In this document: piece by piece, positions 1-64,000 of the stretch
How the letters are laid out: each line of letters begins with the position of its first letter
Numbering within the stretch: position 1 is the stretch's first letter
Source of the DNA: a virus
IMG/VR virus record: IMGVR_UViG_3300026097_001223
Span: 118,330-182,329 of that record
DNA length: 64,000 nucleotides
Direction: 5' to 3' (one strand)
Notes under the pieces: model-generated
The model's database searches: none
The model's input: only the letters and a program-made list of their open reading frames with translations
Told to the model about the DNA's origin: nothing
Made by a program: the position numbers and the translations under genes

Positions 1-1
1 A

Positions 2-589
2 GCTCCCGAAAGTGCAAACAATGCTGGCAGTCAAACCAGCTTCATTCCCATGCTGGTATTGGGTATACCTACTACTCCTATCATGGCACTGATGATAGCC
101 GCACTCTTAATACACCATGTAGTGCCTGGTCCTCAGATAGTCAGCACCAATCCCGAAGTTTTTTGGGGATTGATTGCCAGTATGTGGATAGGCAATCTGC
201 TGTTGCTGGTTTTGAATCTGCCGTTGATTGGTATTTGGATACGCATGTTAAATATAAGTTATAATATACTGTACCCAATTATACTGATATTTGCATGCCT
301 GGGCGTGTATGTGGTCACCAGCAATGTTGTTCATGTATTAATGACCGTTCCTTTTGCAGTGCTGGGTTATCTGTTTAAAAAATGGGAATGTGAACCCGCG
401 CCATTGATGATGGGATTCATAGTAGGAGCAGCCATGGAAGAACATCTACGCAGGGCCATGACCATCAGCAAAGGTGATTGGATGGTATTTGTGGAAAGAC
501 CTATCAGCGCCACACTGTTGGCTATCGCAACAGCATCTTTGGTTGTTGTGGCAATTTACGTTGCAAGGAGAGTGCGTGTACATTCGTGA
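2..589 (+). CDS. tctA: TctA-family tripartite tricarboxylate transporter large permease, 5'-truncated by the window edge
   Basis: Frame is open from base 2 and reads APESANNAGSQTSFIPMLVLGIP, a typical TctA motif. Multiple TM segments, CEPAPLMMGFIVG..MEEHLRRAM. Confidence 0.85.
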   Translation, partial: APESANNAGSQTSFIPMLVLGIPTTPIMALMIAALLIHHVVPGPQIVSTNPEVFWGLIASMWIGNLLLLVLNLPLIGIWIRMLNISYNILYPIILIFACLGVYVVTSNVVHVLMTVPFAVLGYLFKKWECEPAPLMMGFIVGAAMEEHLRRAMTISKGDWMVFVERPISATLLAIATASLVVVAIYVARRVRVHS

Positions 590-1421
590 AAAAAACGGCA
601 TAGATGATCTGTACGGATACAGTGTTGGCACGGTGTTAAATGATTGCGGACATGACGACAGTAAATTGATTGCAATGCTTATCCAAAAGGCAATGCGCGA
701 CTACAATGTCAATGTATGGTTATGTGATTTCACTGTGAAAAATTTACTTGAATATTCGCAGGCACAAGAACGGTGCGGCGTAGCACAGGTGTATAATAAT
801 TACATTAATGATTTTATCCTAGGAAACAACTATACTCCCAGGCAATATGAATACCCGGCAGATTATGTAATGGGTGCACAAGAGTTCGACGAAAGTGTTA
901 GATTTTACAATGCTACAAAGTTTGCATATTTTTTAGAAAATCCTATCGACAAGTTCCGTGTACCGATTGCTTATAGTTATGGCGACAATAACACACTGTT
1001 AAGACACCCAGGTAACACACGCTACATGTCAATGATGGCAATGCCAGACAATACAGGTGTGCAATTGTTGATTACGGATTTTGTAAAAAATAAACAGATT
1101 TTAGAACATGCAAAAGCACAGTGCACTAACTGTGTTAATCTTGCTGAGTGCACTGCACAAGAAATAGTTGAACTATTTGATTTTAGTACGTACCACGGAT
1201 TAAGTGTGCGATATAGTAATCTTGTAGGAATACAAGTGGTAGAATCTCACAGCCGATTAACAGAATTTTACGAGCCTTTTATTATTTCTTACACTGGTTC
1301 TGAATTGTATGTTAACAAAACCTTGGTCGCACAATTACGTGTCGGTGAAAAAAATCATAAAGATTATTTTTATATGCCTGGCACAAAACATGACTATTTG
1401 CAAATGGAATATGAGTTTTAA
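576..1421 (+). CDS. hypothetical protein
   Basis: Long ORF (track 474-1421). Likely start is GTG at 576 after AAGGAG (565-570). No family recognised. Confidence 0.6.
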   Translation: MYIREKNGIDDLYGYSVGTVLNDCGHDDSKLIAMLIQKAMRDYNVNVWLCDFTVKNLLEYSQAQERCGVAQVYNNYINDFILGNNYTPRQYEYPADYVMGAQEFDESVRFYNATKFAYFLENPIDKFRVPIAYSYGDNNTLLRHPGNTRYMSMMAMPDNTGVQLLITDFVKNKQILEHAKAQCTNCVNLAECTAQEIVELFDFSTYHGLSVRYSNLVGIQVVESHSRLTEFYEPFIISYTGSELYVNKTLVAQLRVGEKNHKDYFYMPGTKHDYLQMEYEF

Positions 1422-2583
1422 ATTTTTTATACCCAATGGCAAACTACTTCGGCAATCCATTGTGCCACAATTTAATTTTTTAGATACACTTGAGTATTTG
1501 AACATTGAGTATACTGTAACCAATAGGCCAGAATCTGACAGTATTCTTTTAATTGTGCCGCTAAATGAAATACAAATTCGAGGCAACGACCACTGGGTCG
1601 AAGGCATAAAAAAATATTTCACAGATCATTCTTGGTCAGGTCCGGTGCTGATTTGGTACCCCGAGGAGCAGTTTGATTGGATATCCGGCGGACATATTTT
1701 AAATGAAATTGTAAAAAAGCTAGGTTATCCAAAACACAATGTTTTTTACGTTAGCGGAGATAAAACACCAGTTGAATCGGCTAACCTAGCTAGCGACAAT
1801 GTTTTGTATTTTCCTTACTTTGCTTATCGTATATCAAGATTAACTGCTCCAACAAGCAAACAACTCAAGTCTGCTCAAAAATCTTTTATTTGTCCAATAT
1901 GGCATGCGAGACCAGCAAGGCAATATCTACTGCATTATCTTTATAAAAATAATTTTTTAGATAAAGGATACGTAAGCTTTGGGAGAAATAAGTATTCCAC
2001 ATTGGAGGTTTTAAAACAGTATTCCAGCAAATACTTACCAGCCAGCGAGCTAGAGCAAATTGCGGAAACCATGACTCTGTTTTTGCCATTGGAAGAAAAC
2101 AATTTTACTCCGCAATATCAATTGACAATCGATGACTCGGGTATGAGTCAAGACAAGGCATGGAGTCATCAGTGGTTGTTAGATCAATTGTATCCTTATA
2201 TGAGATCCACAAAGGTTTATATTTCGCCGGAATCCGGGTGGAATTGGCAAGGGGACTTACCACACCCTACAGGATTTCTCACTGAAAAAACTTTTTTCGC
2301 TGTGTTAAGCAGAATGCCGTTTTTAATTCATGGCGAAAAACATTTAATAAAAACCATGCAAGATCTTGGCTATGAAACATTTTCGGATCATGTAGATGAA
2401 AGCTACGATGAACACGACAGTATTCATCAACGTACATTGGCAATGCTCGATTCACTTAATCAATTTTGTGATATTAGTGACATATCAGTGTTCGATGATA
2501 TTGTCGAACACAATTACAATGTGCTGTTAACCAGCGACTATAAATCTATGTTAACTACTCAATTAGAAAAAATACAGCCTTAA
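1411..2583 (+). CDS. glycosyltransferase-like (GT-B C-terminal type) phage hypothetical protein
   Basis: ATG 1411 overlaps the previous stop. C-terminal ISPES...FLTEKTFFAVLSRMPFLIHG....IKTMQDLGYETFSDHVDESYD resembles GT10-like phage proteins. Confidence 0.45.
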   Translation: MSFKFFIPNGKLLRQSIVPQFNFLDTLEYLNIEYTVTNRPESDSILLIVPLNEIQIRGNDHWVEGIKKYFTDHSWSGPVLIWYPEEQFDWISGGHILNEIVKKLGYPKHNVFYVSGDKTPVESANLASDNVLYFPYFAYRISRLTAPTSKQLKSAQKSFICPIWHARPARQYLLHYLYKNNFLDKGYVSFGRNKYSTLEVLKQYSSKYLPASELEQIAETMTLFLPLEENNFTPQYQLTIDDSGMSQDKAWSHQWLLDQLYPYMRSTKVYISPESGWNWQGDLPHPTGFLTEKTFFAVLSRMPFLIHGEKHLIKTMQDLGYETFSDHVDESYDEHDSIHQRTLAMLDSLNQFCDISDISVFDDIVEHNYNVLLTSDYKSMLTTQLEKIQP

Positions 2584-2587
2584 TTGG

Positions 2588-2615
2588 TTGACAAACAAGT
2601 TGTTTAGTGTAAACT
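2588..2615 (+). promoter_or_regulatory. sigma70-type early promoter
   Basis: TTGACA (2588-2593), 16 nt spacer, TAAACT (2610-2615), 11 nt upstream of a tRNA. Confidence 0.6.
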
Positions 2616-2626
2616 ATAAACAAGTT

Positions 2627-2703
2627 GGACCTATAGCTCAGTTGGTTAGAGCAGTGAACTCATAATTCATTGGCCCCTGGTTCGAGTCCAGGTGGGTCCA
2701 CCA
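2627..2703 (+). tRNA. tRNA with CAT anticodon, most likely tRNA-Ile2 (lysidine type)
   Basis: Acceptor GGACCTA/TGGGTCC, A73, encoded CCA. Anticodon arm GTGAA-CTCATAA-TTCAT; T-loop TTCGAGT. Overall pattern resembles E. coli ileX more than Met tRNAs. Confidence 0.9.
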
Positions 2704-2750
2704 ACTTATTCATAGCTGCAACTCGTAGTGCATAACTAAAACTAGGTACA

Positions 2751-2898
2751 GTTGAGGTCACCGTGAACATAGAGATTCATGGGTAATCGGGGAAGCAGTA
2801 AATCTGCACTGGCCTTGCAACGGTAGAGCGACACTGGGTCGCGAGTCCGAATGCCGTCCTCAATATTCTGGTACCGCAGAGCACAAGGTACTGCTCTG
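2751..2898 (+). promoter_or_regulatory. class II (AdoCbl-variant-like) cobalamin riboswitch
   Basis: P2 GTTGAGG/CCTCAAT; GGGGAA-GCAG-TAAAT-CTGC T-loop; L5 CCTTG (2813-2817) complementary to L13 CAAGG (2884-2888) of hairpin CAGAGCA/TGCTCTG; TCCGAATGCC (2846-2855) J6/3 motif. Lies directly upstream of a TonB-dependent receptor. Confidence 0.88.
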
Positions 2899-2920
2899 AC
2901 AACTTACAAAAAGGTACACA

Positions 2921-4531
2921 ATGAAAAAATCTATTCTCTCCATTGGCCTATTGGCCGTGTCTCTTTCTACGTCAGCAGAAACCACTGACATAACAATTTA
3001 TGTTACTCGAACACCAGTTGAACAAAGCATTGACACCAGGAGTTATACTAGAGCGGACTCTTTAGAACAACTGGAACAGTCTCCGGGTATTAATATTGTG
3101 CAGAGCGGACCGCGTGGACAAAATACCAGCATGTTTGCACGAGGCACAGAAAGTGACCATACACTGCTTGCTATCAACGGCATGCCTATCAAAGATCATA
3201 GCACTATATCTGGCAGTGATGACATTGGACAACACAGTTTGGCTGGTATTGATCAACTGTTGTTTATACGAGGTCCAGCCGGTAGCGCCTATGGGCCCAA
3301 TGCTGTAGGAGGTGCTGTTGACTTTATCAGTCGCGGCACAGGCGACAGTGTATCAGCATCAACTGGTACCTATGGTTATAAAAATCTGTATGGCAGTAAA
3401 CGTTTTGCAAAGGATTCCTTTGCTGGTAGCATTGCTGTTGAAACAGAACGTGCCAATGGCATTGATGTTCAGGACAACGGTGATCAGGACAGCTACACCA
3501 AGAAAAACATAAACCTGTATGGCAGTTGGATGCTGGATCAAGGCGACTTGTACTTGAACTATATCCAGTCAGACAATAGCAGTGACCTAGATGGATGGAA
3601 CGAAACCAGTAACTGGCAGTTTGATAACACACAACTTGGCTACGAAACACAAAGTGCTCGGATCGTCTACAATCAAGCAAATCATAAACGCATCTATGAT
3701 ACTTCCAGTGTGTATCTCAGCTCTGACGCTAGACTGTTGACTGAAAAAACCTGGAATCAATGGACAGTGAGCCTAGAGCACAGCAATCATGAGTACGACA
3801 GCAACAGTCGAACTGAGCAAGGGGCAGCTGTTGCTTATAATGATCAGTGGCTAAGTGCCGAATTGCGATCCGATGACACTGAGCTAGGGTCATTTGCCAG
3901 CTGGAGACTGGGCGTTTCTCACAGTGGTTTGCGAGCCAGCGTCGCCAACGGATTTAGAACCCCCAGCCTCTATGAAGTCTACGGTGATGATTTGTATGTA
4001 GAAGAAAACACAGGCCTGCAAGCAGAATATATCACTGCATATGAATTGGGATATAGAAACAGCTGGGTTGATACTGCTTTGTTTTTCAACCAAGAAACAG
4101 ACAGGATCACATACATCACTGATCCAGAGACCTATGTAGGACAGTACACAAACAACATCAAAGACACTGTTCGTACACACGGAGTTGAAACATCTCTTAC
4201 CAAAACTGTGGACGATGTTACTGTGAATTACAACTATACCTATACCTGGAGTGATGCAGACAAGCTGAGACAGCCAGCTCACATGCACAACCTTGCTCTT
4301 TTATATGGCAGTGTAACATATAGTGCACAGTATATAGGATCGCACCTGGACACTGACAGCAACACGTTTACTACAGTGAACATGAATGATGTGCTGTTAC
4401 AGAATTTGTCTTACAAGAAAAAATGGTTCACTGTGACGGTAAATAATATCACTGATCAACAGTATCAACGTCCAGATGGGTATCAACAATACGGACGCAC
4501 TATCACATTAAAGGCAGATTATGAATTCTAA
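2921..4531 (+). CDS. btuB: TonB-dependent outer-membrane receptor, BtuB-like (cobalamin)
   Basis: Signal peptide; plug motifs PGINIVQSGPRGQ.TSMFARG...DHTLLAING and RGPAGSAYGPNAVGG; FRTPSLYE; C-terminal GRTITLKADYEF ending in Phe; B12 riboswitch upstream. Confidence 0.8.
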   Translation: MKKSILSIGLLAVSLSTSAETTDITIYVTRTPVEQSIDTRSYTRADSLEQLEQSPGINIVQSGPRGQNTSMFARGTESDHTLLAINGMPIKDHSTISGSDDIGQHSLAGIDQLLFIRGPAGSAYGPNAVGGAVDFISRGTGDSVSASTGTYGYKNLYGSKRFAKDSFAGSIAVETERANGIDVQDNGDQDSYTKKNINLYGSWMLDQGDLYLNYIQSDNSSDLDGWNETSNWQFDNTQLGYETQSARIVYNQANHKRIYDTSSVYLSSDARLLTEKTWNQWTVSLEHSNHEYDSNSRTEQGAAVAYNDQWLSAELRSDDTELGSFASWRLGVSHSGLRASVANGFRTPSLYEVYGDDLYVEENTGLQAEYITAYELGYRNSWVDTALFFNQETDRITYITDPETYVGQYTNNIKDTVRTHGVETSLTKTVDDVTVNYNYTYTWSDADKLRQPAHMHNLALLYGSVTYSAQYIGSHLDTDSNTFTTVNMNDVLLQNLSYKKKWFTVTVNNITDQQYQRPDGYQQYGRTITLKADYEF

Positions 4532-5009
4532 TATACGACTTTTTTTATTTTTAGCAGGGGCACTGTTTTTATTTAGAATTGTGCCGCATCCTCCAAACTT
4601 TACACCTGTTATCGCGGCAACTGTGTTTGCCGCGTGTGCAGGACAGCGTTTTTGGGAAACCATGGCTGTGGTGCTACTGGCAATGTTTGTGAGTGATTTG
4701 TTTTTAGGATTACATGCTGGTATGCTGTGGGTATACGCCAGCCTGGTACTTGTGTTCGTGACCTCAAGGTATATGAGTTTACTTGCAAGCACACTGATTG
4801 GACCTACAGTATTTTTTGTGTCTAGTAATTTTGCAGTATGGTTGAGCGGATGGTATCCTATGACCCTTGAAGGGTTGATTACTTGTTATGTGGCTGCCAT
4901 ACCATTTTATGCGACCAGCTTGACTGCGACAGTGTTCTATGTTATATTATTTAAAATAATGCAACGTTATCTCGCAGTAGCTCAGCAGGATAGAGCATCG
5001 GACTTCTAA
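4521..5009 (+). CDS. integral membrane protein, DUF6580/ECF S-component-like, putative cobalamin transporter
   Basis: About 5-6 TM helices, PHPPNFTP motif, FFVSSNFAVW..GWYP...GLITCYVAAIPF; overlaps the btuB-like stop; last 13 codons lie inside tRNA-Arg. Confidence 0.7.
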   Translation: MNSNIRLFLFLAGALFLFRIVPHPPNFTPVIAATVFAACAGQRFWETMAVVLLAMFVSDLFLGLHAGMLWVYASLVLVFVTSRYMSLLASTLIGPTVFFVSSNFAVWLSGWYPMTLEGLITCYVAAIPFYATSLTATVFYVILFKIMQRYLAVAQQDRASDF

Positions 5010-5047
5010 TCCGAGGGTCGCAGGTTCGAATCCTGCCTGCGAGGCCA
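4971..5047 (+). tRNA. tRNA-Arg(TCT)
   Basis: Acceptor CTCGCAG/CTGCGAG, G73, CCA; anticodon arm TCGGA-CTTCTAA-TCCGA; T-arm GCAGG-TTCGAAT-CCTGC. Confidence 0.93.
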
Positions 5048-5088
5048 ATTATTCCTCTTGCCGCTAAGTACAAAAATAGGAAAAAATC

Positions 5089-5337
5089 ATGAACTTTTTT
5101 ATCATAGTACTATTAAGCGGATCGGTCAATGGAGCCGAAGAGTATTTTATTGTAACTGATCCAACATTTGAAACCATGGAACAGTGCGCAGATCATGGCG
5201 TTAACAACCAAAGTTCAGTGTTACAGGGCATGTACAATGCTACGGGTAGAACAAACTGGGACACAATAGCCTGCGTTGATAAAGAAAGATTACAATACAT
5301 GTTAAGAAATATAAAACCAGAAGGTATAGATGCATAA
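5089..5337 (+). CDS. small hypothetical protein with N-terminal hydrophobic segment
   Basis: ORF with SD-like AGGA; two Cys (TFETMEQC, IACV). Confidence 0.55.
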   Translation: MNFFIIVLLSGSVNGAEEYFIVTDPTFETMEQCADHGVNNQSSVLQGMYNATGRTNWDTIACVDKERLQYMLRNIKPEGIDA

Positions 5338-6091
5338 AACTCCAGAAAACATAAGCAATTGGATAAAAACCTACGCTGAAGATGCTGGACTCGAAACTCT
5401 AGTGGTAGGTGTAAGTGGCGGCATTGACAGTGCTGTAGTGAGCACACTGTGTGCAATGACTGGCATGAACACAGTGGTAGTGAGCATGCCTATTAGACAA
5501 AAGGACGAGCAACATGAACTCAGTGTTGATCATTGTTTGGCATTGCTTGAAAGATTTCCAAATGTTCACTGGGACACTGTGAATCTCACTGAAGCGTTTG
5601 AACAACTAGAAACACTGTTTGCAAACACGCAATACAACAGTGAATTAGCATTTGCCAACAGCCGCAGTAGACTGAGAATGATCACACTGTACCAAATTGC
5701 AGGAAGCACTCGCGGACTTGTGGTGGGCACTGGCAACAAGGTTGAAGACTTTGGCGTTGGGTTTTACACCAAGTATGGCGATGGCGGTGTTGACATTTCG
5801 CCCATTGCAGACCTAACAAAAACTCAAGTTTGGGAAATGGGAAAAACAATCGGCGTCGATCAACGCATCATTGATGCCAAGCCCACCGACGGATTATGGG
5901 ACGATGGTCGAAACGACCAGGATCAATTAGGCGGATTGACCTATTCACAATTAGAAGAAGCCATGCGCCTAGCAGATGCAGTGCGAGCAGGTGCTCCTCT
6001 AGAAGCGCATGAAAAACGACTGCTAGACAAGTACAACGAGATTCGCAAACCAAACCTGCACAAGATGAATCCAATTCCTGTATTTAAATGA
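5330..6091 (+). CDS. nadE: NH3-dependent NAD+ synthetase
   Basis: GVSGGIDSAVV PP-loop, RLRM, GTGNKVE, GFYTKYGDGGVDISPIADLTKTQV, KPTDGLW. Confidence 0.93.
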   Translation: MHKTPENISNWIKTYAEDAGLETLVVGVSGGIDSAVVSTLCAMTGMNTVVVSMPIRQKDEQHELSVDHCLALLERFPNVHWDTVNLTEAFEQLETLFANTQYNSELAFANSRSRLRMITLYQIAGSTRGLVVGTGNKVEDFGVGFYTKYGDGGVDISPIADLTKTQVWEMGKTIGVDQRIIDAKPTDGLWDDGRNDQDQLGGLTYSQLEEAMRLADAVRAGAPLEAHEKRLLDKYNEIRKPNLHKMNPIPVFK

Positions 6092-6678
6092 GCAACATAC
6101 CAAAAAATAAAAGCGTTTTAATTTTTGCATATTTTCGAAGTGGTAGCACTGCTCTCTGTGACCAAATTGCTAAACAATTAAATGTCCCTAATTTTGACGA
6201 AGCATTTCATAACTGTTACCCTGACAGAAGAGATGAATTTTTAAAATATTATCCTAAGCGTTGTGTATTCAAAATCATGGGCGATCAAACTGGAGGGAAG
6301 TATACCGCCCAAATTAACAATGCATTCCGAGACTGCTACACTATAAAATTAACAAGACGAGATTTAGCAGCACAATGTACAAGCTGGGTTATAAGTCAAA
6401 TGGGCTACATATGGCATCAATACAAAACTATGCAAATGTCAGATTATACCATTGAAATTGACCATAAATGGTTTAAGTTATATATAAATCAAATTTTGCA
6501 AAGCAATCAACTTATTGATAGTTTTACAAGATATACCAACTTTGACAAACATTTGGTATACGAAGATTTAAAACCAATTACCGGTGACTATATAAAGCGT
6601 AAAAAACCTACTAACTACACGGAAGTATATGATTCGGTTAAAATTATCTTGGAAAGAAATCATGGATATAACTTATGA
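6088..6678 (+). CDS. sulfotransferase-like protein
   Basis: N-terminal FRSGSTALC 5'-PSB-like loop; LTRRDLAAQCTSW 3'-PB-like segment; YED motif. Confidence 0.5.
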   Translation: MSNIPKNKSVLIFAYFRSGSTALCDQIAKQLNVPNFDEAFHNCYPDRRDEFLKYYPKRCVFKIMGDQTGGKYTAQINNAFRDCYTIKLTRRDLAAQCTSWVISQMGYIWHQYKTMQMSDYTIEIDHKWFKLYINQILQSNQLIDSFTRYTNFDKHLVYEDLKPITGDYIKRKKPTNYTEVYDSVKIILERNHGYNL

Positions 6679-7349
6679 ATCTTGTTGTATTCGGCGACAG
6701 TTTTGCTCATGGGATTAATAAAGAACCTTATCGCATGTTAAACGAGGAAAGTAACGCACAAAGCTTTGCGCAACAGATTGTTGACCAATCTAATGTGTTT
6801 TCTGAATGTATAAACAATGGCAAATCGGGAAATAGCAACGGTTGCATTGCCCATGATGTGTACCAATATACTCTAGAAAACAATACCAGTAACTGTTTTT
6901 TTCTTATTTGTTGGACCACTCCTTTGAGAAGACATCGGTGGAACGGGAAAACTTATGTGCCTTGTAATGCGCAAATTGCAGAATATACAAATCACAGCAG
7001 AATTTATGAAACTCTTAGAGATATTGCACTTGTAGCAAATTTCTTACAGCATAACAATATTCCATACTTGATGACTCAAGCATTTGATGACTTAAAAAAA
7101 TACACACACGACAAAACCATAATGATTCCTAACTGGATAGAATATCCAGCGCCTAATAACACACTTTTTGACATCTGCGCAAAAAGGTGGCTCAGTGATG
7201 TTGAACACAATGATTACAAAAAAAATCATGCTACGTTTGATGTAGAGACCGAATATCTTGCTGGATGTAAACACCCTAACAAACTAGGTCATCAGAAGAT
7301 TGCAGAAACATTGTTGCCTTACATTTTACAAAAGATTTCAAAAAAATAA
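6675..7349 (+). CDS. SGNH/GDSL hydrolase-like protein
   Basis: FGDSF block I, NNGKSGNSN block II, HPNKLGH block V. Confidence 0.65.
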   Translation: MNLVVFGDSFAHGINKEPYRMLNEESNAQSFAQQIVDQSNVFSECINNGKSGNSNGCIAHDVYQYTLENNTSNCFFLICWTTPLRRHRWNGKTYVPCNAQIAEYTNHSRIYETLRDIALVANFLQHNNIPYLMTQAFDDLKKYTHDKTIMIPNWIEYPAPNNTLFDICAKRWLSDVEHNDYKKNHATFDVETEYLAGCKHPNKLGHQKIAETLLPYILQKISKK

Positions 7350-7362
7350 CCATTATTTGTCA

Positions 7363-7391
7363 TTGACCATACATAAAAAAACTGTTATAGT
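7363..7391 (+). promoter_or_regulatory. sigma70-type promoter of the tRNA cluster
   Basis: TTGACC, 17 nt spacer, extended -10 TGnTATAGT. Confidence 0.7.
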
Positions 7392-7401
7392 TAATCATAA
7401 T

Positions 7402-7494
7402 CGAGAAGTGGCCGAGTGGCTGAAGGCGCTCCCCTGCTAAGGGAGTATAGGGTTTGTAGCCCTATCGAGGGTTCGAATCCCTCCTTCTCGGCCA
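7402..7494 (+). tRNA. tRNA-Ser(GCT)
   Basis: Acceptor CGAGAAG/CTTCTCG, G73, CCA; anticodon arm CTCCC-CTGCTAA-GGGAG; long variable arm. Confidence 0.95.
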
Positions 7495-7507
7495 ATTTTA
7501 CATATAT

Positions 7508-7584
7508 GCCGCTGTAGCCCAATTGGCAGAGGCGTCTGGTTTAGGTCCAGAAGGTTGGGGGTTCGACTCCCTCCAGCGGCACCA
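7508..7584 (+). tRNA. tRNA-Leu(TAG) with short variable loop
   Basis: Acceptor GCCGCTG/CAGCGGC, A73, CCA; anticodon arm TCTGG-TTTAGGT-CCAGA; 5-nt variable loop. Confidence 0.88.
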
Positions 7585-7591
7585 TACATTT

Positions 7592-7666
7592 GCGGGTGTA
7601 GCTCAGTGGTAGAGCCCTTCGTTGCCAACGAAGCTGTCGTGAGTTCGAATCTCATCACCCGCTCCA
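7592..7666 (+). tRNA. tRNA-Gly(GCC)
   Basis: Acceptor GCGGGTG/CACCCGC, U73, CCA; anticodon arm CTTCG-TTGCCAA-CGAAG. Confidence 0.95.
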
Positions 7667-7730
7667 CTTAGAGATATATTCTTTATGTTGAACACAATTT
7701 TAATAAAATTTTTTAAAGTTTACATTTATA

Positions 7731-8762
7731 ATGCAATTATCTGATATACAAAGCTTACAATGTGAAATTACATCCTACTGTAATGCAAGATGTCCGCAGT
7801 GCCCTCGTTTTGATCAATATGGTAATCTTTATCCTGGCTTGACATTGCAGCACTGGAATCACCGTGATATTTTAGCAAACATAGATCTTGATCAACTAAC
7901 CGGTCTAAACTTGGTAAGGATAGAAGGCGACAAAGGCGATCCTGTGATGCATCCAGATTGTTACGATATTGTAAAATTCTTTGTGCAAGCTCCTAGTAAG
8001 CCACTGGTAAGATTGGTTACAAATGGCAGTATTCAAACAGAAGATTGGTGGCACAATCTAGGTGAACTCAGTAATGAAAATAACTTTGATGTGATTTTTA
8101 GCATTGACGGGTTGGAAGATACAAATCATATCTACCGTATAAACACCGACTACAATAAAATCATGAGAAATGCCCGTGCATTCATAAATGCGGGCGGGCA
8201 AGCTATTTGGAAGTTTTTGGTCTTTAAGCACAACGAACATCAGCTTGATACAATTACCACTCTTGCACAAACCATGGGCTTTGCTGCAATTCAAGTTAGA
8301 AAGGCCGACGACTATAGATTTCTTGGCAACAAAAGTTTTGTTGTTTACGATAAAGGAAACCCAGTTGGAGAAATTGAACCTAGCAATATACCAAGAGAAC
8401 AACTGTTGTATTTTAAATGGTTTAACCAAGAAAAAGAATTTATTCCTAGACATGAGATAGACAAACATTGTGTTTGGATGAGTCAAGGTAAAATGAACAT
8501 TACGTTTCAAGGCTATCTCATGCCATGCTGTATGATGCATCATGTGCTCAATGACGTAGACAAAGATCTGGTAAAACAGACTGTTGAACTCATGCACAAT
8601 CCCAATGATTTACTTTTGACAAAACACACCGTCGGTACTATACTGAATAGTAAATTTTATAAATATAATCTAGAAACTCATCTCCAAAGTACTAACCTGC
8701 ATCCAATTTGCGAAACCAACTGTAGATCACAGATAAAGGACAAACTAATTGCAACTGACTAA
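7731..8762 (+). CDS. radical SAM protein with C-terminal Cys-containing (twitch/SPASM-like) domain
   Basis: CNARCPQC (CxxxCxxC), GDKGDP, TNGS, FSIDG, additional Cys in PCCMM and PICETNC. Confidence 0.85.
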   Translation: MQLSDIQSLQCEITSYCNARCPQCPRFDQYGNLYPGLTLQHWNHRDILANIDLDQLTGLNLVRIEGDKGDPVMHPDCYDIVKFFVQAPSKPLVRLVTNGSIQTEDWWHNLGELSNENNFDVIFSIDGLEDTNHIYRINTDYNKIMRNARAFINAGGQAIWKFLVFKHNEHQLDTITTLAQTMGFAAIQVRKADDYRFLGNKSFVVYDKGNPVGEIEPSNIPREQLLYFKWFNQEKEFIPRHEIDKHCVWMSQGKMNITFQGYLMPCCMMHHVLNDVDKDLVKQTVELMHNPNDLLLTKHTVGTILNSKFYKYNLETHLQSTNLHPICETNCRSQIKDKLIATD

Positions 8763-8976
8763 TTTATTAAAATGGCTGGCTACTGGGATACTGGTAATAG
8801 GCACTATATTTAACGCCCTTGGGTATTACCCACTCGGGCCGTATATTCTAGCAACAGGTGGATATGTATGGCTAATAGTTGCAATTCGTTGGCGTGACTG
8901 GGCACTTATACTAACTAATGCTGTAATGAGTACAACAGGATTAGCACTAACACTGTACACAGTGTATTTTACATAG
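8749..8976 (+). CDS. small membrane protein
   Basis: About 3 hydrophobic helices; KWLAT...YPLGPY...WLIVAIRWRDWALILTN. Confidence 0.65.
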   Translation: MQLTNLLKWLATGILVIGTIFNALGYYPLGPYILATGGYVWLIVAIRWRDWALILTNAVMSTTGLALTLYTVYFT

Positions 8977-8988
8977 GAAAAACAACAA

Positions 8989-10053
8989 ATGAAAATATCA
9001 AAAATCCCAGGGCTGGGTAGATTTGGTGTATTCATCGACGACGTCGATTTTAAAAATATCACAGATGAAGAATGGATGGAAATCGGCAAGATCCATTTAG
9101 ACAGTCTGGTAACCATAATTCGGAACACAAAGCTGGATCCCGATCGCTACAATGAATTGATGTTAAAGTGGGGCACTCCCCGAGGCGTAGAAAACTTTAA
9201 TGTATACAAAAAATATGGTATTAACAGCGGAAAAGAGTTTTACGAAAGATGCTTTGCCGAAGATCCCACTATTGACCAAAAGCACCGAGAGTGGGGGAAA
9301 CATCTTTACAGACTAAGTCATCGTCCTGCTCTTTTACGTGTTTCTGGCAAACTGGACGAAGACGGAAATCCAATTGGCATGTTTGCTGAGGGCGAGCTGT
9401 TGTGGCACAGTAATGAGTCTGGTAACTTAACCTTTACGCCGGGTGTGAGTCTATTAGGCCAGGAAAACATGATTGGGTCATCCACTGGGTTTGTAACCAC
9501 AGTTGATTGGTATGAATCGCAGTCAGATAGTTTCCGCAGCGAGCTGGATGAAATGATTGTGCTTCACAAGTTTACTCCGGGCAAAGTGAATCCAGGCCTG
9601 AGAGAAGAACAAGATGTTCTCATGCGAGCCATGTGTGTAGCAGACGATACTGAAATTCCAATGGTAATGAACAGTCCAGGTGGATTCACTGGGTTGCACT
9701 ACAGTGTAAACACAATGGACCGTATCAAAGGAATGACCAAAGAAGAAAGCGATAAAATATTTGATATCATTGGCAAGGGTATCTTTACTGAAGAAAATAT
9801 CTACGACCATTGGTACCAGCACGACGATGACCTGTTGTTGTTTGACAATTCAATAACACTGCATCGAAGACTGGGCGATGTGAAAGGACGACTTGCATAT
9901 CGAATTCAGTACGACTATGAAACTGTGCTTGACGAGCCATGGATGCCATATCGTCAAGAGCCTTATCAAAGTGAATATATTGAACAGATCACTGAACAGG
10001 TTGAATTTATGGGACCAAGAAAGTCAAGGTTCAAACTTCCAGAGATCTCTTGA
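8989..10053 (+). CDS. TauD/TfdA-family Fe(II)/2-oxoglutarate dioxygenase-like protein
   Basis: LGRFGVFIDDVD start, WHSNES at the first iron-ligand position, DLLLFDNSITLHRR...RLAYR C-terminal motif. Confidence 0.75.
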   Translation: MKISKIPGLGRFGVFIDDVDFKNITDEEWMEIGKIHLDSLVTIIRNTKLDPDRYNELMLKWGTPRGVENFNVYKKYGINSGKEFYERCFAEDPTIDQKHREWGKHLYRLSHRPALLRVSGKLDEDGNPIGMFAEGELLWHSNESGNLTFTPGVSLLGQENMIGSSTGFVTTVDWYESQSDSFRSELDEMIVLHKFTPGKVNPGLREEQDVLMRAMCVADDTEIPMVMNSPGGFTGLHYSVNTMDRIKGMTKEESDKIFDIIGKGIFTEENIYDHWYQHDDDLLLFDNSITLHRRLGDVKGRLAYRIQYDYETVLDEPWMPYRQEPYQSEYIEQITEQVEFMGPRKSRFKLPEIS

Positions 10054-10078
10054 CACATGCTCTTTTGTCTAGTACAAT
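10050..10078 (+). promoter_or_regulatory. sigma70-type early promoter
   Basis: TTGACA, 17 nt spacer, TACAAT; followed by GAGGAG RBS and ATG 10117. Confidence 0.8.
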
Positions 10079-10116
10079 AGTAGAACATAAAAGAGTCTAT
10101 CACCGAGGAGAACATT

Positions 10117-10416
10117 ATGACTGGTTGGATTAACTTGGGCACGTTTGCCTATGGGCTATTGGATGGCACGAAAAACGCACTGAAAACTGCACCCATGGAA
10201 TACAAGTATCTGGTCAGCAATCTGCTGGCGGCTATGTGGTGTATTGGATTTGGTATCTACACAGCAGAGTTGTTGTTCATTGGCTACAACATCATCGGGC
10301 ACATCGCTCTTATCACCTGTGTGTTCTTCACATTCTTTGTGTTCACCGCAGAACGCAAAACGTCAGAGCCTGCACCGCCTAATAAGGTTCAATGGGATTT
10401 AGAGCGAGAGGGATGA
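10117..10416 (+). CDS. hypothetical membrane protein
   Basis: Strong RBS; two TM segments. Confidence 0.7.
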   Translation: MTGWINLGTFAYGLLDGTKNALKTAPMEYKYLVSNLLAAMWCIGFGIYTAELLFIGYNIIGHIALITCVFFTFFVFTAERKTSEPAPPNKVQWDLEREG

Positions 10417-10583
10417 GCAAGTTTCGCAACCTACTTGCAGACCTATTCAAAACAGATGAAGAAAAACTGCGAGATCGTAAACGCCGTGTCCAACATCCAC
10501 ATATAGTTGACAGCAAACGTCACTGGGATTGGGACACGGGATACTCAGACATAGAGGACACCCACAATGACAAAAGAAAGTGA
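10413..10583 (+). CDS. hypothetical protein
   Basis: ATGA stop/start overlap with the upstream gene. Confidence 0.5.
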   Translation: MSKFRNLLADLFKTDEEKLRDRKRRVQHPHIVDSKRHWDWDTGYSDIEDTHNDKRK

Positions 10584-10827
10584 TAACTTTTATCGTGATG
10601 CTAAGTTGGTATTAGTTTGGAGCACTATTGTTACTGTGATTGCTTTATTGTTTTCATTAATTGGACAGTATGCATATGCTTCAGAAAACGATTTAGGCTA
10701 CACTCGGCAGATAAAGTGTGAGCAATCACAAGATGGCAGACAGGTCCAGTGCTGGTTAGTAGAAGTTCCTAATCAGCCAGTGCCTGGCATTGACATTTCA
10801 ACGGGGGCGGAGCGTGAAAAAAATTAA
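10567..10827 (+). CDS. hypothetical membrane-anchored protein
   Basis: GAGG RBS; one TM segment. Confidence 0.55.
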   Translation: MTKESDNFYRDAKLVLVWSTIVTVIALLFSLIGQYAYASENDLGYTRQIKCEQSQDGRQVQCWLVEVPNQPVPGIDISTGAEREKN

Positions 10828-11149
10828 CTATCCAGGTACAGCCGGCATTGCTCATGACAGTGCCATTGCCGCTGTAAAAGCAGTGAACGAGGACGACGGG
10901 TATGTGATATTGCCGCCTTATTGGTTAGAAGCCAATCAACATGTTGCATCCGTGGCTCCTGGACACGGACAACTCAGCAATAATAGTGCTATAGATTACT
11001 CAGCGTTTCGAGATGCTGTCAGAGCATTAATCGAAAGTGCAGAACGTGCGGCAGTTGAACTAGCTGGGGAACCTGCTCGAGAAATATTTTGGCAGGAGTT
11101 TATTACACGCAATGAAACACAAAGTGGAAAAATCTGGGAGGATGAATAG
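10814..11149 (+). CDS. hypothetical protein
   Basis: GTG start after GGAG; tightly packed. Confidence 0.55.
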   Translation: MKKINYPGTAGIAHDSAIAAVKAVNEDDGYVILPPYWLEANQHVASVAPGHGQLSNNSAIDYSAFRDAVRALIESAERAAVELAGEPAREIFWQEFITRNETQSGKIWEDE

Positions 11150-11233
11150 TGGAAGACACAGGGTTTGTACTATTTTGTTTAGGTATTGCATTTTTGTTAG
11201 CAACCATGGTCGCTGATACATAGCATAAAAGTT

Positions 11234-11241
11234 TATAAATA
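11234..11241 (+). promoter_or_regulatory. T4-type late promoter core upstream of tmRNA
   Basis: Exact TATAAATA. Confidence 0.6.
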
Positions 11242-11246
11242 ACAGT

Positions 11247-11570
11247 ATTCGTTGAGACGAAGTAATAGGTTGACGGACCCGGGTTCGACCCCCGGCTGCT
11301 CCACCAAAGATACATCTACAACTCCGAGAGAGTAGACCGAAAGGTGAAATAGTAGGAGACGAACGTGGTGTATCTTTGATGGGGCAGATTATGGATTCGA
11401 CGGCGACTGAAAGGCTTCGTGGAGAATCGTCAAGGCAGAAGACGTTAGGATTGGGGGTTCCCGGTCGAAGAAGCAAACTAAAGTAAACGCAAACGATGAA
11501 AACTTTGCACTTGCTGCCTAACTAGGACAGCGGAGAAACAAGGGATGCTTGGCAACAGAAAGAACCTTGA
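11247..11570 (+). ncRNA. ssrA: circularly permuted (two-piece) tmRNA; tag peptide ANDENFALAA
   Basis: Acceptor piece ends CCGGG-TTCGACC-CCCGG-CTGCTCC-A-CCA (11306). An intervening segment follows, then the coding piece starts GGGGCAG (11381) and gives a G3:U70 pair. GGATTCGAC motif; resume codon GCA at 11489, TAA at 11519-11521; GGCAACAGAA at 11551. Outer ends are approximate. Confidence 0.93.
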
Positions 11571-11596
11571 TTTTTGTGCACCTGCTAAATATGTGC

Positions 11597-11773
11597 ATGA
11601 TTTATGTATTGGTGTTAATAGGCGTACTCAACTCTACAGCTGAAGTAGAAACTCTTGGCACATTTACCACCATGCAAGAATGTTTTCAAGCACGTGAGCA
11701 GGTTGTGGAATCCATTGGGAGACCAATCATCAACTATCAAGCAGTGTGTGTATTACATAAACACAGTCAATAA
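11597..11773 (+). CDS. small secreted/membrane hypothetical protein
   Basis: ATG 5 nt after TAAATA; hydrophobic N-terminus; F.TMQECF...QAVC two-Cys pattern like 5089-5337. Confidence 0.55.
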   Translation: MIYVLVLIGVLNSTAEVETLGTFTTMQECFQAREQVVESIGRPIINYQAVCVLHKHSQ

Positions 11774-11815
11774 CATCCATAAAAAAATACCATTGCAAAA
11801 ACCGCTATATTTGCG

Positions 11816-11845
11816 TTGACAACATAGTCTACGTTAATATATAGT
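11816..11845 (+). promoter_or_regulatory. sigma70-type promoter
   Basis: TTGACA, 18 nt spacer, TATAGT, upstream of peroxiredoxin (AAGGAG RBS). Confidence 0.5.
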
Positions 11846-11875
11846 ACACATATACTTTTTAATCAAGGAGTAACA

Positions 11876-12448
11876 ATGAAAGAAGGACAAAAGGTGCCAG
11901 AGGTAACCTTTAAGTATCGTGTTCGCACAGACGGCAAACCCATCACATATGTTGATGAGACCAATGGTGGCGACAATCCATTTGAGTTCAAAGACATTTC
12001 AACAGCAGACATCTTCGGCGGAAAAACAGTTGTAGTATTTTCGCTGCCAGGGGCATACACACCAACCTGTAGTACATATCAAGTGCCAGGATTTGAAGAA
12101 AAATATGCTGATTTTGTAAATCACGGTGTAGATGATATCTACGTATTAAGTGTAAATGACACATTTGTTATGCGTCGTTGGATGATTGATCAGGGTGTGA
12201 AAAACATCAAGTTCATTCCAGATGGCAATGGTGAATTTACAGAAGGCATGGGCATGCTTAATTGCATGACAGCAGTGGGCTTTGGCAACCGCAGTCGTCG
12301 GTATGCCATGATTGTCAAGGATGGCACCATAGAGAAGATGTTTGTTGAACCAGATTCAACAGCAGACAATCCCGATCCATATGGCAAAAGTTCGCCCGAG
12401 TCGGTATTAGAATATCTTTTCGAAGAAACAATAGCTGAGTTAACATAA
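11876..12448 (+). CDS. peroxiredoxin (Prx5 type)
   Basis: FSLPGAYTPTCS peroxidatic motif, SVNDTFVM, FIPDGNGEFT, RSRRYAMIV.DG. Confidence 0.93.
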   Translation: MKEGQKVPEVTFKYRVRTDGKPITYVDETNGGDNPFEFKDISTADIFGGKTVVVFSLPGAYTPTCSTYQVPGFEEKYADFVNHGVDDIYVLSVNDTFVMRRWMIDQGVKNIKFIPDGNGEFTEGMGMLNCMTAVGFGNRSRRYAMIVKDGTIEKMFVEPDSTADNPDPYGKSSPESVLEYLFEETIAELT

Positions 12449-12458
12449 GGAGAAAACT

Positions 12459-12893
12459 ATGAGCGTTAAAGGCACTAAAACAGAACAGGCATTGAAAGAT
12501 GCTTTTGCAGGCGAATCAAAAGCAAACCGTCGCTATTTGTATTTTGCAAACATGGCAGACATTGAAGGTGCTCCAGAAGTAGCCAATGTATTCCGTAATA
12601 CAGCAGAAGGCGAGACTGGTCACGCACACGGCCACATGGAGTATCTAATCACAGGCGGTGCAGGTGATCCAGAAACAGATCTTCCAGCAGGCAATGTGGT
12701 AGAAGCATTAGAAAGTGCTATTGCAGGTGAAACGCATGAGTACACCGACATGTACCCAGGCATGGCAAAGACTGCACGTGACGAAGGCTTTGATGAGATT
12801 GCTGATTGGTTTGAAACACTGGCCAAAGCAGAGCGTTCACATGCTAACAAGTTCAAGAAGACACTTGATGCATACAACGAAGAAAACGCATAA
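12459..12893 (+). CDS. rubrerythrin/erythrin di-iron protein lacking a rubredoxin domain
   Basis: [39 protein letters not shown]. Confidence 0.92.
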
Positions 12894-12916
12894 AAATTAA
12901 ATCACTACAATGCCAC

Positions 12917-12944
12917 AAAAGCCCCTCACTGCAGGGGCTTTTTT
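12917..12944 (+). terminator. intrinsic terminator (potentially bidirectional)
   Basis: AAAAGCCCCT-CACTGC-AGGGGCTTTTTT. Confidence 0.85.
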
Positions 12945-12956
12945 GTAAATACAGTT

Positions 12957-13124
12957 ATGGAAAAAGTCTACTGGGTTTTATTGCCAGGATCAGCTCGTGC
13001 GCAGCCTCTTACTCAACAGCAGTATGAATCCTATATGAGAAGTAAATTTAGACTATGGCAAGGCACAATTCAAGGCGTGTCAAAGGCAACTTTAGAGAAA
13101 ACCAGAGACGTTGACAAATTCTAG
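12957..13124 (+). CDS. 55-aa hypothetical protein (not in the ORF track)
   Basis: MEKVYWVLLPGSARAQPLTQQQY...; ATG 5 nt after TAAATA; fills the intergenic gap. Confidence 0.45.
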   Translation: MEKVYWVLLPGSARAQPLTQQQYESYMRSKFRLWQGTIQGVSKATLEKTRDVDKF

Positions 13125-13171
13125 TTAAATATTGTTTCAAATTTTATTAGATTTTATTTTTTTGGAACAAG

Positions 13172-13528
13172 ATGACTGAAACTCAACTGCTTTTTGCACT
13201 ATTCTCCTGGCTGGTTTTAACCAGCATTATATACACTATCACAGGTTGGCAACGTGTTGCTGACTGTTATCGTATGTGGTTTACTCGTGAATACTGGACT
13301 GACTATAACATTATAGAGGCTGCAAGCTGGATTGCCAAAGCCATAATTATTATTCCTGGATTGATTTTTGGAATACAAATTTGGCAATTTTACTTTGTTG
13401 CACTGGCTACCAGCATGACACTGATTTGGGCAAGCAACAAAAAGTTGTTACCAACTCTTGTAGGATTCAACACCCTGTGGATTTGGTTGAGTATGATGGT
13501 AATTGCGCAGAACATAATCGATGTATAG
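13172..13528 (+). CDS. hypothetical membrane protein
   Basis: About 4 TM segments. Confidence 0.7.
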   Translation: MTETQLLFALFSWLVLTSIIYTITGWQRVADCYRMWFTREYWTDYNIIEAASWIAKAIIIIPGLIFGIQIWQFYFVALATSMTLIWASNKKLLPTLVGFNTLWIWLSMMVIAQNIIDV

Positions 13529-15107
13529 AAAACCAGTAAAAAATATAGTAGTACTAGGTGGCGGCACTGCTGGTTGGCTTGCGGCAGGCTATATCAGCAG
13601 TCAACTGCCCGATGTCACCATAACCGTTATTGAAAGTGACAAGACAAAAATTGTTGGTGTAGGCGAAACCACTGTGCCACAGTTTCGTACACATCTCGAA
13701 AAGATGGGTTTACAAGAAAGTCAATGGATGAAAGCCAGCGGCAGTACATTTAAATATGGCGCACGATTTGATGGCTGGCGCACAGGATCGGACAGCAGGT
13801 GGCATGGGTTCGGTGATTTCCTAGGAGAGAAAAGTATTCTGAAAAGCACTGGCGAAATCAACAAGGCCAGTGCATCCAAGGAAACAGACCATGCAATTGA
13901 CTGCGACTACTGGTTTAAATTATTACAGCAAAACAAAATATCAGGATCTCAGTTGAACTGGTTCAACAGCGAAGCCTACTATCTAATAAAACACAGCCGA
14001 GCACACGCTCTAATGGATGGCACACAGGTTGCAAGTCGGTGTCCAGGGTATGCATACAACATCAATGCGTTCAAAGTAGGGCAAGCAATAAAAGATCTAG
14101 TGGCAATGCCAAATGGAGTTGTGCATAAAGTTGCACACATCGATCAAGTTGTTTACGCAGAAGATCAAAGTGTGGACTATCTCATAGACAGCAATGGACA
14201 AAAGCACACTGCTGATTTGTACATAGATTGCACAGGATTCCGTAGGTTGCTTATTGGAGAGCATTCAAAATGGATTAGTTTCAGTGATCGGTTAGGATGT
14301 CAAAACGCCATCGGCGGCCGAGTGCAATACAACGACGACCAAGAAACTGCTTGTGATCCTGTGTTACACACCACAGCAATGAGTGCAGGGTGGAGTTGGC
14401 GAGTACCTCTACGAGACGACACTGGATCAGGCTGTGTGTTTGACTCACGGTTTATAGATCCAGATGATGCCGAACAAGAGCTGATCGATCTCTGGAAAAG
14501 CAGAGGCAAAGAAATTGACATTAAAGTGCGTATAAAATACGACAACGGTATATTAGATCGCAGTGCTCACAGAAACGTTGTTGCAGTTGGTCTTGCTAGT
14601 AATTTTTTAGAACCATTGGAAGCAACCAGCATCAGCTTTACCACTCTTGCCAACGAATTAATAGTGCAGCTGATACAAAAACACAACGGACACTGGGGGC
14701 ATCGTGACAGCGAAACACTCTCGCGACTGATGCGACGAGAAATTGACTATACTACTGATTTCATTTGGTTACACTATGCGTTAACACAACGAAAAGACAC
14801 AGAATTCTGGCGCCATGTAGGACAGCATCGCGAACAGGCCTTGCAATTGGCATACAGATGGTACCTTGACAACGTCGACATACATCGTCGAGAAAAAGAT
14901 TTCGATCACACACGATATAACAAATTTGATTGGGCACAGATGCTTACTAGCCAGTGTGCCTATCATGACGTTCCTACTCATCCAGTTGACTCTCGTTTTC
15001 TAGAACGGGCACTGATTCAGTATCAATATCGAGATACTGTAGGACAATGGATGTCTCGCACCCTGCCTAGTCATTGGCAATATCTATTGCATATCAATAA
15101 CAGCTAA
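13521..15107 (+). CDS. flavin-dependent halogenase (tryptophan halogenase family)
   Basis: GGGTAGW FAD loop, GVGETT, STFKYG (PrnA K79 position), DLYIDCTGF, GWSWRVP (WxWxIP), FLEPLEATSI. Confidence 0.9.
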   Translation: MYRKPVKNIVVLGGGTAGWLAAGYISSQLPDVTITVIESDKTKIVGVGETTVPQFRTHLEKMGLQESQWMKASGSTFKYGARFDGWRTGSDSRWHGFGDFLGEKSILKSTGEINKASASKETDHAIDCDYWFKLLQQNKISGSQLNWFNSEAYYLIKHSRAHALMDGTQVASRCPGYAYNINAFKVGQAIKDLVAMPNGVVHKVAHIDQVVYAEDQSVDYLIDSNGQKHTADLYIDCTGFRRLLIGEHSKWISFSDRLGCQNAIGGRVQYNDDQETACDPVLHTTAMSAGWSWRVPLRDDTGSGCVFDSRFIDPDDAEQELIDLWKSRGKEIDIKVRIKYDNGILDRSAHRNVVAVGLASNFLEPLEATSISFTTLANELIVQLIQKHNGHWGHRDSETLSRLMRREIDYTTDFIWLHYALTQRKDTEFWRHVGQHREQALQLAYRWYLDNVDIHRREKDFDHTRYNKFDWAQMLTSQCAYHDVPTHPVDSRFLERALIQYQYRDTVGQWMSRTLPSHWQYLLHINNS

Positions 15108-15165
15108 AACCCAGCACTTTTCTATTCCCTGATCCTGGTAAATACAAATGTCAGGTTGGGGAGCT

Positions 15166-16191
15166 ATGACAGTGAAAATTTCAAACAATATATGGCCGAT
15201 AGCAGCGGTTATTCTGCTTGCGTCGTCTTCGGGATGGGCATTGGAAGATGCCGACGGTGAAGCAGACAGCAGCAGTCTTGTGGTCACAGAAAGTACCACA
15301 ACGACCAACAGTACCGTTAACAGTACAAACACCAATACCAACACCAATAATAATACGGTGAATAGTACTAGCACCAGTACTAATACCAATAACAATGTGT
15401 TGAGTGGTGGTACTAACAATACCAACACAAACATCAACACCAATAATAATATACTAAGTGGTGGTACTGACAACAAAAACACCAATATCAACACCAATAC
15501 CAACAACAGTACTATTAATCAAACAACCAACAATACCAGTAACAGCACGATTAATAATACAACCAACTCAACCATTGATCAGACAACCGACAGCACTATC
15601 AATCAAACCACTGACAGCACTATCGATCAAACTGTTGATCAAACTGTTAACAGCACTAACACAAACACAAACACAAACAACAATACCAATGTTAACACTA
15701 GCACCAGCAATAACACCAACACCAACAATAACAACAACAAGAGCGATGTGACACAAACCATCAAGTCACCGCCGCCCAGTGCCATTGCTCCTACTGTGAA
15801 TGCAGGCGGTAATGATACTTGTACTGTGAGTTACAGTGCCGCAGTGCAGAGTCAGGTACTGGGCATTGCAGGTGGCGGCCATGTTCGTGATCTAAACTGT
15901 GAACGCCTAAAGAATTCTAAACAGTTATACAACATGGGCATGAAGGTTGCGGCTGTGAGTTTGATGTGCCAGGATCCAAAGGTATTTACAGCAATGGAAA
16001 TGGCTGGAACACCTTGTCCGTTCAACGGCAAGATCGGTGAAGAAGCCAAAGAAATGTGGGCAAAGTATCCAGAACTGAAGCCTACAGAACAGGAAGAGGA
16101 AACCAGACGCAATGACACACTCAAGGGCATTGGCTGGGGCATACTCGGCAGTGCTCTGCTCATGTATGCTACTGGTGGCGCCGCTTTCTAA
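15166..16191 (+). CDS. exported Asn/Thr-rich repeat protein with Cys-containing C-terminal domain and TM anchor
   Basis: GGGGAG RBS before ATG 15166; signal peptide; N/T low-complexity tract; PPPSAIAP...C...RDLNCERLK...MCQD...AGTPCP; C-terminal TM. Confidence 0.8.
   Translation: MTVKISNNIWPIAAVILLASSSGWALEDADGEADSSSLVVTESTTTTNSTVNSTNTNTNTNNNTVNSTSTSTNTNNNVLSGGTNNTNTNINTNNNILSGGTDNKNTNINTNTNNSTINQTTNNTSNSTINNTTNSTIDQTTDSTINQTTDSTIDQTVDQTVNSTNTNTNTNNNTNVNTSTSNNTNTNNNNNKSDVTQTIKSPPPSAIAPTVNAGGNDTCTVSYSAAVQSQVLGIAGGGHVRDLNCERLKNSKQLYNMGMKVAAVSLMCQDPKVFTAMEMAGTPCPFNGKIGEEAKEMWAKYPELKPTEQEEETRRNDTLKGIGWGILGSALLMYATGGAAF
15295..15740 (+). repeat. degenerate tandem repeats encoding N/T-rich units (NNN(V/I)LSGGT x2; (I)DQTTDST 8-aa units x3-4)
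   Basis: Visible AACACC/AATACC microsatellite-like codon repeats and 24-nt units GACAGCACTATC(A/G)ATCAAAC. Confidence 0.8.
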
Positions 16192-18160
16192 AGCGGGTCC
16201 TCACGACAACCACACATTCCAAGCACCTGACCACAACGAAATAAAAGATTGGTGGGTAGGCCAGGGCGGCAGCATTGACAGTTATCTTTATTCAGAAAAC
16301 TCAACCACAGGATCGGACGGCGTGTTAGGCAATGAACACATCTGCATAAGAGACGATGTCAACAAAGTGTATGTGGGTCGTTCAGATGTCTGCGTTAATA
16401 GGTCAATGGACTCAACCTATAGTTATATACAGATCGACGAGATAGACTGGGCCACACAGGAATACATTGTGGGACAGACAGGTGACTTGATAGGCGACAC
16501 TTCTCAGTATTGGGATGGTTGTTATACAGTCAATCAAGGATGGGGTGGAACTTCAGGCGGATCATGTCCTACTATTAATGATCAATACGTTGGTGCGGCG
16601 GATGGACAGATTAACTTTGGTTATGTAGAACGCACACTAACAAACCTCGCCGCAATAAACATCGCACTGGAGCAGGCTGGTATTGAAGCAACAGGCTACA
16701 ACTATTCGTGGAGCATAAAGAACAACGATGCTGAATACAAAGACAGTGGTAATGGCAGAAACACACCAGATACGTTCTATGTGGAAGTGGTTATTCGTGA
16801 CACACAAGGAAATGCAGTGTTTTCTAAAACCTATGACTACAGTCAATATTACAGTAGTTGGACACCTGTTACAGGAGAGGAAACATTTGCCGATCCTTTT
16901 GATGTAAGCACACTGGAATCTATTCAACTGAATGTCACAGGTAAGGATTTGGGATACTGGGCAGGATACTATGGTCCAGAGTTCAAGGATCCTTCGATAA
17001 AACTTAACTACAGATACGCAGGCAATCCTGTGGCAGAAGAAAGCCTAGAGGATACGGTATTGCTGTCAGCACAGTGTTCAGCAGATCCTACATTCTCCCC
17101 AGAATGCCCAGGCTACAATGACGCATTTATGGCTAACATAAACACAGGAGCACCTACAATAGACGATGTCACAACTGGGATGCTAGATCCTATAACAGAC
17201 ACTGCTTCAACGGGAGGATTTTCTAATGACCCAATGGATACAACAAATAATGGATTGGTGGGAATGGCATCGTCTTCGCCAGCACCAGGATCAAATGTGC
17301 AAGAAACACAAGCCGCAACCTCAGATACAGCAACAGAATCAGTTGCAGAATCAACAGGCGAAACCAGCACAGGAGCAGGAAGATCACTGAATGCCAATGA
17401 ACTGAACGCACTCAGTGCCGCTGAAGATGTAGCCAGTGCCGCAACCAGCATAGCCGCAGAGAGTAGCACACAGAGTCTTACAAGCAGTAACACCGGCACT
17501 AGCACAGGGGCTCCTGGCACCACAGGCGGCTTTGACACCAACGGTGTTGCGGGTGCTTCTAACTTTGGTGGCGGCTTTGGCGGTAGCAGTTTTGGTTCAG
17601 ACAGCACCAACTCAGGAATGGATTCTAACATGGGCAACACAGGAATGGACAGCAACTCAGGCGATTCTGCTAGCATGGATCTTGCCATGGGCGGGTCAGT
17701 GCAAACTGAAGATATCACAGGTGAATCTGCACTGAGCGCATCAGAGCAGTTGACTCAAGGTGCTGACATGGCAGACATAGAACTGGCCAGTTTGGATTTG
17801 GATTTGATACGAGACATTGTGAACAGTGTTGCAGAACGCACACTACAAGATATCAAAGACGAACAAGAAGACAGTATGGAAGAAGCCAATGAGGCCAGCA
17901 TTGCACAAGCCAACGCAGAAGAAGATAGACTGGCACAGGCTGCAATGGCAGGCAGCACAGATGAATCAGCACTGGTAGCACTGTTGGGATATAATCCCGA
18001 CTTTAGAGCATATCAACAACCGCAAATGGCAGACGGTGATTTATACCCGCCAAAGGATATATACACGGACAAGAAAAACTATGACAATCCTGCAGCTCGA
18101 TTTTTCAATGGAGCCAGCGATGCAAAACACAAGTCGATGGTAAGGAGCCAATACAGATAA
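16112..18160 (+). CDS. large acidic exported hypothetical protein with Ser/Thr/Gly-rich linker (start uncertain)
   Basis: Long ORF overlapping the previous stop; possible signal peptide; globular N-half with Cys; low-complexity middle; C-terminal ALLGYNPDF...SD.KH..MV.SQY. Confidence 0.75.
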   Translation: MTHSRALAGAYSAVLCSCMLLVAPLSKAGPHDNHTFQAPDHNEIKDWWVGQGGSIDSYLYSENSTTGSDGVLGNEHICIRDDVNKVYVGRSDVCVNRSMDSTYSYIQIDEIDWATQEYIVGQTGDLIGDTSQYWDGCYTVNQGWGGTSGGSCPTINDQYVGAADGQINFGYVERTLTNLAAINIALEQAGIEATGYNYSWSIKNNDAEYKDSGNGRNTPDTFYVEVVIRDTQGNAVFSKTYDYSQYYSSWTPVTGEETFADPFDVSTLESIQLNVTGKDLGYWAGYYGPEFKDPSIKLNYRYAGNPVAEESLEDTVLLSAQCSADPTFSPECPGYNDAFMANINTGAPTIDDVTTGMLDPITDTASTGGFSNDPMDTTNNGLVGMASSSPAPGSNVQETQAATSDTATESVAESTGETSTGAGRSLNANELNALSAAEDVASAATSIAAESSTQSLTSSNTGTSTGAPGTTGGFDTNGVAGASNFGGGFGGSSFGSDSTNSGMDSNMGNTGMDSNSGDSASMDLAMGGSVQTEDITGESALSASEQLTQGADMADIELASLDLDLIRDIVNSVAERTLQDIKDEQEDSMEEANEASIAQANAEEDRLAQAAMAGSTDESALVALLGYNPDFRAYQQPQMADGDLYPPKDIYTDKKNYDNPAARFFNGASDAKHKSMVRSQYR

Positions 18161-18354
18161 TGGAAGCAATAATATTTGCAGGCGCACTCAGTTATTTTGG
18201 GTTTGCCGGAGCAGAATGGGCACATGAAAAAGTAGAAAAATACTTTGAAAAACAATCAGAACAAGTAGAACAACAAGAAGAAAATCGCCCAGCACAGGGC
18301 AAGATACGGCTGATTCAACGCGGAAAAGTCGTTGCCGAAACAAAACTAGATTGA
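18160..18354 (+). CDS. small hypothetical protein
   Basis: TAATG stop/start overlap; hydrophobic N-terminus. Confidence 0.55.
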   Translation: MEAIIFAGALSYFGFAGAEWAHEKVEKYFEKQSEQVEQQEENRPAQGKIRLIQRGKVVAETKLD

Positions 18355-18364
18355 GGAGTTATAC

Positions 18365-18742
18365 ATGGCAGAAGAAACAATCAAACCTACAACACCTGTA
18401 GAAAATGCAACCGTAACAGTGGACAAAGATGCCATTGATGGTGCAGATCTCAACGGAGACGGACACGTTTCTAAAGAAGAGATGGATATGCATTTAGAAT
18501 TTAAACGCAAAGAACTCGAAGACAAAGACGCACAGCGTGACGCAATTCGCAAGATGGCCTGGTTTTCACTGTTTGGTCTTCTGCTGTACCCAATTGGTAT
18601 TTTCCTTACCTCAGCGTTTGGCTTAGACACAGCAGCACAACTAATTGCTGACATTGCTCCAACTTATTTTGCTTCAATTGCAGTGTTGGTTTCTGCATTC
18701 TTTGGAGCTGATGCATTCGCTAACAAAGGCAAGAAACAATGA
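18365..18742 (+). CDS. EF-hand-containing small membrane protein (holin-like topology)
   Basis: Canonical loop DLNGDGHVSKEE followed by 2 TM helices and a basic C-terminus; GAGGAG RBS. Confidence 0.65.
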   Translation: MAEETIKPTTPVENATVTVDKDAIDGADLNGDGHVSKEEMDMHLEFKRKELEDKDAQRDAIRKMAWFSLFGLLLYPIGIFLTSAFGLDTAAQLIADIAPTYFASIAVLVSAFFGADAFANKGKKQ

Positions 18743-19203
18743 CACAAAATGAATATGACGTCGTTGTGATTAATGTGGTCGATGGCGACACTGTGGACGT
18801 GGACATTGATTTGGGCTTTGGTATTACACTAAGAGACGAACGAGTACGTATCATGGGCATTGACACAGAAGAAAGCCGCACGTCAGACAAGGTAGAAGAC
18901 TTGTTTGGCGAAACTGCTAAGGCTCGTGTGAAAGAACTTATGAAGTCTGGCGCCAAGCTCATTACCACTGAAGACAAGGGTGGTGAAGATATGAAAGGCA
19001 AGTTTGGTCGCATCCTGGGAGACTTCCGTCTACCAAGCGGCAAGACACTTACCGAAACTCTCATTGAGGAACATCTTGCCGTTCCCTATCACGGACAGAG
19101 CAAGGATGATATCCGAGCACAACACCTTGCCAACAGAGAGCAACTGCTCAATGAAGGTGTTGTTAGTAAAGAAGAATATGAAAAAAGGTTAAAAGATGAC
19201 TGA
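18739..19203 (+). CDS. thermonuclease (SNase-like)
   Basis: VVDGDT, RVRIMGIDTEE, GKFGRILG. Confidence 0.85.
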   Translation: MTQNEYDVVVINVVDGDTVDVDIDLGFGITLRDERVRIMGIDTEESRTSDKVEDLFGETAKARVKELMKSGAKLITTEDKGGEDMKGKFGRILGDFRLPSGKTLTETLIEEHLAVPYHGQSKDDIRAQHLANREQLLNEGVVSKEEYEKRLKDD

Positions 19204-19933
19204 TCATATCAAACACTGCCATTTAATGGCCCGGTGCGCCGGAACGGCTTATCTTGATGGTGCAGACGCCAAGGCAAAATTCAAAGAGTTAGGATTCACT
19301 GGACACAAGTTTTTTGACAAAGATGGTGCACAGTGTCATGCAGTTTGGAACACTGACATGTATGTGTTGTGTTTTAGAGGAACAGAACCAGATGAACTCA
19401 GTGACATTAAAGCTGATCTCAATGCTTGGCCAGATCGCGGCGAAAGCGGCGGGTTGGTTCACAACGGCTTTCAGAATGAAGTTGACAAGCTGTGGAGCGA
19501 TATAGAAAAGCATGTTGAAAAAAACTGCAAAGACAAACTGTTTTACATCTGTGGTCACAGCCTAGGTGGTGCAATGGCTAGTGTAGCCGGCAGCAGATAC
19601 AAAGATTCTGTGCACTGTGTATACACCTACGGTTCTCCTCGAGTTGGCAACGGCGCCTGGGTACGCAGCTGGAAAGATGTTCCACACTATAGACACAAAA
19701 ACAACAATGACATTGTAACCAGTGTGCCGTTTTGGTTCATGGGCTATAGACATCACGGGTCGTTGCGCTACATCAACTTTTACGGTAATGTCCGCAAGTT
19801 GACACCCTGGCAAAAGATCAAAGACAGCTGGAGAGGACGCTGGGCAGCATTGTGCACAGGTTCACCGTTTGACGGAGTAGCTGATCACGACATTGGTGCT
19901 TACATTGAATTTACAGGACGAAACAATGATTGA
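19196..19933 (+). CDS. lipase class 3 family
   Basis: CFRGTE, VHNGF, GHSLGG nucleophile elbow, TYGSPRVG, NNDIV..VP, DHDI. Confidence 0.9.
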   Translation: MTDHIKHCHLMARCAGTAYLDGADAKAKFKELGFTGHKFFDKDGAQCHAVWNTDMYVLCFRGTEPDELSDIKADLNAWPDRGESGGLVHNGFQNEVDKLWSDIEKHVEKNCKDKLFYICGHSLGGAMASVAGSRYKDSVHCVYTYGSPRVGNGAWVRSWKDVPHYRHKNNNDIVTSVPFWFMGYRHHGSLRYINFYGNVRKLTPWQKIKDSWRGRWAALCTGSPFDGVADHDIGAYIEFTGRNND

Positions 19934-20195
19934 CCGACTATTTGATGATACACTGTGGATATATACAGCAATACTTGGCTCAGTGTTTGGTGCAGCATTT
20001 CTTGCATACTTTAAAGACACAAGAGCAGGGCTATGGTGCTACGCCAAGCTGGATGAAACGCTGGATTTTCTTGTTGAGCGCTGGGGCTGGACTTGGTTTG
20101 AACAACCCGTGGATGCATGGCGTAAAAAGTATCCATATGTTACCAAAAAAATTGACGAATTAGAAAAACGCATAGAGGAGCTAGAACAAAAATGA
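19926..20195 (+). CDS. hypothetical membrane protein with C-terminal coiled coil
   Basis: One TM; KKIDELEKRIEELE. Confidence 0.65.
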   Translation: MIDRLFDDTLWIYTAILGSVFGAAFLAYFKDTRAGLWCYAKLDETLDFLVERWGWTWFEQPVDAWRKKYPYVTKKIDELEKRIEELEQK

Positions 20196-20353
20196 GTTGG
20201 ATTAAAGACAGACTATTTGAAAGAACAACCTGGGACGGCGCTGTTCTCATTGGTGCAGGACTGGCATTTTTGCTGTTCAAGCCAATTGCAAGTCTAGTAG
20301 CATATGGTGCAATAGCATATGGTGCTTGGACTTTATACACTAAAGAAAAATAA
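20192..20353 (+). CDS. 53-aa two-TM membrane protein (not in the ORF track)
   Basis: MSWIKDRLFERTTWDGAVLIGAGLAFLLFKPIASLVAYGAIAYGAWTLYTKEK; ATGA overlap with the upstream stop. Confidence 0.65.
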   Translation: MSWIKDRLFERTTWDGAVLIGAGLAFLLFKPIASLVAYGAIAYGAWTLYTKEK

Positions 20354-20368
20354 CAAAGGAATGGAAGA

Positions 20369-20989
20369 ATGGCTGACAAAGATCTAGGCGAAAGCATCGA
20401 AAACTTCGAGAACGAAGTAGAAAATCTAAAAAATACAAAGATGAAGATTTTTGGCATATCAATGACCCCAACCAATATAGGTGCGGCCTTGGCCCTGGTG
20501 TCAGCTATTCTTGGCACACTGTATGGCGCATTTGAAAGTTACAAAGCATTTCAAGAAATGAGCGAAAAGCTAGAAAAAATGGACATTGAAGCAGTAGAAG
20601 CTCGCAATGTTGCTATTGAAACCAAACTAGCTGATGCTATTGACTACACTCGCGACATTAAGAACGGACTGCGGGACGACATACTGCGAATCGAACAACA
20701 GGTCAACAGAATGGAAGACAAGGTAGAGGACAGCGAAGACCGTGTTAAAGACAGCCAAGACGCTATTGAAACACATCTAGAAACCATTCGTGACGAAATG
20801 AACGACGTAAGAAAGGATGTGGCACAGAGCACCCGTGAGATTGAAGGTCTAATGCGCGAAACTGAAAAAGACGTTCGTGATACCATGCGTAGCACAGAAG
20901 ACAGAATTGATTCAGACATGCGTCAACTTGACAAGGATCTTAACGAAAAGTTGCAGGAGGCATTAGACAACCCTCTTAACGATATGTAA
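20369..20989 (+). CDS. membrane-anchored coiled-coil protein
   Basis: AAGGA RBS; single TM, then a long heptad-rich region. Confidence 0.75.
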   Translation: MADKDLGESIENFENEVENLKNTKMKIFGISMTPTNIGAALALVSAILGTLYGAFESYKAFQEMSEKLEKMDIEAVEARNVAIETKLADAIDYTRDIKNGLRDDILRIEQQVNRMEDKVEDSEDRVKDSQDAIETHLETIRDEMNDVRKDVAQSTREIEGLMRETEKDVRDTMRSTEDRIDSDMRQLDKDLNEKLQEALDNPLNDM

Positions 20990-21050
20990 TCGAAAAAATA
21001 TTTGAGTGCACAAGAGCAACCTAAGTTGCCGCGCACAGGAGCTAGAAAAA

Positions 21051-21488
21051 ATGATCGCTGAATTAGCAGCCGCTAATGCCGCGTTTGATGTTATCAAGCA
21101 AAGCATTCAGAACGGCAAAGAAATCTACGAGGCTGGCGAAGCAGTTGCGGAATACTTCGGACTAAAAAACGAAATACAAAAACGAGCACACGAACACGGA
21201 TACAAAAGTGATCTTCAAGCGTTCATGGCCGCTGAACAACTCAAGAAACAAGAAGATGAATTGAAGAACATGATGATCTATCAAGGCCGCGGCGGCATGT
21301 GGAACGACTGGCTAAAGTTTCAATCAGACATGAAAAAATCTCGCGACGAAGAAGCTAGACAAAAGAAATTGGCAAAAGCCAAACGCAAGAAAGTGTTGAT
21401 AAATGTTTTAATTATCGCCAGTGCAGTAGTTGGAACTGGTGCACTTGTTGCTGCAGGAATTTATTTGTTAATTGCCTTAGCAAAATAA
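21051..21488 (+). CDS. hypothetical protein with C-terminal TM
   Basis: AGGAG RBS before ATG 21051; coiled coil, basic stretch, TM. Confidence 0.7.
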   Translation: MIAELAAANAAFDVIKQSIQNGKEIYEAGEAVAEYFGLKNEIQKRAHEHGYKSDLQAFMAAEQLKKQEDELKNMMIYQGRGGMWNDWLKFQSDMKKSRDEEARQKKLAKAKRKKVLINVLIIASAVVGTGALVAAGIYLLIALAK

Positions 21489-21497
21489 TTATGTGTT

Positions 21498-22229
21498 ATG
21501 GATAAGTTTAAAATTTATGATAATGATAAAAATCTCGGCAGACCATACAAAACAAAATGGGCTGGGATGGACAATGAAGATTTGTTCAATCATAATAAAA
21601 AACTTATGGAAAAAACAAGTCCGCATTGGATATATTTTACTAAAGATGTCTCTTACATAAGAAACAGCAACGGATTTAGAGAAAAATCATTTTCAGACGT
21701 TGACTGGGTAAACAGTATTGTGCTGTTTGGATGCTCGACTGTCGAAGGAGTAGGCGTAGCTGAAGAAGACAGTCTGCCCCGACAATTAGAATCGTTAATG
21801 AATATTCCAGTTGTAAACATGGGCATAGGAGGAGCAGCTGTAGATATAACATGCTGGAACTCTACAATTTTACATGATCACTACCCTATTCCTCGAGCTA
21901 TTGTGCATGTCTGGACTGGACTAGATAGATACAGCGACCTAACGGATGCCGGCACTTACAAAAAATCAAATCCAACCAGTAACGATTATCAAATTGTCCT
22001 AAATTGGGCACATAGGTCATTGGAATACATTAGGTCTGACAGAGCCATGTGGAAAAACAAAACTTTTTATATTGAAGGAACCTACTTTCGCGGAAACTAC
22101 GACGATCGGATAATGAAATTTAAAACAATTGATCTAGCCAGAGACTTATCGCATCCTGGTATACAAAGTCACAAACAAGCAGCCGCGAAAATAAAAGAAA
22201 GATTGTTAGAACAAGGGTTTCGCAAGTGA
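21498..22229 (+). CDS. SGNH-like phage protein
   Basis: NSNGFR, LFGCSTVEGVG, NMGIGGA, ARDLSHPG. Confidence 0.55.
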   Translation: MDKFKIYDNDKNLGRPYKTKWAGMDNEDLFNHNKKLMEKTSPHWIYFTKDVSYIRNSNGFREKSFSDVDWVNSIVLFGCSTVEGVGVAEEDSLPRQLESLMNIPVVNMGIGGAAVDITCWNSTILHDHYPIPRAIVHVWTGLDRYSDLTDAGTYKKSNPTSNDYQIVLNWAHRSLEYIRSDRAMWKNKTFYIEGTYFRGNYDDRIMKFKTIDLARDLSHPGIQSHKQAAAKIKERLLEQGFRK

Positions 22230-22278
22230 ATGGTTTATATATTGTTCTAGTACATTTATTATTTTTACAACATAAAGG

Positions 22279-22307
22279 TTGCAATACCAGTATAACTAGC
22301 ATATAAT
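22279..22307 (+). promoter_or_regulatory. sigma70-type promoter
   Basis: TTGCAA, 17 nt spacer, TATAAT. Confidence 0.75.
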
Positions 22308-22312
22308 ACTAG

Positions 22313-22398
22313 TATGCTGTAAAAAGCATATCCGCTGCTCAATTCCCACTGAGCACCGTCAAGAAGGTTGACTCCCAATCAACCTTCTTGCTTTGCTT
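22313..22398 (+). ncRNA. candidate small RNA or structured 5' leader with three hairpins
   Basis: TATGCT/AGCATA; TGCTCA-ATTCCCAC-TGAGCA; CAAGAAGGTTGA-CTCCCAA-TCAACCTTCTTG plus a T-rich tail. Begins about 6 nt after the -10 box. Confidence 0.55.
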
Positions 22399-22411
22399 AC
22401 TTGGAGATAAT

Positions 22412-22735
22412 ATGGATCTATTTTTACAATTTTTGACAACCATGGCCATAATGTATGCATTCATGCGTGTAGGACATTCGCTATCCAGTATACCACAAGA
22501 AGATTTAGAGCCAGTGGACGAAGATAATTTTGTAATTCTAGGTTACATTACACGGGAACAGGATGTCTTTTATGTGTGGAATTATGCCACAGATGAATTT
22601 CTTGGACAAGGCCGAACAAAGCATGAGCTCGAAGGTCATTTGCGAAGCAATTTGGATGAGTTGTATCAGCAGCTAAACATTGTAGACAAAGACAACGGAA
22701 TCACTCTGCAGGCATATCGTGAGCTTAACCAATAA
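22412..22735 (+). CDS. hypothetical protein with N-terminal TM
   Basis: GGAG RBS before ATG 22412. Confidence 0.65.
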   Translation: MDLFLQFLTTMAIMYAFMRVGHSLSSIPQEDLEPVDEDNFVILGYITREQDVFYVWNYATDEFLGQGRTKHELEGHLRSNLDELYQQLNIVDKDNGITLQAYRELNQ

Positions 22736-22919
22736 TATCATTACACTACCTCAAGAGAAAACATTAATAGAATGGTTTCACTGGCTGAGCAATCATGGAT
22801 TTTATATCAAAGAACACTACGGATGGGTAAGTACAGACACAGGACTTGGTGTCCAGTTTTTCAAAGAAAGTCATGCTAACAGTGTTAGAAGTTTAATGGT
22901 TCTTAAACGCAATACGTAA
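22719..22919 (+). CDS. hypothetical protein
   Basis: GTG start overlapping the upstream gene. Confidence 0.5.
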   Translation: MSLTNNIITLPQEKTLIEWFHWLSNHGFYIKEHYGWVSTDTGLGVQFFKESHANSVRSLMVLKRNT

Positions 22920-22936
22920 CTCTATCGGAGAGATAA

Positions 22937-23221
22937 ATGAGTGTTAAAAATTTAGCCAACGAAGCAGAACGCATGCTTGCAAATCTTTCTCTGAGAGATA
23001 AGTACAACCTATTTGAAATTGTGTTGCAACAGCTCGGAAAACGACAATCACCCGAGAAACAAGCAGAACTTAATGCGGTGTATCGGGCAATAGTGCAAGA
23101 TCGAGACACTGACAAGACCACGCTTAGGCAAAAAGAACGTGGGTATCAGAACAGTATCAGTGATGACATACGTGGCGGTGATTTGACTGGCAATGCTCGG
23201 AAAAACAGGAAAAAGGCATGA
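22937..23221 (+). CDS. hypothetical protein
   Basis: GGAG RBS. Confidence 0.65.
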   Translation: MSVKNLANEAERMLANLSLRDKYNLFEIVLQQLGKRQSPEKQAELNAVYRAIVQDRDTDKTTLRQKERGYQNSISDDIRGGDLTGNARKNRKKA

Positions 23222-23922
23222 AAGCACGAATTAGAAAGTACCCAACTTGGTTTGGTCCACATCACTTAGTTGAAAAGATCTTCTTCTGGGCAGAAAGCTG
23301 GGATGAATACGGATTGCCAGATCGTCCACAGTGGGTCCACAATGCCGGATCGTGGTATGCGGATACCTGGCTGGGTAGAGGACATTCTTGGTTGGCTGAA
23401 CGGTATATGGCGTGGCAGGAAGGTCGTCGTGTGAGTGTAAAACTTGATTCCTGGGATACTTGGAATGCCGACGACACACTGGCACATATTGTGTTGCCTA
23501 TGCTGGTTGATCTTAAACTGACCAAGCAAGGTGCTCCTAATGTTGATCCGGAAGATGTTCCAGAGAATCTTCGACCAGGCAAACTTGAAGTAGAACAGTA
23601 CAAGATGGATGGCACCGCAGATGCACTGTTCTTTAAGCGTTGGGATTATGTCCTAGACGAAATGATTTGGGCGTTCTCAGAACATGTCAAAGATTACGAC
23701 GAAGCAGAAGGACGGTTCCACACAGGCACAATTGACATGTTAAGTGTGCCCGTTGACGAAGCGGGCAATGAAGTTGCCGAGAAAGATGCCAAATACTTCC
23801 GCATGGATCGTGGACCCAACGACACCAGCCATTTTGACAAAGCAGGCTGGGAAGTGTATCATAATCGCAAGCAGAACGGATTCAGACTTTTTGGCAAATA
23901 CTACACCTGTCTGTGGAGTTAA
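23218..23922 (+). CDS. Trp-rich phage hypothetical protein
   Basis: WDTWNADDTLAHIVLPML...WDYVLDEMIWAF...GFRLFGKYY..LW pattern. Confidence 0.75.
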   Translation: MKARIRKYPTWFGPHHLVEKIFFWAESWDEYGLPDRPQWVHNAGSWYADTWLGRGHSWLAERYMAWQEGRRVSVKLDSWDTWNADDTLAHIVLPMLVDLKLTKQGAPNVDPEDVPENLRPGKLEVEQYKMDGTADALFFKRWDYVLDEMIWAFSEHVKDYDEAEGRFHTGTIDMLSVPVDEAGNEVAEKDAKYFRMDRGPNDTSHFDKAGWEVYHNRKQNGFRLFGKYYTCLWS

Positions 23923-23947
23923 ATATCGCCACACCTACTGAGGCACT

Positions 23948-24370
23948 ATGAATAAAATGGAACAAGTATTAAGCGAAAAACCTGACATTGAACAGGAGCA
24001 TGTTCATGTTGACGAAGACAGTCCTCGTATTAGCACACGAGCCACTCAGCTGGCTATGGAGTTGTCAAAAGAGAAAAAACGTCTCAACGAAGAACTCAGT
24101 GCCCTGCAAGCAGAATATGAAAATCTTGCTCCTACTACACCAGTAGGAACCGTTGACTGGTATATCAAATGGGTAGCAGTGGTTGCGGCTGTGAGCGGTA
24201 TTTTCATTACCAGTGCTGGCCTTTTTATTGTCGGGCAACTGTTGTATCTACTGGGCAGTATAAGTTGGACAGTTGTTGGTATCTACTGGAATGACAAGGC
24301 CATTATACTGGGCAGTATTATTCCTGCAACTGCTGTAGCACTCAACTTAGTTAGGACACTGTTTTCGTGA
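23948..24370 (+). CDS. hypothetical membrane protein
   Basis: GAGG RBS; coiled coil then 3 TM (WYIKWVA...W..VGIYWNDKA). Confidence 0.7.
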   Translation: MNKMEQVLSEKPDIEQEHVHVDEDSPRISTRATQLAMELSKEKKRLNEELSALQAEYENLAPTTPVGTVDWYIKWVAVVAAVSGIFITSAGLFIVGQLLYLLGSISWTVVGIYWNDKAIILGSIIPATAVALNLVRTLFS

Positions 24371-24816
24371 CTGCACCGAAACGTAGAAAGCCTGATAATG
24401 TAGCCGATAATCCAATGGACAAAGCATACGGTACTAATGTTGGTGCCCCTGCTATTACTTTACCCGATGTAGACGGATATAAAAAAGGCATTGCAGCAGA
24501 AGCCAGTCATAGATTTCACACACGCTATCGAGAGCTAGAGCAAGAGTATATAACACTTATGGAAGAAGCTGAATATAACGACAGACTTATAAATGCAACC
24601 ATTGCATTCAAGCCAACCATCGGCACAGTGTACTATCTTTACAACAACGGCAATGATTTCATCAGCATGCTTTCCCCCGACGACTGGGGCGAAAGTTATA
24701 TGCAAAATAAAACTTTTGTTGGCGCTTTTTGCATCATGTCGGACAATGTTTGGAAGCAGATTCCTTATCCTCCTGAACCAGATAAAACCATTGATTCTTT
24801 TATAGAAAAAGATTGA
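24367..24816 (+). CDS. DUF2452-like protein
   Basis: INATIAFKPTIGTVYYLY...FISMLSP.DW. Confidence 0.55.
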   Translation: MTAPKRRKPDNVADNPMDKAYGTNVGAPAITLPDVDGYKKGIAAEASHRFHTRYRELEQEYITLMEEAEYNDRLINATIAFKPTIGTVYYLYNNGNDFISMLSPDDWGESYMQNKTFVGAFCIMSDNVWKQIPYPPEPDKTIDSFIEKD

Positions 24817-24841
24817 CAACTCGGATCCTTTTTGCTACTAT
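24813..24841 (+). promoter_or_regulatory. sigma70-type early promoter
   Basis: TTGACA, 17 nt spacer, extended TGnTACTAT. Confidence 0.75.
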
Positions 24842-24872
24842 AATTGCATAGTTAGGACAAAGGACACACAGT

Positions 24873-25505
24873 ATGTTTTCGCAAGAACAAGTTTGGGCAG
24901 GCGCTGTTATGGCACACAAACTCAACGGTGGGTACTATAATAAAACACGTTGTTTTTATGAAGGCAGCCTTGACAAACACCAGCGACGCAGTAACACTGC
25001 ACTGATCATGAGTGCGCTCAAAGAAGAAAGCGACTTTGACCCAGGGTTAATCAAACAAGGTCAAACTGTTCGCTCTTATCTCAGTCGAATCTACACAGGC
25101 AAAAGTCTTGCCAGCAATCTCAATGAGTTCGAAAGCAAAGATGCTAGTGTGATCAGTAAAACCGAGTTCGGCACAGACGATGTGTTTGACGTAGCCAACG
25201 TGGCCCGTTTGATTCAACGCTATGAAGAGTTTCTTGCCACAGAACACTGTTTGAGTCGTGTTCCTGAAAACTGCATAGGCGAAGTCAAGCAACGCAGAGA
25301 TTTTGATATGTCAGTTGTAAGCAGTACCTACAGTACAAAATACGACAGTTATATTGTAAAAGGCATTGTCAATGACAAAGTGCCTGTAATGTTCTTCTAT
25401 AAGAAGCCTTTGGAAAATAACATCACAGTGTCAGCTCGTGCTACTGTTAAACGTTATAGTCCAGACATTGTTCAACTAAATCGAGTAATCATAAACGAGG
25501 GATAA
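24873..25505 (+). CDS. hypothetical protein, C-terminal OB-fold-like beta domain
   Basis: AAGGA RBS; C-terminal beta-strand pattern ending VQLNRV. Confidence 0.65.
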   Translation: MFSQEQVWAGAVMAHKLNGGYYNKTRCFYEGSLDKHQRRSNTALIMSALKEESDFDPGLIKQGQTVRSYLSRIYTGKSLASNLNEFESKDASVISKTEFGTDDVFDVANVARLIQRYEEFLATEHCLSRVPENCIGEVKQRRDFDMSVVSSTYSTKYDSYIVKGIVNDKVPVMFFYKKPLENNITVSARATVKRYSPDIVQLNRVIINEG

Positions 25506-25507
25506 TC

Positions 25508-25813
25508 ATGAGTGAACGCACATACACTGTAGCAGGTACAGCACGTCAAAATGGCATTGTAAAAACACGCTTTGCTAACGACTTTTACAATAGGATTAAA
25601 ATCCTAAACAAAGCTGGGTGCAAAGATATCAAGCTAGTAGAACTGCCAGAACCAATGAGCAAACTACAGGCTTTGCAGTATATCAAGAATCTGCCTGACT
25701 TCCAGGATTCAGACAGTGCCATGGCTATTGACATCAAACTGGATGAAAAAATTGCCATTGCCAAGAAAAATGCTTACAAACAGGTTTCTAGTAAAGTGGC
25801 AGCGTTGGCATAA
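25508..25813 (+). CDS. phage hypothetical protein
   Basis: GAGG RBS; VAGTARQNG..KTRFAND..R.K.L.K.G..DIKLVELPEPM.K. Confidence 0.7.
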   Translation: MSERTYTVAGTARQNGIVKTRFANDFYNRIKILNKAGCKDIKLVELPEPMSKLQALQYIKNLPDFQDSDSAMAIDIKLDEKIAIAKKNAYKQVSSKVAALA

Positions 25814-25815
25814 GT

Positions 25816-26064
25816 ATGGACATGGACGAAGAAACAGAAGACGAAGGCATACATAATACCATACTTGATGTGTTAAGTGTATTGCTGGTGCACGGCTATG
25901 ATCAAGTGAACATTGGTGGCTTGATGCGCATTCTCGGTGTCGAGCCAGAAATAGCCGAACCTTATGATTCTGTTGATGTGCCTATCTTAGATGGGTTAGA
26001 AAACACGGAACAGCTGATTATGACAGCAGTTTCGCAAGACACAGGCAATACAACAATACACTAA
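25816..26064 (+). CDS. acidic hypothetical protein
   Basis: ORF tightly packed between neighbours. Confidence 0.6.
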   Translation: MDMDEETEDEGIHNTILDVLSVLLVHGYDQVNIGGLMRILGVEPEIAEPYDSVDVPILDGLENTEQLIMTAVSQDTGNTTIH

Positions 26065-26345
26065 TGCAATCTTTTTTATCTGTGTGGACGGAAGGCTATC
26101 GCACCGATCGATTGGCTTTCTACCTTGAATTTATCAGTTTTGTTTTCACTGTAGTAGCCAGTTTAACTCTTGCAATAAATGCAAATGCACCCAATATGAT
26201 GGTTGTGTATCCTGCTTTCTTTGTTGGAGCAGTGACACAGTGTGTTGCAAGTTATCGACGCGGCGCAGCCTGGGTAATGCTGTTGACTTTTTATTTTAGT
26301 ATAATAAACACGTTTGGCTTTGGAAGAGCCATCGGATGGTGGTAG
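26064..26345 (+). CDS. hypothetical membrane protein
   Basis: About 3 TM helices. Confidence 0.65.
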   Translation: MQSFLSVWTEGYRTDRLAFYLEFISFVFTVVASLTLAINANAPNMMVVYPAFFVGAVTQCVASYRRGAAWVMLLTFYFSIINTFGFGRAIGWW

Positions 26346-26346
26346 C

Positions 26347-27435
26347 ATGAGCAATTACCCAACAGTAAACAGTCACAATAGCTGGAGTCGGTTGGAAGAA
26401 GTGATGCTGGGCGATGTGTATCCAGACTCTTGGTACAGTCACTTGCCAGACGAAATCGAAGACACGTTCTGTCGACTCAGTGAGATAACTCGTGCAGATC
26501 TCGCAATAATTGAAAACAAATTGCAAGAATTTGGTGTTCAAGTGCGTAGGCCAAACTATGAAAAAATTGAGAATCATCTTGCGCCAGACACTGAAACTCT
26601 TAAAAAGCCTGACATTACGCCCAGAGACTACTGCGTGGTAATCGGCAATCAGTTAGTAATTGGTAACCCTAGAACGTTCGAAATACCGGAATCGCCGTGG
26701 CATTACCTTTATCAAGAATACGGCCTCAGTTGTGTTAACAGTCATGACTTGGAACGCAGCGTAAGCGGCAAAGAAATGATCAACTGGCACCGCGGGTTTA
26801 ACGGAGCCAATGTTGTTAGATACGGAGACACTATTCTCTGGGATAATCCTTCGTTGCCCGATGATAAAAAAGCACAAGCAACGACGGATCTACAAACATT
26901 GTTTCCTGACTACAAGTTCCACATTGTGGACAATGGCGGCCATATAGATGGCTGTTTTCACACTGTGCGCCCGGGACTGCTATTAACTTCTCACTATTTC
27001 GACGATTACGAAACATATTTTCCAGGTTGGGAGTGCATTGCAATTCACGGCGAGCCAGAATTTGCTCGACACAACAACAACGGGAAAATAGACACTAGGC
27101 AAGTATATGGAAATGGACGCTGGTGGCTTAAAGGTGTTGACATGCCAATGTCCTTTAATAAACACATTGTGCAGTTTGCGCATGACTGGGTAGGTGAACC
27201 ACAAGAAACATACTTTGAAGTAAATGCATTGGTTGTTGATGAGAAAAATATTCTTATTTTAGGTGAAAACGATGCAGTATTTAGACGCTTTGAAGAATTA
27301 GGAATCACTGCACACAGTGTGCCATTTAGAGCAAGAACATTTTGGGATGGCGGACTTCACTGTCTGACAGTGGATGTGCGCAGACAAAGCAAGATAGAAA
27401 ACGTTTTTGAGATTGACACAAGCCAGTATCTCTAG
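26347..27435 (+). CDS. amidinotransferase (glycine/inosamine-phosphate amidinotransferase family)
   Basis: VNSHNSWSRLEEVMLG, TPRD, GGHIDG, FWDGGLHCLT.D..R (Asp/His/Cys triad). Confidence 0.85.
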   Translation: MSNYPTVNSHNSWSRLEEVMLGDVYPDSWYSHLPDEIEDTFCRLSEITRADLAIIENKLQEFGVQVRRPNYEKIENHLAPDTETLKKPDITPRDYCVVIGNQLVIGNPRTFEIPESPWHYLYQEYGLSCVNSHDLERSVSGKEMINWHRGFNGANVVRYGDTILWDNPSLPDDKKAQATTDLQTLFPDYKFHIVDNGGHIDGCFHTVRPGLLLTSHYFDDYETYFPGWECIAIHGEPEFARHNNNGKIDTRQVYGNGRWWLKGVDMPMSFNKHIVQFAHDWVGEPQETYFEVNALVVDEKNILILGENDAVFRRFEELGITAHSVPFRARTFWDGGLHCLTVDVRRQSKIENVFEIDTSQYL

Positions 27436-27460
27436 TAGTATTAAAGCTTGGGGGTAACCA

Positions 27461-27829
27461 ATGAACAATATAGATCTAAGCAACATGACATTCGATCTTG
27501 ATCACAGTGATTTTGCTACGGTGACTGTTCCTGACGACACTATTGATCTTGGCATGTTTGATGCCGACAGCTTAACAATCAGTCTCAGCGACGATTGGCT
27601 ATCTTCAAGCAATGTGCAAAGACTAACTGGCCCGGACGCTGATTTAGAAATCAATGGCAAGAGTGTGTTACAAACTCTTGAACGACTGGAGCAAAGACTG
27701 GCAATCATTGAAGAAAATCCAGAGCTAGAAGATGACTGGCAGGAATTAAAGTCTCTAGGCGATCAGTATCGTGCTCTTGAAGCAGAAATCAACAACAAAC
27801 TCAAAACTTACAATACCTTAAAGGACTAG
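27461..27829 (+). CDS. phage hypothetical protein
   Basis: LEINGKSV...LERLEQRLAI...PELE..W.ELK.LGDQYR.LE. Confidence 0.7.
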   Translation: MNNIDLSNMTFDLDHSDFATVTVPDDTIDLGMFDADSLTISLSDDWLSSSNVQRLTGPDADLEINGKSVLQTLERLEQRLAIIEENPELEDDWQELKSLGDQYRALEAEINNKLKTYNTLKD

Positions 27830-27832
27830 TGT

Positions 27833-28273
27833 ATGACCATGCATCTAGCACAGGGATTAAGTACCCTGCAAACACGCAAGCCAACTGCGCCGAAGCTTAC
27901 AAAAACCAAGCGCAAAAAACTACAAGAAGAGTTACGACTGTACAATAAAAAAATGAAGCAGCAAGGACGCCACAGCGAACAGTTAGATTTTGACAGCTAT
28001 GTTCAGAAACTGCATGGTAAATTAGACACTGTAGCACGAGCAGATCGGCAAATGGCCACAGAAGTAAAAACATTTGAGTACAAACTACCAGATACCAGCC
28101 GCAATCGCCAATACAAAAGTCATGACAGTGGCAAGGGATTTGCGGCCATGCCGCAGCGCAAGGAGTACACAGGTACACTGGTCAAAGGAATTGCTACAAT
28201 GCACAAATCAAACGCAGTGCCTGTTATCTCAGACGAAGAAGCAGAAAGCATATCTAAAATGCGTAGAAACTAA
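27833..28273 (+). CDS. basic phage hypothetical protein
   Basis: C-terminal YTG...KGIATMHKSNAVPV.S.EEA..IS.MRR motif seen in T4-like marine phages (from recall). Confidence 0.7.
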   Translation: MTMHLAQGLSTLQTRKPTAPKLTKTKRKKLQEELRLYNKKMKQQGRHSEQLDFDSYVQKLHGKLDTVARADRQMATEVKTFEYKLPDTSRNRQYKSHDSGKGFAAMPQRKEYTGTLVKGIATMHKSNAVPVISDEEAESISKMRRN

Positions 28274-28284
28274 ACAGGAATACA

Positions 28285-28902
28285 ATGCTTTTACAAGAAT
28301 ATTTGCTACGGCAAGCACTCAAAGAATACGATATTGTTGATGCTGAGATACAGATAGATCACAAAAATGGTAAAAATACCGTGAACTCTATTGAACTAGG
28401 TATCAAATATCCACAGGAATACTTGGAAAAAATTTCAACTCTTAATCAAGATAAACTGTATGATTATGGATTTGTGGGTTCCTTAACGGACGGAAAAGGT
28501 AGAAAAGAAATACTAGAAAAATATCATATCTTGAACAGTAAAATCAGTCATTCTAGCAATGGTAGAAATCCCAAAGTAAAATATGGATTTGACACTGAAT
28601 ACTATCAAACAATGGTTAATTCTAAATTCAGTCTTTGCCCAGGGCATCCTGCAATGCCAAAGCATCCTAATCGCTGGACATATAGATTTATTGAAAGTGC
28701 TTTTTGTAGATCAATACCAGTAAATTTCAAAGAAACTGTGTACGGGGATAACTTTGTTAAAGATATATTTTTTGTATGGGATGATGATGTTCCTTGCGAG
28801 ATCAAAGATTACAACGCTATAGTAGAGCAAAATTATATCACAGCGGTTACACGTTGGACTTTACAACCTAGTGAAGCAGAATTAATCAAAAAGAATAGTT
28901 AA
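28285..28902 (+). CDS. exostosin/GT47-like glycosyltransferase C-terminal domain protein
   Basis: YGFVGS, MVNSKFSLCPG, TYRFIESAFC.SIPV. Confidence 0.5.
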   Translation: MLLQEYLLRQALKEYDIVDAEIQIDHKNGKNTVNSIELGIKYPQEYLEKISTLNQDKLYDYGFVGSLTDGKGRKEILEKYHILNSKISHSSNGRNPKVKYGFDTEYYQTMVNSKFSLCPGHPAMPKHPNRWTYRFIESAFCRSIPVNFKETVYGDNFVKDIFFVWDDDVPCEIKDYNAIVEQNYITAVTRWTLQPSEAELIKKNS

Positions 28903-29497
28903 AATAATTTATGGTGTTTTTGTATACTTTTTCGACTTTTTCTTTTGTACTGTTTGAATATAAATTTCTATAATCTTTTTCTGTGCGAAAGCCGGTCTTG
29001 AGTTTTGTAGTTTTAAGTTCATTGTTATATGATAACCCTATTCTGGATAACACGAATTCAAAATCTGTTTCTAGTTGATTGTATTGCATAACATAATTGA
29101 CTAGAGGAACATTATTTTCTGTATACAGTCTCCATCCCCCCATATGAGAAATTTTTTTATCATTTAATACAAAATTTTCAAAACCTTTTTCTGTTCGTTT
29201 AGGGTCACGACTCATAGCCCAATAATACTGGCTTACTACTTTATCCCAAGGATTTCGTTCGACTGTAAATTTAAAAAAATTATTATATTCTATCGGAAAG
29301 TGTTGTTTTACAAATAAGATACTATGATGTTCAATATTTTTATGAGTATTCACTGGGGGCATATTTTCCGTGCCCATTCCGCCAAATACTAAATTATCAT
29401 CATCGGATATCTTATCTAACAATATTTTTTCAATACTAGATCCTGCTGTTTTTTGTGTTTTTATAAAAATAAACTTGTATTTTGGCGAAATAATCAT
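28886..29497 (-). CDS. sulfotransferase (Sulfotransfer_2-like)
   Basis: FIFIKTQKTAGSSI, FTVERNPWDKVVSQY, YR.LYS; convergent with the upstream gene; AT-rich. Confidence 0.8.
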   Translation of the reverse strand: MIISPKYKFIFIKTQKTAGSSIEKILLDKISDDDNLVFGGMGTENMPPVNTHKNIEHHSILFVKQHFPIEYNNFFKFTVERNPWDKVVSQYYWAMSRDPKRTEKGFENFVLNDKKISHMGGWRLYTENNVPLVNYVMQYNQLETDFEFVLSRIGLSYNNELKTTKLKTGFRTEKDYRNLYSNSTKEKVEKVYKNTINYFNYSF

Positions 29498-29574
29498 TAA
29501 ACTTATTTATTATATTACAAGGACTAGTAGCATTAAGCCTAGATAAATATCTACAAGGAAAAAGTTAAATTACT

Positions 29575-29901
29575 ATGATTAATATAACAGAACCAGCTCA
29601 GGCCAAACTGCGTGAACTCCTAGACAGCCAAGACGAAGAAAATCTACGTTTTCGAGTGTTTGTCCAAGGCGGAGGTTGCTCGGGATTTCGTTATGGATTT
29701 ACCTTTGACGATCAAATCATTGATGGTCAAGATTGGACCTTTGATGCAGGTGATGTCCCTTGTGTTGTAGACCAACTCAGCTACAGCTACCTATCAGAAG
29801 CCGTGGTTGACTTTGAAGACTCGCCTTTTAACAGCTCTTTTATTGTTAAGAATCCCAAGGCCGTGAGCACCTGTGGGTGTGGCGAAAGCTTTGCAGTGTG
29901 A
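29575..29901 (+). CDS. A-type Fe-S cluster carrier (ErpA/IscA/HesB family)
   Basis: INITEPA, GGGCSGFRYG, NP.A.STCGCGESF. Confidence 0.93.
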   Translation: MINITEPAQAKLRELLDSQDEENLRFRVFVQGGGCSGFRYGFTFDDQIIDGQDWTFDAGDVPCVVDQLSYSYLSEAVVDFEDSPFNSSFIVKNPKAVSTCGCGESFAV

Positions 29902-29938
29902 TGCTTCGGTAGACTAAATAGTTTACTGAGGTATTATA

Positions 29939-31876
29939 ATGAGTCGTGAAATTATTAACGTTGGCAACACAGCCAACGATGGTGCTGGTGATCCGCTACG
30001 CACTGCAATGATCAAAACCAACAACAACTTTAGTGAAATCTATGACACTGGGTTGATCACCAGTAATCTTTCAATTTCTAACACCACTGTTACTGTAACA
30101 AGTGCCAATGCTAATCTGGTACTAAGTGCCAATGGCACCGGTGTGTTACAAAGTACATCAAACATCCTGCCCAGTGGCAATATTATACTGGACATTGGAT
30201 CTAATTCTAACAGATTTGCTGCAGTGTATGCTAACAGTATTGATATCAGCGGCACTGCTGATGTTGTAGGTAATCTAAGTGCAGGCAATTTAGAAACTCC
30301 AGGTAATCTAACCGCAGGTGCAATAACTGTTTCTGGTAACGTGTCATTTGCTAACACCTCAGTGCAAAACATTACTGTTACAGAAACCACTACAACAAAT
30401 AATATCAGCGTTACAAACACTGTGACAGCAGACACTGTTACAGCATCGGGCAACATCACAGCAGAAAATATCAGTGCTAATGTATTCCTTGAAGCAGCCA
30501 CAGTGGATGCAACAGGCAACATCGAAGGCGCTAATTTCGTAACCAGTGGTAATGTAGAAGTTACTGGAAATGTCAACACGAATAATTTAATTGCAACCAA
30601 TGATGTCGAAGTAGGCGGCAATTTGCTATTGTCAGGCCTGTCGGGCTTTACAGTATTTGGCGACATCAGCAGTGGTACCGGTAATATACAAGCAGATACA
30701 GGTAACATCATTGGTAACATAGACAGTGTTACAGCAACAATTGCAACTATAAATGCAAACACTGTAACTGCTGCCGATAGCATTCAAAGCGATGGCTCAT
30801 TGGAAGCAGTTGGTAATCTAACCATCGGCGACGCCAGTACCATAACAGAAAACACAATCTATGGTAATCTCACAGTCACAGATATATTAACAGTAGATGG
30901 TCAAATAATTGGCAATGTTACCATAAGTGGCAACGCAGATTTAGACATTGTTACAGCAAACAGTTTTCAAGGACCGTTGTCCGGCAATGTAAACGGCAAT
31001 CTCACAGGCACTGCTAGTCAAGCCTTTGGTGTCTATGTACTAGAAACATCTGATCCAAATGCAACTTACAACATCCCGTTTATGGCATTAACTGGCGCTG
31101 GCAACATATTTACAGGACTACAAGTAGACAATGGTGGTCTTACATTTAATCCTGACACAAACACACTAAGTATTGCCACCGGTACTAACGGTATTGTTAA
31201 CACCGTAACAGTGGTTGCCAGCGGAAACATAAGTGCAGGGAATACCAGTACTTCGGGCACTGCGTCAGTAACAGGTAATATCACCGGCGGAAACATCAAC
31301 ACAGGCGGAACTGTTAATGCAACAGGTCAAGTCACAGCCGGTAATGTACAGGCTACTAACACAGTGTTTGCTGCGGCAGCTACAATCACAGGCAATATAA
31401 GTGGTGGCAATATTTCAACTGCCGGCACAGTAGGTGCAGCTGGAAACATTTCCGGCGGTAATATCTTTACAGGTGGAATTGTTACAGCCACTGGCAACAT
31501 ATCTGGCGGCAATCTAGTAACTGCTGGCGATATTGTAACAAGTAGTGGTAATGTAGATGTCACCGGCAATGTAAATGCAGGCAATGTAGATGTCACTGGC
31601 AACGTAGATGTTGGTGGCGATTTAAATTTTGGACTCGGTGCATCCTTAAATCTACCACTGGGCAACATAACAGGTGGCAATTTAATAGCAGTTAACAGAT
31701 CAACTGCTAACACCGTACAGGTACAAGGTTCCGCACCTGCAAGCAGTGTAGGTGCTGCAGGCGATCAACAAGGTGACATAGCTGTGGATACCAATTATAT
31801 CTATGTGTGCACTGCAAATTATGATGGTATTGCCAACATTTGGAAACGTTCTGCCCTAGACGGAACTCCGTTCTAA
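29939..31876 (+). CDS. tail fibre/baseplate appendage protein with gp9/gp10-like N-terminus and GNISGGN repeats
   Basis: N-terminal INVGNTANDGAGDPLRTAMIKTNNNFSEIY; 18-aa repeats (TGNITGGNINTGGTVNA...); C-terminal G..GD..GDIAVDTNYIYVCTANYDG...WKR. Confidence 0.75.
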   Translation: MSREIINVGNTANDGAGDPLRTAMIKTNNNFSEIYDTGLITSNLSISNTTVTVTSANANLVLSANGTGVLQSTSNILPSGNIILDIGSNSNRFAAVYANSIDISGTADVVGNLSAGNLETPGNLTAGAITVSGNVSFANTSVQNITVTETTTTNNISVTNTVTADTVTASGNITAENISANVFLEAATVDATGNIEGANFVTSGNVEVTGNVNTNNLIATNDVEVGGNLLLSGLSGFTVFGDISSGTGNIQADTGNIIGNIDSVTATIATINANTVTAADSIQSDGSLEAVGNLTIGDASTITENTIYGNLTVTDILTVDGQIIGNVTISGNADLDIVTANSFQGPLSGNVNGNLTGTASQAFGVYVLETSDPNATYNIPFMALTGAGNIFTGLQVDNGGLTFNPDTNTLSIATGTNGIVNTVTVVASGNISAGNTSTSGTASVTGNITGGNINTGGTVNATGQVTAGNVQATNTVFAAAATITGNISGGNISTAGTVGAAGNISGGNIFTGGIVTATGNISGGNLVTAGDIVTSSGNVDVTGNVNAGNVDVTGNVDVGGDLNFGLGASLNLPLGNITGGNLIAVNRSTANTVQVQGSAPASSVGAAGDQQGDIAVDTNYIYVCTANYDGIANIWKRSALDGTPF

Positions 31877-31918
31877 CACTCAGTCTTGCCATAAATATCT
31901 ATAACAAAGAGGTCATTT

Positions 31919-32179
31919 ATGGCAAGGCAAATCATCAACATCGGAACATCAGCAAACGACGGAACAGGCGATCCGTTGAGAACCTGTTTCGATAAAACCA
32001 ACGACAACTTTCAAGAACTATACATTCGCTATCAGCCAACTGTGCCTGATACTAGCAAAGGCAACACAGGTGATGTAGCGGGCATGTATGCGGCTGATGC
32101 AACACATTTTTACTATTGCACTGACAACTACGACGGTGTTACTGATATCTGGTACAGAGTAGCAGGAAGCACATTTTAA
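31919..32179 (+). CDS. 86-aa miniature paralogue of 29939-31876 (N- and C-terminal modules only)
   Basis: INIGTSANDGTGDPLRTCFDKTNDNFQELY and GNTGDVAG..A.D..HFYYCT.NYDG...W.R. Confidence 0.75.
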   Translation: MARQIINIGTSANDGTGDPLRTCFDKTNDNFQELYIRYQPTVPDTSKGNTGDVAGMYAADATHFYYCTDNYDGVTDIWYRVAGSTF

Positions 32180-35100
32180 TGTCATCATATGACTATGAAA
32201 ATCCGCCCGAAGGACAGCCAGTCTGGATCACAGAATCTGGAAGCCTTGGCAAAATTCAAGAAGGTATCTTTTATCAATTGCCTTTGCTGGCGTTTCTGCC
32301 CAGCGACCCTGACAACAAAGATGTTCTCTATTATGAAATGATTGCAGGTGAACTGCCGGAAGGTATTCAATGTAGGCTCAATGGATTGATTGAAGGCACG
32401 CCCAAGGCAGTGAGTAGTTTACAGGGTGTCGCTGCAGATGTCGACGAAGACACTGTGAGCGAATTTTGTGTGCGAGTGTATACCGAAAGGCTGTTGCCCG
32501 ATGGCACAGAGGTTCCTTATAGAGTTGCTGATAGAACATTCAGTCTCACAGTTACTGGACAGGATCAACCGGAGTGGATAACTCCTCCTGGGCAGATAGC
32601 ACAAACACTAGACGGCGAACTGTTTGAGTTCCAAATGGAATACCAAGATCGAGATCCAGGCGATACTCCAACAGTAACATTCGAAGGCGGTGACCTGCCG
32701 CCGCAGTTGTCTGTGAGTGAAACAGGATTAATATCTGGATTTCTTGAACCAGTTACCAGCCTCAACGAAGGTGCAGTAGCAGGCTATGACGGCAACGACG
32801 GCAAAGACGCATACCCGTTTGACTTTACCACAAGAAGCATAAGCAAAAACTACGAATTTACCTTGGGCATCAGCGACGGCAAGGACACTATACTGCGGGA
32901 TTTCAGCATTTTTGTTTACAGCACAGACAGCTTAGCCGGCGACAACAACGAAATCACGGGCGACAACAGTTTTATCCGCGGTGACACAAGCACAGTGAGA
33001 ACTCCGCTGTTGCTGAACACTGAAACTGATCTTGGCACTTATCGACACGACAATTTCTTTGCTTTTAAATTTAACGGCATTGATCTAGACGGCGATGCTA
33101 TAGAATATGTGCTCAGTTTAGGAAGTGGTGTAGGCTATGATGCCACGCCATTTACCGGAGTCAGAGTTGATCTAGAATGCACAGGCACTGCAGGTAACGA
33201 TACTTTAGAAATAACCAGTCTAGTAGACAGCAGTTTGCCAGACAGTGTGGATGAATTGCGTATTGGAATGACTCCTAGGGTATTGGGTGTTCCAGCAGAT
33301 GCTAGAATTATAAGTGTATCCGGAGATACAATTACACTGGATAAAAATCTCAATCTTGATGTAGATGGATTTGTTGTATTCCTTTACAGCCCAGGCGCCG
33401 GAGTAGACATCGAAGGCGGATTTGACCGAGATGGCAGCCAATTCGACCGATCAGGTCTGAGTTTACCACCTGGTCTCAGTATAAACAGTGACACTGGCTG
33501 GCTGACTGGCTATCTGCCAGATCAAAGCATCACAGAAATTACCTATAGATTTGCAGTGCAGGTAAGAAAACGTGACAACCCAGTTATCAGCAGTGAATAC
33601 TATTTCTTTACAATGACTGTTATTGGCGATATTGAAACTGAAGTCACATGGCTAAGCCCGGAATTTTTAGGCAACATTGTAGCCGGCACACAGAGTCAAT
33701 TCAAGATAGAAGCAGAAACACGCAGTGGCGTAGATCTCAGCTACAGACTAAAAAGCGGCGAATATCCGCTAGGAGCAGGGCAATACAATCGCCTGCCACA
33801 AGGCCTGAGATTACTCACCAGCGGCGAAATTGTAGGAACTACCACATTTAACACTTTCAGTTTAGATAGAGGCACAACCACATTTGACAGAGAACTGGAA
33901 ACTCGCAGGGAAATTGACGAAACCACGTTTGACTTGAATTTTGAGTTCACAGTGAATGCTTTCAACAACAGCAGTATTACAGAGTTTAGAAGTTTAACTG
34001 CTATCAATGTGTCAACTGTTGGCGAAAACTATTTAACACCGCCTACCGTGAGTTTTACACCAGAGCCACAGGGCAGTAATGCTATCCCTGCAACAGCTGG
34101 TGCTGTAACACTCAGTGATGGTGTTGTTGTGGATATTTCTGTTGATTCACCTGGCACAGGATACGAATCCGGAACAACTGGTGTAACAATTGTCCGCACT
34201 GGAATTGAATCCGAAACCACAGTGGATGCAGATGCTGTTGCAGTAGTAAACGAAAGCGGAGGTGTAGCAAATATTATAATAACACAGCCCGGTGCAAACT
34301 ACGGAAACGTGCCGGGTGTAATTATCACCGGGACAGGAACAGGCGCAACAGCTACAGCAACTCTAGGCAACGGTGCTGTCACTGCTATTCAACTTGGTAA
34401 TCCAGGTGCAGGTTACACACAAAATCCAAATGTAGTAATAAACAACTTTACAGCAAATACATTAGCAACGGGCAACATAGGCGATGACTTTGTTAATTTA
34501 GTTAACCCCGACGGCACTGCTGCTACAATTGCAGGACTGGTCTCGGGCTTATCTGTCACTGGTAACGGAATTGCGTCGGGCAGTAATGTAGACACGATTT
34601 CAGGAAGCACCGTAACGCTGACTGCTAACTTAACAGCCAATGTGGACAACGTGATATCATTTACCGACAACAGTGGCGCTGGTGCAACAGCTACAGCAAA
34701 CAGCTTTGTTAGCGAAACCACCGGCGGTATCAGTGTATTCAAGACTTTTAACATACAGGTAATTAGAGAGTACACTGAACCTTACGAGAGTTTGTATATC
34801 AAAGCATTGCCCCCAAAAGAAGACAGACAAGCAATATATGAGTTTTTATCAGACAGTTCTATTTTTCAACCAGAGTTCATCTATCGCAAGGACGACCCAA
34901 ATTACGGAGTGGCAACAGATGTTGTTTATGATCATGCATACGGACTCAAGGCTGGCGCTATAAGTTCTTATGTACAAGCCATGGATTTTAATCACTATGA
35001 ACGTGACATTACACTTGGCCCGCTGAAAACCGCTCAAGCTGTTGACGAAAATGATAACGTGGTATACGAAGTTGTATACAGCGAGGTTGTAGATAATCTC

Positions 35101-35709
35101 GTAAACTCAGAAAATCAAAGCGTCAGTAAAAGCGTCGTACTACAACAGCCTGTAGAAGTCGATGGTACAGACATAACCACAGTGTATCCTAACAGTTTGT
35201 TTAACATGAGAGAACAGATAATCGATCAGATTGGCCGAGTGACCCCTGCACTGCCTCAGTGGATGACCAGCAAACAGGCAGACGGACGAATACTGGGATT
35301 TACAAGAGCATGGGTAATAGCGTATACTGTATCGGGTAAAAGTGGCAGAGTAAAATATGACATTGAGCAAGCATATCCAGAAGGGTTTAACTTTGTTGAC
35401 TTTGAAATTGATCGATATGATATTAACAAACGATTAACCAATAATTGGAATCCCACAGTTGACATTCCTGGCGATACTGTAGACAGTACAGAACCCACTG
35501 TAGATAGTATACGAATAACCACAGACCTGGCGCCTCGAACAGGTAATTGGCAACCCAGCACCGGTATGACTACATTCGACAGAAACAGTGGCGACGAAAC
35601 AGTGTTTGACAGTGGAGCAATGAGATTTGTATCGCCTGTGGATCAATACAATGCCAGCGATGAATTCGACAAGTACGTGATTTATCCTAAGGTTACTATT
35701 TTACAATAG
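32179..35709 (+). CDS. large baseplate wedge-like structural protein with Ig-like domains
   Basis: P.WIT..G.LG and LP.G...G.I.G Ig-like repeats; recurrent TTFD motifs; G.GY..AP.V..T..G.GA.A.A tract; C-terminal SLFNMREQI...LPQWMTSKQ.DG..LGF..AW. Confidence 0.7.
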   Translation: MSSYDYENPPEGQPVWITESGSLGKIQEGIFYQLPLLAFLPSDPDNKDVLYYEMIAGELPEGIQCRLNGLIEGTPKAVSSLQGVAADVDEDTVSEFCVRVYTERLLPDGTEVPYRVADRTFSLTVTGQDQPEWITPPGQIAQTLDGELFEFQMEYQDRDPGDTPTVTFEGGDLPPQLSVSETGLISGFLEPVTSLNEGAVAGYDGNDGKDAYPFDFTTRSISKNYEFTLGISDGKDTILRDFSIFVYSTDSLAGDNNEITGDNSFIRGDTSTVRTPLLLNTETDLGTYRHDNFFAFKFNGIDLDGDAIEYVLSLGSGVGYDATPFTGVRVDLECTGTAGNDTLEITSLVDSSLPDSVDELRIGMTPRVLGVPADARIISVSGDTITLDKNLNLDVDGFVVFLYSPGAGVDIEGGFDRDGSQFDRSGLSLPPGLSINSDTGWLTGYLPDQSITEITYRFAVQVRKRDNPVISSEYYFFTMTVIGDIETEVTWLSPEFLGNIVAGTQSQFKIEAETRSGVDLSYRLKSGEYPLGAGQYNRLPQGLRLLTSGEIVGTTTFNTFSLDRGTTTFDRELETRREIDETTFDLNFEFTVNAFNNSSITEFRSLTAINVSTVGENYLTPPTVSFTPEPQGSNAIPATAGAVTLSDGVVVDISVDSPGTGYESGTTGVTIVRTGIESETTVDADAVAVVNESGGVANIIITQPGANYGNVPGVIITGTGTGATATATLGNGAVTAIQLGNPGAGYTQNPNVVINNFTANTLATGNIGDDFVNLVNPDGTAATIAGLVSGLSVTGNGIASGSNVDTISGSTVTLTANLTANVDNVISFTDNSGAGATATANSFVSETTGGISVFKTFNIQVIREYTEPYESLYIKALPPKEDRQAIYEFLSDSSIFQPEFIYRKDDPNYGVATDVVYDHAYGLKAGAISSYVQAMDFNHYERDITLGPLKTAQAVDENDNVVYEVVYSEVVDNLVNSENQSVSKSVVLQQPVEVDGTDITTVYPNSLFNMREQIIDQIGRVTPALPQWMTSKQADGRILGFTRAWVIAYTVSGKSGRVKYDIEQAYPEGFNFVDFEIDRYDINKRLTNNWNPTVDIPGDTVDSTEPTVDSIRITTDLAPRTGNWQPSTGMTTFDRNSGDETVFDSGAMRFVSPVDQYNASDEFDKYVIYPKVTILQ

Positions 35710-35759
35710 TGAAAAAAGCAGATAAATAAATCTATACAGATTAGAAAGGATGACAATTT

Positions 35760-36809
35760 ATGACTAGTTCAATTGTACCGGCTGATATCGATGGCACTTA
35801 TCCGATTGCCGGACAAGACAACGATTCACAAGGGTTCAGAGACAACTTTACCAATATCAAAAACAACTTCGAGCGAGCAGCTGACGAACTCACTGATCTG
35901 CAGGCCAAAGTTGTACTGAAAAGTGCTCTCACCGGTACCAGCAGTGTAAACAACAACATGGGCGGCGTGGTTATTTCCAGTGCCAAACTACAGGATACAC
36001 GACTAACACACGTGGATCTAGGCACTGTTAGCGGCACTGTAAACGTTAACTACGGACTAGGACATTACCAAAGTGCTACACTAGGTGCTAGCACCACAAT
36101 TGATTTTGGAAGTACATTCCCAGGAAGCACATTGAACAGTGCAGGGTTTATTATTCTGCAAATTAAAATCACAGACACTGCATACACATTGACATTTGCT
36201 AGTCCAGTTGGCAATGGCGATGCTGCCAAGAGCTTAAGCAGTTTGCAAGGTGTATCGGGGCAAACTATTACGTTTGCGGAAACAGGCACATATGAATTTG
36301 AATTTTATACCACTGACGGCGGCGACACTGTGTTTGTCAATGAACTCACTCGCCCAAGAGGTGTGTTTCAAGACACTGCCACATTTGCCGGCGGTGTAGA
36401 TGTTACAGCGAATACCGCTGCAACCAGTACCAGCACTGGCAGTATAGTCACAGCCGGCGGTGCCGGTATTGCAGGCAGTATAGCAGTAGGTGGATTGTAT
36501 CTTGATAAAAACACCAAGGGCGATGTTACCGGTGATGAAAGTCTCAGTTTAAGTACCAGTGTAGATGTGTTTACTACCAGTGCTAATACAGCAGTAACAC
36601 TGGGCACTGGTGTCGAGGGACAGTACAAAACATTGATTGCCAACGATGTATCAAGTGGTAACGTAACATGCACACTGGATACAGTAGGCGAAAGCGGTTG
36701 GGGCGGCAGTGGCGAAATCCTGTTCAGCAACAACGGCGAAGCCTGCACACTGATCTACACCAGCAGCAAATGGTTTGCTGTGGGCAATAACGGTGCAACC
36801 TTCTCTTAA
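35760..36809 (+). CDS. virion structural (tail/baseplate) protein
   Basis: YPIAGQDNDSQGFRDNF.NIK.N N-terminal motif; late promoter at 35723; beta-rich. Confidence 0.65.
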   Translation: MTSSIVPADIDGTYPIAGQDNDSQGFRDNFTNIKNNFERAADELTDLQAKVVLKSALTGTSSVNNNMGGVVISSAKLQDTRLTHVDLGTVSGTVNVNYGLGHYQSATLGASTTIDFGSTFPGSTLNSAGFIILQIKITDTAYTLTFASPVGNGDAAKSLSSLQGVSGQTITFAETGTYEFEFYTTDGGDTVFVNELTRPRGVFQDTATFAGGVDVTANTAATSTSTGSIVTAGGAGIAGSIAVGGLYLDKNTKGDVTGDESLSLSTSVDVFTTSANTAVTLGTGVEGQYKTLIANDVSSGNVTCTLDTVGESGWGGSGEILFSNNGEACTLIYTSSKWFAVGNNGATFS

Positions 36810-36846
36810 GGTTGCATTGTTGCTTTCTTTCTGTTAGTATACTTGT

Positions 36847-37074
36847 ATGCAACATCCACTAATTGGCAACTTAGATGATCTTTCACTGGATCAACTTCAT
36901 GAAAAAATCGCCGAGCTTAATAGCAAAATGACCTTTGCTATTAGTTCGGGCAATGAACACTTGATTAATCAAATCTACATGGCACTAGAAAGCTATCAAA
37001 CTGAATACAAAAAACGCACACAAGCAAGTCAAAAACCTGATCAAGACTTTTCGGACAAAATCGACATTTCATGA
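36847..37074 (+). CDS. hypothetical protein
   Basis: Preceded by TTGCAT-17-TAGTAT (36812-36840); MQHPLI.NL..LS...L..KI.EL..K. Confidence 0.65.
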   Translation: MQHPLIGNLDDLSLDQLHEKIAELNSKMTFAISSGNEHLINQIYMALESYQTEYKKRTQASQKPDQDFSDKIDIS

Positions 37075-37577
37075 TACGAGATAATGTAGGGCAACTGATT
37101 GCCACTGATCAAGATCTGATCAATGCAATAATGAGCGACAATCTAGAACTGTTTCAGCGCACTGTGTTAGTGGATTCATCTGTGGATATCAACAGTATTG
37201 CTTTGCAGTTAGAAGACTGTAACTTACAAACTGCCGGCAGTTATAACACAGTCGACGAGTTTGATGAAAAAAATCAAGCAAATTGGCACATGCCCGATGA
37301 ATACAAAAATATGGATATTGCAGAACACGTGCTTGGATTATGCAACGGCGAAGCTGAACTGCAACGTGCCGGGCATGAACTATTGCTGTATCAAGAACGT
37401 GATTTGTTTGATCTGCTGTGTTATTGCGTTTATCTAGTTGATACCATGAAAGATAACAATATCATTTGGGGCGTAGGCCGCGGCAGTAGTGTAAGCAGTT
37501 TTGTGTTATATCTAATTGGTATACACCAGGTAAACAGCTTGTACTATGAATTACCAGTGGAAGAATTTCTACGTTAA
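37071..37577 (+). CDS. DNA polymerase III alpha (DnaE)-like fragment
   Basis: MP.EY..MDI..HVL..C...RA..EL.LY...WGVGRGSSVSSFVLYLIGIH.V..L.Y.L...F; stops before the PDIDxD catalytic motif. Confidence 0.75.
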   Translation: MIRDNVGQLIATDQDLINAIMSDNLELFQRTVLVDSSVDINSIALQLEDCNLQTAGSYNTVDEFDEKNQANWHMPDEYKNMDIAEHVLGLCNGEAELQRAGHELLLYQERDLFDLLCYCVYLVDTMKDNNIIWGVGRGSSVSSFVLYLIGIHQVNSLYYELPVEEFLR

Positions 37578-37602
37578 ATACCCACGCAGAAGAGGGAATA
37601 CA

Positions 37603-38124
37603 ATGAATAGACGAATTTATACATCTGCTAGAGGCAAAAAAATTGACCTAGGCGATGTGATGTTAAAGAATGAAGATGTCCGTGCTGTTGGCAACATGCC
37701 AGTGAATGCTCGCGGTGACATTATCGACAGCAACAATAAAACAGTAGTGCCTCGAAACAAAAATGTAGCAAAACACTACAGCAAACAAACCAACGTTGTT
37801 GATGAGCCTGTGTTTGCAACCAAAGCCGAAGCCAGAGCCGCAAAAGCAAAAACTGTTGATGATACTGAATCAGCAGACGAGCAAACACCTGTAACCGTAG
37901 TAGAACCTACGATACAGGAACAAGTCTCAGAGAAGCCATCTGAAACTGAATCTATTGTGGAACAGGCAGCCGAGGAAATGATGGAAGAGGTAGAAGAAAC
38001 TGAATCCACGGACCAGCAAGAAGACAAACCATCTGGGCTAGCGGCAGCAATTGCAAAAAGTCGCAAGGTCACACAAACTAAAACCACGCCACCTGGCAAG
38101 AAAAAGAAAAACATGAGACTGTAA
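37603..38124 (+). CDS. phage hypothetical protein with acidic low-complexity middle
   Basis: GAGG RBS; Y.SARGK.ID...NE...AVGNM.VNARGD. Confidence 0.7.
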   Translation: MNRRIYTSARGKKIDLGDVMLKNEDVRAVGNMPVNARGDIIDSNNKTVVPRNKNVAKHYSKQTNVVDEPVFATKAEARAAKAKTVDDTESADEQTPVTVVEPTIQEQVSEKPSETESIVEQAAEEMMEEVEETESTDQQEDKPSGLAAAIAKSRKVTQTKTTPPGKKKKNMRL

Positions 38125-38133
38125 GGAGAATAA

Positions 38134-38577
38134 ATGAAACTGGATGCAGGCGGATCACAAAAGTACCTACGCCCACTAGAAGGCTTTAAATCAATTCGTG
38201 CATTGCATGATGATGTACTGGTTGTTGATATGAATTTTGAAGCAAGACTAAGTGCAGGCGGTATTTTCATACTAGGAGACGATGGCACTCAAAGAGGACT
38301 ACGCCCACGCTGGGGACTGGTGTACACTGTAGGACCTGATCAAACTGATGTAAAAGCAGGGCAATGGATATTGGTAGAACACGGTCGCTGGACTCGCGGT
38401 TTTGAGTTTATCAACAGCGAAGGTGATACACAAACCTTGAGAAAAGTAGATCCAGAGTGTATACTGTTGGTCAGTGATGAAGACCCTACCGGTTACATTG
38501 ATTCTATAAATGCAGATGAAATTGATACCAGCCCTGGTGTTCAACATCGCCCAGAAGATTTCGGTGCTGGACAATAA
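38134..38577 (+). CDS. groES: GroES-like co-chaperonin
   Basis: IRALHDDVLV, SAGGIFI, PRWG.V..VGP, VKAGQWILV..G.W. Confidence 0.75.
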   Translation: MKLDAGGSQKYLRPLEGFKSIRALHDDVLVVDMNFEARLSAGGIFILGDDGTQRGLRPRWGLVYTVGPDQTDVKAGQWILVEHGRWTRGFEFINSEGDTQTLRKVDPECILLVSDEDPTGYIDSINADEIDTSPGVQHRPEDFGAGQ

Positions 38578-38722
38578 CAATCAGTCTAGTGCGGATCCTG
38601 AGAACACTGTTCCACAGGAGGTATGCGACTATGACTTTAGCGATGCCCCGGAGTGGGCTGTTCCCCGAGAGTGGTTTATCGAAGGCCGCTACGATCTTGA
38701 ACAAGACATAATATAATCCACT

Positions 38723-38890
38723 ATGAAAACAGCCTGGGAATATTGGTGCAAGGCCATTGGCCAGAAAGCCTATGATGATAGTAACAAGGCAGATCATGTT
38801 GCAATTATCCGAACTGGATGGGTGCTCTTGCATGTTGTAACCTGTTGTGCTATAATAGCAGGAAATGGACGCACACTAGGATTTTGGTAA
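38723..38890 (+). CDS. 55-aa membrane protein (not in the ORF track)
   Basis: MKTAWEYWCKAIGQKAYDDSNKADHVAIIRTGWVLLHVVTCCAIIAGNGRTLGFW. Confidence 0.55.
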   Translation: MKTAWEYWCKAIGQKAYDDSNKADHVAIIRTGWVLLHVVTCCAIIAGNGRTLGFW

Positions 38891-39004
38891 TGAATATAAA
38901 TGATTACAACAGAGAAGACGGCTGGTTATTAGTAAGTGTGTACGCATTCGGCTTGATTCTACATAACAAATACACAAAACAAACTGTGAGGGTACCGCAA
39001 GAGC

Positions 39005-39922
39005 ATGAATAATCTTTGGGTTGAAAAATACAGACCAAGTACTGTTGATGGTTATGTGTTTCGCGACGAAGCACAGCGAACACAGGTTAACAATTGGGTC
39101 AAGGAAGGCACTGTTCCGCATTTGCTTTTTTCTGGTGCAGCAGGAGTAGGTAAAACTACACTTGCTAGAATATTAATCAATCAACTTGAAGTCAGTGAAT
39201 ATGATGTGCTAGAGATCAACGCCAGTCGTGAGAACAGTGTTGATACTATTCGTGACAAGATCACTGGCTTTGTTAGCACATTGCCGTTTGGTGATTTTAA
39301 AGTTGTGCTACTAGACGAGGCTGATTATATTTCGCCCAATGGGCAGGCAGCACTGCGCGGTGTAATGGAAACCTATCATGCCAGTGCACGATTTATACTA
39401 ACCTGTAACTATCCGAACAAGATTATCCCTGCATTACACAGTCGCTGTCAAGGATTCCACATTGACAAAATTGATCAAGTGGAGTTTACAGCTCGTGCCG
39501 CTACTGTGCTAGTAGAAGAAGGTGTAGAGTTTGAATTGGACATTCTCGACAGCTATGTTAAAGCAACCTATCCAGATCTGCGTAAATGCTTGAATACACT
39601 GCAACAGAACAGTACAGACGGTGCATTGAAAGACCCAGCGGAAGATGTGTCAGCAGCAAATGATTGGAAACTGCAGGCTGTTAACTTGTTCAAGAGTGGC
39701 GATATCAAACAGGCTAGAACTGTGATGTGTAGCAGTGTACGTCCTGAAGAAATGGATGATGCATATCGTTGGTTGTATGACAATTTGGATCTGTGGAGTA
39801 CAGATGAGGAAATCCAAGATCAAGCTATCGTGATTATTCGCAACGGGCTAGTAAATCACAGCCTTGTTGCAGATCCGGAGATCAATCTCAGTGCTACGCT
39901 AATTGAGTTGACCGCTCTCTAA
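39005..39922 (+). CDS. sliding-clamp loader AAA+ subunit (RFC small subunit/T4 gp44-like)
   Basis: LWVEKYRP, GAAGVGKTT, EINASRE, LLDEAD, FILTCNY, SRC. Confidence 0.92.
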   Translation: MNNLWVEKYRPSTVDGYVFRDEAQRTQVNNWVKEGTVPHLLFSGAAGVGKTTLARILINQLEVSEYDVLEINASRENSVDTIRDKITGFVSTLPFGDFKVVLLDEADYISPNGQAALRGVMETYHASARFILTCNYPNKIIPALHSRCQGFHIDKIDQVEFTARAATVLVEEGVEFELDILDSYVKATYPDLRKCLNTLQQNSTDGALKDPAEDVSAANDWKLQAVNLFKSGDIKQARTVMCSSVRPEEMDDAYRWLYDNLDLWSTDEEIQDQAIVIIRNGLVNHSLVADPEINLSATLIELTAL

Positions 39923-40642
39923 CAGTTGTTTCCATAATTGTTCAAACCAATCAAGGTTGCTGTTTTCTTGTACTCGAACCCATGAACGGTAACCTTGATT
40001 CTTTTCCAAAAACTCTGTGTAAATTTGCTCCAGGCTGTCTGTTGGTTCAAACGTCTTGCTAAGAAAACACGCTACACTGTTTAACTCGGCGATAAAAGTA
40101 TCATAGCAGAAAAAATTTTCAAAAGCAAAGTCGTAACATGAATTATTGCACGGTTGCCAATCATGTGAAAACTGTGTGATCTTATGTATAAACAAACTTT
40201 CAAGTTCTTGAACTGTGTACACAGACTTGTTGCCAATGTCGGCCTGTAAACTGGCTAACAGTTGTCTACCTTGCTCGCAGGCTAGTAGTTGTGATTCGGT
40301 ATCTTGAGCTAACTCTCCGAGGTTGATATTATTACCGTTTGTTCGTGCATAATGATTTATCAATACCAGCGGATATAATTTACTAGGCACAACAATACGT
40401 ATTACCTGTTCCCCTGGATTATAACTTAGTTTTTTCCCGCTCCAATGCCAGGCCTGCACAGGTCTGTTATTAAAATCAGAATGCCAGGTCCCATGGCTGT
40501 TGCCATTGTTTGTAAACCAGTTGTCATCGGCATATACTGGGTCGTTGAGCACGAATCTCGAAATAATTCTTTCCAGGAAATTACCATGGCTGCCGGCAAC
40601 AAAGTCAATTTTTATTTTGGTAAAATTCTTGCCTTTTTGCAT
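39899..40642 (-). CDS. hypothetical protein, distantly sulfotransferase/P-loop-like
   Basis: IDFVAGSHGNFLE N-terminal strand-loop; convergent overlap with the clamp loader. Confidence 0.55.
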   Translation of the reverse strand: MQKGKNFTKIKIDFVAGSHGNFLERIISRFVLNDPVYADDNWFTNNGNSHGTWHSDFNNRPVQAWHWSGKKLSYNPGEQVIRIVVPSKLYPLVLINHYARTNGNNINLGELAQDTESQLLACEQGRQLLASLQADIGNKSVYTVQELESLFIHKITQFSHDWQPCNNSCYDFAFENFFCYDTFIAELNSVACFLSKTFEPTDSLEQIYTEFLEKNQGYRSWVRVQENSNLDWFEQLWKQLLESGQLN

Positions 40643-41279
40643 GATGGTAGTTCACTCTGCTTCGAACGTGGTTCTTGGTAAAAAGTTTGCCACGGTAATA
40701 AACTTCGTCGGGACTGTGACTTCGGCTTAATGCAACCTGCCAGATATGTTTTGCATGTTCAGGAAAATTCATACCTAACACATTTTGTAGAATTTGCCAG
40801 CCATTGTCGTTGAGCATGTCAGCTAATGTTACTGTACTTGCACCCGATATTGTAACGCCGTTGTTACCGTGTAAAGAAACTTCGCATTCATGCTCAATTT
40901 TTTTACACATTTCTTGCACAGTTAACTTTTCTGCCGAATTAAACATAAATGATTTTACAATATGTTCCCAGGCTCTTTTAACACATTGCTCGATGTCTGT
41001 GTGGTCATGTAAAATGTAAATAGCTTTATCGTAGTCGTCAAGCATATCCTCACGTCGTGACAGCACCCACTGAAATTCAGAAATTCTTTTTAGTCCCGAG
41101 TGTTCCTTGTACACCTGATATTTCCCTGGATAATTTCCAGGATTTTTATTTTGTATAGTCCTGCCTGTGTACGAATCAATGTTCCAAGATTGCTGGACAT
41201 CTGGATTTAACATTCTTATGAGATATTGTTGAACAAAATCTGTGCGTACTCCGCCAGGACCGGAAACCAGTATATTCAT
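40605..41279 (-). CDS. hypothetical protein, distantly sulfotransferase/P-loop-like
   Basis: ILVSGPGGVRTDFV; ATG 6 nt after a minus-strand TATAAATA. Confidence 0.55.
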   Translation of the reverse strand: MNILVSGPGGVRTDFVQQYLIRMLNPDVQQSWNIDSYTGRTIQNKNPGNYPGKYQVYKEHSGLKRISEFQWVLSRREDMLDDYDKAIYILHDHTDIEQCVKRAWEHIVKSFMFNSAEKLTVQEMCKKIEHECEVSLHGNNGVTISGASTVTLADMLNDNGWQILQNVLGMNFPEHAKHIWQVALSRSHSPDEVYYRGKLFTKNHVRSRVNYHHAKRQEFYQNKN

Positions 41280-41285
41280 AATGTC

Positions 41286-41302
41286 TATTTATAAACTAAA
41301 TA
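41286..41302. promoter_or_regulatory. back-to-back divergent late promoters
   Basis: Minus-strand TATAAATA (41293-41286) and plus-strand TAAATA (41297-41302) in a 28-nt intergenic gap. Confidence 0.65.
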
Positions 41303-41307
41303 GTTGT

Positions 41308-41847
41308 ATGAAAGAAGATATCTTCAAAGGCGACACTGATTATTGGCAGGTAGCCGAACTTATAAAAAATGTATACTTTAGCGAAGGAACGCTGGCTACG
41401 CTCATGGATTATGAACGTGTACTCGATCAGCTAGACATCTATGCTTTTCGTAATTGGGCACTAGGTGAACTGGTTGACGGTCCAGACATTTCGCGCTATA
41501 AGGTGAGTGCTACCTGGATGTATCCAATAAAAAACATGCCAGATCCTAGAGGCGCTGCTAGATTGTTGCCGTTTGATGCAGAAGTAAAATATAAAAAAAC
41601 CACAATCACTGTGCCTATCAAAGTCACAGATCCCAGTGACTTTCGCCCGGGAACACACAAGCCTAAATTGATAAAAAAACCTGTGTGGTTAGTAGAAATC
41701 ACACTGCCCAAGAGTCTCATGACCGACATACAAAAAGGCAGCATTGAGCTAGAAGACGAAATCATTGACCTCAGCGAAATTGAAGACAGTTACGCAGAGG
41801 ATCTCGATCAAGAACAGTACCAAGACACAGAAGAGACACAACTATGA
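41308..41847 (+). CDS. jumbo-phage late hypothetical protein
   Basis: L.DYERVLDQLDIYAF.NW..GELV.GP...RY.V..TWMYP...MPDPRGA.RL; ATG 5 nt after TAAATA. Confidence 0.7.
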   Translation: MKEDIFKGDTDYWQVAELIKNVYFSEGTLATLMDYERVLDQLDIYAFRNWALGELVDGPDISRYKVSATWMYPIKNMPDPRGAARLLPFDAEVKYKKTTITVPIKVTDPSDFRPGTHKPKLIKKPVWLVEITLPKSLMTDIQKGSIELEDEIIDLSEIEDSYAEDLDQEQYQDTEETQL

Positions 41848-42371
41848 GCCTGGATTACAAAGACCTCGAGGGCATGCTTGACAACACTGTCAGTATTGAC
41901 AAATACGAAAGTAAAATGGGCGACGATGATGACATTGTTACTCTAGGGTTCATGGTTAAAGACGAACAGGCCGCCGACGATCTAGTGAATTGGTTTGAAA
42001 AAGGCTACGACTTTGTGATGGATGCTGATCGTTCACCCGGAGAAATCAAGCCAAATAGATTTCTTGTTTTTGTTGAACTCAAGCGCAGAACCAATGTGCC
42101 AGAGCATGTAGAAAGACTGTTGAATGATTTAGAAACTCTAACTGATCTTGATCTAGCTGATTGGAAGTTTGAATACAAGAAAAACAGTCAACCATGGAGT
42201 CAAGACGAACTCAGCAGACAGGTGCCACTGAGTCCTGCAACCTACCGTCGAGAAGAGCAAGCCTTTGATAGTGATCTCGATGCAATGAAAACCACTGCTG
42301 GACTTGACATAGAAGCCAAGCAAGTGGTTGATAAAGATCTCAAGGACATGCAAAACATCGCAGGTATCTAA
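41844..42371 (+). CDS. jumbo-phage late hypothetical protein
   Basis: VSID.YESKMG.DDDI.TL.F.V....AA.DLV.WFEKGY.FV.DAD.SPGE. Confidence 0.7.
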   Translation: MSLDYKDLEGMLDNTVSIDKYESKMGDDDDIVTLGFMVKDEQAADDLVNWFEKGYDFVMDADRSPGEIKPNRFLVFVELKRRTNVPEHVERLLNDLETLTDLDLADWKFEYKKNSQPWSQDELSRQVPLSPATYRREEQAFDSDLDAMKTTAGLDIEAKQVVDKDLKDMQNIAGI

Positions 42372-43102
42372 ATTTTGCGATAGCTGAAAAACAGTCTGTT
42401 GTTTGAGTCACGCTTGAACGTAAGCAAGTCTAGATTGTACTTTAATGCCAGTTCTTGTGCAACTTCAAAACTCCAAGGAAAAATATCGACATAAGGGCCG
42501 TTTTTATGTGAGATCCCTGGGTTGGCTCTTAGATAGAATGAGCCACCTGTTTTTAACAGATCTACACAATGAGAAAAACGAGCTTCGATCTCATCTCTGC
42601 TGTTAAAGTTAATACTGCCTAGTGCAATGACCACATCATATGTTTCTTTTAACACTGTGTACTCTAGTACATCAACCATGTAATCAGCATTGTCGTTGTA
42701 AGGATCAATGCCCACAATGTTCTGAACTCGTTCTTTAAATGGATGGTAGCCACAGCCAACATCCAATACTGCCTCTGGCTCTAGCTCGTTGATTTCTTTA
42801 ACCAAGCTCCAACCCGTATAATTGTAATCGTCAGTTCTTGGTCTCCACATTTCTTGAAAAAATCTATGGCTGTATTTTCTGTCGAGATCTGCTACAGCAT
42901 CTTCAATGGTTTTATCTAGATCAATTTCAAACCACGCTTCCTGCTCAATAGCTTGTATAAACTTGCGTTGCCTTGCCGGAGTCCACGGTAGGCTGTTGAG
43001 CACAGTGTGTTTATCTATGCTGTTTCTCACTGATTCAAAGCGATCTAAATGAAACGCTTCGTTGATTTTTTCAGTAACCAGTGCAAAAATTTTAGTGTTC
43101 AT
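42368..43102 (-). CDS. class I SAM-dependent methyltransferase
   Basis: VLDVGCG, GIDPYND.AD, YDVVIALGSINF; AAGGA RBS before ATG 43102. Confidence 0.8.
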   Translation of the reverse strand: MNTKIFALVTEKINEAFHLDRFESVRNSIDKHTVLNSLPWTPARQRKFIQAIEQEAWFEIDLDKTIEDAVADLDRKYSHRFFQEMWRPRTDDYNYTGWSLVKEINELEPEAVLDVGCGYHPFKERVQNIVGIDPYNDNADYMVDVLEYTVLKETYDVVIALGSINFNSRDEIEARFSHCVDLLKTGGSFYLRANPGISHKNGPYVDIFPWSFEVAQELALKYNLDLLTFKRDSNNRLFFSYRKI

Positions 43103-43184
43103 TAAAAAATTTCCTTTTCGAGCAAAAAAATGTAAATACCAAGCAATTTTTTGCAATATAATATAATTATCTAAAAGGAAATAC

Positions 43185-43808
43185 ATGAAGTATATTTTTG
43201 TAGCTGGAGCACCGGGTAGTAAGTGGAGTTCAGTGGTTAAAAACATTTACTGGAGTCCAAGCTTGGATCAAAGTGACTATACAGAAGACAGAACCTATTG
43301 GCATGATGCCAGCGGCAAATATCAGCTTATGCACCTTGGCGCTTACTGGGATCCGGGCATGGAGTTCGGAAACAAGTTTGATCGGTTAAGCAGAACACCG
43401 CCAGAAATTGCAGAAAAAGAATTCCAACGTCCATTTAGAAAAGCCAAGGGCACTAAAATTATAAAAAGTCATGTGTTCTGTCATCAGTTGAATTATCTCA
43501 AAGAAGAGTTTCCAGATGATCCAAGGATTGTGGTACTGCGAGATTCAGACGCATGCCTGGGTTGGTGGGTGCGCTGTGGACACTTTGATATTACATATCC
43601 TGACTATGCAGAATACTATGTTGATTTAAAACACATGGCCAAGCAGATTGATCAGCAAAACACCGATGCAAGACAATTCTTGCAGGGAAATCCTGCAACC
43701 CAGGTACACAACAATCACGAACTTTGCCAGGCACTGGGCATACACCTACCGCCCAAGGAGTATGCTCAAGATTATGATAAAGCAAATATAGAAGTTTATC
43801 TAGCATGA
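43185..43808 (+). CDS. sulfotransferase/P-loop-like hypothetical protein
   Basis: IFVAGAPGSKWSSV, IIKSH, IVVLRD. Confidence 0.5.
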   Translation: MKYIFVAGAPGSKWSSVVKNIYWSPSLDQSDYTEDRTYWHDASGKYQLMHLGAYWDPGMEFGNKFDRLSRTPPEIAEKEFQRPFRKAKGTKIIKSHVFCHQLNYLKEEFPDDPRIVVLRDSDACLGWWVRCGHFDITYPDYAEYYVDLKHMAKQIDQQNTDARQFLQGNPATQVHNNHELCQALGIHLPPKEYAQDYDKANIEVYLA

Positions 43809-45259
43809 TAGAAATAGTCGCCGCAGTACTAGCAGGTACCGTTTACGGGTTAATCATTGGCATTATACCCAGTGCCGGCGCTACTACTGGACTGGTAGCA
43901 CTGTTTGGATTTATCGGATGGTTCATGAGTTTTGATCCTTACCTGGGTGTGATATTCACTATGGCAGTTGTTGCTGCTAGTACCACAGGCGACAGTTTCA
44001 GTGGTGTATTGTTGGGTATACCTGGCGCCAACAGCGCGGCTGCTACAATGGTAGATGGATTTCCATTGGCACTGCAAGGACGAGCAACATATGCACTCAC
44101 AGCCGCAGTTGTAACAAGCACAGCAAACGGATTAATCTGGGGCACACTGACCTTTGCACTGTTGCCTTGGTACAGTCAGTTGATCATGGTGTTTGGTATT
44201 CCCGAGCTGTGGGCATTTGTTTTTCTTGCATTAACCACTGTGGGTTTTGTGAGCAGCAAATATTGGTTACGCAGCATACTGGCTATCCTAGTTGGGTGCT
44301 TTGTGGGCCTAATAGGTCTGGATCCAAACACAGCCGCAGATAGATTCACATTTGGCTGGGACTACCTAGGCGACGGTGTGCAGCTGATGCCGTTTGTAGC
44401 AGGACTGTTTGCAGTTCCAGAAATTGTAGATGGACTGGTCAACAGAAAACAAACTGCTGAAATTTCTCGAGAAGGGCAACGTGGACAAACCGTACAAGGT
44501 ATACGTGCTGTTTGGACGAATTGCTGGGACGGACTGCGTGGTGGAGTAATTGGTGCATTCATTGGACTGTTGCCCGGGCTTGGTGGAGCAATGAGTGATT
44601 GGATGGCCTATGGTGCAACCACAGCAGCAAACAAAAATGAATCAGTGCCATTTGGCAAAGGCAACATCAAAGGAGTAATTGGACCAGAAGGATCCAACAA
44701 TGCACAAAAAGCAACTTCAATGATTCCCACTGTGCTGTTTGGCATTCCAGGTGCCAGTTTTGCTGCCATTGTAATGGGGTTGTTTATGTATCTAGATTTT
44801 GAACTGGGCACGCCTGCGCTAGCTAGCGACACCAAGTTTTTTGACAGCATGTTTATAGGATTCATGGCCGCCACAGTGTTGGTATGTGCAATTTGTTTGA
44901 TGTTCACTAGACATATAGCCAAGATCACATACTTGCCATACTGGATTTACACACCAGCATTGCTGGCGTTTGTGGTGTGGTCTTGTGTTCAGTACACCGG
45001 CGGCTGGGAAGATTATGCTGTGTTTGTAATCTGTAGTGCGCTTGGTATATTTGCCAAGTATTACAAGTTCAGTCGTCCTAGTATGCTGATTGCATTTATT
45101 CTTGCAGAAAGAATAGAAGCACTTAGCCTGCAAATGAGCAACTTATATACCGTGGATATGTTGTTAGACCGTCCACTGTTTTTGACCCTGATAGCATGTG
45201 CTTTTGCAATGTTTGTCTGGGGTGTGTTCTTTAATCAGAACAAACTTGATTACACATGA
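43805..45259 (+). CDS. tctA: TctA-family permease (divergent second copy)
   Basis: GIIPSAGAT, LLGIPG...AAATMVDGFPLA.QGRA, GLLPGLGG, GPEGSNNA...SMIPTVLFGIPG, multiple TM. Confidence 0.85.
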   Translation: MIEIVAAVLAGTVYGLIIGIIPSAGATTGLVALFGFIGWFMSFDPYLGVIFTMAVVAASTTGDSFSGVLLGIPGANSAAATMVDGFPLALQGRATYALTAAVVTSTANGLIWGTLTFALLPWYSQLIMVFGIPELWAFVFLALTTVGFVSSKYWLRSILAILVGCFVGLIGLDPNTAADRFTFGWDYLGDGVQLMPFVAGLFAVPEIVDGLVNRKQTAEISREGQRGQTVQGIRAVWTNCWDGLRGGVIGAFIGLLPGLGGAMSDWMAYGATTAANKNESVPFGKGNIKGVIGPEGSNNAQKATSMIPTVLFGIPGASFAAIVMGLFMYLDFELGTPALASDTKFFDSMFIGFMAATVLVCAICLMFTRHIAKITYLPYWIYTPALLAFVVWSCVQYTGGWEDYAVFVICSALGIFAKYYKFSRPSMLIAFILAERIEALSLQMSNLYTVDMLLDRPLFLTLIACAFAMFVWGVFFNQNKLDYT

Positions 45260-45268
45260 GGAAATAAT

Positions 45269-46327
45269 ATGATCAAAAAACTATTTGCCACTGCGGCACT
45301 AGCAGCGTCAATTTCGACGACGGCAATAGCCGAGTACACCATTGTTGTTCCACAAAAGCCAGGCGGTGGAACAACTGTTTGGACAGAAATTGTAACACAA
45401 CAGTTAGAGAAACATCTTGGCAAGGAAATCACACTGAAATTGATTCCAGGCGCACGTGACATTCCGGGTATTAATGCTTGGCACAATGAGTACCGCTTCG
45501 ATGATAAAACCATTGTGGTTACACACGGCGGCAACGGTGTGAGCTTTCTTCAGGAGCAGGTTGACTACAACTATGCAGATTATGAATCAATCGGCTTGAT
45601 GAACTTGAACATTATTGCTGGTAAAACAGCCGGCGATGACATGAGCAATCCAAGATTTGCAGCTGGTTCGGGCATGGTACCGGAAGCATTTGCTATGACT
45701 ATGTTGCTTTGTGGCCCGGAGAAGTCTGTAGATGAATACGTGGCATGTTTCAAGGATAACGTTAACTGGGTGCCAGGTATGAGTGGCGGAGAAAGACGCC
45801 TTGCATTCCAGCGTGGCGAGCTGAACGGTACTCGTGAAAATCCAGCAAAATTCAAGAGTTCAGTACAGCCATTGATTGATTCTGGTGATGCAGAAGTTTG
45901 GTTCCATCATGGCATTCTACAAACCGATGGTAGTCACGCAGATGACCCAAACTACCCAGGCATGCAGTTTGAAATTTTATTCAAACAGCGTTGGGGAGTT
46001 GCGCCGAGTGGTGAACTATACGATGCTTATAAACTGGTTAAAAGCTTCCGTGACGGACTACAGAAAGCAATATGGATAAACACAGGCAATCCAAACCGTC
46101 AAGAGCTGGTTGATGCACTCACAGCCATGGTCAACGATCCAGAAAGCATGGCAGTGATTGAGAGCAAGGTAGGGCAGTATGATTGGGTAATTGGCGACGC
46201 TGGTAATGCACATAGAGATACACTAATGACATTTGTCACAAAACCTGCGTTGAAAAACCTAGTGAAGTTTAATCAACAAGCACTTGGATTGAATAGTGTT
46301 TTAAAGTCTGAACTTTACGAAAAGTAA
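45269..46327 (+). CDS. tctC: TctC/Bug-family periplasmic substrate-binding protein
   Basis: Signal peptide; IVVP..PGGGT, IPGA, G.GERRLAF.RGEL. Confidence 0.7.
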   Translation: MIKKLFATAALAASISTTAIAEYTIVVPQKPGGGTTVWTEIVTQQLEKHLGKEITLKLIPGARDIPGINAWHNEYRFDDKTIVVTHGGNGVSFLQEQVDYNYADYESIGLMNLNIIAGKTAGDDMSNPRFAAGSGMVPEAFAMTMLLCGPEKSVDEYVACFKDNVNWVPGMSGGERRLAFQRGELNGTRENPAKFKSSVQPLIDSGDAEVWFHHGILQTDGSHADDPNYPGMQFEILFKQRWGVAPSGELYDAYKLVKSFRDGLQKAIWINTGNPNRQELVDALTAMVNDPESMAVIESKVGQYDWVIGDAGNAHRDTLMTFVTKPALKNLVKFNQQALGLNSVLKSELYEK

Positions 46328-46367
46328 AAAACCGAGTAAATACACTCGTTAACAAAAGGAATTCCTG

Positions 46368-47048
46368 ATGACAATCGATAAATCATCTTTCTCTAGCAAC
46401 TGGGCATACGGCCAAGCTAAGAGTAACTATCATTTCAACAATGATCTACTAGACAAAATGGGTCAATACTCATTTGCAGCTGGTCGCTTTGAGGGCGATT
46501 GGAATGCAGAACTTGAAACTGTCAAAGCCAGCATTGCTCCATTGAATTGGAGAAACAGAAAAGACACTGTAAGCGACATGATCGACGCCGAAGAAGCAGA
46601 TCTTGTAGCTGCAGGTGCACCTGCTGATATGACAATTTCAGACTATTACACAGGTGACTGGTCAAACATTCCTGTGATCAACAGCATGATTGACGTTTTT
46701 GGTCTCAACAATGTAGAAAAGAAACTGCATGTGCACAGTCTTGGGCAAGGCTGGAACATTCACATTGATAAACTGGAAGATCGCAATCCAAGCGATCCAA
46801 GTCGTGTTTATCGTTTTATGGTACAGCTAACTGATTGGGAACCTGGTCATTTTGTACTCTACGGTAACCACCATCATCAAGGTTGGAAAGCAGGTGATAT
46901 TACATGGTTTGACTGGGCAAATACCCCACACGCCACAGCAAACATGAACTACAAGCCAAGAATCATGCTCATGGTTACTGGTGTTGCAACTGCTAAAACT
47001 GACGAGTTTATCAACAACGCTACTATAAAAAATCGTTACTCAGTTTAA
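46368..47048 (+). CDS. Fe(II)/2OG-dependent oxygenase-like (Asp/Asn beta-hydroxylase-like cupin)
   Basis: HID, RFMVQLTDW.PG, WKAGD...FDW...PHATAN, PR.MLMVTG. Confidence 0.65.
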   Translation: MTIDKSSFSSNWAYGQAKSNYHFNNDLLDKMGQYSFAAGRFEGDWNAELETVKASIAPLNWRNRKDTVSDMIDAEEADLVAAGAPADMTISDYYTGDWSNIPVINSMIDVFGLNNVEKKLHVHSLGQGWNIHIDKLEDRNPSDPSRVYRFMVQLTDWEPGHFVLYGNHHHQGWKAGDITWFDWANTPHATANMNYKPRIMLMVTGVATAKTDEFINNATIKNRYSV

Positions 47049-47470
47049 TGATTAAAATTCTTGTTATGGGATTGCCAGGCTCCGGAAAGACCTGGCTTTC
47101 CCAACGTTTACAAAAACATCTCGAGTGTGCATGGTACAATGCAGATGCTCTTAGAGAAATGGCCAACGATTGGGAGTTTAATCAGGAGGCTAGACAACGT
47201 CAAGCTCTAAGAATGCGAAACATTGCTGACTTTGAACGCAATCAAGGCAAATCAGTTATCTGCGATTTTGTGTGCCCTACTAAAATTACACGAACATTGT
47301 TTAAAGCTGATGCTGTGATTTGGGTAGACACCATCGACAGCGGTAGATTTGAAGACACAAACCGTGTGTTTGAACCGCCAGAATCAGTTGATTATCATAT
47401 CACTGAACATTTATCAGATGCCGAGATTGCTGACCTAGCAGAGCAAATCAAGCATGACAGAGGTATCTAA
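47048..47470 (+). CDS. adenylyl-sulfate (APS) kinase-like P-loop kinase
   Basis: ILVMGLPGSGKT, WYNAD.LR, DFVCPT, FEDTN..FEPP. Confidence 0.75.
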   Translation: MIKILVMGLPGSGKTWLSQRLQKHLECAWYNADALREMANDWEFNQEARQRQALRMRNIADFERNQGKSVICDFVCPTKITRTLFKADAVIWVDTIDSGRFEDTNRVFEPPESVDYHITEHLSDAEIADLAEQIKHDRGI

Positions 47471-47669
47471 AACAAGACACCTAGCAAAAGCAGTAACCTG
47501 GAGAGTTGTAGCCAGTATTACCACGGCCGCTATTGCATGGTATTTCGGCTTGCCAGCAAAAGCCGTTGGATTTGTGTTTGCAGCAGATTTAGTTATCAAG
47601 TTTGTTTTGTACTATATACATGAGAGAATATGGTACAAGCATATTAAATTTGGAGTGAAAGATGTTTGA
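47454..47669 (+). CDS. DUF2061 small membrane protein
   Basis: RHLAKAVTWRVVAS...IKFVLYYIHERIW. Confidence 0.8.
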   Translation: MTEVSKTRHLAKAVTWRVVASITTAAIAWYFGLPAKAVGFVFAADLVIKFVLYYIHERIWYKHIKFGVKDV

Positions 47670-48063
47670 TTGGAAAAAGCCTACAACACAGATGCTGGGC
47701 AGGTGGCAACCTTGGCACGATGGACACACTGCACTGTTTAAAAAAGCATTAGCAGAAACAGGGCAAGTGATTATCATGTGCAGAGATGTGCCCAAAGATG
47801 TTGAAGCAAATGCTCGGGTTCCTGGTCAGAACGACAATCCTTTTGACTACAGCAGGGTAGTAATAAATATAAGAGAAGGACTTGCAAAACACGGCTTTTA
47901 CGAAGACCAGCACTATGTGATAATGCAAGTGCCAAACATTGTGGACATCAGTTATGGACGCGGTGTAGGATATACATTCACTGAGCATGATCTCGGTGAT
48001 GACATTCACAGTATTTCTGCAACAAAGATTCGTGCAGAGATGAGAAACAAAGGCGAACTATAA
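47662..48063 (+). CDS. minimal HIGH-superfamily nucleotidyltransferase (cytidyltransferase/NadM-like)
   Basis: LGRWQPWHDGH, NPF, ISATKIR. Confidence 0.8.
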   Translation: MFDWKKPTTQMLGRWQPWHDGHTALFKKALAETGQVIIMCRDVPKDVEANARVPGQNDNPFDYSRVVINIREGLAKHGFYEDQHYVIMQVPNIVDISYGRGVGYTFTEHDLGDDIHSISATKIRAEMRNKGEL

Positions 48064-48072
48064 GGATTTAAA

Positions 48073-48537
48073 ATGAAACTAAGCGAAAACTTTACAATGG
48101 CAGAATTTACCAAAAGCCAAACAGCAGAGCGTAAAGGCATTGACAACACACCCGAAGGCGATCACTTGGAAGCTGCCAAAGCATTGTTTGAAAATGTTGT
48201 ACAGAAAGTGAGAGATCACTTTGGACCTACAGTGATCAATTCAGGCTATCGTTCGCCAGAGCTGAACGAAGCAGTTGGCGGAAGTTCACGTTCACAGCAT
48301 TGCAAAGGTGAAGCGGCTGACATTGAAGTACCGGGCGTGCCAAATGCAGAGCTAGCAGAATGGATCCGTGACAACTTGGAATTTGACCAACTGATCCTTG
48401 AGTTTTACACTCCAGGCATTCCAGATTCGGGTTGGGTACACGTTTCATATCTTGCAGACGGTGACAATCGCGGTGAGTGCCTGACAGCAACTCGCATTAA
48501 TGGTAAAACTGAGTATTCAGTAGGGATCAATGGCTGA
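48073..48537 (+). CDS. peptidase M15 family endolysin
   Basis: LSENFT.AEF, SGYRSPELN.AVGG...SQH..GEAADI, WVHVS. Confidence 0.88.
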   Translation: MKLSENFTMAEFTKSQTAERKGIDNTPEGDHLEAAKALFENVVQKVRDHFGPTVINSGYRSPELNEAVGGSSRSQHCKGEAADIEVPGVPNAELAEWIRDNLEFDQLILEFYTPGIPDSGWVHVSYLADGDNRGECLTATRINGKTEYSVGING

Positions 48538-48691
48538 GTGTACTCATTGTTTTAATCAGTGTCATCAAGACAAGCCAATCACTATTCACATCAATGGTAG
48601 TGACATTGGCTTACCTGAGTACGTAACACTGTGCCAACAATGTCAATGCAGCGATTGCAAAAAGCAGAGCAAAGAAGAAGATGGGGATTAA
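48530..48691 (+). CDS. 53-aa Cys-rich (putative Zn-binding) peptide (not in the ORF track)
   Basis: MAECTHCFNQCHQ...LCQQCQCSDCKKQ; overlaps the endolysin stop and the spanin start. Confidence 0.55.
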   Translation: MAECTHCFNQCHQDKPITIHINGSDIGLPEYVTLCQQCQCSDCKKQSKEEDGD

Positions 48692-49142
48692 ACTAGCAGG
48701 AGCAATGGCACTAGTACTTGCACTGGTACTAGCGGCTTTTTACTGGTACTACTCTGACACTCAGGAACGCATTGGAGTGCTGAGAGAAAACAATGCACGT
48801 CTTGAAATTGCAGTACAAACGTCCGAAGCAAGTTTAAAAACCATGCAGTCAGAAATGACTCGACTCAGTGATCTTGCTAGCAATCTGCAAGCTGATCTTC
48901 AACGTGCAGAAGCATACGGCGACGAACTGCGTACAAAGCTCAGAGAGCACAATCTCACAGCACTGGCTATAAAAAAGCCAGGTCAACTAGAAGGTAAAAT
49001 GAATGGCGCTACAGCAAAACTATGGCGTGAAATCATGTCTGATACCGGCGGCAATGGTAGCAAGCCTCTTCCTCAGTGGTTGCAGCCTATTCCCGAGTCC
49101 GGAACCCAAGACACAGATAGTAACACAGATACAGAAAACTGA
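48681..49142 (+). CDS. inner-membrane spanin (Rz-like)
   Basis: N-terminal TM, periplasmic coiled coil, downstream of the endolysin. Confidence 0.75.
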   Translation: MGIKLAGAMALVLALVLAAFYWYYSDTQERIGVLRENNARLEIAVQTSEASLKTMQSEMTRLSDLASNLQADLQRAEAYGDELRTKLREHNLTALAIKKPGQLEGKMNGATAKLWREIMSDTGGNGSKPLPQWLQPIPESGTQDTDSNTDTEN

Positions 49143-49452
49143 GATTCCTGTTGTTGCTAGGCCAAAGCCGGTACAACTGGTTGACACGCAGATCTTTGTG
49201 GTCAATCAAGACAACTATGACGAATTTGTAAAACAGTTCACTGAAATCAACGGCGACCTGGCCTATGTTGCTCTAGCCATCAAAGACTACGAAAACCTTG
49301 CCTTAAACATCTCAGAACTCAAAAGATATATTGACCAACAACAGGAAATCATTGTATACTATGAACGTGCAGTATCACCAGAAGACACACAAGAATCTGA
49401 TGATGTTGACGCCAGTAACGTACTAAGTGAAACTACTGTTGGCAATCAGTGA
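49003..49452 (+). CDS. outer-membrane spanin lipoprotein (Rz1-like), overlapping the i-spanin; start uncertain
   Basis: Lipobox LSGC, Pro-rich linker, YENLALNISELKRYI.QQ. Confidence 0.75.
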   Translation: MALQQNYGVKSCLIPAAMVASLFLSGCSLFPSPEPKTQIVTQIQKTEIPVVARPKPVQLVDTQIFVVNQDNYDEFVKQFTEINGDLAYVALAIKDYENLALNISELKRYIDQQQEIIVYYERAVSPEDTQESDDVDASNVLSETTVGNQ

Positions 49453-50294
49453 TAGAAAACATACGAAATATCTGCAGAGAAAATCAACAATTACTTTGGC
49501 TAGCAACTGACCGGCCTGAGCGCACAGGATCTCCTTTGACATCTAATATCAATTATCGGTTTAACAGCAGGGGATTTCGCGATCATGAGTGGCCTGACAA
49601 CCTCGACAACACGTCGTGGTTATTAGGTGGATCTCATATGGTAGGGGTAGGACTTTCATTCGAAGATACTGCCACTGTACAGTTAAACTCTATTAATGTG
49701 AGTATACTGAATGCCAGTAACTCGTGGATTGCAAGGCAAATACTTTGGTTGTTTGCAGAAAATATTAAAATCAATAATGTTATAATACAATGGCAAAGTG
49801 TTTTAAGCACTGAGCTAGATTTAAAACAAGCTAAGTCACTGGAGTTTTTAGCATTGTACAAAGATATTAAAAAGTTTCATTGGCCTAAGGTAAAAACTGT
49901 TCAAGATTTAAATCTTGTCAATCCAATTATCATGGAAAATCTTGATCAAGACCCATACGGGCGTAAAGTAAATCGAATGAGAGGTGCTCAAGAAACTGCA
50001 CAAATTCCTTATCGCCCTGAACGATTGTTCTGCATGGGAGGGGCAAGAAGTTTGATTGAAGATATTGTCAGTGTCGAAGCAGCATGTCTCTGTGATACAA
50101 AACTTATTCATGCATTTGCACCTGGCTTTGCAACAGACAAAGAAAAACAATACATATATTCGACATTGGATGAAATGCAGATTTCCTATGTACCTGAATT
50201 AAAACAAATAGACTACAGTAGAGATAACAAGCACAGCGGTATACAAACCGTCCGCCATTTTGTTGCACAAGTAAAAGATCAATTGGTATGCTAA
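49449..50294 (+). CDS. SGNH-like phage protein (tandem paralogue 1)
   Basis: YRFNSRGFRD.EWP, LGGSHMVGVG, ASNSWIAR, RDNKHSG. Confidence 0.6.
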   Translation: MIENIRNICRENQQLLWLATDRPERTGSPLTSNINYRFNSRGFRDHEWPDNLDNTSWLLGGSHMVGVGLSFEDTATVQLNSINVSILNASNSWIARQILWLFAENIKINNVIIQWQSVLSTELDLKQAKSLEFLALYKDIKKFHWPKVKTVQDLNLVNPIIMENLDQDPYGRKVNRMRGAQETAQIPYRPERLFCMGGARSLIEDIVSVEAACLCDTKLIHAFAPGFATDKEKQYIYSTLDEMQISYVPELKQIDYSRDNKHSGIQTVRHFVAQVKDQLVC

Positions 50295-51154
50295 ACAACA
50301 TACGAAATATATGTAGAGAAAATAAAACTTTGCAATGGTTTGCAACCGACCAGCTAGAAAGTTGCGATCCTAGTTGGGTCACCCCTATTGAATACAGTTT
50401 TAACAGTCGTGGTTTTAGAGATCGCGAATGGCCCAGTGATTTAACAAATGTCATTTGGTTTGTTGGGGGTAGTGAACTATTAGGCACAGGAGTAGCCTAT
50501 CAAGATGCTCCGCCTAGAGTGGTTGAAAATTTAACACAGCGTCGATGCATAGATATCAGCATTCAGCGAGCAAGTAACAACTGGATTGCAAGGCAGGTAC
50601 ATAACATTCTCGACAGCGATGCTAACCCGCAAACCATTGTAGTACAATGGAGCTTTACAACACGATGGGAATTGAGTAAACAACAAGCCAAAGATCAGGA
50701 GTTACAATGGTTGTATCAGGCAATCAAGCTCGACAACTGGCCTGAGCAAATCAAGTCGTTTGCTGAGTACAAAAAATTACCAGAAGAAATACAATACGCG
50801 GTTGCGCAAGATGAATATTTTCAAAAGATATGCAATATGTCGGGTGCAGAAGAAAGTGGACAAATTCATTATAAAAAAGAACTGTTGCTTGATTGGGCAG
50901 GTGCTAAACACACACTAGATCTAGTGAGCCAAATTGAACAAAAAAGAAATCTTACTCAAGTAATATACACATTTGTGCCAAAGTTTGCCGAACCTGATGA
51001 ACGTGAATTTGTGTACAAGGAACTTGACAAAATAGGTGCAGACTATATTCCAGAGTATAACCAGATTGATCTAGCTCGTGACAGAAGTCACAGTGGTCCA
51101 GAGACATTTAAATTATTTGGCCGTAGAATAACCGCAAAGATTGAAGATTTATGA
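50288..51154 (+). CDS. SGNH-like phage protein (tandem paralogue 2)
   Basis: YSFNSRGFRDREWP, VGGSELLGTG, ASNNWIAR, ARDRSHSG. Confidence 0.6.
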   Translation: MLNNIRNICRENKTLQWFATDQLESCDPSWVTPIEYSFNSRGFRDREWPSDLTNVIWFVGGSELLGTGVAYQDAPPRVVENLTQRRCIDISIQRASNNWIARQVHNILDSDANPQTIVVQWSFTTRWELSKQQAKDQELQWLYQAIKLDNWPEQIKSFAEYKKLPEEIQYAVAQDEYFQKICNMSGAEESGQIHYKKELLLDWAGAKHTLDLVSQIEQKRNLTQVIYTFVPKFAEPDEREFVYKELDKIGADYIPEYNQIDLARDRSHSGPETFKLFGRRITAKIEDL

Positions 51155-52005
51155 TTATTGATAATGCAAAATTCCTTGAGCATGCTAGCAAAAATCTAGC
51201 ACTGTGCAGTTTAAAAACCTACAGCGACACCCTGTTGTTTTACTATCTTGGATATCTTGCTGTAAATTACACTAGACAGCCAATAGCAGAAATAGGTGTC
51301 GGCGGCAGTAGTGCTGCACTACAAGAACTCAGCGAAAAATACAACACAGTCTACTACGCTATTGATAACACTCAGGAAAGATTAGACAATTTTGCCTCAC
51401 TTAGTGGAATGTTTCCTAATAGTAAAACACAGCATGTATGCAAATACAGTGACCGATTATCCAGTGAAGAGTTTGATTCACTGGGATACATACACCTTGA
51501 TGGAGACAAAAACCGAGCAACAGCCGAAAACGATCTTGTATTTGCAGCAAATGCATTGTCAAAAAATGGTATAATCTGTCAAGACGACTATGGTAACAAC
51601 AAGTGGCCTAGTATAACAAGAGCAGTGCACAACATTTGTGCACAAGGCAATCTAAAGCCTATCCTAATCGGTGACAGCAGTATCTGGTTAGTAAAACCAG
51701 AGAATCACAGCCGCTGGATGAGCTGGTTACGTCAAGACAGTGAACTAAAAATATTATCGCAGTATATAAACCTATCACACAGCAACAGTATAGGCGACGA
51801 GGATTACTTCTATATGAATTATTTTAGTTTTATCAACTTTATTGACACAGCGCCGCATGCCGAGTATTATAAAAGACTAGACAAATATCACAGCAAGCAC
51901 TATCTGCAAATGCCGTATAAGGTGCAAAGTCGCCCTGGGCAGCACACAAAACATCGTATCTTGGATAAACTAAATGGATTACTATCAAGTTCTAGGCATT
52001 TCTAG
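51151..52005 (+). CDS. class I SAM-dependent methyltransferase (Methyltransf_24-like)
   Basis: AEIGVG, YIHLDG, L.KNGIICQDDY. Confidence 0.7.
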   Translation: MIIDNAKFLEHASKNLALCSLKTYSDTLLFYYLGYLAVNYTRQPIAEIGVGGSSAALQELSEKYNTVYYAIDNTQERLDNFASLSGMFPNSKTQHVCKYSDRLSSEEFDSLGYIHLDGDKNRATAENDLVFAANALSKNGIICQDDYGNNKWPSITRAVHNICAQGNLKPILIGDSSIWLVKPENHSRWMSWLRQDSELKILSQYINLSHSNSIGDEDYFYMNYFSFINFIDTAPHAEYYKRLDKYHSKHYLQMPYKVQSRPGQHTKHRILDKLNGLLSSSRHF

Positions 52006-52750
52006 AAATTCCGACGAACAAGAAATTAAACGTGCATATCGAAAACTGGCCATGAAGCATCATCCAGATCGCGGCGGCAACCCTGAAGAGTTTGCTAAAG
52101 TGCAGGAGGCGTACGACATGTTGACTAATACACAAGCTCGCGGGCACTTTGATAGTCCTCAGCCCGACTTTGATTTCAGTGGCGGCGGATTCGAAGATAT
52201 TTTCTCTCATGTGTTTGGCACAGACGGTTCATTTGGGTTTGGGCCCAGGCAACAAAGACAGCAGCGAATGCAACGTATTCAAGTGCCGATTGATTTTAAA
52301 ACCAGTCTAACCGGCGGTGTTCAGCATATTGCACTTGCCGGATTCCGGGACCCGATTGAAATTCAAGTGCCCAGTGGAGTTGACAACGGAGATCAAATAC
52401 GCTATCCTAGACTATTACAAGGTGAAGATCTTGTGGTACTGTTTAGAGTTCATCCTCATCCGGAATATCATCGTGATAGACTGGATCTACACACGGAAAT
52501 ATCTGTAGACGTGTTTGATCTCATTCTAGGGCACACTGTGATGTTTACTTCGCTGTGTGGTAAAACCATAAAACTTAATATCAAAGCTGGCACTCAACCG
52601 GAAACAGTTTTGAGAATACCGCACATGGGTGTAGAAAAGGGGCATGTTAAAGGCAACCTATACATCAAAGTAAGAGCAAGAATACCAGACAATGTCGACG
52701 ACAACGTATTAAATACTATCAAAGCCAACAGAGAAAAAAATGAGCAATAA
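51974..52750 (+). CDS. dnaJ: DnaJ-class co-chaperone without Zn finger
   Basis: DYYQVLG, AYRKLAMKHHPD, G/F-rich linker, C-terminal domain with LRIP..G. Confidence 0.9.
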   Translation: MDYYQVLGISRNSDEQEIKRAYRKLAMKHHPDRGGNPEEFAKVQEAYDMLTNTQARGHFDSPQPDFDFSGGGFEDIFSHVFGTDGSFGFGPRQQRQQRMQRIQVPIDFKTSLTGGVQHIALAGFRDPIEIQVPSGVDNGDQIRYPRLLQGEDLVVLFRVHPHPEYHRDRLDLHTEISVDVFDLILGHTVMFTSLCGKTIKLNIKAGTQPETVLRIPHMGVEKGHVKGNLYIKVRARIPDNVDDNVLNTIKANREKNEQ

Positions 52751-54974
52751 AAATCCCGAAATTGAAGGCATCCTTGCCCATGCAACTGAAATTGCAACCA
52801 AGGCAAATCACGAGTATGTTACCTGTGAACATTTGCTATCTGCACTGGTTCAGCATCCTCCATTTGAAAAGTGTTTACAGGAGTTCGGCGCAGACACTGA
52901 ACAGCTGATTGCAGAACTGGACGCTTACTTGGAAAGTCTCAACAGCATTATCAGCACTGCCGGCGGCCGTCCTAGGAAAACAGCGGCGCTGGAGCGAGTG
53001 TTCAATAGAGCGATGACTCAAGTGCTGTTTACTGGCAGGGACAATGTGAGCACTGTTGACCTTTATCTTGCTATCATGGCCGAGACCAACAGCTTTGCTC
53101 AATACTTCTTGCTCAAGCAAAACATCACTAGAGAACAATTTGCTGACCACTGGCACGAAACCTATGACTCCGGTGACTACAGCAAAGTTTCTGGCGCACA
53201 AGCAAACAAAGTATTGTCAGAGTATTGTACCGATGTTACAGCACGAGCCGAGACCGGTGAGCTTGAACCAATGATTGGTCGAGAAAAAGAAGTTGACGAA
53301 ATTGTAACGGTGTTGGCCAAAAAATGGAAGGCTAATGTAATGCTGATCGGCGACCCAGGAGTAGGAAAAACAGCCATTGTGGAAGGGCTGGCACAATCCA
53401 TTGCAGATAAGTCTGTTCCAGAGTACCTGCAGACTGCAAGAATTTGGAGTCTCGAAGTTGGCAACTTGGTCGCGGGCAGTAAGTATCGCGGAGACTTTGA
53501 AGAAAAACTTAAAAATGTGCTTGAAGCACTGGAAAGTATTCCCAACAGCATCTTGTTTATTGACGAAGCACACACCATCAAAGGTGCAGGCAGTGTAAGC
53601 AAAGGCGAAGGTCTTGACTTTGCAAACATGTTGAAACCACATATCACAACTGGTAAAATCAAGGTTATTGCCAGCACTACCTGGGAAGAATACTACGAAA
53701 GCTTCGAAAAAGATCGTGCATTGATGCGCAGATTCTACAATGTTAATGTAGACGAGCCCGACAACGACACCACGGTAAAGATCATGCTTGGATTGAAAAA
53801 ACGCCTGGAAAGCTATCACGGAGTTGAAATTGACCAAGCCGCTGTAGAAGAAACTGTGCAACTAACTGCTCGATATATCCCGGACAGAAAAAATCCAGAC
53901 AAGAGTATAGATCTACTAGACACAACCTGTGCGTATGTACGCAGTCACAGCGATGTGGGCAAAGAGATTACTAAAAATCTTGTGATGAATAGACTGAGTC
54001 ATATCACTGGCATTCCAGAAAACAAGTTGAAAAGTAACGCTAGTGCTAAGATACAGAATCTAGAAGGTGCAATCAAAGAAAAACTCTACGGACAAGACAG
54101 CGTAGTTGACAGTGTGCTGGACAGAATTTACATGAGCTTCGGCGGACTAGGCAGTGCCAATCGGCCACAAACCAGTATGTTATTCCTAGGCCCAACTGGC
54201 ACAGGTAAAACTGAGCTAGCTCGTCAACTAAGCAAGAACCTCGACATGCATCTACTGCGCTATGATATGAGTGAGTATCAAGAGCGACACAGTGTCAGCA
54301 GTTTACTAGGAGCGCCTCCGGGTTATGTGGGGTTCGGCGAAGCCAGTCAAGGCGGCGGCAGATTGATCAGCGATATCAGCAAGCATCCGTTTAGTGTTCT
54401 GTTGTTCGACGAAGTGGAAAAGGCACACCCAGATGTGTACAATATTTTTCTACAGATGCTAGACGAAGGCACTATCACTGGCACAAATGGCAAAACAGTA
54501 AATGTTAAAAACTGTATTGTAATAATGACATCAAATCTGGGTGCCAGGGCCAATGAACAGAACGCAATTGGGTTTGGATCACTGGAAAACACCGGCAAAG
54601 AAGATCAAGAACTAAAGGACTTTTTCCGTCCTGAATTGAGAAACAGAATCGATCTTGTGTGCAAGTTTGATAAACTGGACAATCTCAGTGTGCGCAAAGT
54701 TGTGTTAAAATTCTTGCATGAACTAGAAGCACGATTAAAAGACAAAAACATCACTGTGGAATTCACAGAAGCATTGATCGGGCACGTTGCTGAAAATGGT
54801 TATGACAGTGCCATGGGTGCTAGACCATTGGCTAGATATATCGATGAACATGTAAAAGTTCCGCTGAGCAAGCAGATCTTGTTCCAGGAACTGCAGGATA
54901 CACACATCAAGCTGGATATCAGCAACGGCGAAGTGGTCATATCTCAACACGAAAAGTCATTAAGCAATGCATAA
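52740..54974 (+). CDS. clpA: ClpA-type AAA+ unfoldase
   Basis: HEYVTCEHLL, GDPGVGKT/IDEAH, GPTGTGKT/DMSEY/GAPPGYVG/FDEVEK, IGF ClpP-docking loop, no ClpB middle domain. Confidence 0.88.
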   Translation: MSNKNPEIEGILAHATEIATKANHEYVTCEHLLSALVQHPPFEKCLQEFGADTEQLIAELDAYLESLNSIISTAGGRPRKTAALERVFNRAMTQVLFTGRDNVSTVDLYLAIMAETNSFAQYFLLKQNITREQFADHWHETYDSGDYSKVSGAQANKVLSEYCTDVTARAETGELEPMIGREKEVDEIVTVLAKKWKANVMLIGDPGVGKTAIVEGLAQSIADKSVPEYLQTARIWSLEVGNLVAGSKYRGDFEEKLKNVLEALESIPNSILFIDEAHTIKGAGSVSKGEGLDFANMLKPHITTGKIKVIASTTWEEYYESFEKDRALMRRFYNVNVDEPDNDTTVKIMLGLKKRLESYHGVEIDQAAVEETVQLTARYIPDRKNPDKSIDLLDTTCAYVRSHSDVGKEITKNLVMNRLSHITGIPENKLKSNASAKIQNLEGAIKEKLYGQDSVVDSVLDRIYMSFGGLGSANRPQTSMLFLGPTGTGKTELARQLSKNLDMHLLRYDMSEYQERHSVSSLLGAPPGYVGFGEASQGGGRLISDISKHPFSVLLFDEVEKAHPDVYNIFLQMLDEGTITGTNGKTVNVKNCIVIMTSNLGARANEQNAIGFGSLENTGKEDQELKDFFRPELRNRIDLVCKFDKLDNLSVRKVVLKFLHELEARLKDKNITVEFTEALIGHVAENGYDSAMGARPLARYIDEHVKVPLSKQILFQELQDTHIKLDISNGEVVISQHEKSLSNA

Positions 54975-55671
54975 AACTGTGGTGCGCACTGATCTCTGGT
55001 ACGGCAAGTACTCCTACAAAATGCATGGAGTTTTGCCTCTTGCATTTGTGATCAGAGAATGGTGGCTCACAAACGAAGATGACATCTATGAGTCATGTCA
55101 ACGTAGAAAAGACTGGATGCAGATGGTTCCGCGCACCATGCGGCCCATCCATTCTAGATCGGATGTTCATACATCATTTACATCCACCAGGTTAGATCCA
55201 ATGGATTGTGTGGAATCTTTGATTGACACCTGTCTTTATCTACAGGATAATGCCGATTATGTGCAAACAGTAATCGAAGGCGACTGGTTTAGATTGTACA
55301 CAGATGAAGAAAGCATTGTCAATGACTTTATGAGCCGCAGTGTTATACAGAGAAAACAAAGCAGTCAAGTGTCAGTGGTTGGGCCTAAAAACGCAGTGCT
55401 ACTTAAAAAAAGCCAGTATGCTAAACGCTGTGTTCTGCAAGGACTAAAAACAGATGACAAACAAAAAAGTATCCTGGCTCACTGGATTGAGACCAACGAT
55501 GTAAAAGCATGTCCTACTCTTAAAGAATTTTACAAAAACGACATGCCTTGGTATAACTATGTACCGCGAGACACGTTTTTTGATTTTAACGACGAAAAAC
55601 TGTTAACCAGTTTGTGTCTAACACTGCCTGGTATAGTTAAAGAAATTAAACCGATTGTTATCTATAAATAA
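54967..55671 (+). CDS. hypothetical protein
   Basis: Long ORF overlapping the clpA stop. Confidence 0.65.
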   Translation: MHKTVVRTDLWYGKYSYKMHGVLPLAFVIREWWLTNEDDIYESCQRRKDWMQMVPRTMRPIHSRSDVHTSFTSTRLDPMDCVESLIDTCLYLQDNADYVQTVIEGDWFRLYTDEESIVNDFMSRSVIQRKQSSQVSVVGPKNAVLLKKSQYAKRCVLQGLKTDDKQKSILAHWIETNDVKACPTLKEFYKNDMPWYNYVPRDTFFDFNDEKLLTSLCLTLPGIVKEIKPIVIYK

Positions 55672-55675
55672 AGTT

Positions 55676-55843
55676 ATGGCAAAGATTCAAGAAGAAGTAT
55701 TAGTTGTAAAACTCAGCAAGCTGTTGCGAGACACAGACACCGAAACACCCGTGCTCAATGAAGAAACCTATGAGCAACTGCATGCAGTGTTGCAAGAACT
55801 TGCAGGTTCAGGTGTACTGGTTGAATTGCAACCTGCGGATTAG
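55676..55843 (+). CDS. small late hypothetical protein
   Basis: ATG 5 nt after TATAAATA; MAKIQEEVLVVKLSKL...LVE. Confidence 0.65.
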   Translation: MAKIQEEVLVVKLSKLLRDTDTETPVLNEETYEQLHAVLQELAGSGVLVELQPAD

Positions 55844-55845
55844 AA

Positions 55846-56214
55846 ATGAAAACCAGCAGTTTACAATTATTACCAACAACAACACACGGAACCCCCAGCG
55901 GCAATTACGATGGCAGTAGCACTGATTTTTTTGGTGACAAGCAAAAAGCTGCCAGTTATTATCTACAGGGCAATGAGCTACAAACTGTTGCACTGTTCGC
56001 AACCAGTCTTGTGGGCACAATAACTGTTCAAGCATCATTGGCCGAAGAACCACAGTCAACTGATTGGTTTGATATTCACACATTCCCCAGCGACGGCAGC
56101 TCGCAGTACACAGACAATGTTGCAGTTAATTTAACTGGCAATTATGTTTGGATAAGAGCAAGCGTAGCTGAATTCACAGACGGTACTATTAATAAAGTAA
56201 CACTGTCATACTGA
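55846..56214 (+). CDS. hypothetical beta-sandwich-like late protein
   Basis: G.I.VQASLA..P...DWFDI...N.TGNYVWIRA.V..F..G.I.KV.L.Y. Confidence 0.65.
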   Translation: MKTSSLQLLPTTTHGTPSGNYDGSSTDFFGDKQKAASYYLQGNELQTVALFATSLVGTITVQASLAEEPQSTDWFDIHTFPSDGSSQYTDNVAVNLTGNYVWIRASVAEFTDGTINKVTLSY

Positions 56215-56627
56215 TGAATTATATAAAAATCACTGCATCAGCGTCAGGCCCTCTAGACGATCGCATAGGATTCAGCGCGAGCAAAAACGACGACATTCAT
56301 CCTCGTGCTCAGGCGTTTCCTTATACCTATGAAATAAATGTATCAGCAGGAGACACTGTACACCTGTTTTTATCCGGTAAACAAGACGATCACACTGTGA
56401 TTCACAATGGCACAGTAACAGACACTGTCGAAATAAGCATAGATCAAGTATTGCTGGACAGTGTAGATATCACAGACAAGTTTATAAAGCAGTGCACCTA
56501 CAGGCACGGCTATAACGGCACCGGCGACAGTGTCAACGATGTTTTTTATGGCACCATGGGATACAACGGCGAAGTGATCATGCAGTTTGACAGAGATCCG
56601 GTTGCATGGTTAGCAAATCTGTGTTAG
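56214..56627 (+). CDS. hypothetical protein
   Basis: TGATG overlap; GTMGYNG motif. Confidence 0.6.
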   Translation: MNYIKITASASGPLDDRIGFSASKNDDIHPRAQAFPYTYEINVSAGDTVHLFLSGKQDDHTVIHNGTVTDTVEISIDQVLLDSVDITDKFIKQCTYRHGYNGTGDSVNDVFYGTMGYNGEVIMQFDRDPVAWLANLC

Positions 56628-56640
56628 TATAAATACTCAT

Positions 56641-57618
56641 ATGAAAACAGTCGTTATAGTACCCGGCGGATATCATCCGTTTCACCAAGGACATCGAGCA
56701 CTTTATGATCAAGCCAAAAAGGCTTATCCCGGCGCTGACATCTATCTTGCCGCTACTGATGTTCAAACCGACAGACCTTTTCCGTTTAAAATAAAGCAGG
56801 CTCTTGCAAAACTAGCAGGCATTCCTACAGCACGTTTTGTGCAAGTTAAAAATCCGTTTCAGCCTCGAGAAATAGTAAGCAACTACGATCCCGACAACAC
56901 TGTACTGGTTTTTGTGCGCAGTGACAAAGATCGAGATCAAGCTCCTGTACCAGGTAGAAAACGCAAGGATGGCACGCCAGGATATCTACAACCAGCAGAC
57001 GACAGCATGCAGCCAATGAGCAAGTTTGCCTATATGGACTATGTACCCACTGTGACTTTTGGCAAAGACATGACCAGTGCCACACAGATTAGGCAAGCCT
57101 GGCCTGACATGGACACAGAACAAAAAGCTCAATTGGTAACAACACTGTATCCTGCTGTTGCCAACAACGACGCACTGAAAAACAAAACCATTGAAATGCT
57201 AGACACTGTGCTTGGCACCAGTGTGAAAGAAGCTGTTATTGTAAACGATCCAGAAGTAGGACTACAAATTCGTCCTAGCGGCGGCATGGGCACCTATGAT
57301 GAACGCAGTTTACAAAGCAGTGCAGTGCGTGACCTACGCAGTGCGCTACAAGCACTGGAGCGCGGTATGTACAGCAATGCTGAGCATGTGCTCTATGGTG
57401 CTGGTGCATTCCAGCGTAAACTACGTGCACTCAAGCAACTGGAAGACTTCCAGGAAAAACAAGGCAGCCGGTCCATTGCCAAAGGTCGTGAAATAGATCT
57501 CGGCGAAGACTATGTTGCCGAAAAATGGAGCAAAAAATACAAACAGAGTATAGACTGCGCAAACCCTAAAGGCTTCTCACAACGAGCACACTGTGACAGC
57601 CGCAAGAAAAAATCTTAA
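56641..57618 (+). CDS. HIGH-superfamily nucleotidyltransferase fused to two small C-terminal modules
   Basis: PGGYHPFHQGH, SATQIR; then module AVIVNDP... and module EKWSKKYKQSIDCANPKGFSQRAHC. Confidence 0.75.
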   Translation: MKTVVIVPGGYHPFHQGHRALYDQAKKAYPGADIYLAATDVQTDRPFPFKIKQALAKLAGIPTARFVQVKNPFQPREIVSNYDPDNTVLVFVRSDKDRDQAPVPGRKRKDGTPGYLQPADDSMQPMSKFAYMDYVPTVTFGKDMTSATQIRQAWPDMDTEQKAQLVTTLYPAVANNDALKNKTIEMLDTVLGTSVKEAVIVNDPEVGLQIRPSGGMGTYDERSLQSSAVRDLRSALQALERGMYSNAEHVLYGAGAFQRKLRALKQLEDFQEKQGSRSIAKGREIDLGEDYVAEKWSKKYKQSIDCANPKGFSQRAHCDSRKKKS

Positions 57619-57636
57619 ATCTTTTTATCAAAAAGG

Positions 57637-57665
57637 TTGACACCCTGCCCAATGTTTAGTACTAT
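57637..57665 (+). promoter_or_regulatory. sigma70-type early promoter
   Basis: TTGACA, 17 nt spacer, TACTAT; GAGG RBS downstream. Confidence 0.8.
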
Positions 57666-57697
57666 GTATATATAGGGTTAAGCAAGAGGTAAAAGAT

Positions 57698-57964
57698 ATG
57701 TTTCGTATTCCAACTGGTTATGTATTTGCTCCGAGTTTCGAAGATGCTGCTAAACTGATTACTGCTCGTGGACGAGGTGACATGCTGGAAGGCATGTTGA
57801 GTCTGGACCGCATGTATGAAGAATATGTAGCCAGCACACACACTGATGCTCCACTTTTCGAAAGTGACGATGATTTCTATTACACTTACAGTTATGAGTT
57901 GAATGCGTACAATGTAGTGTACGAGAACATGAGCAGGTTGTTTGCACAAAAGAACACAGCATGA
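57698..57964 (+). CDS. early hypothetical protein
   Basis: Own promoter, RBS and terminator; RGRGDMLEGM. Confidence 0.7.
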   Translation: MFRIPTGYVFAPSFEDAAKLITARGRGDMLEGMLSLDRMYEEYVASTHTDAPLFESDDDFYYTYSYELNAYNVVYENMSRLFAQKNTA

Positions 57965-57992
57965 CGCTATAACACCAAAACTATTGCTCCGG

Positions 57993-58028
57993 GCTTAGAT
58001 ATGCTATATAGTGTATCTAAGCTTTTTT
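57993..58028 (+). terminator. intrinsic terminator
   Basis: GCTTAGATA...TATCTAAGC followed by TTTTTT. Confidence 0.7.
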
Positions 58029-58047
58029 ATATCACAAAGGACCTTTT

Positions 58048-58914
58048 ATGACCGAAGAAACACAAGCGCAGGTTGACCCGCAAAACCAAATTCAAGTAGA
58101 TATTGAATATCTACGCACCACTCGTGTACACATCTGTATGCCATGCTATGGTGGCATGCTCACAGAACAGGTGTTCATGAGTTTTATCAAATGGAGTAAC
58201 ACATGTCGTCAGTTGGGCATTGACTGGACATTGGAGACCATGACAAACGAAAGTTTGATCAGTCGTGCAAGAAACACACTGGTAGCCAAGTTCCTTAACA
58301 ACCCAGACAGCACACACCTGTTCTTTGTTGACGCAGACATCGGCTGGGAGCCATGGCAACTGCTGGTGTTGTTGAACCACCAAAAAGACGTAGTCGGCGG
58401 TTTATACCCTATGAAGACTCTTCCAATTAAGTGGGTAGTTAACGGTATAGAAGGTGCCGAGACTGAAGACAACGGCAACTTGCTGGAAGTCAGTAAAACT
58501 GGCACAGGCTTTATGTTGATCAAGCGTGATGTGTTTGACAAGGTCAAAGAGCACGACGATACCGTTCACTTCAACAATGACATTGGACTTGATCCTGCAC
58601 TGGACAAGAACATGTATACATTCTTTGACACAGTGGTCCGTGATGGTCGCTACTATTCTGAAGACTGGGACTTCTGCGAAAAGTTCCGTGACCTTGGCGG
58701 TAAGATCTGGGTAGACAAGCGAGTGCTACTGCGCCACACAGGCACATTTGTATTCAATCACGAAGTTCAAGACAAGCTGTATCTCGAATTGGATAAACTG
58801 GCCAAAGAAAATGCTGCTCAGCAGTCAGAAACTGCGGTAATAGAACCTGCAGAGGATGCACCAGTTGACCCTGAAATAGTGGTTGAAGATCAGTCTAGCA
58901 AAGACGACGCATAA
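58048..58914 (+). CDS. GT-A fold glycosyltransferase-like protein
   Basis: CMPCYGG, ESLISRARN, FFVDADI (DxD), GTGFMLIKR, SEDW.FC, L.H.G. Confidence 0.75.
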   Translation: MTEETQAQVDPQNQIQVDIEYLRTTRVHICMPCYGGMLTEQVFMSFIKWSNTCRQLGIDWTLETMTNESLISRARNTLVAKFLNNPDSTHLFFVDADIGWEPWQLLVLLNHQKDVVGGLYPMKTLPIKWVVNGIEGAETEDNGNLLEVSKTGTGFMLIKRDVFDKVKEHDDTVHFNNDIGLDPALDKNMYTFFDTVVRDGRYYSEDWDFCEKFRDLGGKIWVDKRVLLRHTGTFVFNHEVQDKLYLELDKLAKENAAQQSETAVIEPAEDAPVDPEIVVEDQSSKDDA

Positions 58915-58945
58915 ATAGAGTTTTAAACATTATTGGAGTTTGTTT

Positions 58946-59275
58946 ATGTTAGACCCTAAAGATTTTACAGCACAAATCGCACGTGATTGCGAAGAACTAT
59001 ATCAGTACCATGAAAACTCAGTCAAGGAGTTCATGGCCAGCACACCAAGCGATGAAGACTTTGTACAGTACTTCACAAACAGAATGATCAATGAGCGCAT
59101 CAATTGCACAGAGATCAGTCGCCGTGTAGCAAACCTAGACCTTGACACACCAGCAGAAGACATGTTTATTCTCAGCAAACAAGCATGGGATGAAGCCAAG
59201 CACTTCCGCATGGTAAAAGAAATTGTTGAATTTTACAAAGGCAGCGAAGTTGATGTAGAAGAAGATGAAAGCTAG
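58946..59275 (+). CDS. ferritin-like di-iron protein, N-terminal half
   Basis: GGAG RBS; NERINC, WDEAKH (ExxH). Confidence 0.65.
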   Translation: MLDPKDFTAQIARDCEELYQYHENSVKEFMASTPSDEDFVQYFTNRMINERINCTEISRRVANLDLDTPAEDMFILSKQAWDEAKHFRMVKEIVEFYKGSEVDVEEDES

Positions 59276-59642
59276 CCGTGAAAGAGAACAACAAGGAGGT
59301 GACATCCGTCCCGCAACACTGCTAGAAAAGTTCGAAGCCAGCGAAGATCCACTGAGCATTGCAGTGTATCAGTTTATTGCAGAAGGCATGGCAGCCCGTA
59401 ATTGGGATATGCAAGCTAAAACTGCGCCAAACGATTTTGTTCGCTCACGCTACGAAGAAATTGCCAAGGACGAAAAGTTCCACAGCAACATCGGCAAGCG
59501 CAGTCTTGAAATGCTAGCCACAGACGAAGAAACTCAAGCCAAAGCAAAAATGATCTCAGACGAAGTTATCAACCTACTTTGGAACATTGGCTGTATCGCA
59601 CAGCATGTACCAACACACGCAATGGAAGACCTCAAGGCATAA
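59265..59642 (+). CDS. ferritin-like di-iron protein, C-terminal half (+1 frame relative to the N-half)
   Basis: YQFIAEG, KDEKFH (ExxH); overlaps the N-half by 11 nt. Confidence 0.65.
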   Translation: MKASREREQQGGDIRPATLLEKFEASEDPLSIAVYQFIAEGMAARNWDMQAKTAPNDFVRSRYEEIAKDEKFHSNIGKRSLEMLATDEETQAKAKMISDEVINLLWNIGCIAQHVPTHAMEDLKA

Positions 59643-59676
59643 CATTGCTACAGTTTGTTCAGCGCATAAATATGTT

Positions 59677-61818
59677 ATGCGCTTGAATGAACTACCCGAA
59701 CACGACAATAACAAAGAAGACGCCAGCTCTGATCAACCTCCTAAGCCAGGAAGAGAAGAGCTGAGCCGTTTCTTCGAATCAGCAGATACCAACAGCCAAC
59801 TTGAAATGCGTATTGCACTCAAAATGCAAAACCGCGCACAGGTGCTTGACCTATTAGAAGCTGGTGGCTATATTCCAGTAAACAACAAAGAAGCACAAGA
59901 CCCACGTTTTAAAACTGCACTCACAGTGGATATCAAGCCAGGTGAAGTTCAGCGTCAAGCTAAGAAAATGGGCTTCACTACAGATCGTGCCGGTGTGCCA
60001 CCATTGTTACACAAATCAGCTGCAAAAAACACAAGTGCAAACAAGGCATACAACATTGGACTTGCAGAAGATGCAAATCGTAGTCCTCAGGTAACCCAGG
60101 CAGACTTAAATGCACTAGAACAGTATGCCGACAAACTGTTTGGTAAAGTTGGCATTGATGTTGAATTTACTCGTCATTTCTTGGATAGAGTAAACGACGA
60201 GCGCAACCTAAAACAGATTACCATAGCCGAACTAACAAGACTGTTTAAGCAGGAATACAAGCGTTGGGGCAAGCGTATTGCACAACTTGGTCCAGATGCA
60301 CAAGCTGTAATGAAAGACATGCGCACCGACGTTAACATGCCGTTTGTGTTGACATGGGACGCACAAAATCAAGAACTGGATCTAGTTGCTAAAACAGTTA
60401 TGCGTAAAAAAGATTTTAAAACCAGCAATCAAGAATTTGCCATTGAAGACGGGCCTCTTGCAACAATTCAAAGAGCTGTTGCTCCAAAAATAAAACGCAA
60501 GGCCTATGACTATGCCGCTAAAACACTGCATGATGTAATACAGCGTAAAAAAGCCACAGGACAAAAACTTGTCCACACATTGGAATATTACGCACAGCGT
60601 GTGGGCAACAGTATCAAAGGCATTGATTATAGAGCTTTAACTGACTACTATATCGAACAGTATGGGACACCCGAGAGCTATACCGACCTAGAGCGATCTG
60701 TACTAGAATCAGGATACAGTCTAGACGACCTCGATGAAAACTTTGCGAATGGGAAGAAAATAAATGAAAAACTAAAATATCAGTCAAGTCTATCTAAAAA
60801 AATATTCAACCCTAGCGGGTATATAGAAAATCAAGGTGATTCAATTTACGGGTTGTGGCTTCCTTTGTCAGATAGCATAGTGAATAAAATTATCCCTAAA
60901 CAAAGAGCAAGGGTCTTTCACGTTACCGGAGTAGGAAACATAAACAAGATGTTTAACCTACAAGGACAGAAAAAAAGCATAAGTGCTTTCACAAATATGG
61001 ATTCCTATTATTTAGATAAAGGAATTGTTAGCGGAGGCGGAGGAGGTGTAATCTTTGAATTAGATGCCAATGTGCTTGGTGCTTTTAATCAAGATGTTGA
61101 AAGTGCTCCAGACACCGGCGGAAGGCGATGGATAACCCTCGACGCACTGATAGAGTTTAGTGGTAAAAATCGCAACGATCTAAAACCAATGTACGGTGAG
61201 ATGGCCAAACTTATCCAAAGTTTGCTGGATAAACATGCTCCTGACATGGATTATACAGACGAATATGATGATTATGAACTTACTGTCGATAAATGGACAG
61301 AACTGGGACAAAAATTGACCGCCGACGGCGACGGTAAAAAAATATCTGTTTTAATCAAAGATTATATAGATGGTGTATATGCAATAATGATCAAACATGC
61401 CAAACCCATAGGGCAAGCATTACAATCGTCTCTGTCAGACTCTGAAGGTTTAGATACAGACTGGAACGAAATAGTTGTAAATGACATCAAAGTTTTGCAG
61501 ATGCATGTGTTAAAAGATAGCGTAGAAAATTTAGAAAAACTCAAAGAGTTGGAATCTAAAGGCATAAAAGTTCGTGTATGGAATTCACCACAAGAACTTT
61601 CCAACTATACGAAAAAAGTCGGAGCACAACAGAAATTAGGTGAAAACTTTGCTGATGGTAAAAAGAAAGGCAAAAGCAGACCGGGGCGTGTAAAACGTGC
61701 AGGTGCTAGTTGCAAAGGGTCAGTCACTGATCTCAGAGCCAAGGCCAAAAAGTATTCCGGCGAACGTGGTAAAATGTATCACTGGTGCGCTAATATGAAA
61801 TCTGGTAAAAAGAAATGA
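59677..61818 (+). CDS. modular late protein (putative head-internal polyprotein)
   Basis: ATG 4 nt after TAAATA; MRLNEL start; modules include VDVEFTRHFLDRVND.RN and a duplicated ENFA(N/D)GKK; C-terminal ASC.GSVT.LR...MYHWCANMK. Confidence 0.75.
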   Translation: MRLNELPEHDNNKEDASSDQPPKPGREELSRFFESADTNSQLEMRIALKMQNRAQVLDLLEAGGYIPVNNKEAQDPRFKTALTVDIKPGEVQRQAKKMGFTTDRAGVPPLLHKSAAKNTSANKAYNIGLAEDANRSPQVTQADLNALEQYADKLFGKVGIDVEFTRHFLDRVNDERNLKQITIAELTRLFKQEYKRWGKRIAQLGPDAQAVMKDMRTDVNMPFVLTWDAQNQELDLVAKTVMRKKDFKTSNQEFAIEDGPLATIQRAVAPKIKRKAYDYAAKTLHDVIQRKKATGQKLVHTLEYYAQRVGNSIKGIDYRALTDYYIEQYGTPESYTDLERSVLESGYSLDDLDENFANGKKINEKLKYQSSLSKKIFNPSGYIENQGDSIYGLWLPLSDSIVNKIIPKQRARVFHVTGVGNINKMFNLQGQKKSISAFTNMDSYYLDKGIVSGGGGGVIFELDANVLGAFNQDVESAPDTGGRRWITLDALIEFSGKNRNDLKPMYGEMAKLIQSLLDKHAPDMDYTDEYDDYELTVDKWTELGQKLTADGDGKKISVLIKDYIDGVYAIMIKHAKPIGQALQSSLSDSEGLDTDWNEIVVNDIKVLQMHVLKDSVENLEKLKELESKGIKVRVWNSPQELSNYTKKVGAQQKLGENFADGKKKGKSRPGRVKRAGASCKGSVTDLRAKAKKYSGERGKMYHWCANMKSGKKK

Positions 61819-62366
61819 ACATAGAAACATTTGCAGATCCTTGGACTCATGCTATTGTTGACAATTTTTTCACATTTGAAGAAAATCATATCATTAGAAA
61901 CTATGCTAGAAATGAATTCCAACACTTGCCAAACGACCAAACGTTTAAATTTATATTACGTGAAAATAAAAAGTTTAAAGGCAGACATCACGACAGATCT
62001 ATTTGGAATTATTGCAGTAATATTGCTAGGTCAAAGTTCCCAGAATTGTGCAAGCACCTAAATGTTCCAGAAATTGACCACGAACTCTGGGTTGAATTTT
62101 CATGTTTTGGCTCTGCATGTCCTAGAGGTATACACAATGATCGCCCGGAAAAATACATAAGCTGTCTTGTTTATTTGGATGGCACAGGGTCAGGCACCTG
62201 GTTATATTCAGATTCTGAGACTCTAGAAAAGAAAATAGAATTTCGTCATAACCGGGCGTTTGTTTTTCACAACACACGAAACAAAATACATGCAGTTGGC
62301 GACAATAAACCTGGTGATTACAGAACAGCAGTTAACTTTATTTTTGCACAGCCAGCAGATAAATAA
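61815..62366 (+). CDS. 2OG-Fe(II) oxygenase (prolyl-hydroxylase-like)
   Basis: IHND (HxD), ISCLVYL, F..NRAFVF...HAV, RT.VN. Confidence 0.75.
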   Translation: MNIETFADPWTHAIVDNFFTFEENHIIRNYARNEFQHLPNDQTFKFILRENKKFKGRHHDRSIWNYCSNIARSKFPELCKHLNVPEIDHELWVEFSCFGSACPRGIHNDRPEKYISCLVYLDGTGSGTWLYSDSETLEKKIEFRHNRAFVFHNTRNKIHAVGDNKPGDYRTAVNFIFAQPADK

Positions 62367-62369
62367 TAT

Positions 62370-62558
62370 ATGCGCATAAATGAACTACAACGTGGACTCA
62401 AGCTGTACAAGGCTCGAATTAAATTCCCTAAGAGCAGCTTCAAGGGCAGCACACACATCACTGTGTTTGCTCGCAATCCTGCCATGGCTCGTAGACAAAT
62501 TCAAAGCCAATACGGACGACACGCTCTCATTGGCAACGTAAAACAAATCCGTAGATGA
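62370..62558 (+). CDS. small basic late protein
   Basis: MRINEL start; ATG 4 nt after TAAATA. Confidence 0.65.
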   Translation: MRINELQRGLKLYKARIKFPKSSFKGSTHITVFARNPAMARRQIQSQYGRHALIGNVKQIRR

Positions 62559-62857
62559 CAGACAACCGTTTTGTAAAAGTTTTATTTGATGTAAAAAGAA
62601 CCGACCGATCTCCGGTGGACGGAGGTTATCGTGTGTATGTCAATGACGAACTGTTTACCCAGCGTACCTGGAGTGGCAGTAATTTTTACCTCAGAGAAAT
62701 GGTGCAGATATTGGCGCCACCTGGCAAATACAATATCACCATCGAACAAAATCCTGGCACTGTAGCACAATTCAAACCCAGCAATTTTAAAGTGATATAC
62801 GGACCTGGCAAGGTCAGCACCGACGGTGTACTCACAGTAAGTACGTCTCGCCGATAA
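62555..62857 (+). CDS. hypothetical protein
   Basis: YRVYVNDELFT.RTW; ATGA overlap. Confidence 0.65.
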   Translation: MTDNRFVKVLFDVKRTDRSPVDGGYRVYVNDELFTQRTWSGSNFYLREMVQILAPPGKYNITIEQNPGTVAQFKPSNFKVIYGPGKVSTDGVLTVSTSRR

Positions 62858-62865
62858 ATATTGTT

Positions 62866-63018
62866 ATGCGCTTATACGAAATCATACAAGAAACCACTAC
62901 ATCGGGCAGTATTGCACCTGTAGTCCAGCCATTAGGTATCATGCAGACACGTTCCGGTAACACTAAATACAATACTCGTAAAAAGAAGAAACCGGAATAT
63001 GCTCGCAGAAGATCTTAA
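62866..63018 (+). CDS. 50-aa late peptide (not in the ORF track)
   Basis: MRLYEIIQETTTSGSIAPVVQPLG...KKKKPEYARRRS; ATG 5 nt after TAAATA. Confidence 0.6.
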   Translation: MRLYEIIQETTTSGSIAPVVQPLGIMQTRSGNTKYNTRKKKKPEYARRRS

Positions 63019-63439
63019 AAGTTTACTAGCGTCAAGTTACGCTTTTACCATTAAAGCCCAGTACTTTCATTGGAATGTGGAAGGGCCTGACTTTTATCAG
63101 CTCCATGAATTTTTTCAGGACGTATACGAAGAAGTATACGCCAGCATTGATACAATAGCCGAGCACATCAGAACACTGGACGAATACACTCCAGGTAGTT
63201 TTGAACGCTTTGCAGAACTCACAGTGGTTCAAGGACAAATCCTGGTGCCACGTGCCGAACTCATGTTAGAAGAACTGTTGTCAGACTGTGAAGCAATGAT
63301 AAATCTACTAAACGACTGTTTTTCTAGTGCAGAAAACGAAAACAAGCAAGGTGTAGCAGACTACATTGCAGGTCGTATAGATGCATTTAGAAAGCATCAG
63401 TGGATGCTCCGCAGTTTCACGAAAAAGGATAGAGCATAA
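62999..63439 (+). CDS. dps: Dps family mini-ferritin
   Basis: FHWNVEGPDFYQLHEFF, YEE....DTIAEHIR, KHQWML. Confidence 0.9.
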   Translation: MLAEDLKSLLASSYAFTIKAQYFHWNVEGPDFYQLHEFFQDVYEEVYASIDTIAEHIRTLDEYTPGSFERFAELTVVQGQILVPRAELMLEELLSDCEAMINLLNDCFSSAENENKQGVADYIAGRIDAFRKHQWMLRSFTKKDRA

Positions 63440-64000
63440 TGGAAGACAAACACATGTTAGATATCCTTTCTGGATTTGACAAGGCCAGCAAAGGACAAAG
63501 ACCCACAGACAGCAACACAAAACAAAAGCTCATGGCAGACAATGACATGACAGCTATCATGGAAAGCTTTAACAATGTATCCGAAGGCAAGAAGCAAAAA
63601 GCAGGTGACCAGGTTAAAGGATCAGATCCTGCGCCGAAAGCTGAACCAGGACGCACCGAACATCCGTTCAAGGACAAACTGGTAGGCGAAGATCAACAAG
63701 AATCAGCAGGTGTGCAAACTGAAGACCTTATAGCAGATCTCAAAGACAAGTTTGCAGATTTCCTACAGGGTATGGACGATACTGTAAAAGACAAAGAACT
63801 GGTTGTGCCACAAGACGACACTGTGAAGACATATACCACAGACGACGGCCATACAATCAGTATTCATGGCAATCAAGGCGAAGGATTTAGAATCAAGATC
63901 GACGCCAAACCCAGTAAAAACAAATTTCACAGCTTGGAAGAAGCTGAACTGGCTTGCGAAATGTTTCAATCGCGTAGAAACAAGCAGGCAGTAGATCCAA
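63439..64000 (+). CDS. modular late protein, 3'-truncated by the window edge
   Basis: TAATG overlap; frame open to the window end; module GKKQKAGDQVKGSDPAPK.EPG...HPFKDKLVGE. Confidence 0.7.
   Translation, partial: MEDKHMLDILSGFDKASKGQRPTDSNTKQKLMADNDMTAIMESFNNVSEGKKQKAGDQVKGSDPAPKAEPGRTEHPFKDKLVGEDQQESAGVQTEDLIADLKDKFADFLQGMDDTVKDKELVVPQDDTVKTYTTDDGHTISIHGNQGEGFRIKIDAKPSKNKFHSLEEAELACEMFQSRRNKQAVDP

Follow-up and report, generated by a model that had tools for sequence, protein, structure and literature searches.

A putative B12 uptake cassette with a cobalamin-riboswitch-like leader in a giant aquatic phage

Johnson et al. reportedly described, in 2012, env8-type class-II cobalamin riboswitches with an L5-L13 kissing loop. 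To our knowledge, the B12 metabolic genes of phages encode synthesis steps (cobS and cobT) and not uptake. In bacteria, BtuM and ECF-CbrT (PMC6072759; PDB 6FNP, PMC5997447) are small inner-membrane B12 carriers with an S-component fold. BtuM needs no ECF module to function and is encoded near btuB, and in the protein of Thiobacillus denitrificans the invariant Cys80 ligates cobalt (PMC6072759). The phage riboswitches in the searchable literature are of the glutamine type, being encoded by the OM43 phage Melnitz, pelagimyophages and cyanophages (PMC9004378).

The locus described here lies in a window of 64,000 nt, which is the whole stretch of viral DNA analysed, and consists of a cobalamin-class leader, a BtuB-like receptor gene and a gene for a DUF6580 membrane protein. 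Like the phage glutamine riboswitches (PMC9004378), the leader is a putative metabolite sensor in a marine phage with a two-piece tmRNA of its own. The ligand class differs, however, and here the switch precedes genes for transport of the same metabolite, as in a bacterial operon. We consider it rather likely that the cassette is a phage-borne corrinoid (B12) uptake operon that came from the bacterial B12 riboswitch/btuB/DUF6580 layout. In the literature search, no publication described a cobalamin riboswitch or btuB in a phage, and the main text of a 2020 pelagimyophage survey contains no mention of TonB, B12 or btuB. If our reading is true, a phage with an outer-membrane TonB-dependent transporter, an inner-membrane carrier and a matching sensor would be novel in two ways: viruses could rewire micronutrient acquisition over both membranes, and they could retain cis-acting ligand feedback.

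Layout of the cassette and its phage context

Positions 2588-5047 of the plus strand form a single unit with the following features.

2588..2615, plus strand, sigma-70-like promoter TTGACA-16-TAAACT, 5' of the tRNA (consensus scan)
2627..2703, plus strand, Ile2-like tRNA with anticodon CAT (ARAGORN; Rfam tRNA 71.2 bits)
2738..2876, plus strand, compact cobalamin aptamer (RF00174 29.2 bits, E 1.3e-5; RF01689 19.2 bits)
2877..2898, plus strand, P13-like hairpin (from sequence; seen in the MFE fold)
2911..2923, plus strand, Shine-Dalgarno AAGGU (2911-2915) and ATG start (2921) (from sequence; conserved in the relatives L002-L005)
2921..4531, plus strand, BtuB-like TonB-dependent receptor of 536 aa (Plug PF07715, E 1e-12; TIGR01779 123.8 bits)
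4521..5009, plus strand, DUF6580 membrane protein of 162 aa (PF20221 112.6 bits, E 2.9e-32)
4971..5047, plus strand, tRNA-Arg (TCT), the end of the unit (ARAGORN; Rfam 72.2 bits)

All elements of the cassette, which an earlier note on this DNA had proposed as a riboswitch-controlled B12 uptake unit flanked by phage tRNA-Ile2 and tRNA-Arg, were confirmed in place, with two caveats that concern the aptamer. ARAGORN labelled the first tRNA (CAU) as Met, yet its top E. coli matches are annotated as tRNA-Ile (about 81% identity), and it is 99-100% conserved in L002 and L003. The reading frames of the receptor and DUF6580 share 11 nt, and tRNA-Arg covers the final 39 nt (13 codons) of the DUF6580 frame, a position that is identical in L002 and L003. 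The promoter -35 block GTTGACAAA is identical in four lineages in which the surrounding spacer has otherwise diverged, and it was also found in the marine contig X5.

Genes for the portal, tail sheath, terminase and helicase lie upstream of the cassette and baseplate genes lie downstream, which supports a phage-borne location, here in a giant phage that occurs in saline and marine waters. Because the cassette has genes of bacterial type and Logan contigs end at the tRNAs on either side of it, misassembly of host DNA onto a phage contig had to be weighed. We hold this to be extremely improbable. Three independent assemblies (ENA, JGI and Logan) have the same gene order with phage flanks, and the read depth in the source run shows no step at the joins (21.2, 19.7 and 22.7 for flank, cassette and flank). 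Moreover, an independent marine run yielded a contig of 4.2 kb that covers 2675-7345, bridging the leader to genes past NadE, and the GC content of the cassette is inside the phage range. The host chimera against which the earlier note had cautioned is thus excluded by depth and synteny.

Among INPHARED phages, only bacterial-type btuB was found, in misfiled records, and a nucleotide search of INPHARED with 20 kb of the window gave no match. The search of viral contigs with the receptor was likewise without a match, and no RNA run with the phage was listed among public runs.

The leader RNA

The Rfam scan at gathering threshold did not find Cobalamin in the leader. In a permissive scan, RF00174 matched at 2738-2876 (plus strand) over the complete model (1-189) with 29.2 bits, below the curated gathering score of 31.5 bits. 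The E-value was 1.3e-5, and 1.1e-6 when the whole 182-kb record was scanned. At the same site RF01689 (AdoCbl-II) scored 19.2 bits, and 24.9 bits in the relative L003, against a cut-off of 36.5 bits, so the aptamer falls under the curated cut-offs of both families. The covariance models therefore give the match expected by the earlier note, at a sub-threshold score. A scan of 52 kb of relatives at E <= 0.01 missed the cobalamin leader. The helix map of the aptamer is as follows.

2745-2749/2871-2875, plus strand, P1a helix
2752-2757/2858-2863, plus strand, P1b helix
2761-2782, plus strand, P2 hairpin of 7 bp
within 2738..2876, plus strand, P3 helix
2795-2807, plus strand, P4 helix
L5 at 2812-2817, plus strand, P5 helix with L5
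2828-2842, plus strand, P6 helix with a 5-bp mini-hairpin

Core helices P1-P6 are present, together with a B12-box-like GAGUCCGAAUGCCG and the core junction motifs GGGGAA, CACUG, GCAAC and GAGUCCGA, all intact. The leader resembles class-II/AdoCbl-II riboswitches (RF01689) in having no large P6 extension and in a hairpin after P1 whose loop complements L5. Specifically, CCUUG at 2813-2817 (L5) complements CAAGG at 2884-2888, in the 8-nt loop of the 7-bp hairpin at 2877-2898, exactly as the earlier note had read it, and this predicted tertiary contact corresponds at the sequence level to the L5-L13 kissing loop to a regulatory hairpin in AdoCbl-II. However, AdoCbl-II members have P1 joined to P3 with no P2 and score at least 36.5 bits, whereas this leader carries the 7-bp P2 and the P6 mini-hairpin and scores 19-25 bits including L003. 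The absence of a large P6 extension agrees with the initial description as a full class II aptamer; the two additional hairpins and the better score on RF00174 do not.

From the aptamer to P13, the window and L003 share 88% identity, against a pS of 0.65-0.78 in the flanking genes, where synonymous sites are saturated. All of the 47 proposed pairs, including the kissing loop, are kept among four distinct sequences from two deep lineages. Two changes in pairs are compensatory, in P2 and in the P6 mini-hairpin, three are one-sided and none is disruptive, so that pairing survives all seven substitutions at paired columns; slid controls pair in 32-40% of cells. The bases of L5 and L13 are invariant across all lineages, and the P13 stem still pairs despite a C:G to U:G change. 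Because only two deep lineages are available, the covariation support for the aptamer is modest. The z-score of the leader MFE is -0.9.

The Shine-Dalgarno sequence follows P13 at a distance of 13 nt, outside the hairpin and not within it as in RF01689, and textbook class-II gating is therefore not applicable as such. No terminator was found 3' of the aptamer, so control would be translational, which is also likely for class-II/AdoCbl-II riboswitches. Thermodynamic folds gave no clear ligand-dependent sequestration of the Shine-Dalgarno sequence, and unconstrained ensembles contained just a weak local hairpin there.

These features bear on whether the transport genes work behind the remnant of a riboswitch that has decayed and lost its response to B12, with constitutive expression from a phage-controlled promoter. 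The sub-gathering scores on both Rfam models and the Shine-Dalgarno sequence outside P13, with no evident sequestering structure, are in line with such decay, as is a related phage form from a saltern run that has dropped the leader and receptor and has TATAAATA immediately 5' of DUF6580. A decayed leader would, on the other hand, hardly be expected to keep 88% identity between lineages with saturated synonymous sites, pairing at seven of seven substituted paired columns, invariant L5 and L13 and intact junctions, and we regard decay as unlikely. The conservation of the leader instead suggests that ligand feedback has been retained. A search of viral contigs for the exact 35-nt aptamer pattern gave no match, and the B12-box pattern had a sole match among metagenome contigs, an L003-type contig.

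The receptor and the DUF6580 protein

The receptor has a signal peptide followed by a TonB-box-like DITIYVT, a plug (PF07715, 48.6 bits, E 1e-12) and a full beta-barrel, the composition of a TonB-dependent transporter; PF00593 is also present in its close relative P0002. Its best family is BtuB (NCBIfam TIGR01779, 123.8 bits against a cut-off of 599.7), followed by NF007926 (91.1 bits against 836), so it lies below both BtuB equivalog cut-offs. In a phmmer search of the PDB, BtuB was matched at 8e-19 and the next entry at 2.5e-7, BtuB thus outranking siderophore and haem receptors by sequence. BLASTP aligned the receptor with BtuB over the full length (24% identity, E 3e-22). The AF2 model (pLDDT 78.6) had BtuB 2gsk as the top Foldseek match (E 9e-27, TM 0.79), with 582 columns aligned to BtuB; TM scores for BtuB range over 0.79-0.81.

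E. coli BtuB (PDB 1NQE-1NQH, 2GSK) is accordingly the best match in both sequence and structure, with plug and barrel aligned full length, and in both proteins the N-terminus is TonB-box-like and the C-terminus carries an aromatic residue. They differ in that the mature phage receptor is about 60 residues shorter, besides the low identity and the score far under the equivalog cut-off. The dN/dS of the receptor is 0.14, and purifying selection has preserved its plug as well as the TonB-box-like and C-terminal barrel motifs. In the receptor tree, it forms a fully supported clade with the riboswitch-linked receptor L018, separate from FepA and CirA. The assignment as a BtuB-like TonB-dependent receptor thus held, and a grouping with FepA or CirA, which would have spoken against it, was not seen.

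The nearest bacterial receptors come from Hyphomicrobiales and Rhodobiaceae MAGs (30-33% identity) and are followed by DUF6552, not DUF6580. No cobalamin riboswitch was detected upstream of the L006 receptor or anywhere in three Hyphomicrobiales-type MAGs. A linkage through the Redoxin genes of the phage and L006 was considered and rejected, the two genes being unrelated.

The second protein matched DUF6580 (PF20221) with 112.6 bits (E 2.9e-32; gathering threshold 27 bits) and contains the family motif R-x-x-P-H-P-P-N-F-T-P. Its AF2 model (pLDDT 87.6) has six helices, and each of the top 14 VIA structural matches is an ECF S-component (Z 9.6-12.2, 140-154 residues aligned), indicating an ECF S-component fold for the protein as modelled. 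In Foldseek against the PDB, every E-value exceeded 0.4. Together with the 11-nt gene overlap, these results bear out the proposal of a coupled, ECF-S-like inner-membrane protein. The dN/dS of the gene is 0.07.

In the PDB, the DUF6580 profile had a single and weak match, 6fnp_A (E 0.055, 16 bits), a chain of the ECF-CbrT entry 6FNP, and phmmer had none. BtuM (6FFV) and CbrT are missing from the structural lists, which has no bearing on whether the folds differ, and the profile did not match 6FFV even with E-values of up to 10 allowed. Membership in the BtuM family was rejected, as no invariant or nearly invariant cysteine exists among 38 DUF6580 sequences, whereas an invariant cysteine (Cys80 in BtuM_Td) defines that family. 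A full-text literature search on DUF6580 returned zero papers and no characterised member. The cassette offers an independent line of evidence for DUF6580 as a B12 transporter family, and it yields experimental material in the form of a minimal 536-aa BtuB-like receptor and a compact aptamer for structural work.

Relatives, substrate and use of the imported B12

In the bacterial loci L016 and L017, a Cobalamin riboswitch (102-109 bits), a TonB receptor, a PduO adenosyltransferase and DUF6580 adjoin metH. These operons have the three-part logic of B12-sensing leader, BtuB-like receptor and DUF6580 in common with the phage unit. They differ in that their leaders are full-length Cobalamin, whereas the phage leader is compact and sub-threshold, and their receptors have 652-685 aa and are just 16% identical to that of the phage. 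Moreover, the phage unit is without pduO and metH and is bracketed by tRNAs.

Three giant-phage contigs from Tara Oceans (L107, L108 and L018) belong to the same phage group (DnaB 59-60% and primase 38% identical) and share both transport genes (DUF6580 45% and receptor 30% identical) behind a cobalamin-class leader. Their gene order is inverted (riboswitch, DUF6580, receptor), and the cassette stands directly after dnaB and not in the tRNA region. Their leader is a canonical AdoCbl-II riboswitch of 82.9 bits without P2, unlike the window leader.

The substrate of the pair might instead be something other than complete cobalamin, such as cobinamide or a different precursor of corrinoids, some other tetrapyrrole or a metal chelate. 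This would fit the closest bacterial receptor clade, which lacks a cobalamin riboswitch and is linked to DUF6552, the very short receptor with trimmed loops far under the BtuB equivalog score, and the lack in DUF6580 of the invariant cysteine that defines BtuM (PMC6072759). It is nevertheless quite unlikely in our view, given the cobalamin-class leader immediately upstream, the recurrence of DUF6580 genes behind strong Cobalamin/AdoCbl-II riboswitches and adjoining pduO and metH, and the lead of BtuB over siderophore and haem receptors by sequence.

Since the phage carries receptor and carrier behind a B12-sensing switch, it is likely to drive B12 import in infected cells and at the same time to sense the B12 level of the cell. 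The two-membrane import with feedback put forward in the earlier note draws on the BtuB-like receptor, the protein with the S-component fold and the conserved leader, the feedback part resting on conservation. Host RNA polymerase would start at the sigma-70-like promoter and produce one transcript with the Ile2-like tRNA, leader, receptor, DUF6580 and tRNA-Arg, whose mRNA ends would be freed by tRNA processing. The receptor would be exported and inserted in the outer membrane, where host TonB-ExbBD would drive corrinoids into the periplasm, and the translationally coupled DUF6580 protein, as a solitary ECF-S-like carrier, would move them over the inner membrane. At high cellular B12, bound ligand would be expected to make P1 and the L5-L13 kissing loop more stable and to lower receptor translation, an OFF logic. 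A wider proposal, which to us is evenly balanced between right and wrong, is that giant aquatic phages carry, shuffle and sometimes trim their own two-membrane corrinoid import module. Here a diverged riboswitch would read cell B12 before investment in the receptor, and DUF6580 would be a third family of solitary S-component-like B12 importers beside BtuM and CbrT.

The phage ribonucleotide reductase is of class I (NrdA with an ATP-cone, and NrdB), and no B12-binding domain, B12-dependent enzyme, PduO adenosyltransferase or TonB was found in the 182 kb of the record, which is about 52% complete. In that part of the genome, the suggested supply of a class II ribonucleotide reductase or MetH thus finds no support from phage genes. 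The most likely benefit would be to feed host B12 enzymes, for example MetH, over a long giant-phage infection.

TonB-dependent receptors are commonly used by phages and colicins as receptors. The phage protein might accordingly serve competition or envelope remodelling, as a decoy or altered surface receptor in superinfection, rather than nutrition, and the lack of a B12-using phage enzyme in 182 kb is compatible with this role. We judge it very unlikely that this is its chief function, because an inner-membrane carrier is inherited along with the receptor and translationally coupled to it, a metabolite-sensing leader precedes the receptor, and the receptor has its plug, TonB-box-like motif and C-terminal barrel motif under purifying selection. 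Additionally, other related phages have retained the inner-membrane gene, DUF6580, alone.

Organization and phage origin of the cassette

The putative B12 uptake operon forms a single plus-strand unit at window positions 2588-5047 and consists of the following features.

Features of the cassette (window coordinates)
2588-2615, +, promoter-like site TTGACA-16-TAAACT (consensus scan)
2627-2703, +, tRNA with anticodon CAT (ARAGORN: Met; best E. coli matches annotated tRNA-Ile)
2738-2898, +, structured leader
2911-2915, +, Shine-Dalgarno AAGGU
2921-4531, +, 536-aa receptor ORF
4521-5009, +, 162-aa DUF6580 ORF (11-nt overlap with receptor ORF)
4971-5047, +, tRNA-Arg(TCT), overlapping the tail of the 162-aa ORF

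The two tRNAs flank the unit as the earlier note had claimed, and its assignment of the upstream one to tRNA-Ile2 is consistent with the best E. coli matches despite the ARAGORN call. The gap between this tRNA and the aptamer (2704-2737) contains a small hairpin whose sequence varies by lineage while its pairing is kept, followed by a -10-like element (CATAAC / TATAAT); this region could hold a processing site or an additional start.

The cassette is phage DNA. Upstream of it, the 182,329-b IMG/VR virus record (G000; estimated completeness 52%, with the window at bases 118330-182329) encodes portal, tail sheath, large terminase and helicase; baseplate-type proteins are encoded downstream in the window, and most ORFs (199 of 228) share one strand. 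The related ENA scaffold L002 keeps the order tRNA, leader, receptor (93% identical), DUF6580, tRNA, 82-aa ORF and NadE, and has upstream TctB/TctA and radical-SAM genes in common with the window's phage. Contigs from ENA, JGI and Logan (L003-L005 and L109; receptor 67% identical) repeat the cassette order, and further occurrences came from metagenomes of saltern, marine, seawater, salt-lake and estuary origin. Contig depth in the probable source run was flat (21.2 upstream, 19.7 in the cassette and 22.7 downstream), and an independent marine run yielded a 4.2-kb contig covering 2675-7345 at ~94% identity. A host-DNA chimera, for which a read-coverage check had been proposed, was ruled out by the phage flanks, synteny across assemblies, level read depth and the bridging marine contig.

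The TctB/TctA tripartite tricarboxylate transporter genes just upstream of the cassette (window 2-589; G000 117407-118918; L002 6904-8831) give the phage a second membrane-transport module. A 424-aa ORF without Pfam or PHROG match (window 1309-2583) is missing from L002 and from the marine contig of run X5, where the TctA-adjacent gene abuts the conserved promoter.

The leader RNA and expression of the cassette

No Cobalamin match was found in the window at the Rfam gathering threshold. With permissive filters, RF00174 (Cobalamin) matched 2738-2876 over the whole model with 29.2 bits, under the cut-off of 31.5 (E 1.3e-5; 1.1e-6 over the whole 182 kb), so the covariance-model check proposed earlier gave a sub-threshold match. 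At the same site, RF01689 (AdoCbl-II) scored 19.2 bits in the window and 24.9 bits in L003. Helices P1a, P1b, P2, P3, P4, P5 and P6 and a 5-bp hairpin on P6 were mapped, together with a P13-like hairpin at 2877-2898 with an 8-nt loop. The kissing-loop complement between CCTTG (2813-2817) in L5 and CAAGG (2884-2888) in the P13 loop is exactly as claimed. The description "full class II" held only in part: this complement and the absence of the large P6 extension are class-II-like, but the leader has a P2 hairpin, which the AdoCbl-II model lacks. It is therefore better named a compact, diverged cobalamin aptamer.

Because the structure was derived from the window's own sequence and the alignment spans two deep lineages only, the finding that 47 of 47 pairs are standard in each of four distinct leader sequences, against 32-40% in a slid-partner control, is supportive and not statistically strong. 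Two compensatory two-sided changes, one in P2 and one in the hairpin on P6 (each G:C to A:U), were observed along with three one-sided changes. Leader conservation argues more strongly than these counts: the aptamer-to-P13 stretch is 88% identical between the window and L003, whereas the flanking genes have saturated synonymous sites (pS 0.65-0.78).

The -35 block GTTGACAAA is invariant within an otherwise diverged spacer, so host RNA polymerase likely transcribes from upstream of the tRNA. Since no terminator was found after the aptamer, control at translation of the receptor gene is the best guess. The Shine-Dalgarno lies 13 nt beyond P13, and simple folding gave no helix sequestering it. 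The motif AAGGUAC occurs twice, once in L13 and once at the Shine-Dalgarno, and GUACC in the P1a 3' strand (2871-2875) could pair with GGUAC at either 2745-2749 or 2913-2917; the repeat and the alternative pairing may be relevant to gating. The 11-nt overlap suggests that DUF6580 translation is coupled to that of the receptor, in line with the earlier note. The receptor would depend on Sec, BAM and TonB-ExbBD of the host; no TonB_C domain was found in the 182-kb record.

A full-text literature search returned no phage-borne cobalamin riboswitch or btuB and no mention of DUF6580; the phage riboswitches described in the literature searched were glutamine-type (PMC9004378).

The receptor and the DUF6580 protein

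The 536-aa receptor contains a Plug domain, and its BtuB-like identity was borne out by NCBIfam, PDB sequence and predicted fold. Specifically, the two top NCBIfam models are BtuB equivalogs, with scores far under their cut-offs, and the best PDB sequence match is E. coli BtuB (8e-19; next, Cir, 2.5e-7). Aligned by BLASTP, the receptor and E. coli BtuB are 24% identical between the plug and the C-terminal Phe, and DITIYVT, after the signal peptide, resembles the BtuB TonB box. The AlphaFold model (pLDDT 78.6) has BtuB as its first structural match (2gsk, E 9e-27, TM 0.79; 3m8d, TM 0.81).

In a quick maximum-likelihood tree, the three phage receptors belong to a clade of 16 members with full support, which includes the L018 receptor, encoded in an operon with AdoCbl-II and DUF6580, as well as a Hyphomicrobiales/Rhodobiaceae MAG group. 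The phylogeny thus grouped the window's receptor with a riboswitch-linked one; FepA and CirA lie outside the clade. In the MAG group, no cobalamin riboswitch was detected and DUF6552 takes the place of DUF6580 next downstream; mainly for this reason, import of a non-B12 substrate by the pair is kept as a rival to B12 uptake.

The DUF6580/ECF-S-like identity of the second protein was confirmed by a strong Pfam match and by a predicted six-helix model (pLDDT 87.6) whose top 14 structural matches are ECF S-components (Z 9.6-12.2). A profile of 38 homologues had a single match in the PDB, a chain of the ECF-CbrT vitamin B12 transporter (6FNP, E 0.055). No invariant cysteine was found among these 38 homologues, so DUF6580 lacks the hallmark that defines BtuM (PMC6072759). 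Two bacterial genomes have the DUF6580 gene in one operon with genes for a TonB-dependent receptor and a PduO adenosyltransferase; Cobalamin riboswitches scoring 102 and 109 bits precede these operons, which are divergent from metH.

If the pair imports B12, the beneficiary suggested earlier, a class II ribonucleotide reductase, does not fit, as the phage has NrdA with ATP-cone and NrdB instead. The proposed search for B12 enzymes in the rest of the genome found no B12-binding domain or PduO adenosyltransferase in 182 kb, with about half of the genome missing. Several radical SAM enzymes are encoded by the phage; such enzymes use S-adenosylmethionine. The most economical inference is that imported B12 would feed host enzymes such as MetH.

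Related phages and genome surroundings

Two Tara contigs, L107 and L108, encode primase (38% identical to that of the window's phage), DnaB (59%) and a neighbouring 256-aa protein in the order seen at G000 74.5-78.7 kb (dnaB at 77327-78733). In both, dnaB is followed immediately by a canonical AdoCbl-II riboswitch (82.9 bits), DUF6580 (45% identical) and then a receptor (30% identical). L018 has the same arrangement with its 5' end cut, and the L108 receptor frame is apparently split (186-aa and 348-aa ORFs).

AdoCbl-II, DUF6580 and receptor cassettes in related phage contigs
L107, 3800-6315
L108, 256-2751
L018, 1-2507

In L015 (DnaB 60% identical), DUF6580 occurs alone. Saltern run X2, which also contains receptor-bearing contigs, includes a related phage form whose tRNA is joined via 35 nt with TATAAATA straight to DUF6580, without leader or receptor (compare window 2703-4538). 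With DUF6580 alone in some relatives and the cassette moved in others, the inner-membrane gene is the constant piece of the module, whose receptor and switch are gained, lost and moved.

Downstream of the cassette, a run of metabolic genes (window 5330-6091, 7731-8762, 8989-10053, 11876-12893 and 13521-15107) encodes NAD synthase, radical SAM/SPASM, a TauD-family dioxygenase, a Redoxin-family protein, rubrerythrin and a tryptophan-halogenase-like protein. A 75-aa DUF6552 gene (29.1 bits) lies at 8749-8976; on the Hyphomicrobiales-type contig L006, a DUF6552 31% identical to it is immediately 3' of the phage receptor's closest bacterial homologue. Elsewhere in the record, G000 11865-11947 (L009) matched the "freshwater-2" RNA motif of Rfam with 56.9 bits (cut-off 49.9).

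The window also encodes a two-piece (permuted) tmRNA with the tag ANDENFALAA (11190-11612; tmRNA_permuted 97 bits, alpha_tmRNA 60 bits) and a ClpA/ClpB-like AAA+ protein (52740-54974; phrog_4871, 802 bits), whose closest phage relatives are from the jumbo phages Sinorhizobium phage Phosso (43% identity) and Agrobacterium phage Atu_ph07 (38%). These relatives and the alpha-type tmRNA hint at an alphaproteobacterial host.

Follow-up and report, generated by a model that had tools for sequence, protein, structure and literature searches.

A membrane-protein gene of an uncultured marine jumbo phage ends in the anticodon loop of a downstream tRNA-Arg

Our question was what to make of a phage gene that has no stop codon before the tRNA gene that follows it and takes its stop from that tRNA. 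Such an arrangement could be a device for controlling the gene, a result of close packing or an error in the data. The gene lies in the window, by which we mean the whole stretch of 64,000 nucleotides that was analysed. The window is part of an IMG/VR virus record of 182,329 bases, estimated to be 52% complete, from an uncultured giant marine phage, and related records of 316-337 kb identify its source as a jumbo phage. The coordinates of the features are collected in Table 1.

Table 1. Features of the window around the overlap, the rescue-related genes of the window, and genes of related phages that end inside a tRNA (positions are those of the window unless a contig is named).
Feature	Position	Strand	Evidence or remark
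Sigma70-like promoter TTGACA-16-TAAACT	2588..2615	+	Ends 12 nt before tRNA-Met; position kept in L002 and L003 despite diverged flanks
tRNA with CAT anticodon (Met, or Ile2 if lysidinylated)	2627..2703	+	ARAGORN, Rfam
Near-threshold cobalamin riboswitch aptamer, receptor 5' UTR	2738..2876	+	RF00174, 29.2 bits (gathering 31.5), E 6.6e-6, full model
BtuB-like TonB-dependent receptor, 536 aa	2921..4531	+	Pfam Plug 1.3e-12; overlaps DUF6580 start by 11 nt
DUF6580 / ECF-S-like inner-membrane protein gene, 162 aa	4521..5009	+	Residues 1-150 before the tRNA; 151-162 and stop are tRNA sequence
Sigma70-like promoter TTGACT-17-TATATT with TG	4920..4948	+	Inside the 3' end of the DUF6580 ORF, 22 nt upstream of tRNA-Arg
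tRNA-Arg(UCU)	4971..5047	+	ARAGORN tRNA-Arg(tct); Rfam tRNA 72.2 bits (gathering 29); encoded CCA
TAA stop of the DUF6580 ORF	5007..5009	+	Canonical tRNA positions U36-A37-A38
82-aa gene	5089..5337	+	Directly after tRNA-Arg, no terminator between
NadE	5330..6091		Follows the 82-aa gene
Two-piece (permuted) tmRNA, E. coli-like tag ANDENFALAA	11214..11612	+	ARAGORN, Rfam
ClpA-like double-AAA+ unfoldase	52740..54974	+	TIGR02639 790 bits, under equivalog cut-off 993
AdoMet decarboxylase	L052		TAG at nt 8-10 of tRNA-Val
SufBD-like protein	L052		TAG at nt 8-10 of tRNA-Asp
Endonuclease (phrog_15137)	L049 12614-13228		TAG at nt 8-10 of tRNA-Met
Endonuclease (phrog_15137)	L024 14292-15014		TAA at nt 36-38 of tRNA-Met

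The DUF6580 frame is the only long one at the 5' half of tRNA-Arg. Its codon 151 starts at base 1 of the tRNA, and from there 12 codons of tRNA sequence, covering the acceptor 5' strand, the D arm and the anticodon 5' strand, are read before the stop, giving a product that ends in MQRY followed by LAVAQQDRASDF. The TAA is made of the third anticodon base and the two bases 3' of it (loop C-T-TCT-A-A), 37-39 nt into the tRNA, and the ORF has no in-frame stop upstream of the tRNA. A previous sequence-only reading of this DNA had described the same geometry and had claimed that no earlier in-frame stop exists; the coordinates, the translation and the ARAGORN and Rfam tRNA calls bear out the first statement and the frame itself bears out the second. 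The position of the TAA is not suited to a chance test, because any frame entering tRNA-Arg(UCU) meets the TAA of U36-A37-A38 in one case out of three. The conserved absence of any stop ahead of the tRNA is what calls for an explanation.

Judged from its domain match and its codon differences, the DUF6580 ORF is a real gene. Residues 5-145 match Pfam DUF6580 (PF20221) at 2.9e-32 and 112.6 bits, against a gathering threshold of 27, and the match covers positions 7-149 of the 162 in the model, leaving the last 13 unmatched where the tRNA-derived tail sits. Comparison with the 82% identical homologue on contig L002 finds 85 codons that differ, 56 synonymously and 29 non-synonymously, which argues for purifying selection on the ORF. 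An AlphaFold (AF2) model has a mean pLDDT of 84.8; the tail has values of 51-68, and the greater part of the core (residues 31-150) reaches 84-96. Taken with the end of the Pfam match at residue 145, the low pLDDT of the tail places the whole conserved domain upstream of the tRNA, and the product truncated after residue 150 that is predicted from RNase P cleavage would keep the Pfam domain. The best Foldseek neighbours of the model are ECF S-components, with TM scores of 0.55-0.59 and non-significant E-values of 0.3 or worse; a sequence search of the PDB with the protein gave no match, and a literature search on DUF6580 found nothing.

The tRNA appears equally sound. Its precursor is canonical (U at -1, G73 and an encoded CCA) and its consensus fold has 21 pairs. 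The copies in the window and in the L002 lineage are identical at 71 of 77 bases, and all six differences belong to three compensatory swaps in the anticodon stem, each of them double and pair-preserving, so that no change is left without its partner. Three of the five anticodon-stem pairs have thus been swapped on both sides between the lineages, and by this covariation tRNA-Arg(UCU) is to be taken as functional. It also has work to do, since AGA is the commonest arginine codon of the phage (31% of Arg codons). The same swaps turn the end of the protein from ASDF into ATAF (SD to TA). As the tail changes along with the compensatory swaps, selection acts on the tRNA, and the 12 residues of the tail are carried along as a passenger. 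The tail comes after the last transmembrane helix and is not conserved with other DUF6580 proteins; the more distant ones (at most 46% identity) have stops of their own, and beyond the last helix they carry 10-45 residues of unrelated sequence. The nearest other DUF6580 genes, at 46% identity (L121 3987-6315 and L122 5001-5501), are on phage-like contigs with DnaB and Pol III alpha genes, and on one of these contigs the order is reversed, with DUF6580 followed by the receptor. Genes for B12-type uptake may be a recurrent auxiliary module of marine phages.

The same arrangement is found in three lineages and at least eight assemblies, made independently from ENA, Logan and JGI. At least ten contigs, L003-L007 among them, carry a 98% identical protein (P0001), and the 82% identical protein (P0002) is present on L002, from ENA, and on L088, a second assembly of the L002 lineage from JGI. 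Every copy of the two has 162 aa and ends within the same tRNA-Arg. The sequence-only reading had proposed asking whether homologues in related phages end before or inside a tRNA, and had named a stop before 4971 in related genomes as the mark of an assembly error; the closest related phages end inside the same tRNA-Arg, and the agreement of at least eight independent assemblies speaks against such an error. The overlap of the DUF6580 gene with tRNA-Arg is confirmed as real and conserved. Codons 146-150 (4956-4970, the final 15-17 nt ahead of tRNA-Arg) do not vary between the lineages, although 52% of the codons in the rest of the ORF do. This invariance may hint at a constraint on the junction, which could come from the pre-tRNA leader or initial transcribed region, from the promoter, or from selection on the arrangement itself. 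At codon 148 or 150 a single substitution would be enough to make an upstream stop, and none has arisen in the known lineages. We weighed whether this is informative and dropped it, since there are only three single-base routes to such a stop and, by a rough estimate, the chance that none would be taken under neutrality is about 60%.

IMG/VR searches with the DUF6580 protein, the 5' half of tRNA-Arg, the 82-aa neighbour and the receptor returned no further relative and no empty-site genome, and one metagenome search for relatives returned only L088. A megablast of 2600-7700 against the phage collection gave matches only to generic tRNA-Met and tRNA-Ser segments, and among 80 NadE-anchored loci none has the cassette or a tRNA-Arg upstream of NadE. 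It had been suggested from the sequence that the overlap is a by-product of the cassette inserting into a tRNA array. That the overlap is a by-product of juxtaposition is the better-supported reading; the insertion itself is plausible, and the searches for an empty-site relative gave it no backing.

Upstream of the overlap, the promoter at 2588..2615 probably starts a unit made of tRNA-Met, riboswitch, btuB-like gene and DUF6580. The riboswitch match has a counterpart at the same place in L002 (AdoCbl-II, 24.9 bits). A GGTACC at 2870-2875, after the aptamer, could pair with AAGGTAC at 2912-2918, which overlaps the ribosome-binding site, and this potential pairing suggests translational control. 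The best NCBIfam match of the receptor is the TonB-B12 receptor TIGR01779, at 7.9e-36 and far under the equivalog cut-off, and the 11-nt overlap couples the DUF6580 gene translationally to it. The phage-borne B12-type uptake cassette, with its compact receptor, spans 2738-5009 of the window and 519-2748 of L002.

Downstream, the second promoter probably supplies tRNA-Arg independently of the operon; L002 has TTGACA-17-TATTGT at the same place. No terminator-like site was found from 4878 to 5121, that is, between the ORF and tRNA-Arg or between tRNA-Arg and the next gene. Within 2400-7800, the three plus-strand sigma70-like sites with the best scores each end close to a tRNA: 12 nt before tRNA-CAT, 23 nt before tRNA-Arg and 11 nt before tRNA-Ser. 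With 67 such sites (10/12) in 182 kb, or 0.37 per kb, the joint chance of these three placements at tRNA units is about 3e-6, and the positions are kept in L002 and L003 though the flanks have diverged. In each case a tRNA or tRNA cluster has a strong sigma70-like promoter before it (2588-2615, 4920-4948, 7363-7391) and protein genes after it without a terminator. Further promoter-like sites of 11/12 are found at 8616-8644, 10050-10078 and 11816-11845. The region reads as a series of units, each of promoter, tRNA or tRNAs and mRNA, and the overlap would then be the junction of two of them.

We hold with moderate confidence that the overlap is a tolerated compaction, or juxtaposition, at the junction of two tRNA-led transcription units, and not a device. 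RNase P cuts at position +1 of a tRNA. We read the DUF6580 gene as closing a B12-type uptake operon (promoter, tRNA-CAT, cobalamin riboswitch, btuB-like receptor, DUF6580), which abuts the next unit (promoter, tRNA-Arg, 82-aa gene, NadE onward) with no spacer and no terminator. The tRNA-Arg would be made mainly from its own promoter inside the ORF. On transcripts that read through from the operon, the first ribosomes would finish at the UAA, and a ribosome terminating in the anticodon loop would cover the tRNA and delay its folding. Once the tRNA folds, RNase P would cut at 4970/4971 and leave an mRNA ending in CGU UAU-3' without a stop. This upstream mRNA would be degraded 3' to 5', as secG mRNA is after RNase P parts it from leuU, and ribosomes caught on it would be rescued by trans-translation. 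The net effect would be at most a shorter productive life of the transporter mRNA.

Other junctions in related phages support the view that the overlap came from packing. We surveyed 74 distinct tRNAs in related jumbo-phage loci. In 32 cases an ORF of 100 aa or more on the same strand ends inside the tRNA or at most 300 nt upstream of it. The gaps from gene to tRNA at these 32 junctions are -39 (window), -39 (L002), -38, -10, -10, -10, +7, +10, +12, +17 and upward, so that the overlap of the window is the far end of a continuum of compaction in the jumbo-phage group. The four additional genes that end in same-strand tRNAs (Table 1) are genuine; the two on L052, AdoMet decarboxylase and SufBD-like, have the coordinates 10084-10482 and 12098-12673. 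In these cases the conserved tRNA nucleotides U8-A9-G10 and U36-A37-A38 serve as ready-made stops. No more real overlaps came from the 36 tRNAs of five large related records, where only short spurious frames within tRNA arrays turned up. The start of a 397-aa product of the gene caller (L002 4851-6044; L088 3128-4321) falls within tRNA-Leu, and its frame continues across tRNA-Gly. Here the gene has been over-extended at its 5' end, an artefact that is the opposite of a genuine 3' overlap and arises because the tRNAs have no stops in that frame.

If the arrangement has nevertheless been selected, it could act as a limiter of output with no part for tmRNA, where RNase P cleavage triggers fast decay of the operon mRNA and so caps two membrane proteins that are toxic if over-made. 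The secG mRNA is destabilised in this way after RNase P separates it from leuU (PMC2241853), the junction is conserved, and the operon already has a riboswitch, implying that dosage matters. However, a normal stop and a short spacer, as in secG-leuU and most of the surveyed junctions, give the same decay and the missing stop adds nothing, which makes this explanation unlikely.

The sequence-only reading had gone further and linked the locus to the tmRNA and ClpA of the phage itself, which amounts to a programmed non-stop mRNA of the ArfA kind. RNase P would remove the stop, and the transporter would be ssrA-tagged and destroyed unless trans-translation is saturated or altered, tying its level to the phage tmRNA and ClpA. 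Part of this is well founded, in that a cut at 4970/4971 would leave a stop-less mRNA by established enzymology on a canonical pre-tRNA, and the geometry makes such an mRNA unavoidable after cleavage. The arrangement and the junction sequence are conserved, the phage has a tmRNA and a ClpA-like gene, ArfA proves that circuits of this kind exist (PMC3989581), and the ECF-S-like fold of the model weakly suggests a cytoplasmic C-terminus that Clp or FtsH could reach. Its claim that tRNA processing and full-length synthesis are mutually exclusive per transcript is too strong, since the internal promoter at 4920-4948 can decouple tRNA supply from the operon and translation can precede processing. 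The link to tmRNA and ClpA itself is not supported. Permuted tmRNAs are present in four of five large related phage records (G002-G006) whose NadE-anchored loci lack the cassette, and also in the record containing L024. By this distribution the permuted tmRNA is a feature of the phage group and not tied to the cassette, and the overlap and the rescue system do not co-occur beyond that background. Neither SmpB nor ClpP was detected in this half-complete record, and the tail follows the evolution of the tRNA as a passenger. Additionally, unrelated genes that overlap tRNAs by 10 nt speak for packing and not for design, the clade is narrow, comprising no more than two diverged lineages, and no rationale connects B12 uptake with ribosome-rescue capacity. 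Given these points we think a programmed non-stop mRNA decidedly improbable. The same low standing goes to a broader form of it, in which the stops lent by tRNAs (U8-A9-G10 and U36-A37-A38) would be a selected design in the jumbo-phage group, the output of the upstream gene would be set by RNase P and trans-translation capacity, and the permuted tmRNA and ClpA-like protein would be the disposal arm, generalising an ArfA-like circuit to tRNA-punctuated phage operons.

A third proposal reverses the direction of control and has translation gate the maturation of the tRNA: ribosomes on nt 1-39 would keep tRNA-Arg unfolded, its release would depend on translation of the transporter, and an AGA codon in the tail would be read by the same tRNA. 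The ORF does cover the acceptor 5' strand, the D arm and the anticodon 5' strand, and codon 158 is AGA. This codon is expected by chance, though, since GATAGAGC is generic D-arm sequence; the internal promoter would yield an untranslated pre-tRNA, and the feedback would have the wrong sign for homeostasis. We regard gating as very improbable.

Still less can be said for completion of the stop by polyadenylation of the mRNA 3' end after excision of the tRNA, as in mitochondria. Like a punctuated mitochondrial transcript, the operon mRNA has a tRNA on either side, and a wobble pair of U(-1) with G73 could move part of the cleavage one base upstream and leave an end in UA, but nothing points to such a shift. 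The sequence rejects this reading almost completely, as the last codon before the tRNA is TAT and addition of A gives UAU AAA, which is no stop. An artefact (sequencing or assembly error, pseudo-tRNA or dead gene) is refuted by the at least eight independent assemblies, the covariation of the tRNA and the purifying selection on the ORF, and nothing was found in its favour. Separately, an integrase att site in tRNA-Arg was considered and rejected: the 64 kb hold no second copy of the 5' half at up to three mismatches and no relevant direct repeat.

Compaction, the reading that we prefer, still has consequences for how such phages are annotated and understood. Annotation pipelines normally forbid overlaps of CDS and tRNA, and thus cases like this one are lost by trimming or called wrongly. 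Even under this ordinary reading, gene-calling software for phages should let a stop fall inside a tRNA. With a real and conserved overlap here and similar ones in related giant phages, some phage mRNAs must be left without a stop whenever the downstream tRNA matures. The locus is a conserved natural test case in which RNase P processing, translation and ribosome rescue can be set against each other on one RNA, and it bears on why many phages of the group carry their own tmRNA. It also maps a phage region that seems to be organised as units of promoter, tRNA and mRNA.

In our literature search we met no account of a stop codon lying inside a tRNA in a phage or a bacterium, and the closest known systems each share part of the arrangement. 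In the secG-leuU transcript of E. coli one RNase P cut parts the mRNA of a membrane protein from the tRNA, after which the secG mRNA has a half-life of less than 30 s (PMC2241853). [quoted passage not shown] The difference is that secG keeps its stop, with a 14-nt spacer after it, whereas the phage 'spacer' is -39 nt, the stop is in the anticodon loop and the cleaved mRNA would be stop-less. For arfA, RNase III cuts at a hairpin upstream of the stop to give a non-stop mRNA, and the product is tmRNA-tagged and degraded unless trans-translation is limiting (PMC3989581). A site-specific RNase cut upstream of the stop that yields a non-stop mRNA is common to both, again as predicted for the phage. 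In arfA, however, the truncated product is the active form and the regulatory logic has been demonstrated, whereas in the phage locus RNase P would act at a bona fide tRNA and the gene is a transporter gene. In mitochondria, as Ojala et al. reportedly described in 1981, flanking tRNAs punctuate the transcript and delimit the mRNAs, and messages end in U or UA that is completed by polyadenylation. Excision of tRNAs defines mRNA ends without a full stop there, as it is predicted to do in the phage, but the phage mRNA would end in UAU, which addition of A could not complete. Protein genes packed against or into tRNA genes are also known from homing endonucleases, such as T4 segB within a tRNA cluster (PMC2330249). 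The endonucleases of L024 and L049, which end at nt 36-38 and nt 8-10 of tRNA-Met, are alike in this, while the gene in the window is a metabolic or transport gene and not a selfish nuclease. The arrangement is a variation on known mRNA-tRNA co-transcripts.

Follow-up and report, generated by a model that had tools for sequence, protein, structure and literature searches.

A predicted early promoter, a three-hairpin RNA element, and the gene for a 107-aa protein lie one after another on the plus strand at 22253-22735 of the window, a term used here for the whole 64-kb stretch of DNA that was analyzed. The window comprises the final 64 kb of a 182-kb IMG/VR virus record with an estimated completeness of ~52% and a G+C content of 42%, in which nearly every gene is found on the plus strand. 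The record encodes a T4-type major capsid protein (Gp23; PF07068, 330 bits) and carries five tRNAs together with a permuted, alpha-type tmRNA; a search of the whole window against Rfam at the gathering cutoffs returned tRNAs and tmRNA only. Since this 182-kb record combines a T4-type capsid protein with tRNAs and a tmRNA, its source is an uncultured giant T4-like phage, of marine origin. The host of this T4-like phage is apparently Gram-negative, and the alpha-type tmRNA hints that it may be an alphaproteobacterium. A genome scan for the host using the TctA-like protein of the phage gave matches of ~30% identity only, mostly from Burkholderiales, and was uninformative. Genes for BtuB-type and Tct-type transporters are present in the same 64-kb window. 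The immediate surroundings of the RNA element are a run of small plus-strand genes to which no function could be assigned.

The promoter is preceded by an AT-rich stretch (22253-22278, plus strand) that ends in AAAGG, a family signature positioned just 5' of the -35 element. The sequence AAAGGTTG also precedes nine other intergenic promoters of the record, and homology with the one relative available for comparison, contig L040, restarts within this stretch at ~22253-22271. The promoter itself (22279-22307, plus strand) is of the early sigma-70 type, TTGCAA-17-TATAAT, with CTAG in the spacer. The -35 hexamer TTGCAA occupies 22279-22284 and is separated by 17 nt from the -10 hexamer TATAAT at 22302-22307, with a predicted start at A22314. 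Ten of the 12 consensus positions for sigma-70 are matched, a score that is not significant alone, as 18 such sites were found in 5 kb vs 10.8 expected. The credibility of the promoter comes from its family context and its conservation, not from the consensus score. The record contains a promoter family of the form (T-rich)-AAAGGTTGAC-N-CTAG-N-TATAMT in ~10 plus-strand copies, nearly all intergenic, in which a T-rich run and AAAGGTTGAC are followed by ~10 nt, CTAG, 2-4 nt, TATAMT, and often then AATAAT. The promoter described here (22274-22307; AAAGGTTGCAA...CTAGCATATAAT) conforms to this pattern. Family promoters were located at 10743, 11030, 28177, 61458, 62705, 65663, 109367, 115813, and 175961 of the full record (G000:C1) and at 2583 and 22274 of the window. 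Downstream of the nine other intergenic members there are either leaders of 13-25 nt with AGGAG-ATG behind them or tRNAs; the leader described here is ~98 nt long and strongly folded (z = -5.6). At the same place L040 has TTGTAA-17-TATACT, retaining the -35 element, the 17-nt spacer, and the -10 element despite many substitutions. Its membership in a promoter family of the phage and its retention in a relative make it very probable that the promoter is genuine.

The RNA that would be transcribed from A22314 consists of three consecutive hairpins. Hairpin 1 (HP1; 22313-22330, plus strand) has six base pairs and the loop GUAAAA, and it opens at the predicted +1. Hairpin 2 (HP2; 22333-22358, plus strand) has a 6-bp core with two outer pairs across a C.C mismatch, and its loop, AUUCCCAC, is located at 22342-22349. 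Hairpin 3 (HP3; 22360-22390, plus strand) is composed of 12 perfect Watson-Crick pairs closed by the loop CUCCCAA (22372-22378), with a folding energy of -15.5 kcal/mol. The stem of HP3 is followed by CUUUGCUUAC, of which the interrupted U-rich tail CUUUGCUUA (22391-22399, plus strand) is a probable 3' end or pause site and marks the end of a 69-nt run that is identical in L040. The Shine-Dalgarno (SD) sequence UUGGAG (22401-22406) of the downstream gene begins 10 nt past HP3 and precedes the ATG at 22412 (22401-22414 in all, plus strand). An earlier, sequence-only reading of this DNA had placed a TTGCAA-17-TATAAT promoter with a start at about 22313-22314 ahead of three back-to-back hairpins, the second and third with C-rich loops and the third on a perfect 12-bp stem, and both the promoter and the hairpins were recovered as described.

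The predicted fold of the 88-nt RNA is exactly these three hairpins, with an energy of -31.5 kcal/mol. The fold is more stable than that of every one of 200 dinucleotide-shuffled sequences (0 of 200 as stable, z = -7.7), and HP3 is the longest perfect stem in the entire 182-kb record. Among the 368 plus-strand hairpins of at least 6 bp in the whole record, three carry a UCCCA loop, and two of these three are HP2 and HP3, for which 0.33 would be expected. The third is found at 41620-41643 of the window, AAAGUCAC-agauccca-GUGACUUU, inside the open reading frame at 41242-41847. The probability that loop 3 is unpaired was calculated to be 0.98, and that for loop 2 was 0.93 in the L040 context and 0.50 in the read-through context of the window. 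A mini-ORF at +1, AUG-CUG-UAA (GUG-CUG-UAA in L040), was considered and judged to be a by-product of the HP1 sequence.

The relative L040 is the metagenome contig Ga0209953_1005136 (3,088 nt), which was found with a DNA pattern built on the two loops and is the sole sequence compared at the element. It aligns with 19000-20355 of the window at 80% identity, and the alignment restarts at 22271-23076 with 76% identity. L040 lacks the three genes at 20369-22229, and the right junction of the indel is at the promoter. These genes (window 20356-22252) encode proteins of 206 aa (coiled-coil-like), 160 aa, and 243 aa. On its left, the indel is joined just past the stop codon of a 53-aa gene and, on its right, at the AT-rich stretch 5' of the promoter; no promoter is present within the insert, the first SD of which comes directly after the upstream stop. 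The promoter, the RNA, and the downstream gene are thus kept as a unit in L040 while three upstream genes come or go.

The flanks of the element are 78% (left) and 76.5% (right) identical in L040. Positions 22331-22399 form a perfect run of 69 nt, and the next longest runs in the ~2.7-kb alignment are 49 and 26 nt. By our own arithmetic, the chance of a 69-nt run at 77% identity is ~1e-8 per start position. The 49-nt run (window 19174-19222) falls in the overlap of the open reading frames at 18739-19203 and 19196-19933, the latter class-3 lipase-like. Across 22313-22399 there are three substitutions, all of which are inside HP1; HP2 and HP3 are both 100% identical. The pair 22314-22329 is A-U in the window and G-C in L040, a compensatory change by which the +1 nucleotide stays a purine and stays paired, and the outermost pair of HP1 is lost in L040. 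The sequence-only reading had proposed that the loops should be conserved while the stems vary, and the comparison agrees with this, as the loops are invariant and the only stem that varies, HP1, does so by compensation. The loops, the linkers, and the tail are as constrained as the stems. As one relative was compared, this invariance is compatible with a seed function, with protein binding, or with another constraint. The conserved block extends from the predicted +1 to 9 nt past HP3 and is followed directly by a 3-nt insertion in L040, ahead of the conserved SD. Intrinsic terminators release their RNA ~9 nt past the stem, which is where the conserved block ends, and the selected unit thus coincides with the interval from the predicted +1 to a terminator-type 3' end. 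Since L040 keeps the RNA nearly letter for letter while the flanking genes differ by about a quarter, the three-hairpin RNA is real and functional, and the selection on it is unusually strong.

HP3 is a poor intrinsic terminator. Its d-score, the classical score for a hairpin and U-run terminator, was ~-36, whereas three clear terminators of the phage scored +13 to +24. The base of the HP3 stem is AU-rich (C-G, A-U, A-U). The T-rich tail reported in the sequence-only reading is present, but the run is interrupted (C-UUU-GC-UU) and much weaker than the T6-7 terminators of the phage. The promoter at 22279-22307 is the sole evident promoter for the downstream gene, and polymerase must therefore read through HP3 for that gene to be transcribed. 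Because HP3 scores poorly and read-through is needed, the release of a discrete ~80-nt transcript is not assured.

The downstream gene (22412-22735, plus strand) encodes a protein of 107 aa with a hydrophobic N-terminus and is inherited with the RNA as one module. The protein has no match in Pfam or among the PHROG families, and the ESM Atlas returned viral hypothetical proteins only; its homologues are P0007, P0008, and P0009. The protein encoded by L040 is identical to P0009 and 68% identical to the 107-aa protein of the window. A distant homologue of the 107-aa protein (36% identity) was found in another T4-like phage, at L042:2875-3201 (IMGVR_UViG_3300044675_001501), where it lacks such a leader RNA and lies after a gp44-type clamp-loader gene, with a RegA-like translational repressor two genes later. 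The family of small, membrane-anchored proteins to which it belongs is therefore widespread in T4-like phages and can sit in the replication block.

Wider searches for the region gave little. The closest relatives are carried by Logan and ENA contigs: P0001 and P0007 (98% and 93%), encoded together on a Logan contig of 1,789 nt, P0002 (84%), and P0008 (68%), on an ENA contig of 9.8 kb; P0009 is from a contig of 9.4 kb. In the cultured-phage database, the region had no match by megablast or blastn, and neither the 682-aa protein (16112-18160) nor the 107-aa protein had a match by tblastn. Single-protein scans of IMG/VR with either of the flanking genes returned no close relatives, and the 28 loci with a distant homologue of the upstream gene (identity no higher than 44%) differ in their neighbors and have no such intergenic region. 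A single-sequence covariance model (R1) detected no second copy in the 182-kb record and no copy in four related records (~80% amino acid identity in the neighboring gene at 23218-23922), from which the module is absent. The exact HP3 DNA pattern was not found in IMG/VR, and a looser two-loop pattern gave two matches there that are unstructured and due to chance. The two-loop pattern was absent from 185,579 bacterial species genomes, so there is no sign of a host-borne copy or a prophage.

Several known RNAs resemble the element in part. The 6S RNA of phage lambda (PR'-tR') and oop RNA each arise from a phage promoter with a terminator hairpin within ~80-200 nt and are small RNAs unless read-through occurs. 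Both terminate efficiently and have established partners, Q antitermination in the case of 6S and antisense pairing to cII in that of oop, whereas the element described here has no evident partner and no evident efficient terminator. The AbcR (alpha-r15) RNAs repress ABC-transporter mRNAs of their Rhizobiales hosts. AbcR1 and AbcR2 (PMC5461406, PMC4152367) have two C-rich seeds, M1 (CUCCCA), which lies in a hairpin loop, and M2 (GUUCCC), which lies in a single-stranded linker (PMC5461406). These two seeds had been quoted correctly in the sequence-only reading, and M1 occurs exactly and unpaired in loop 3, while loop 2 contains AUUCCC, which matches M2 at five of six positions. In contrast to AbcR, the M2-like motif is inside loop 2 and not in the linker that joins hairpins 1 and 2, the two motifs come in the opposite order, and the element is phage-borne, with nothing to tie its host to Rhizobiales. 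The proposed link to AbcR and cuckoo RNAs did not hold up as homology, for a cmscan of 22100-22600 at E ≤ 10 returned noise only (mir-5697, CRISPR-DR65, HYMAI, and mir-1255) and no Rfam family matched. An AbcR (alpha-r15) homologue was ruled out on this ground; a cuckoo (alpha-r14) RNA was ruled out by the same result and because the loops are AUUCCCAC and CUCCCAA, not CCUCCUCCC. As no Rfam family matches, mimicry of AbcR could only be convergent, and the likeness is taken as convergent at most.

A closer parallel in design is provided by the UCCC-motif sRNAs of Firmicutes (RNAIII and RsaE of Staphylococcus aureus and LhrC of Listeria), which have a 5' hairpin, unpaired UCCC motifs in their most conserved parts, and a 3' hairpin, and for which the terminator loop of LhrC is a working seed (PMC2790875, PMC4132741). 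They are short RNAs with several UCCC motifs in loops that target G-rich SD regions. The loops of the phage element are likewise C-rich and may have such regions as pairing partners; both contain UCCC and are invariant in L040. The UCCC-motif sRNAs, however, come from the chromosomes of Gram-positive bacteria, and their transcripts have been mapped and end in classical terminators, whereas the predicted RNA described here is encoded by a T4-like phage, has a weak U tract, shares no sequence homology with them, and lies 10 nt from the SD of the next gene. The element constitutes a new RNA family of a known general kind, either a regulatory RNA with C-rich loops or a structured leader.

Candidate targets of the loops were sought among the 232 translation starts in the sequenced part of the phage (~52% of the genome), and no significant target was found. 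The best phage starts had pairing energies of -11.8 and -12.4 kcal/mol, values that are equaled by 12 and 11%, respectively, of shuffled seeds. Both UGGGAG and GUGGGAA are a far better fit to the loops than is the UUGGAG of the adjacent gene; UGGGAG occurs in 0 of the 232 phage starts, and the SD type of the phage is AAGGAG. With loop 3, the adjacent UUGGAG requires a bulge and pairs at -5.6 kcal/mol, ranking 64th of 232.

At 27413-27463 of the window, an early-type promoter (TTGACA-17-TAGTAT) with a 13-nt leader precedes the unusual SD UUGGGGGU, which matches loop 3 better than any other phage start does (8 bp, -11.8 kcal/mol) but is not significant against shuffled seeds. Two phage starts carry AGUGGGAA, the 8-nt complement of loop 2. 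One of these is the start of a radical-SAM gene (G000:C1:94995-95040; L045:496-541), where AGUGGGAA is found at about -18 and where, across the ATG, 16 of 18 positions match the complement of the 3' arm and tail of HP3. As a target, this start is a weak, post hoc candidate that is probably due to chance, and its two blocks are not colinear for a single duplex.

The small RNA and the structured leader or attenuator readings of the element are about as likely as each other. Our tentative preference, held with somewhat less than even confidence, is for a reading that joins the two, in which a leader-derived structured RNA of ~86 nt (22314 to ~22399) has a dual output, a trans-acting sRNA and a read-through mRNA. 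The RNA would form the 5' end of a transcript that is initiated at an early promoter of the host sigma-70 type and also carries the 107-aa membrane-protein gene. HP1, the structure of which is attested by the compensatory change, begins at the first transcribed base and may shield the 5' end from 5'-end-dependent decay. HP3 and its interrupted U tail would stop a fraction of the transcripts, cause them to pause, or mark them for processing, giving rise to a short and stable RNA, and the read-through transcripts would express the downstream gene. The two exposed UCCCA loops would be the working parts, and their constraint in sequence is shown by their invariance amid ~23% divergence of the flanks. 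By analogy with the UCCC-loop sRNAs and AbcR, they would most likely pair with UGGGA/GGAG ribosome-binding regions of other mRNAs and block their translation. Such targets may be host mRNAs or mRNAs encoded in the half of the phage genome that has not been sequenced. The dual-output leader is favored because the transcript-like boundaries of the conserved block, the two adjacent UCCCA loops, and the resemblance to the design of UCCC-motif sRNAs are set against the points that speak for a leader acting in cis.

The chief competitor is a purely cis-acting 5' leader of the 107-aa gene, a doubtful but quite possible explanation in which HP1 stabilizes the mRNA and HP3 attenuates or pauses transcription without any trans function, while the invariant loops and linkers, either as protein-binding sites or through pairing inside the mRNA such as that of a loop with the SD, set the output of the membrane protein. 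A promoter, a structured RNA, an SD 10 nt farther on, and a co-oriented gene with no other evident promoter make up the usual layout of a leader and not that of an independent sRNA gene; a terminator as weak as HP3 should let most transcripts through, and the RNA and the gene are co-inherited. The SD is predicted to be mostly paired in the read-through RNA (P(unpaired) of 0.12-0.24), and in the minimum free energy fold of the window the UUCC of loop 2 pairs with it. Against this, the SD-pairing partners differ between the folds of the window and L040, and a 3-nt indel separates the conserved block from the SD. Pairing of loop 3 with the SD of its own gene is limited to 4 bp, or to 6 bp if one C is bulged, and the resulting pseudoknot, with a net energy gain estimated by hand to be ~0, is not favored. 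Structure alone would not require 69 invariant bases, ~30 of them unpaired, and the distant homologue of the gene in L042 does without such a leader. The least probable reading by our estimate, and one that can hardly be credited, is an ordinary terminator of the upstream operon combined with a chance match to a promoter. Sigma-70-like matches are indeed common by chance, and HP3 was picked up in a terminator scan, but the upstream genes of L040 differ and the element is nevertheless kept with the downstream gene, the promoter fits a family and is retained in L040, and a plain terminator, for which HP3 scores poorly, needs neither three hairpins nor invariant loops.

Also quite improbable is antitermination of the nut, put, or EAR type, in which the RNA modifies polymerase, as is a role of the element in the processing of a long early operon downstream. 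In its favor, the hairpins begin at the +1 of a unit that runs through many co-oriented genes, HP1 (UGCU-GUAAAA-AGCA) is loosely like the boxB of lambdoid phages, and UGCUCAAU is loosely like boxA. The boxA-like bases, however, are buried in the HP2 stem and lack a U-rich core, so that the nut-like reading was rejected, and there was neither an Rfam match nor an identifiable N-, Q-, or LoaP-like factor. Elements of the nut, put, or EAR type are not known to be used by T4-like phages. It is improbable, though to a lesser degree, that the element acts at the level of DNA, as a mobile cassette like those termed PeSL or as a protein operator, kept for recombination or DNA binding. PeSLs are stem-loop terminators located just upstream of an early promoter with a short leader, in cassettes that are repeated in the genome and are known at indels such as the three-gene indel described here, with its right junction at the promoter (PMC4122927). 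The phage shares with the PeSL cassettes of T4-like phages (PMC2839356, PMC4122927) a family of strong sigma-70-like early promoters, a variable region of small genes, and an indel junction at the promoter; its Gp23 marks it as T4-like, the relative L031 has the same promoter type before a different small ORF, and the stems are all Watson-Crick and so contain no G-U pairs that would mark the RNA strand. PeSL stem-loops, however, lie upstream of their promoter with many copies per genome, whereas the hairpins here are 3' of the -10 element within the ~98-nt leader, are single-copy in the record and its four relatives as judged with model R1, and are far better conserved than the promoter, which is nearest the junction and the most diverged part. 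The compensatory change in HP1 preserves pairing and not sequence, and the loops are invariant, although an operator palindrome would let them vary. A canonical PeSL was therefore rejected, and the promoter-anchored indel is still PeSL-like.

The dual-output reading can be extended to a fuller proposal that, taken as a whole, we consider unlikely. The element would be an early sRNA of a virulent giant T4-like marine phage, with two UCCCA loops that have converged on bacterial anti-SD seeds (AbcR M1 and the UCCC-motif sRNAs). It would shut off host mRNAs with UGGGA/GGGAG starts, such as those of uptake systems, while the phage brings its own transporters, and its release from the 5' end of an mRNA would let one promoter supply both a regulator and a protein. 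Few base-pairing sRNAs are known from virulent phages, and none has been established for T4-like phages of marine bacteria. The element is clearly delimited, and the selection on it is stronger than that on the surrounding proteins. If the trans-acting reading is true, this would be a case of phage convergence on C-rich anti-SD seeds for the take-over of the host; if the cis-acting reading is true, it would be a leader that controls translation or transcription in a sequence-specific manner, within an early region that is hypervariable. Promoter-anchored, PeSL-like shuffling of genes is in addition documented here for an uncultured lineage of giant phages.

Other promoters showed arrangements of their own. 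Two family copies, at 61458 and 115813, share a nearly identical stretch of ~60 nt that takes in the leader, an arrangement suggestive of cassette duplication, and at 10697-10776 of the record a strong terminator hairpin lies 5' of the promoter, in the canonical PeSL order. In the relative L031 (IMGVR_UViG_3300026097_000039), the same promoter type, up to TATAATACTAG..GTATG, drives a different small ORF; at L031:1953-2000, TTGACA-17-TATAAT is followed by 8 nt (ACTAGAGT) and then the ATG of an 81-aa ORF, the mRNA of which would have little or no leader. In its -10 element and the context of its start site, this promoter matches the one in the window. Outside the window, ~106 kb upstream at G000:C1:12411-12479, a second promoter directly precedes a hairpin. 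There, TTGATA-17-TATAAT is followed 9 nt after the -10 element by the hairpin CCCUCUCUG-cuaauua-CAGAGAGGG, then UUUUUU, and then ATG. This hairpin has a folding energy of -14.9 and a d-score of +24, with the SD-like AGAGAGGG buried opposite a C-rich arm, and it may terminate transcription, mask the SD, or do both.
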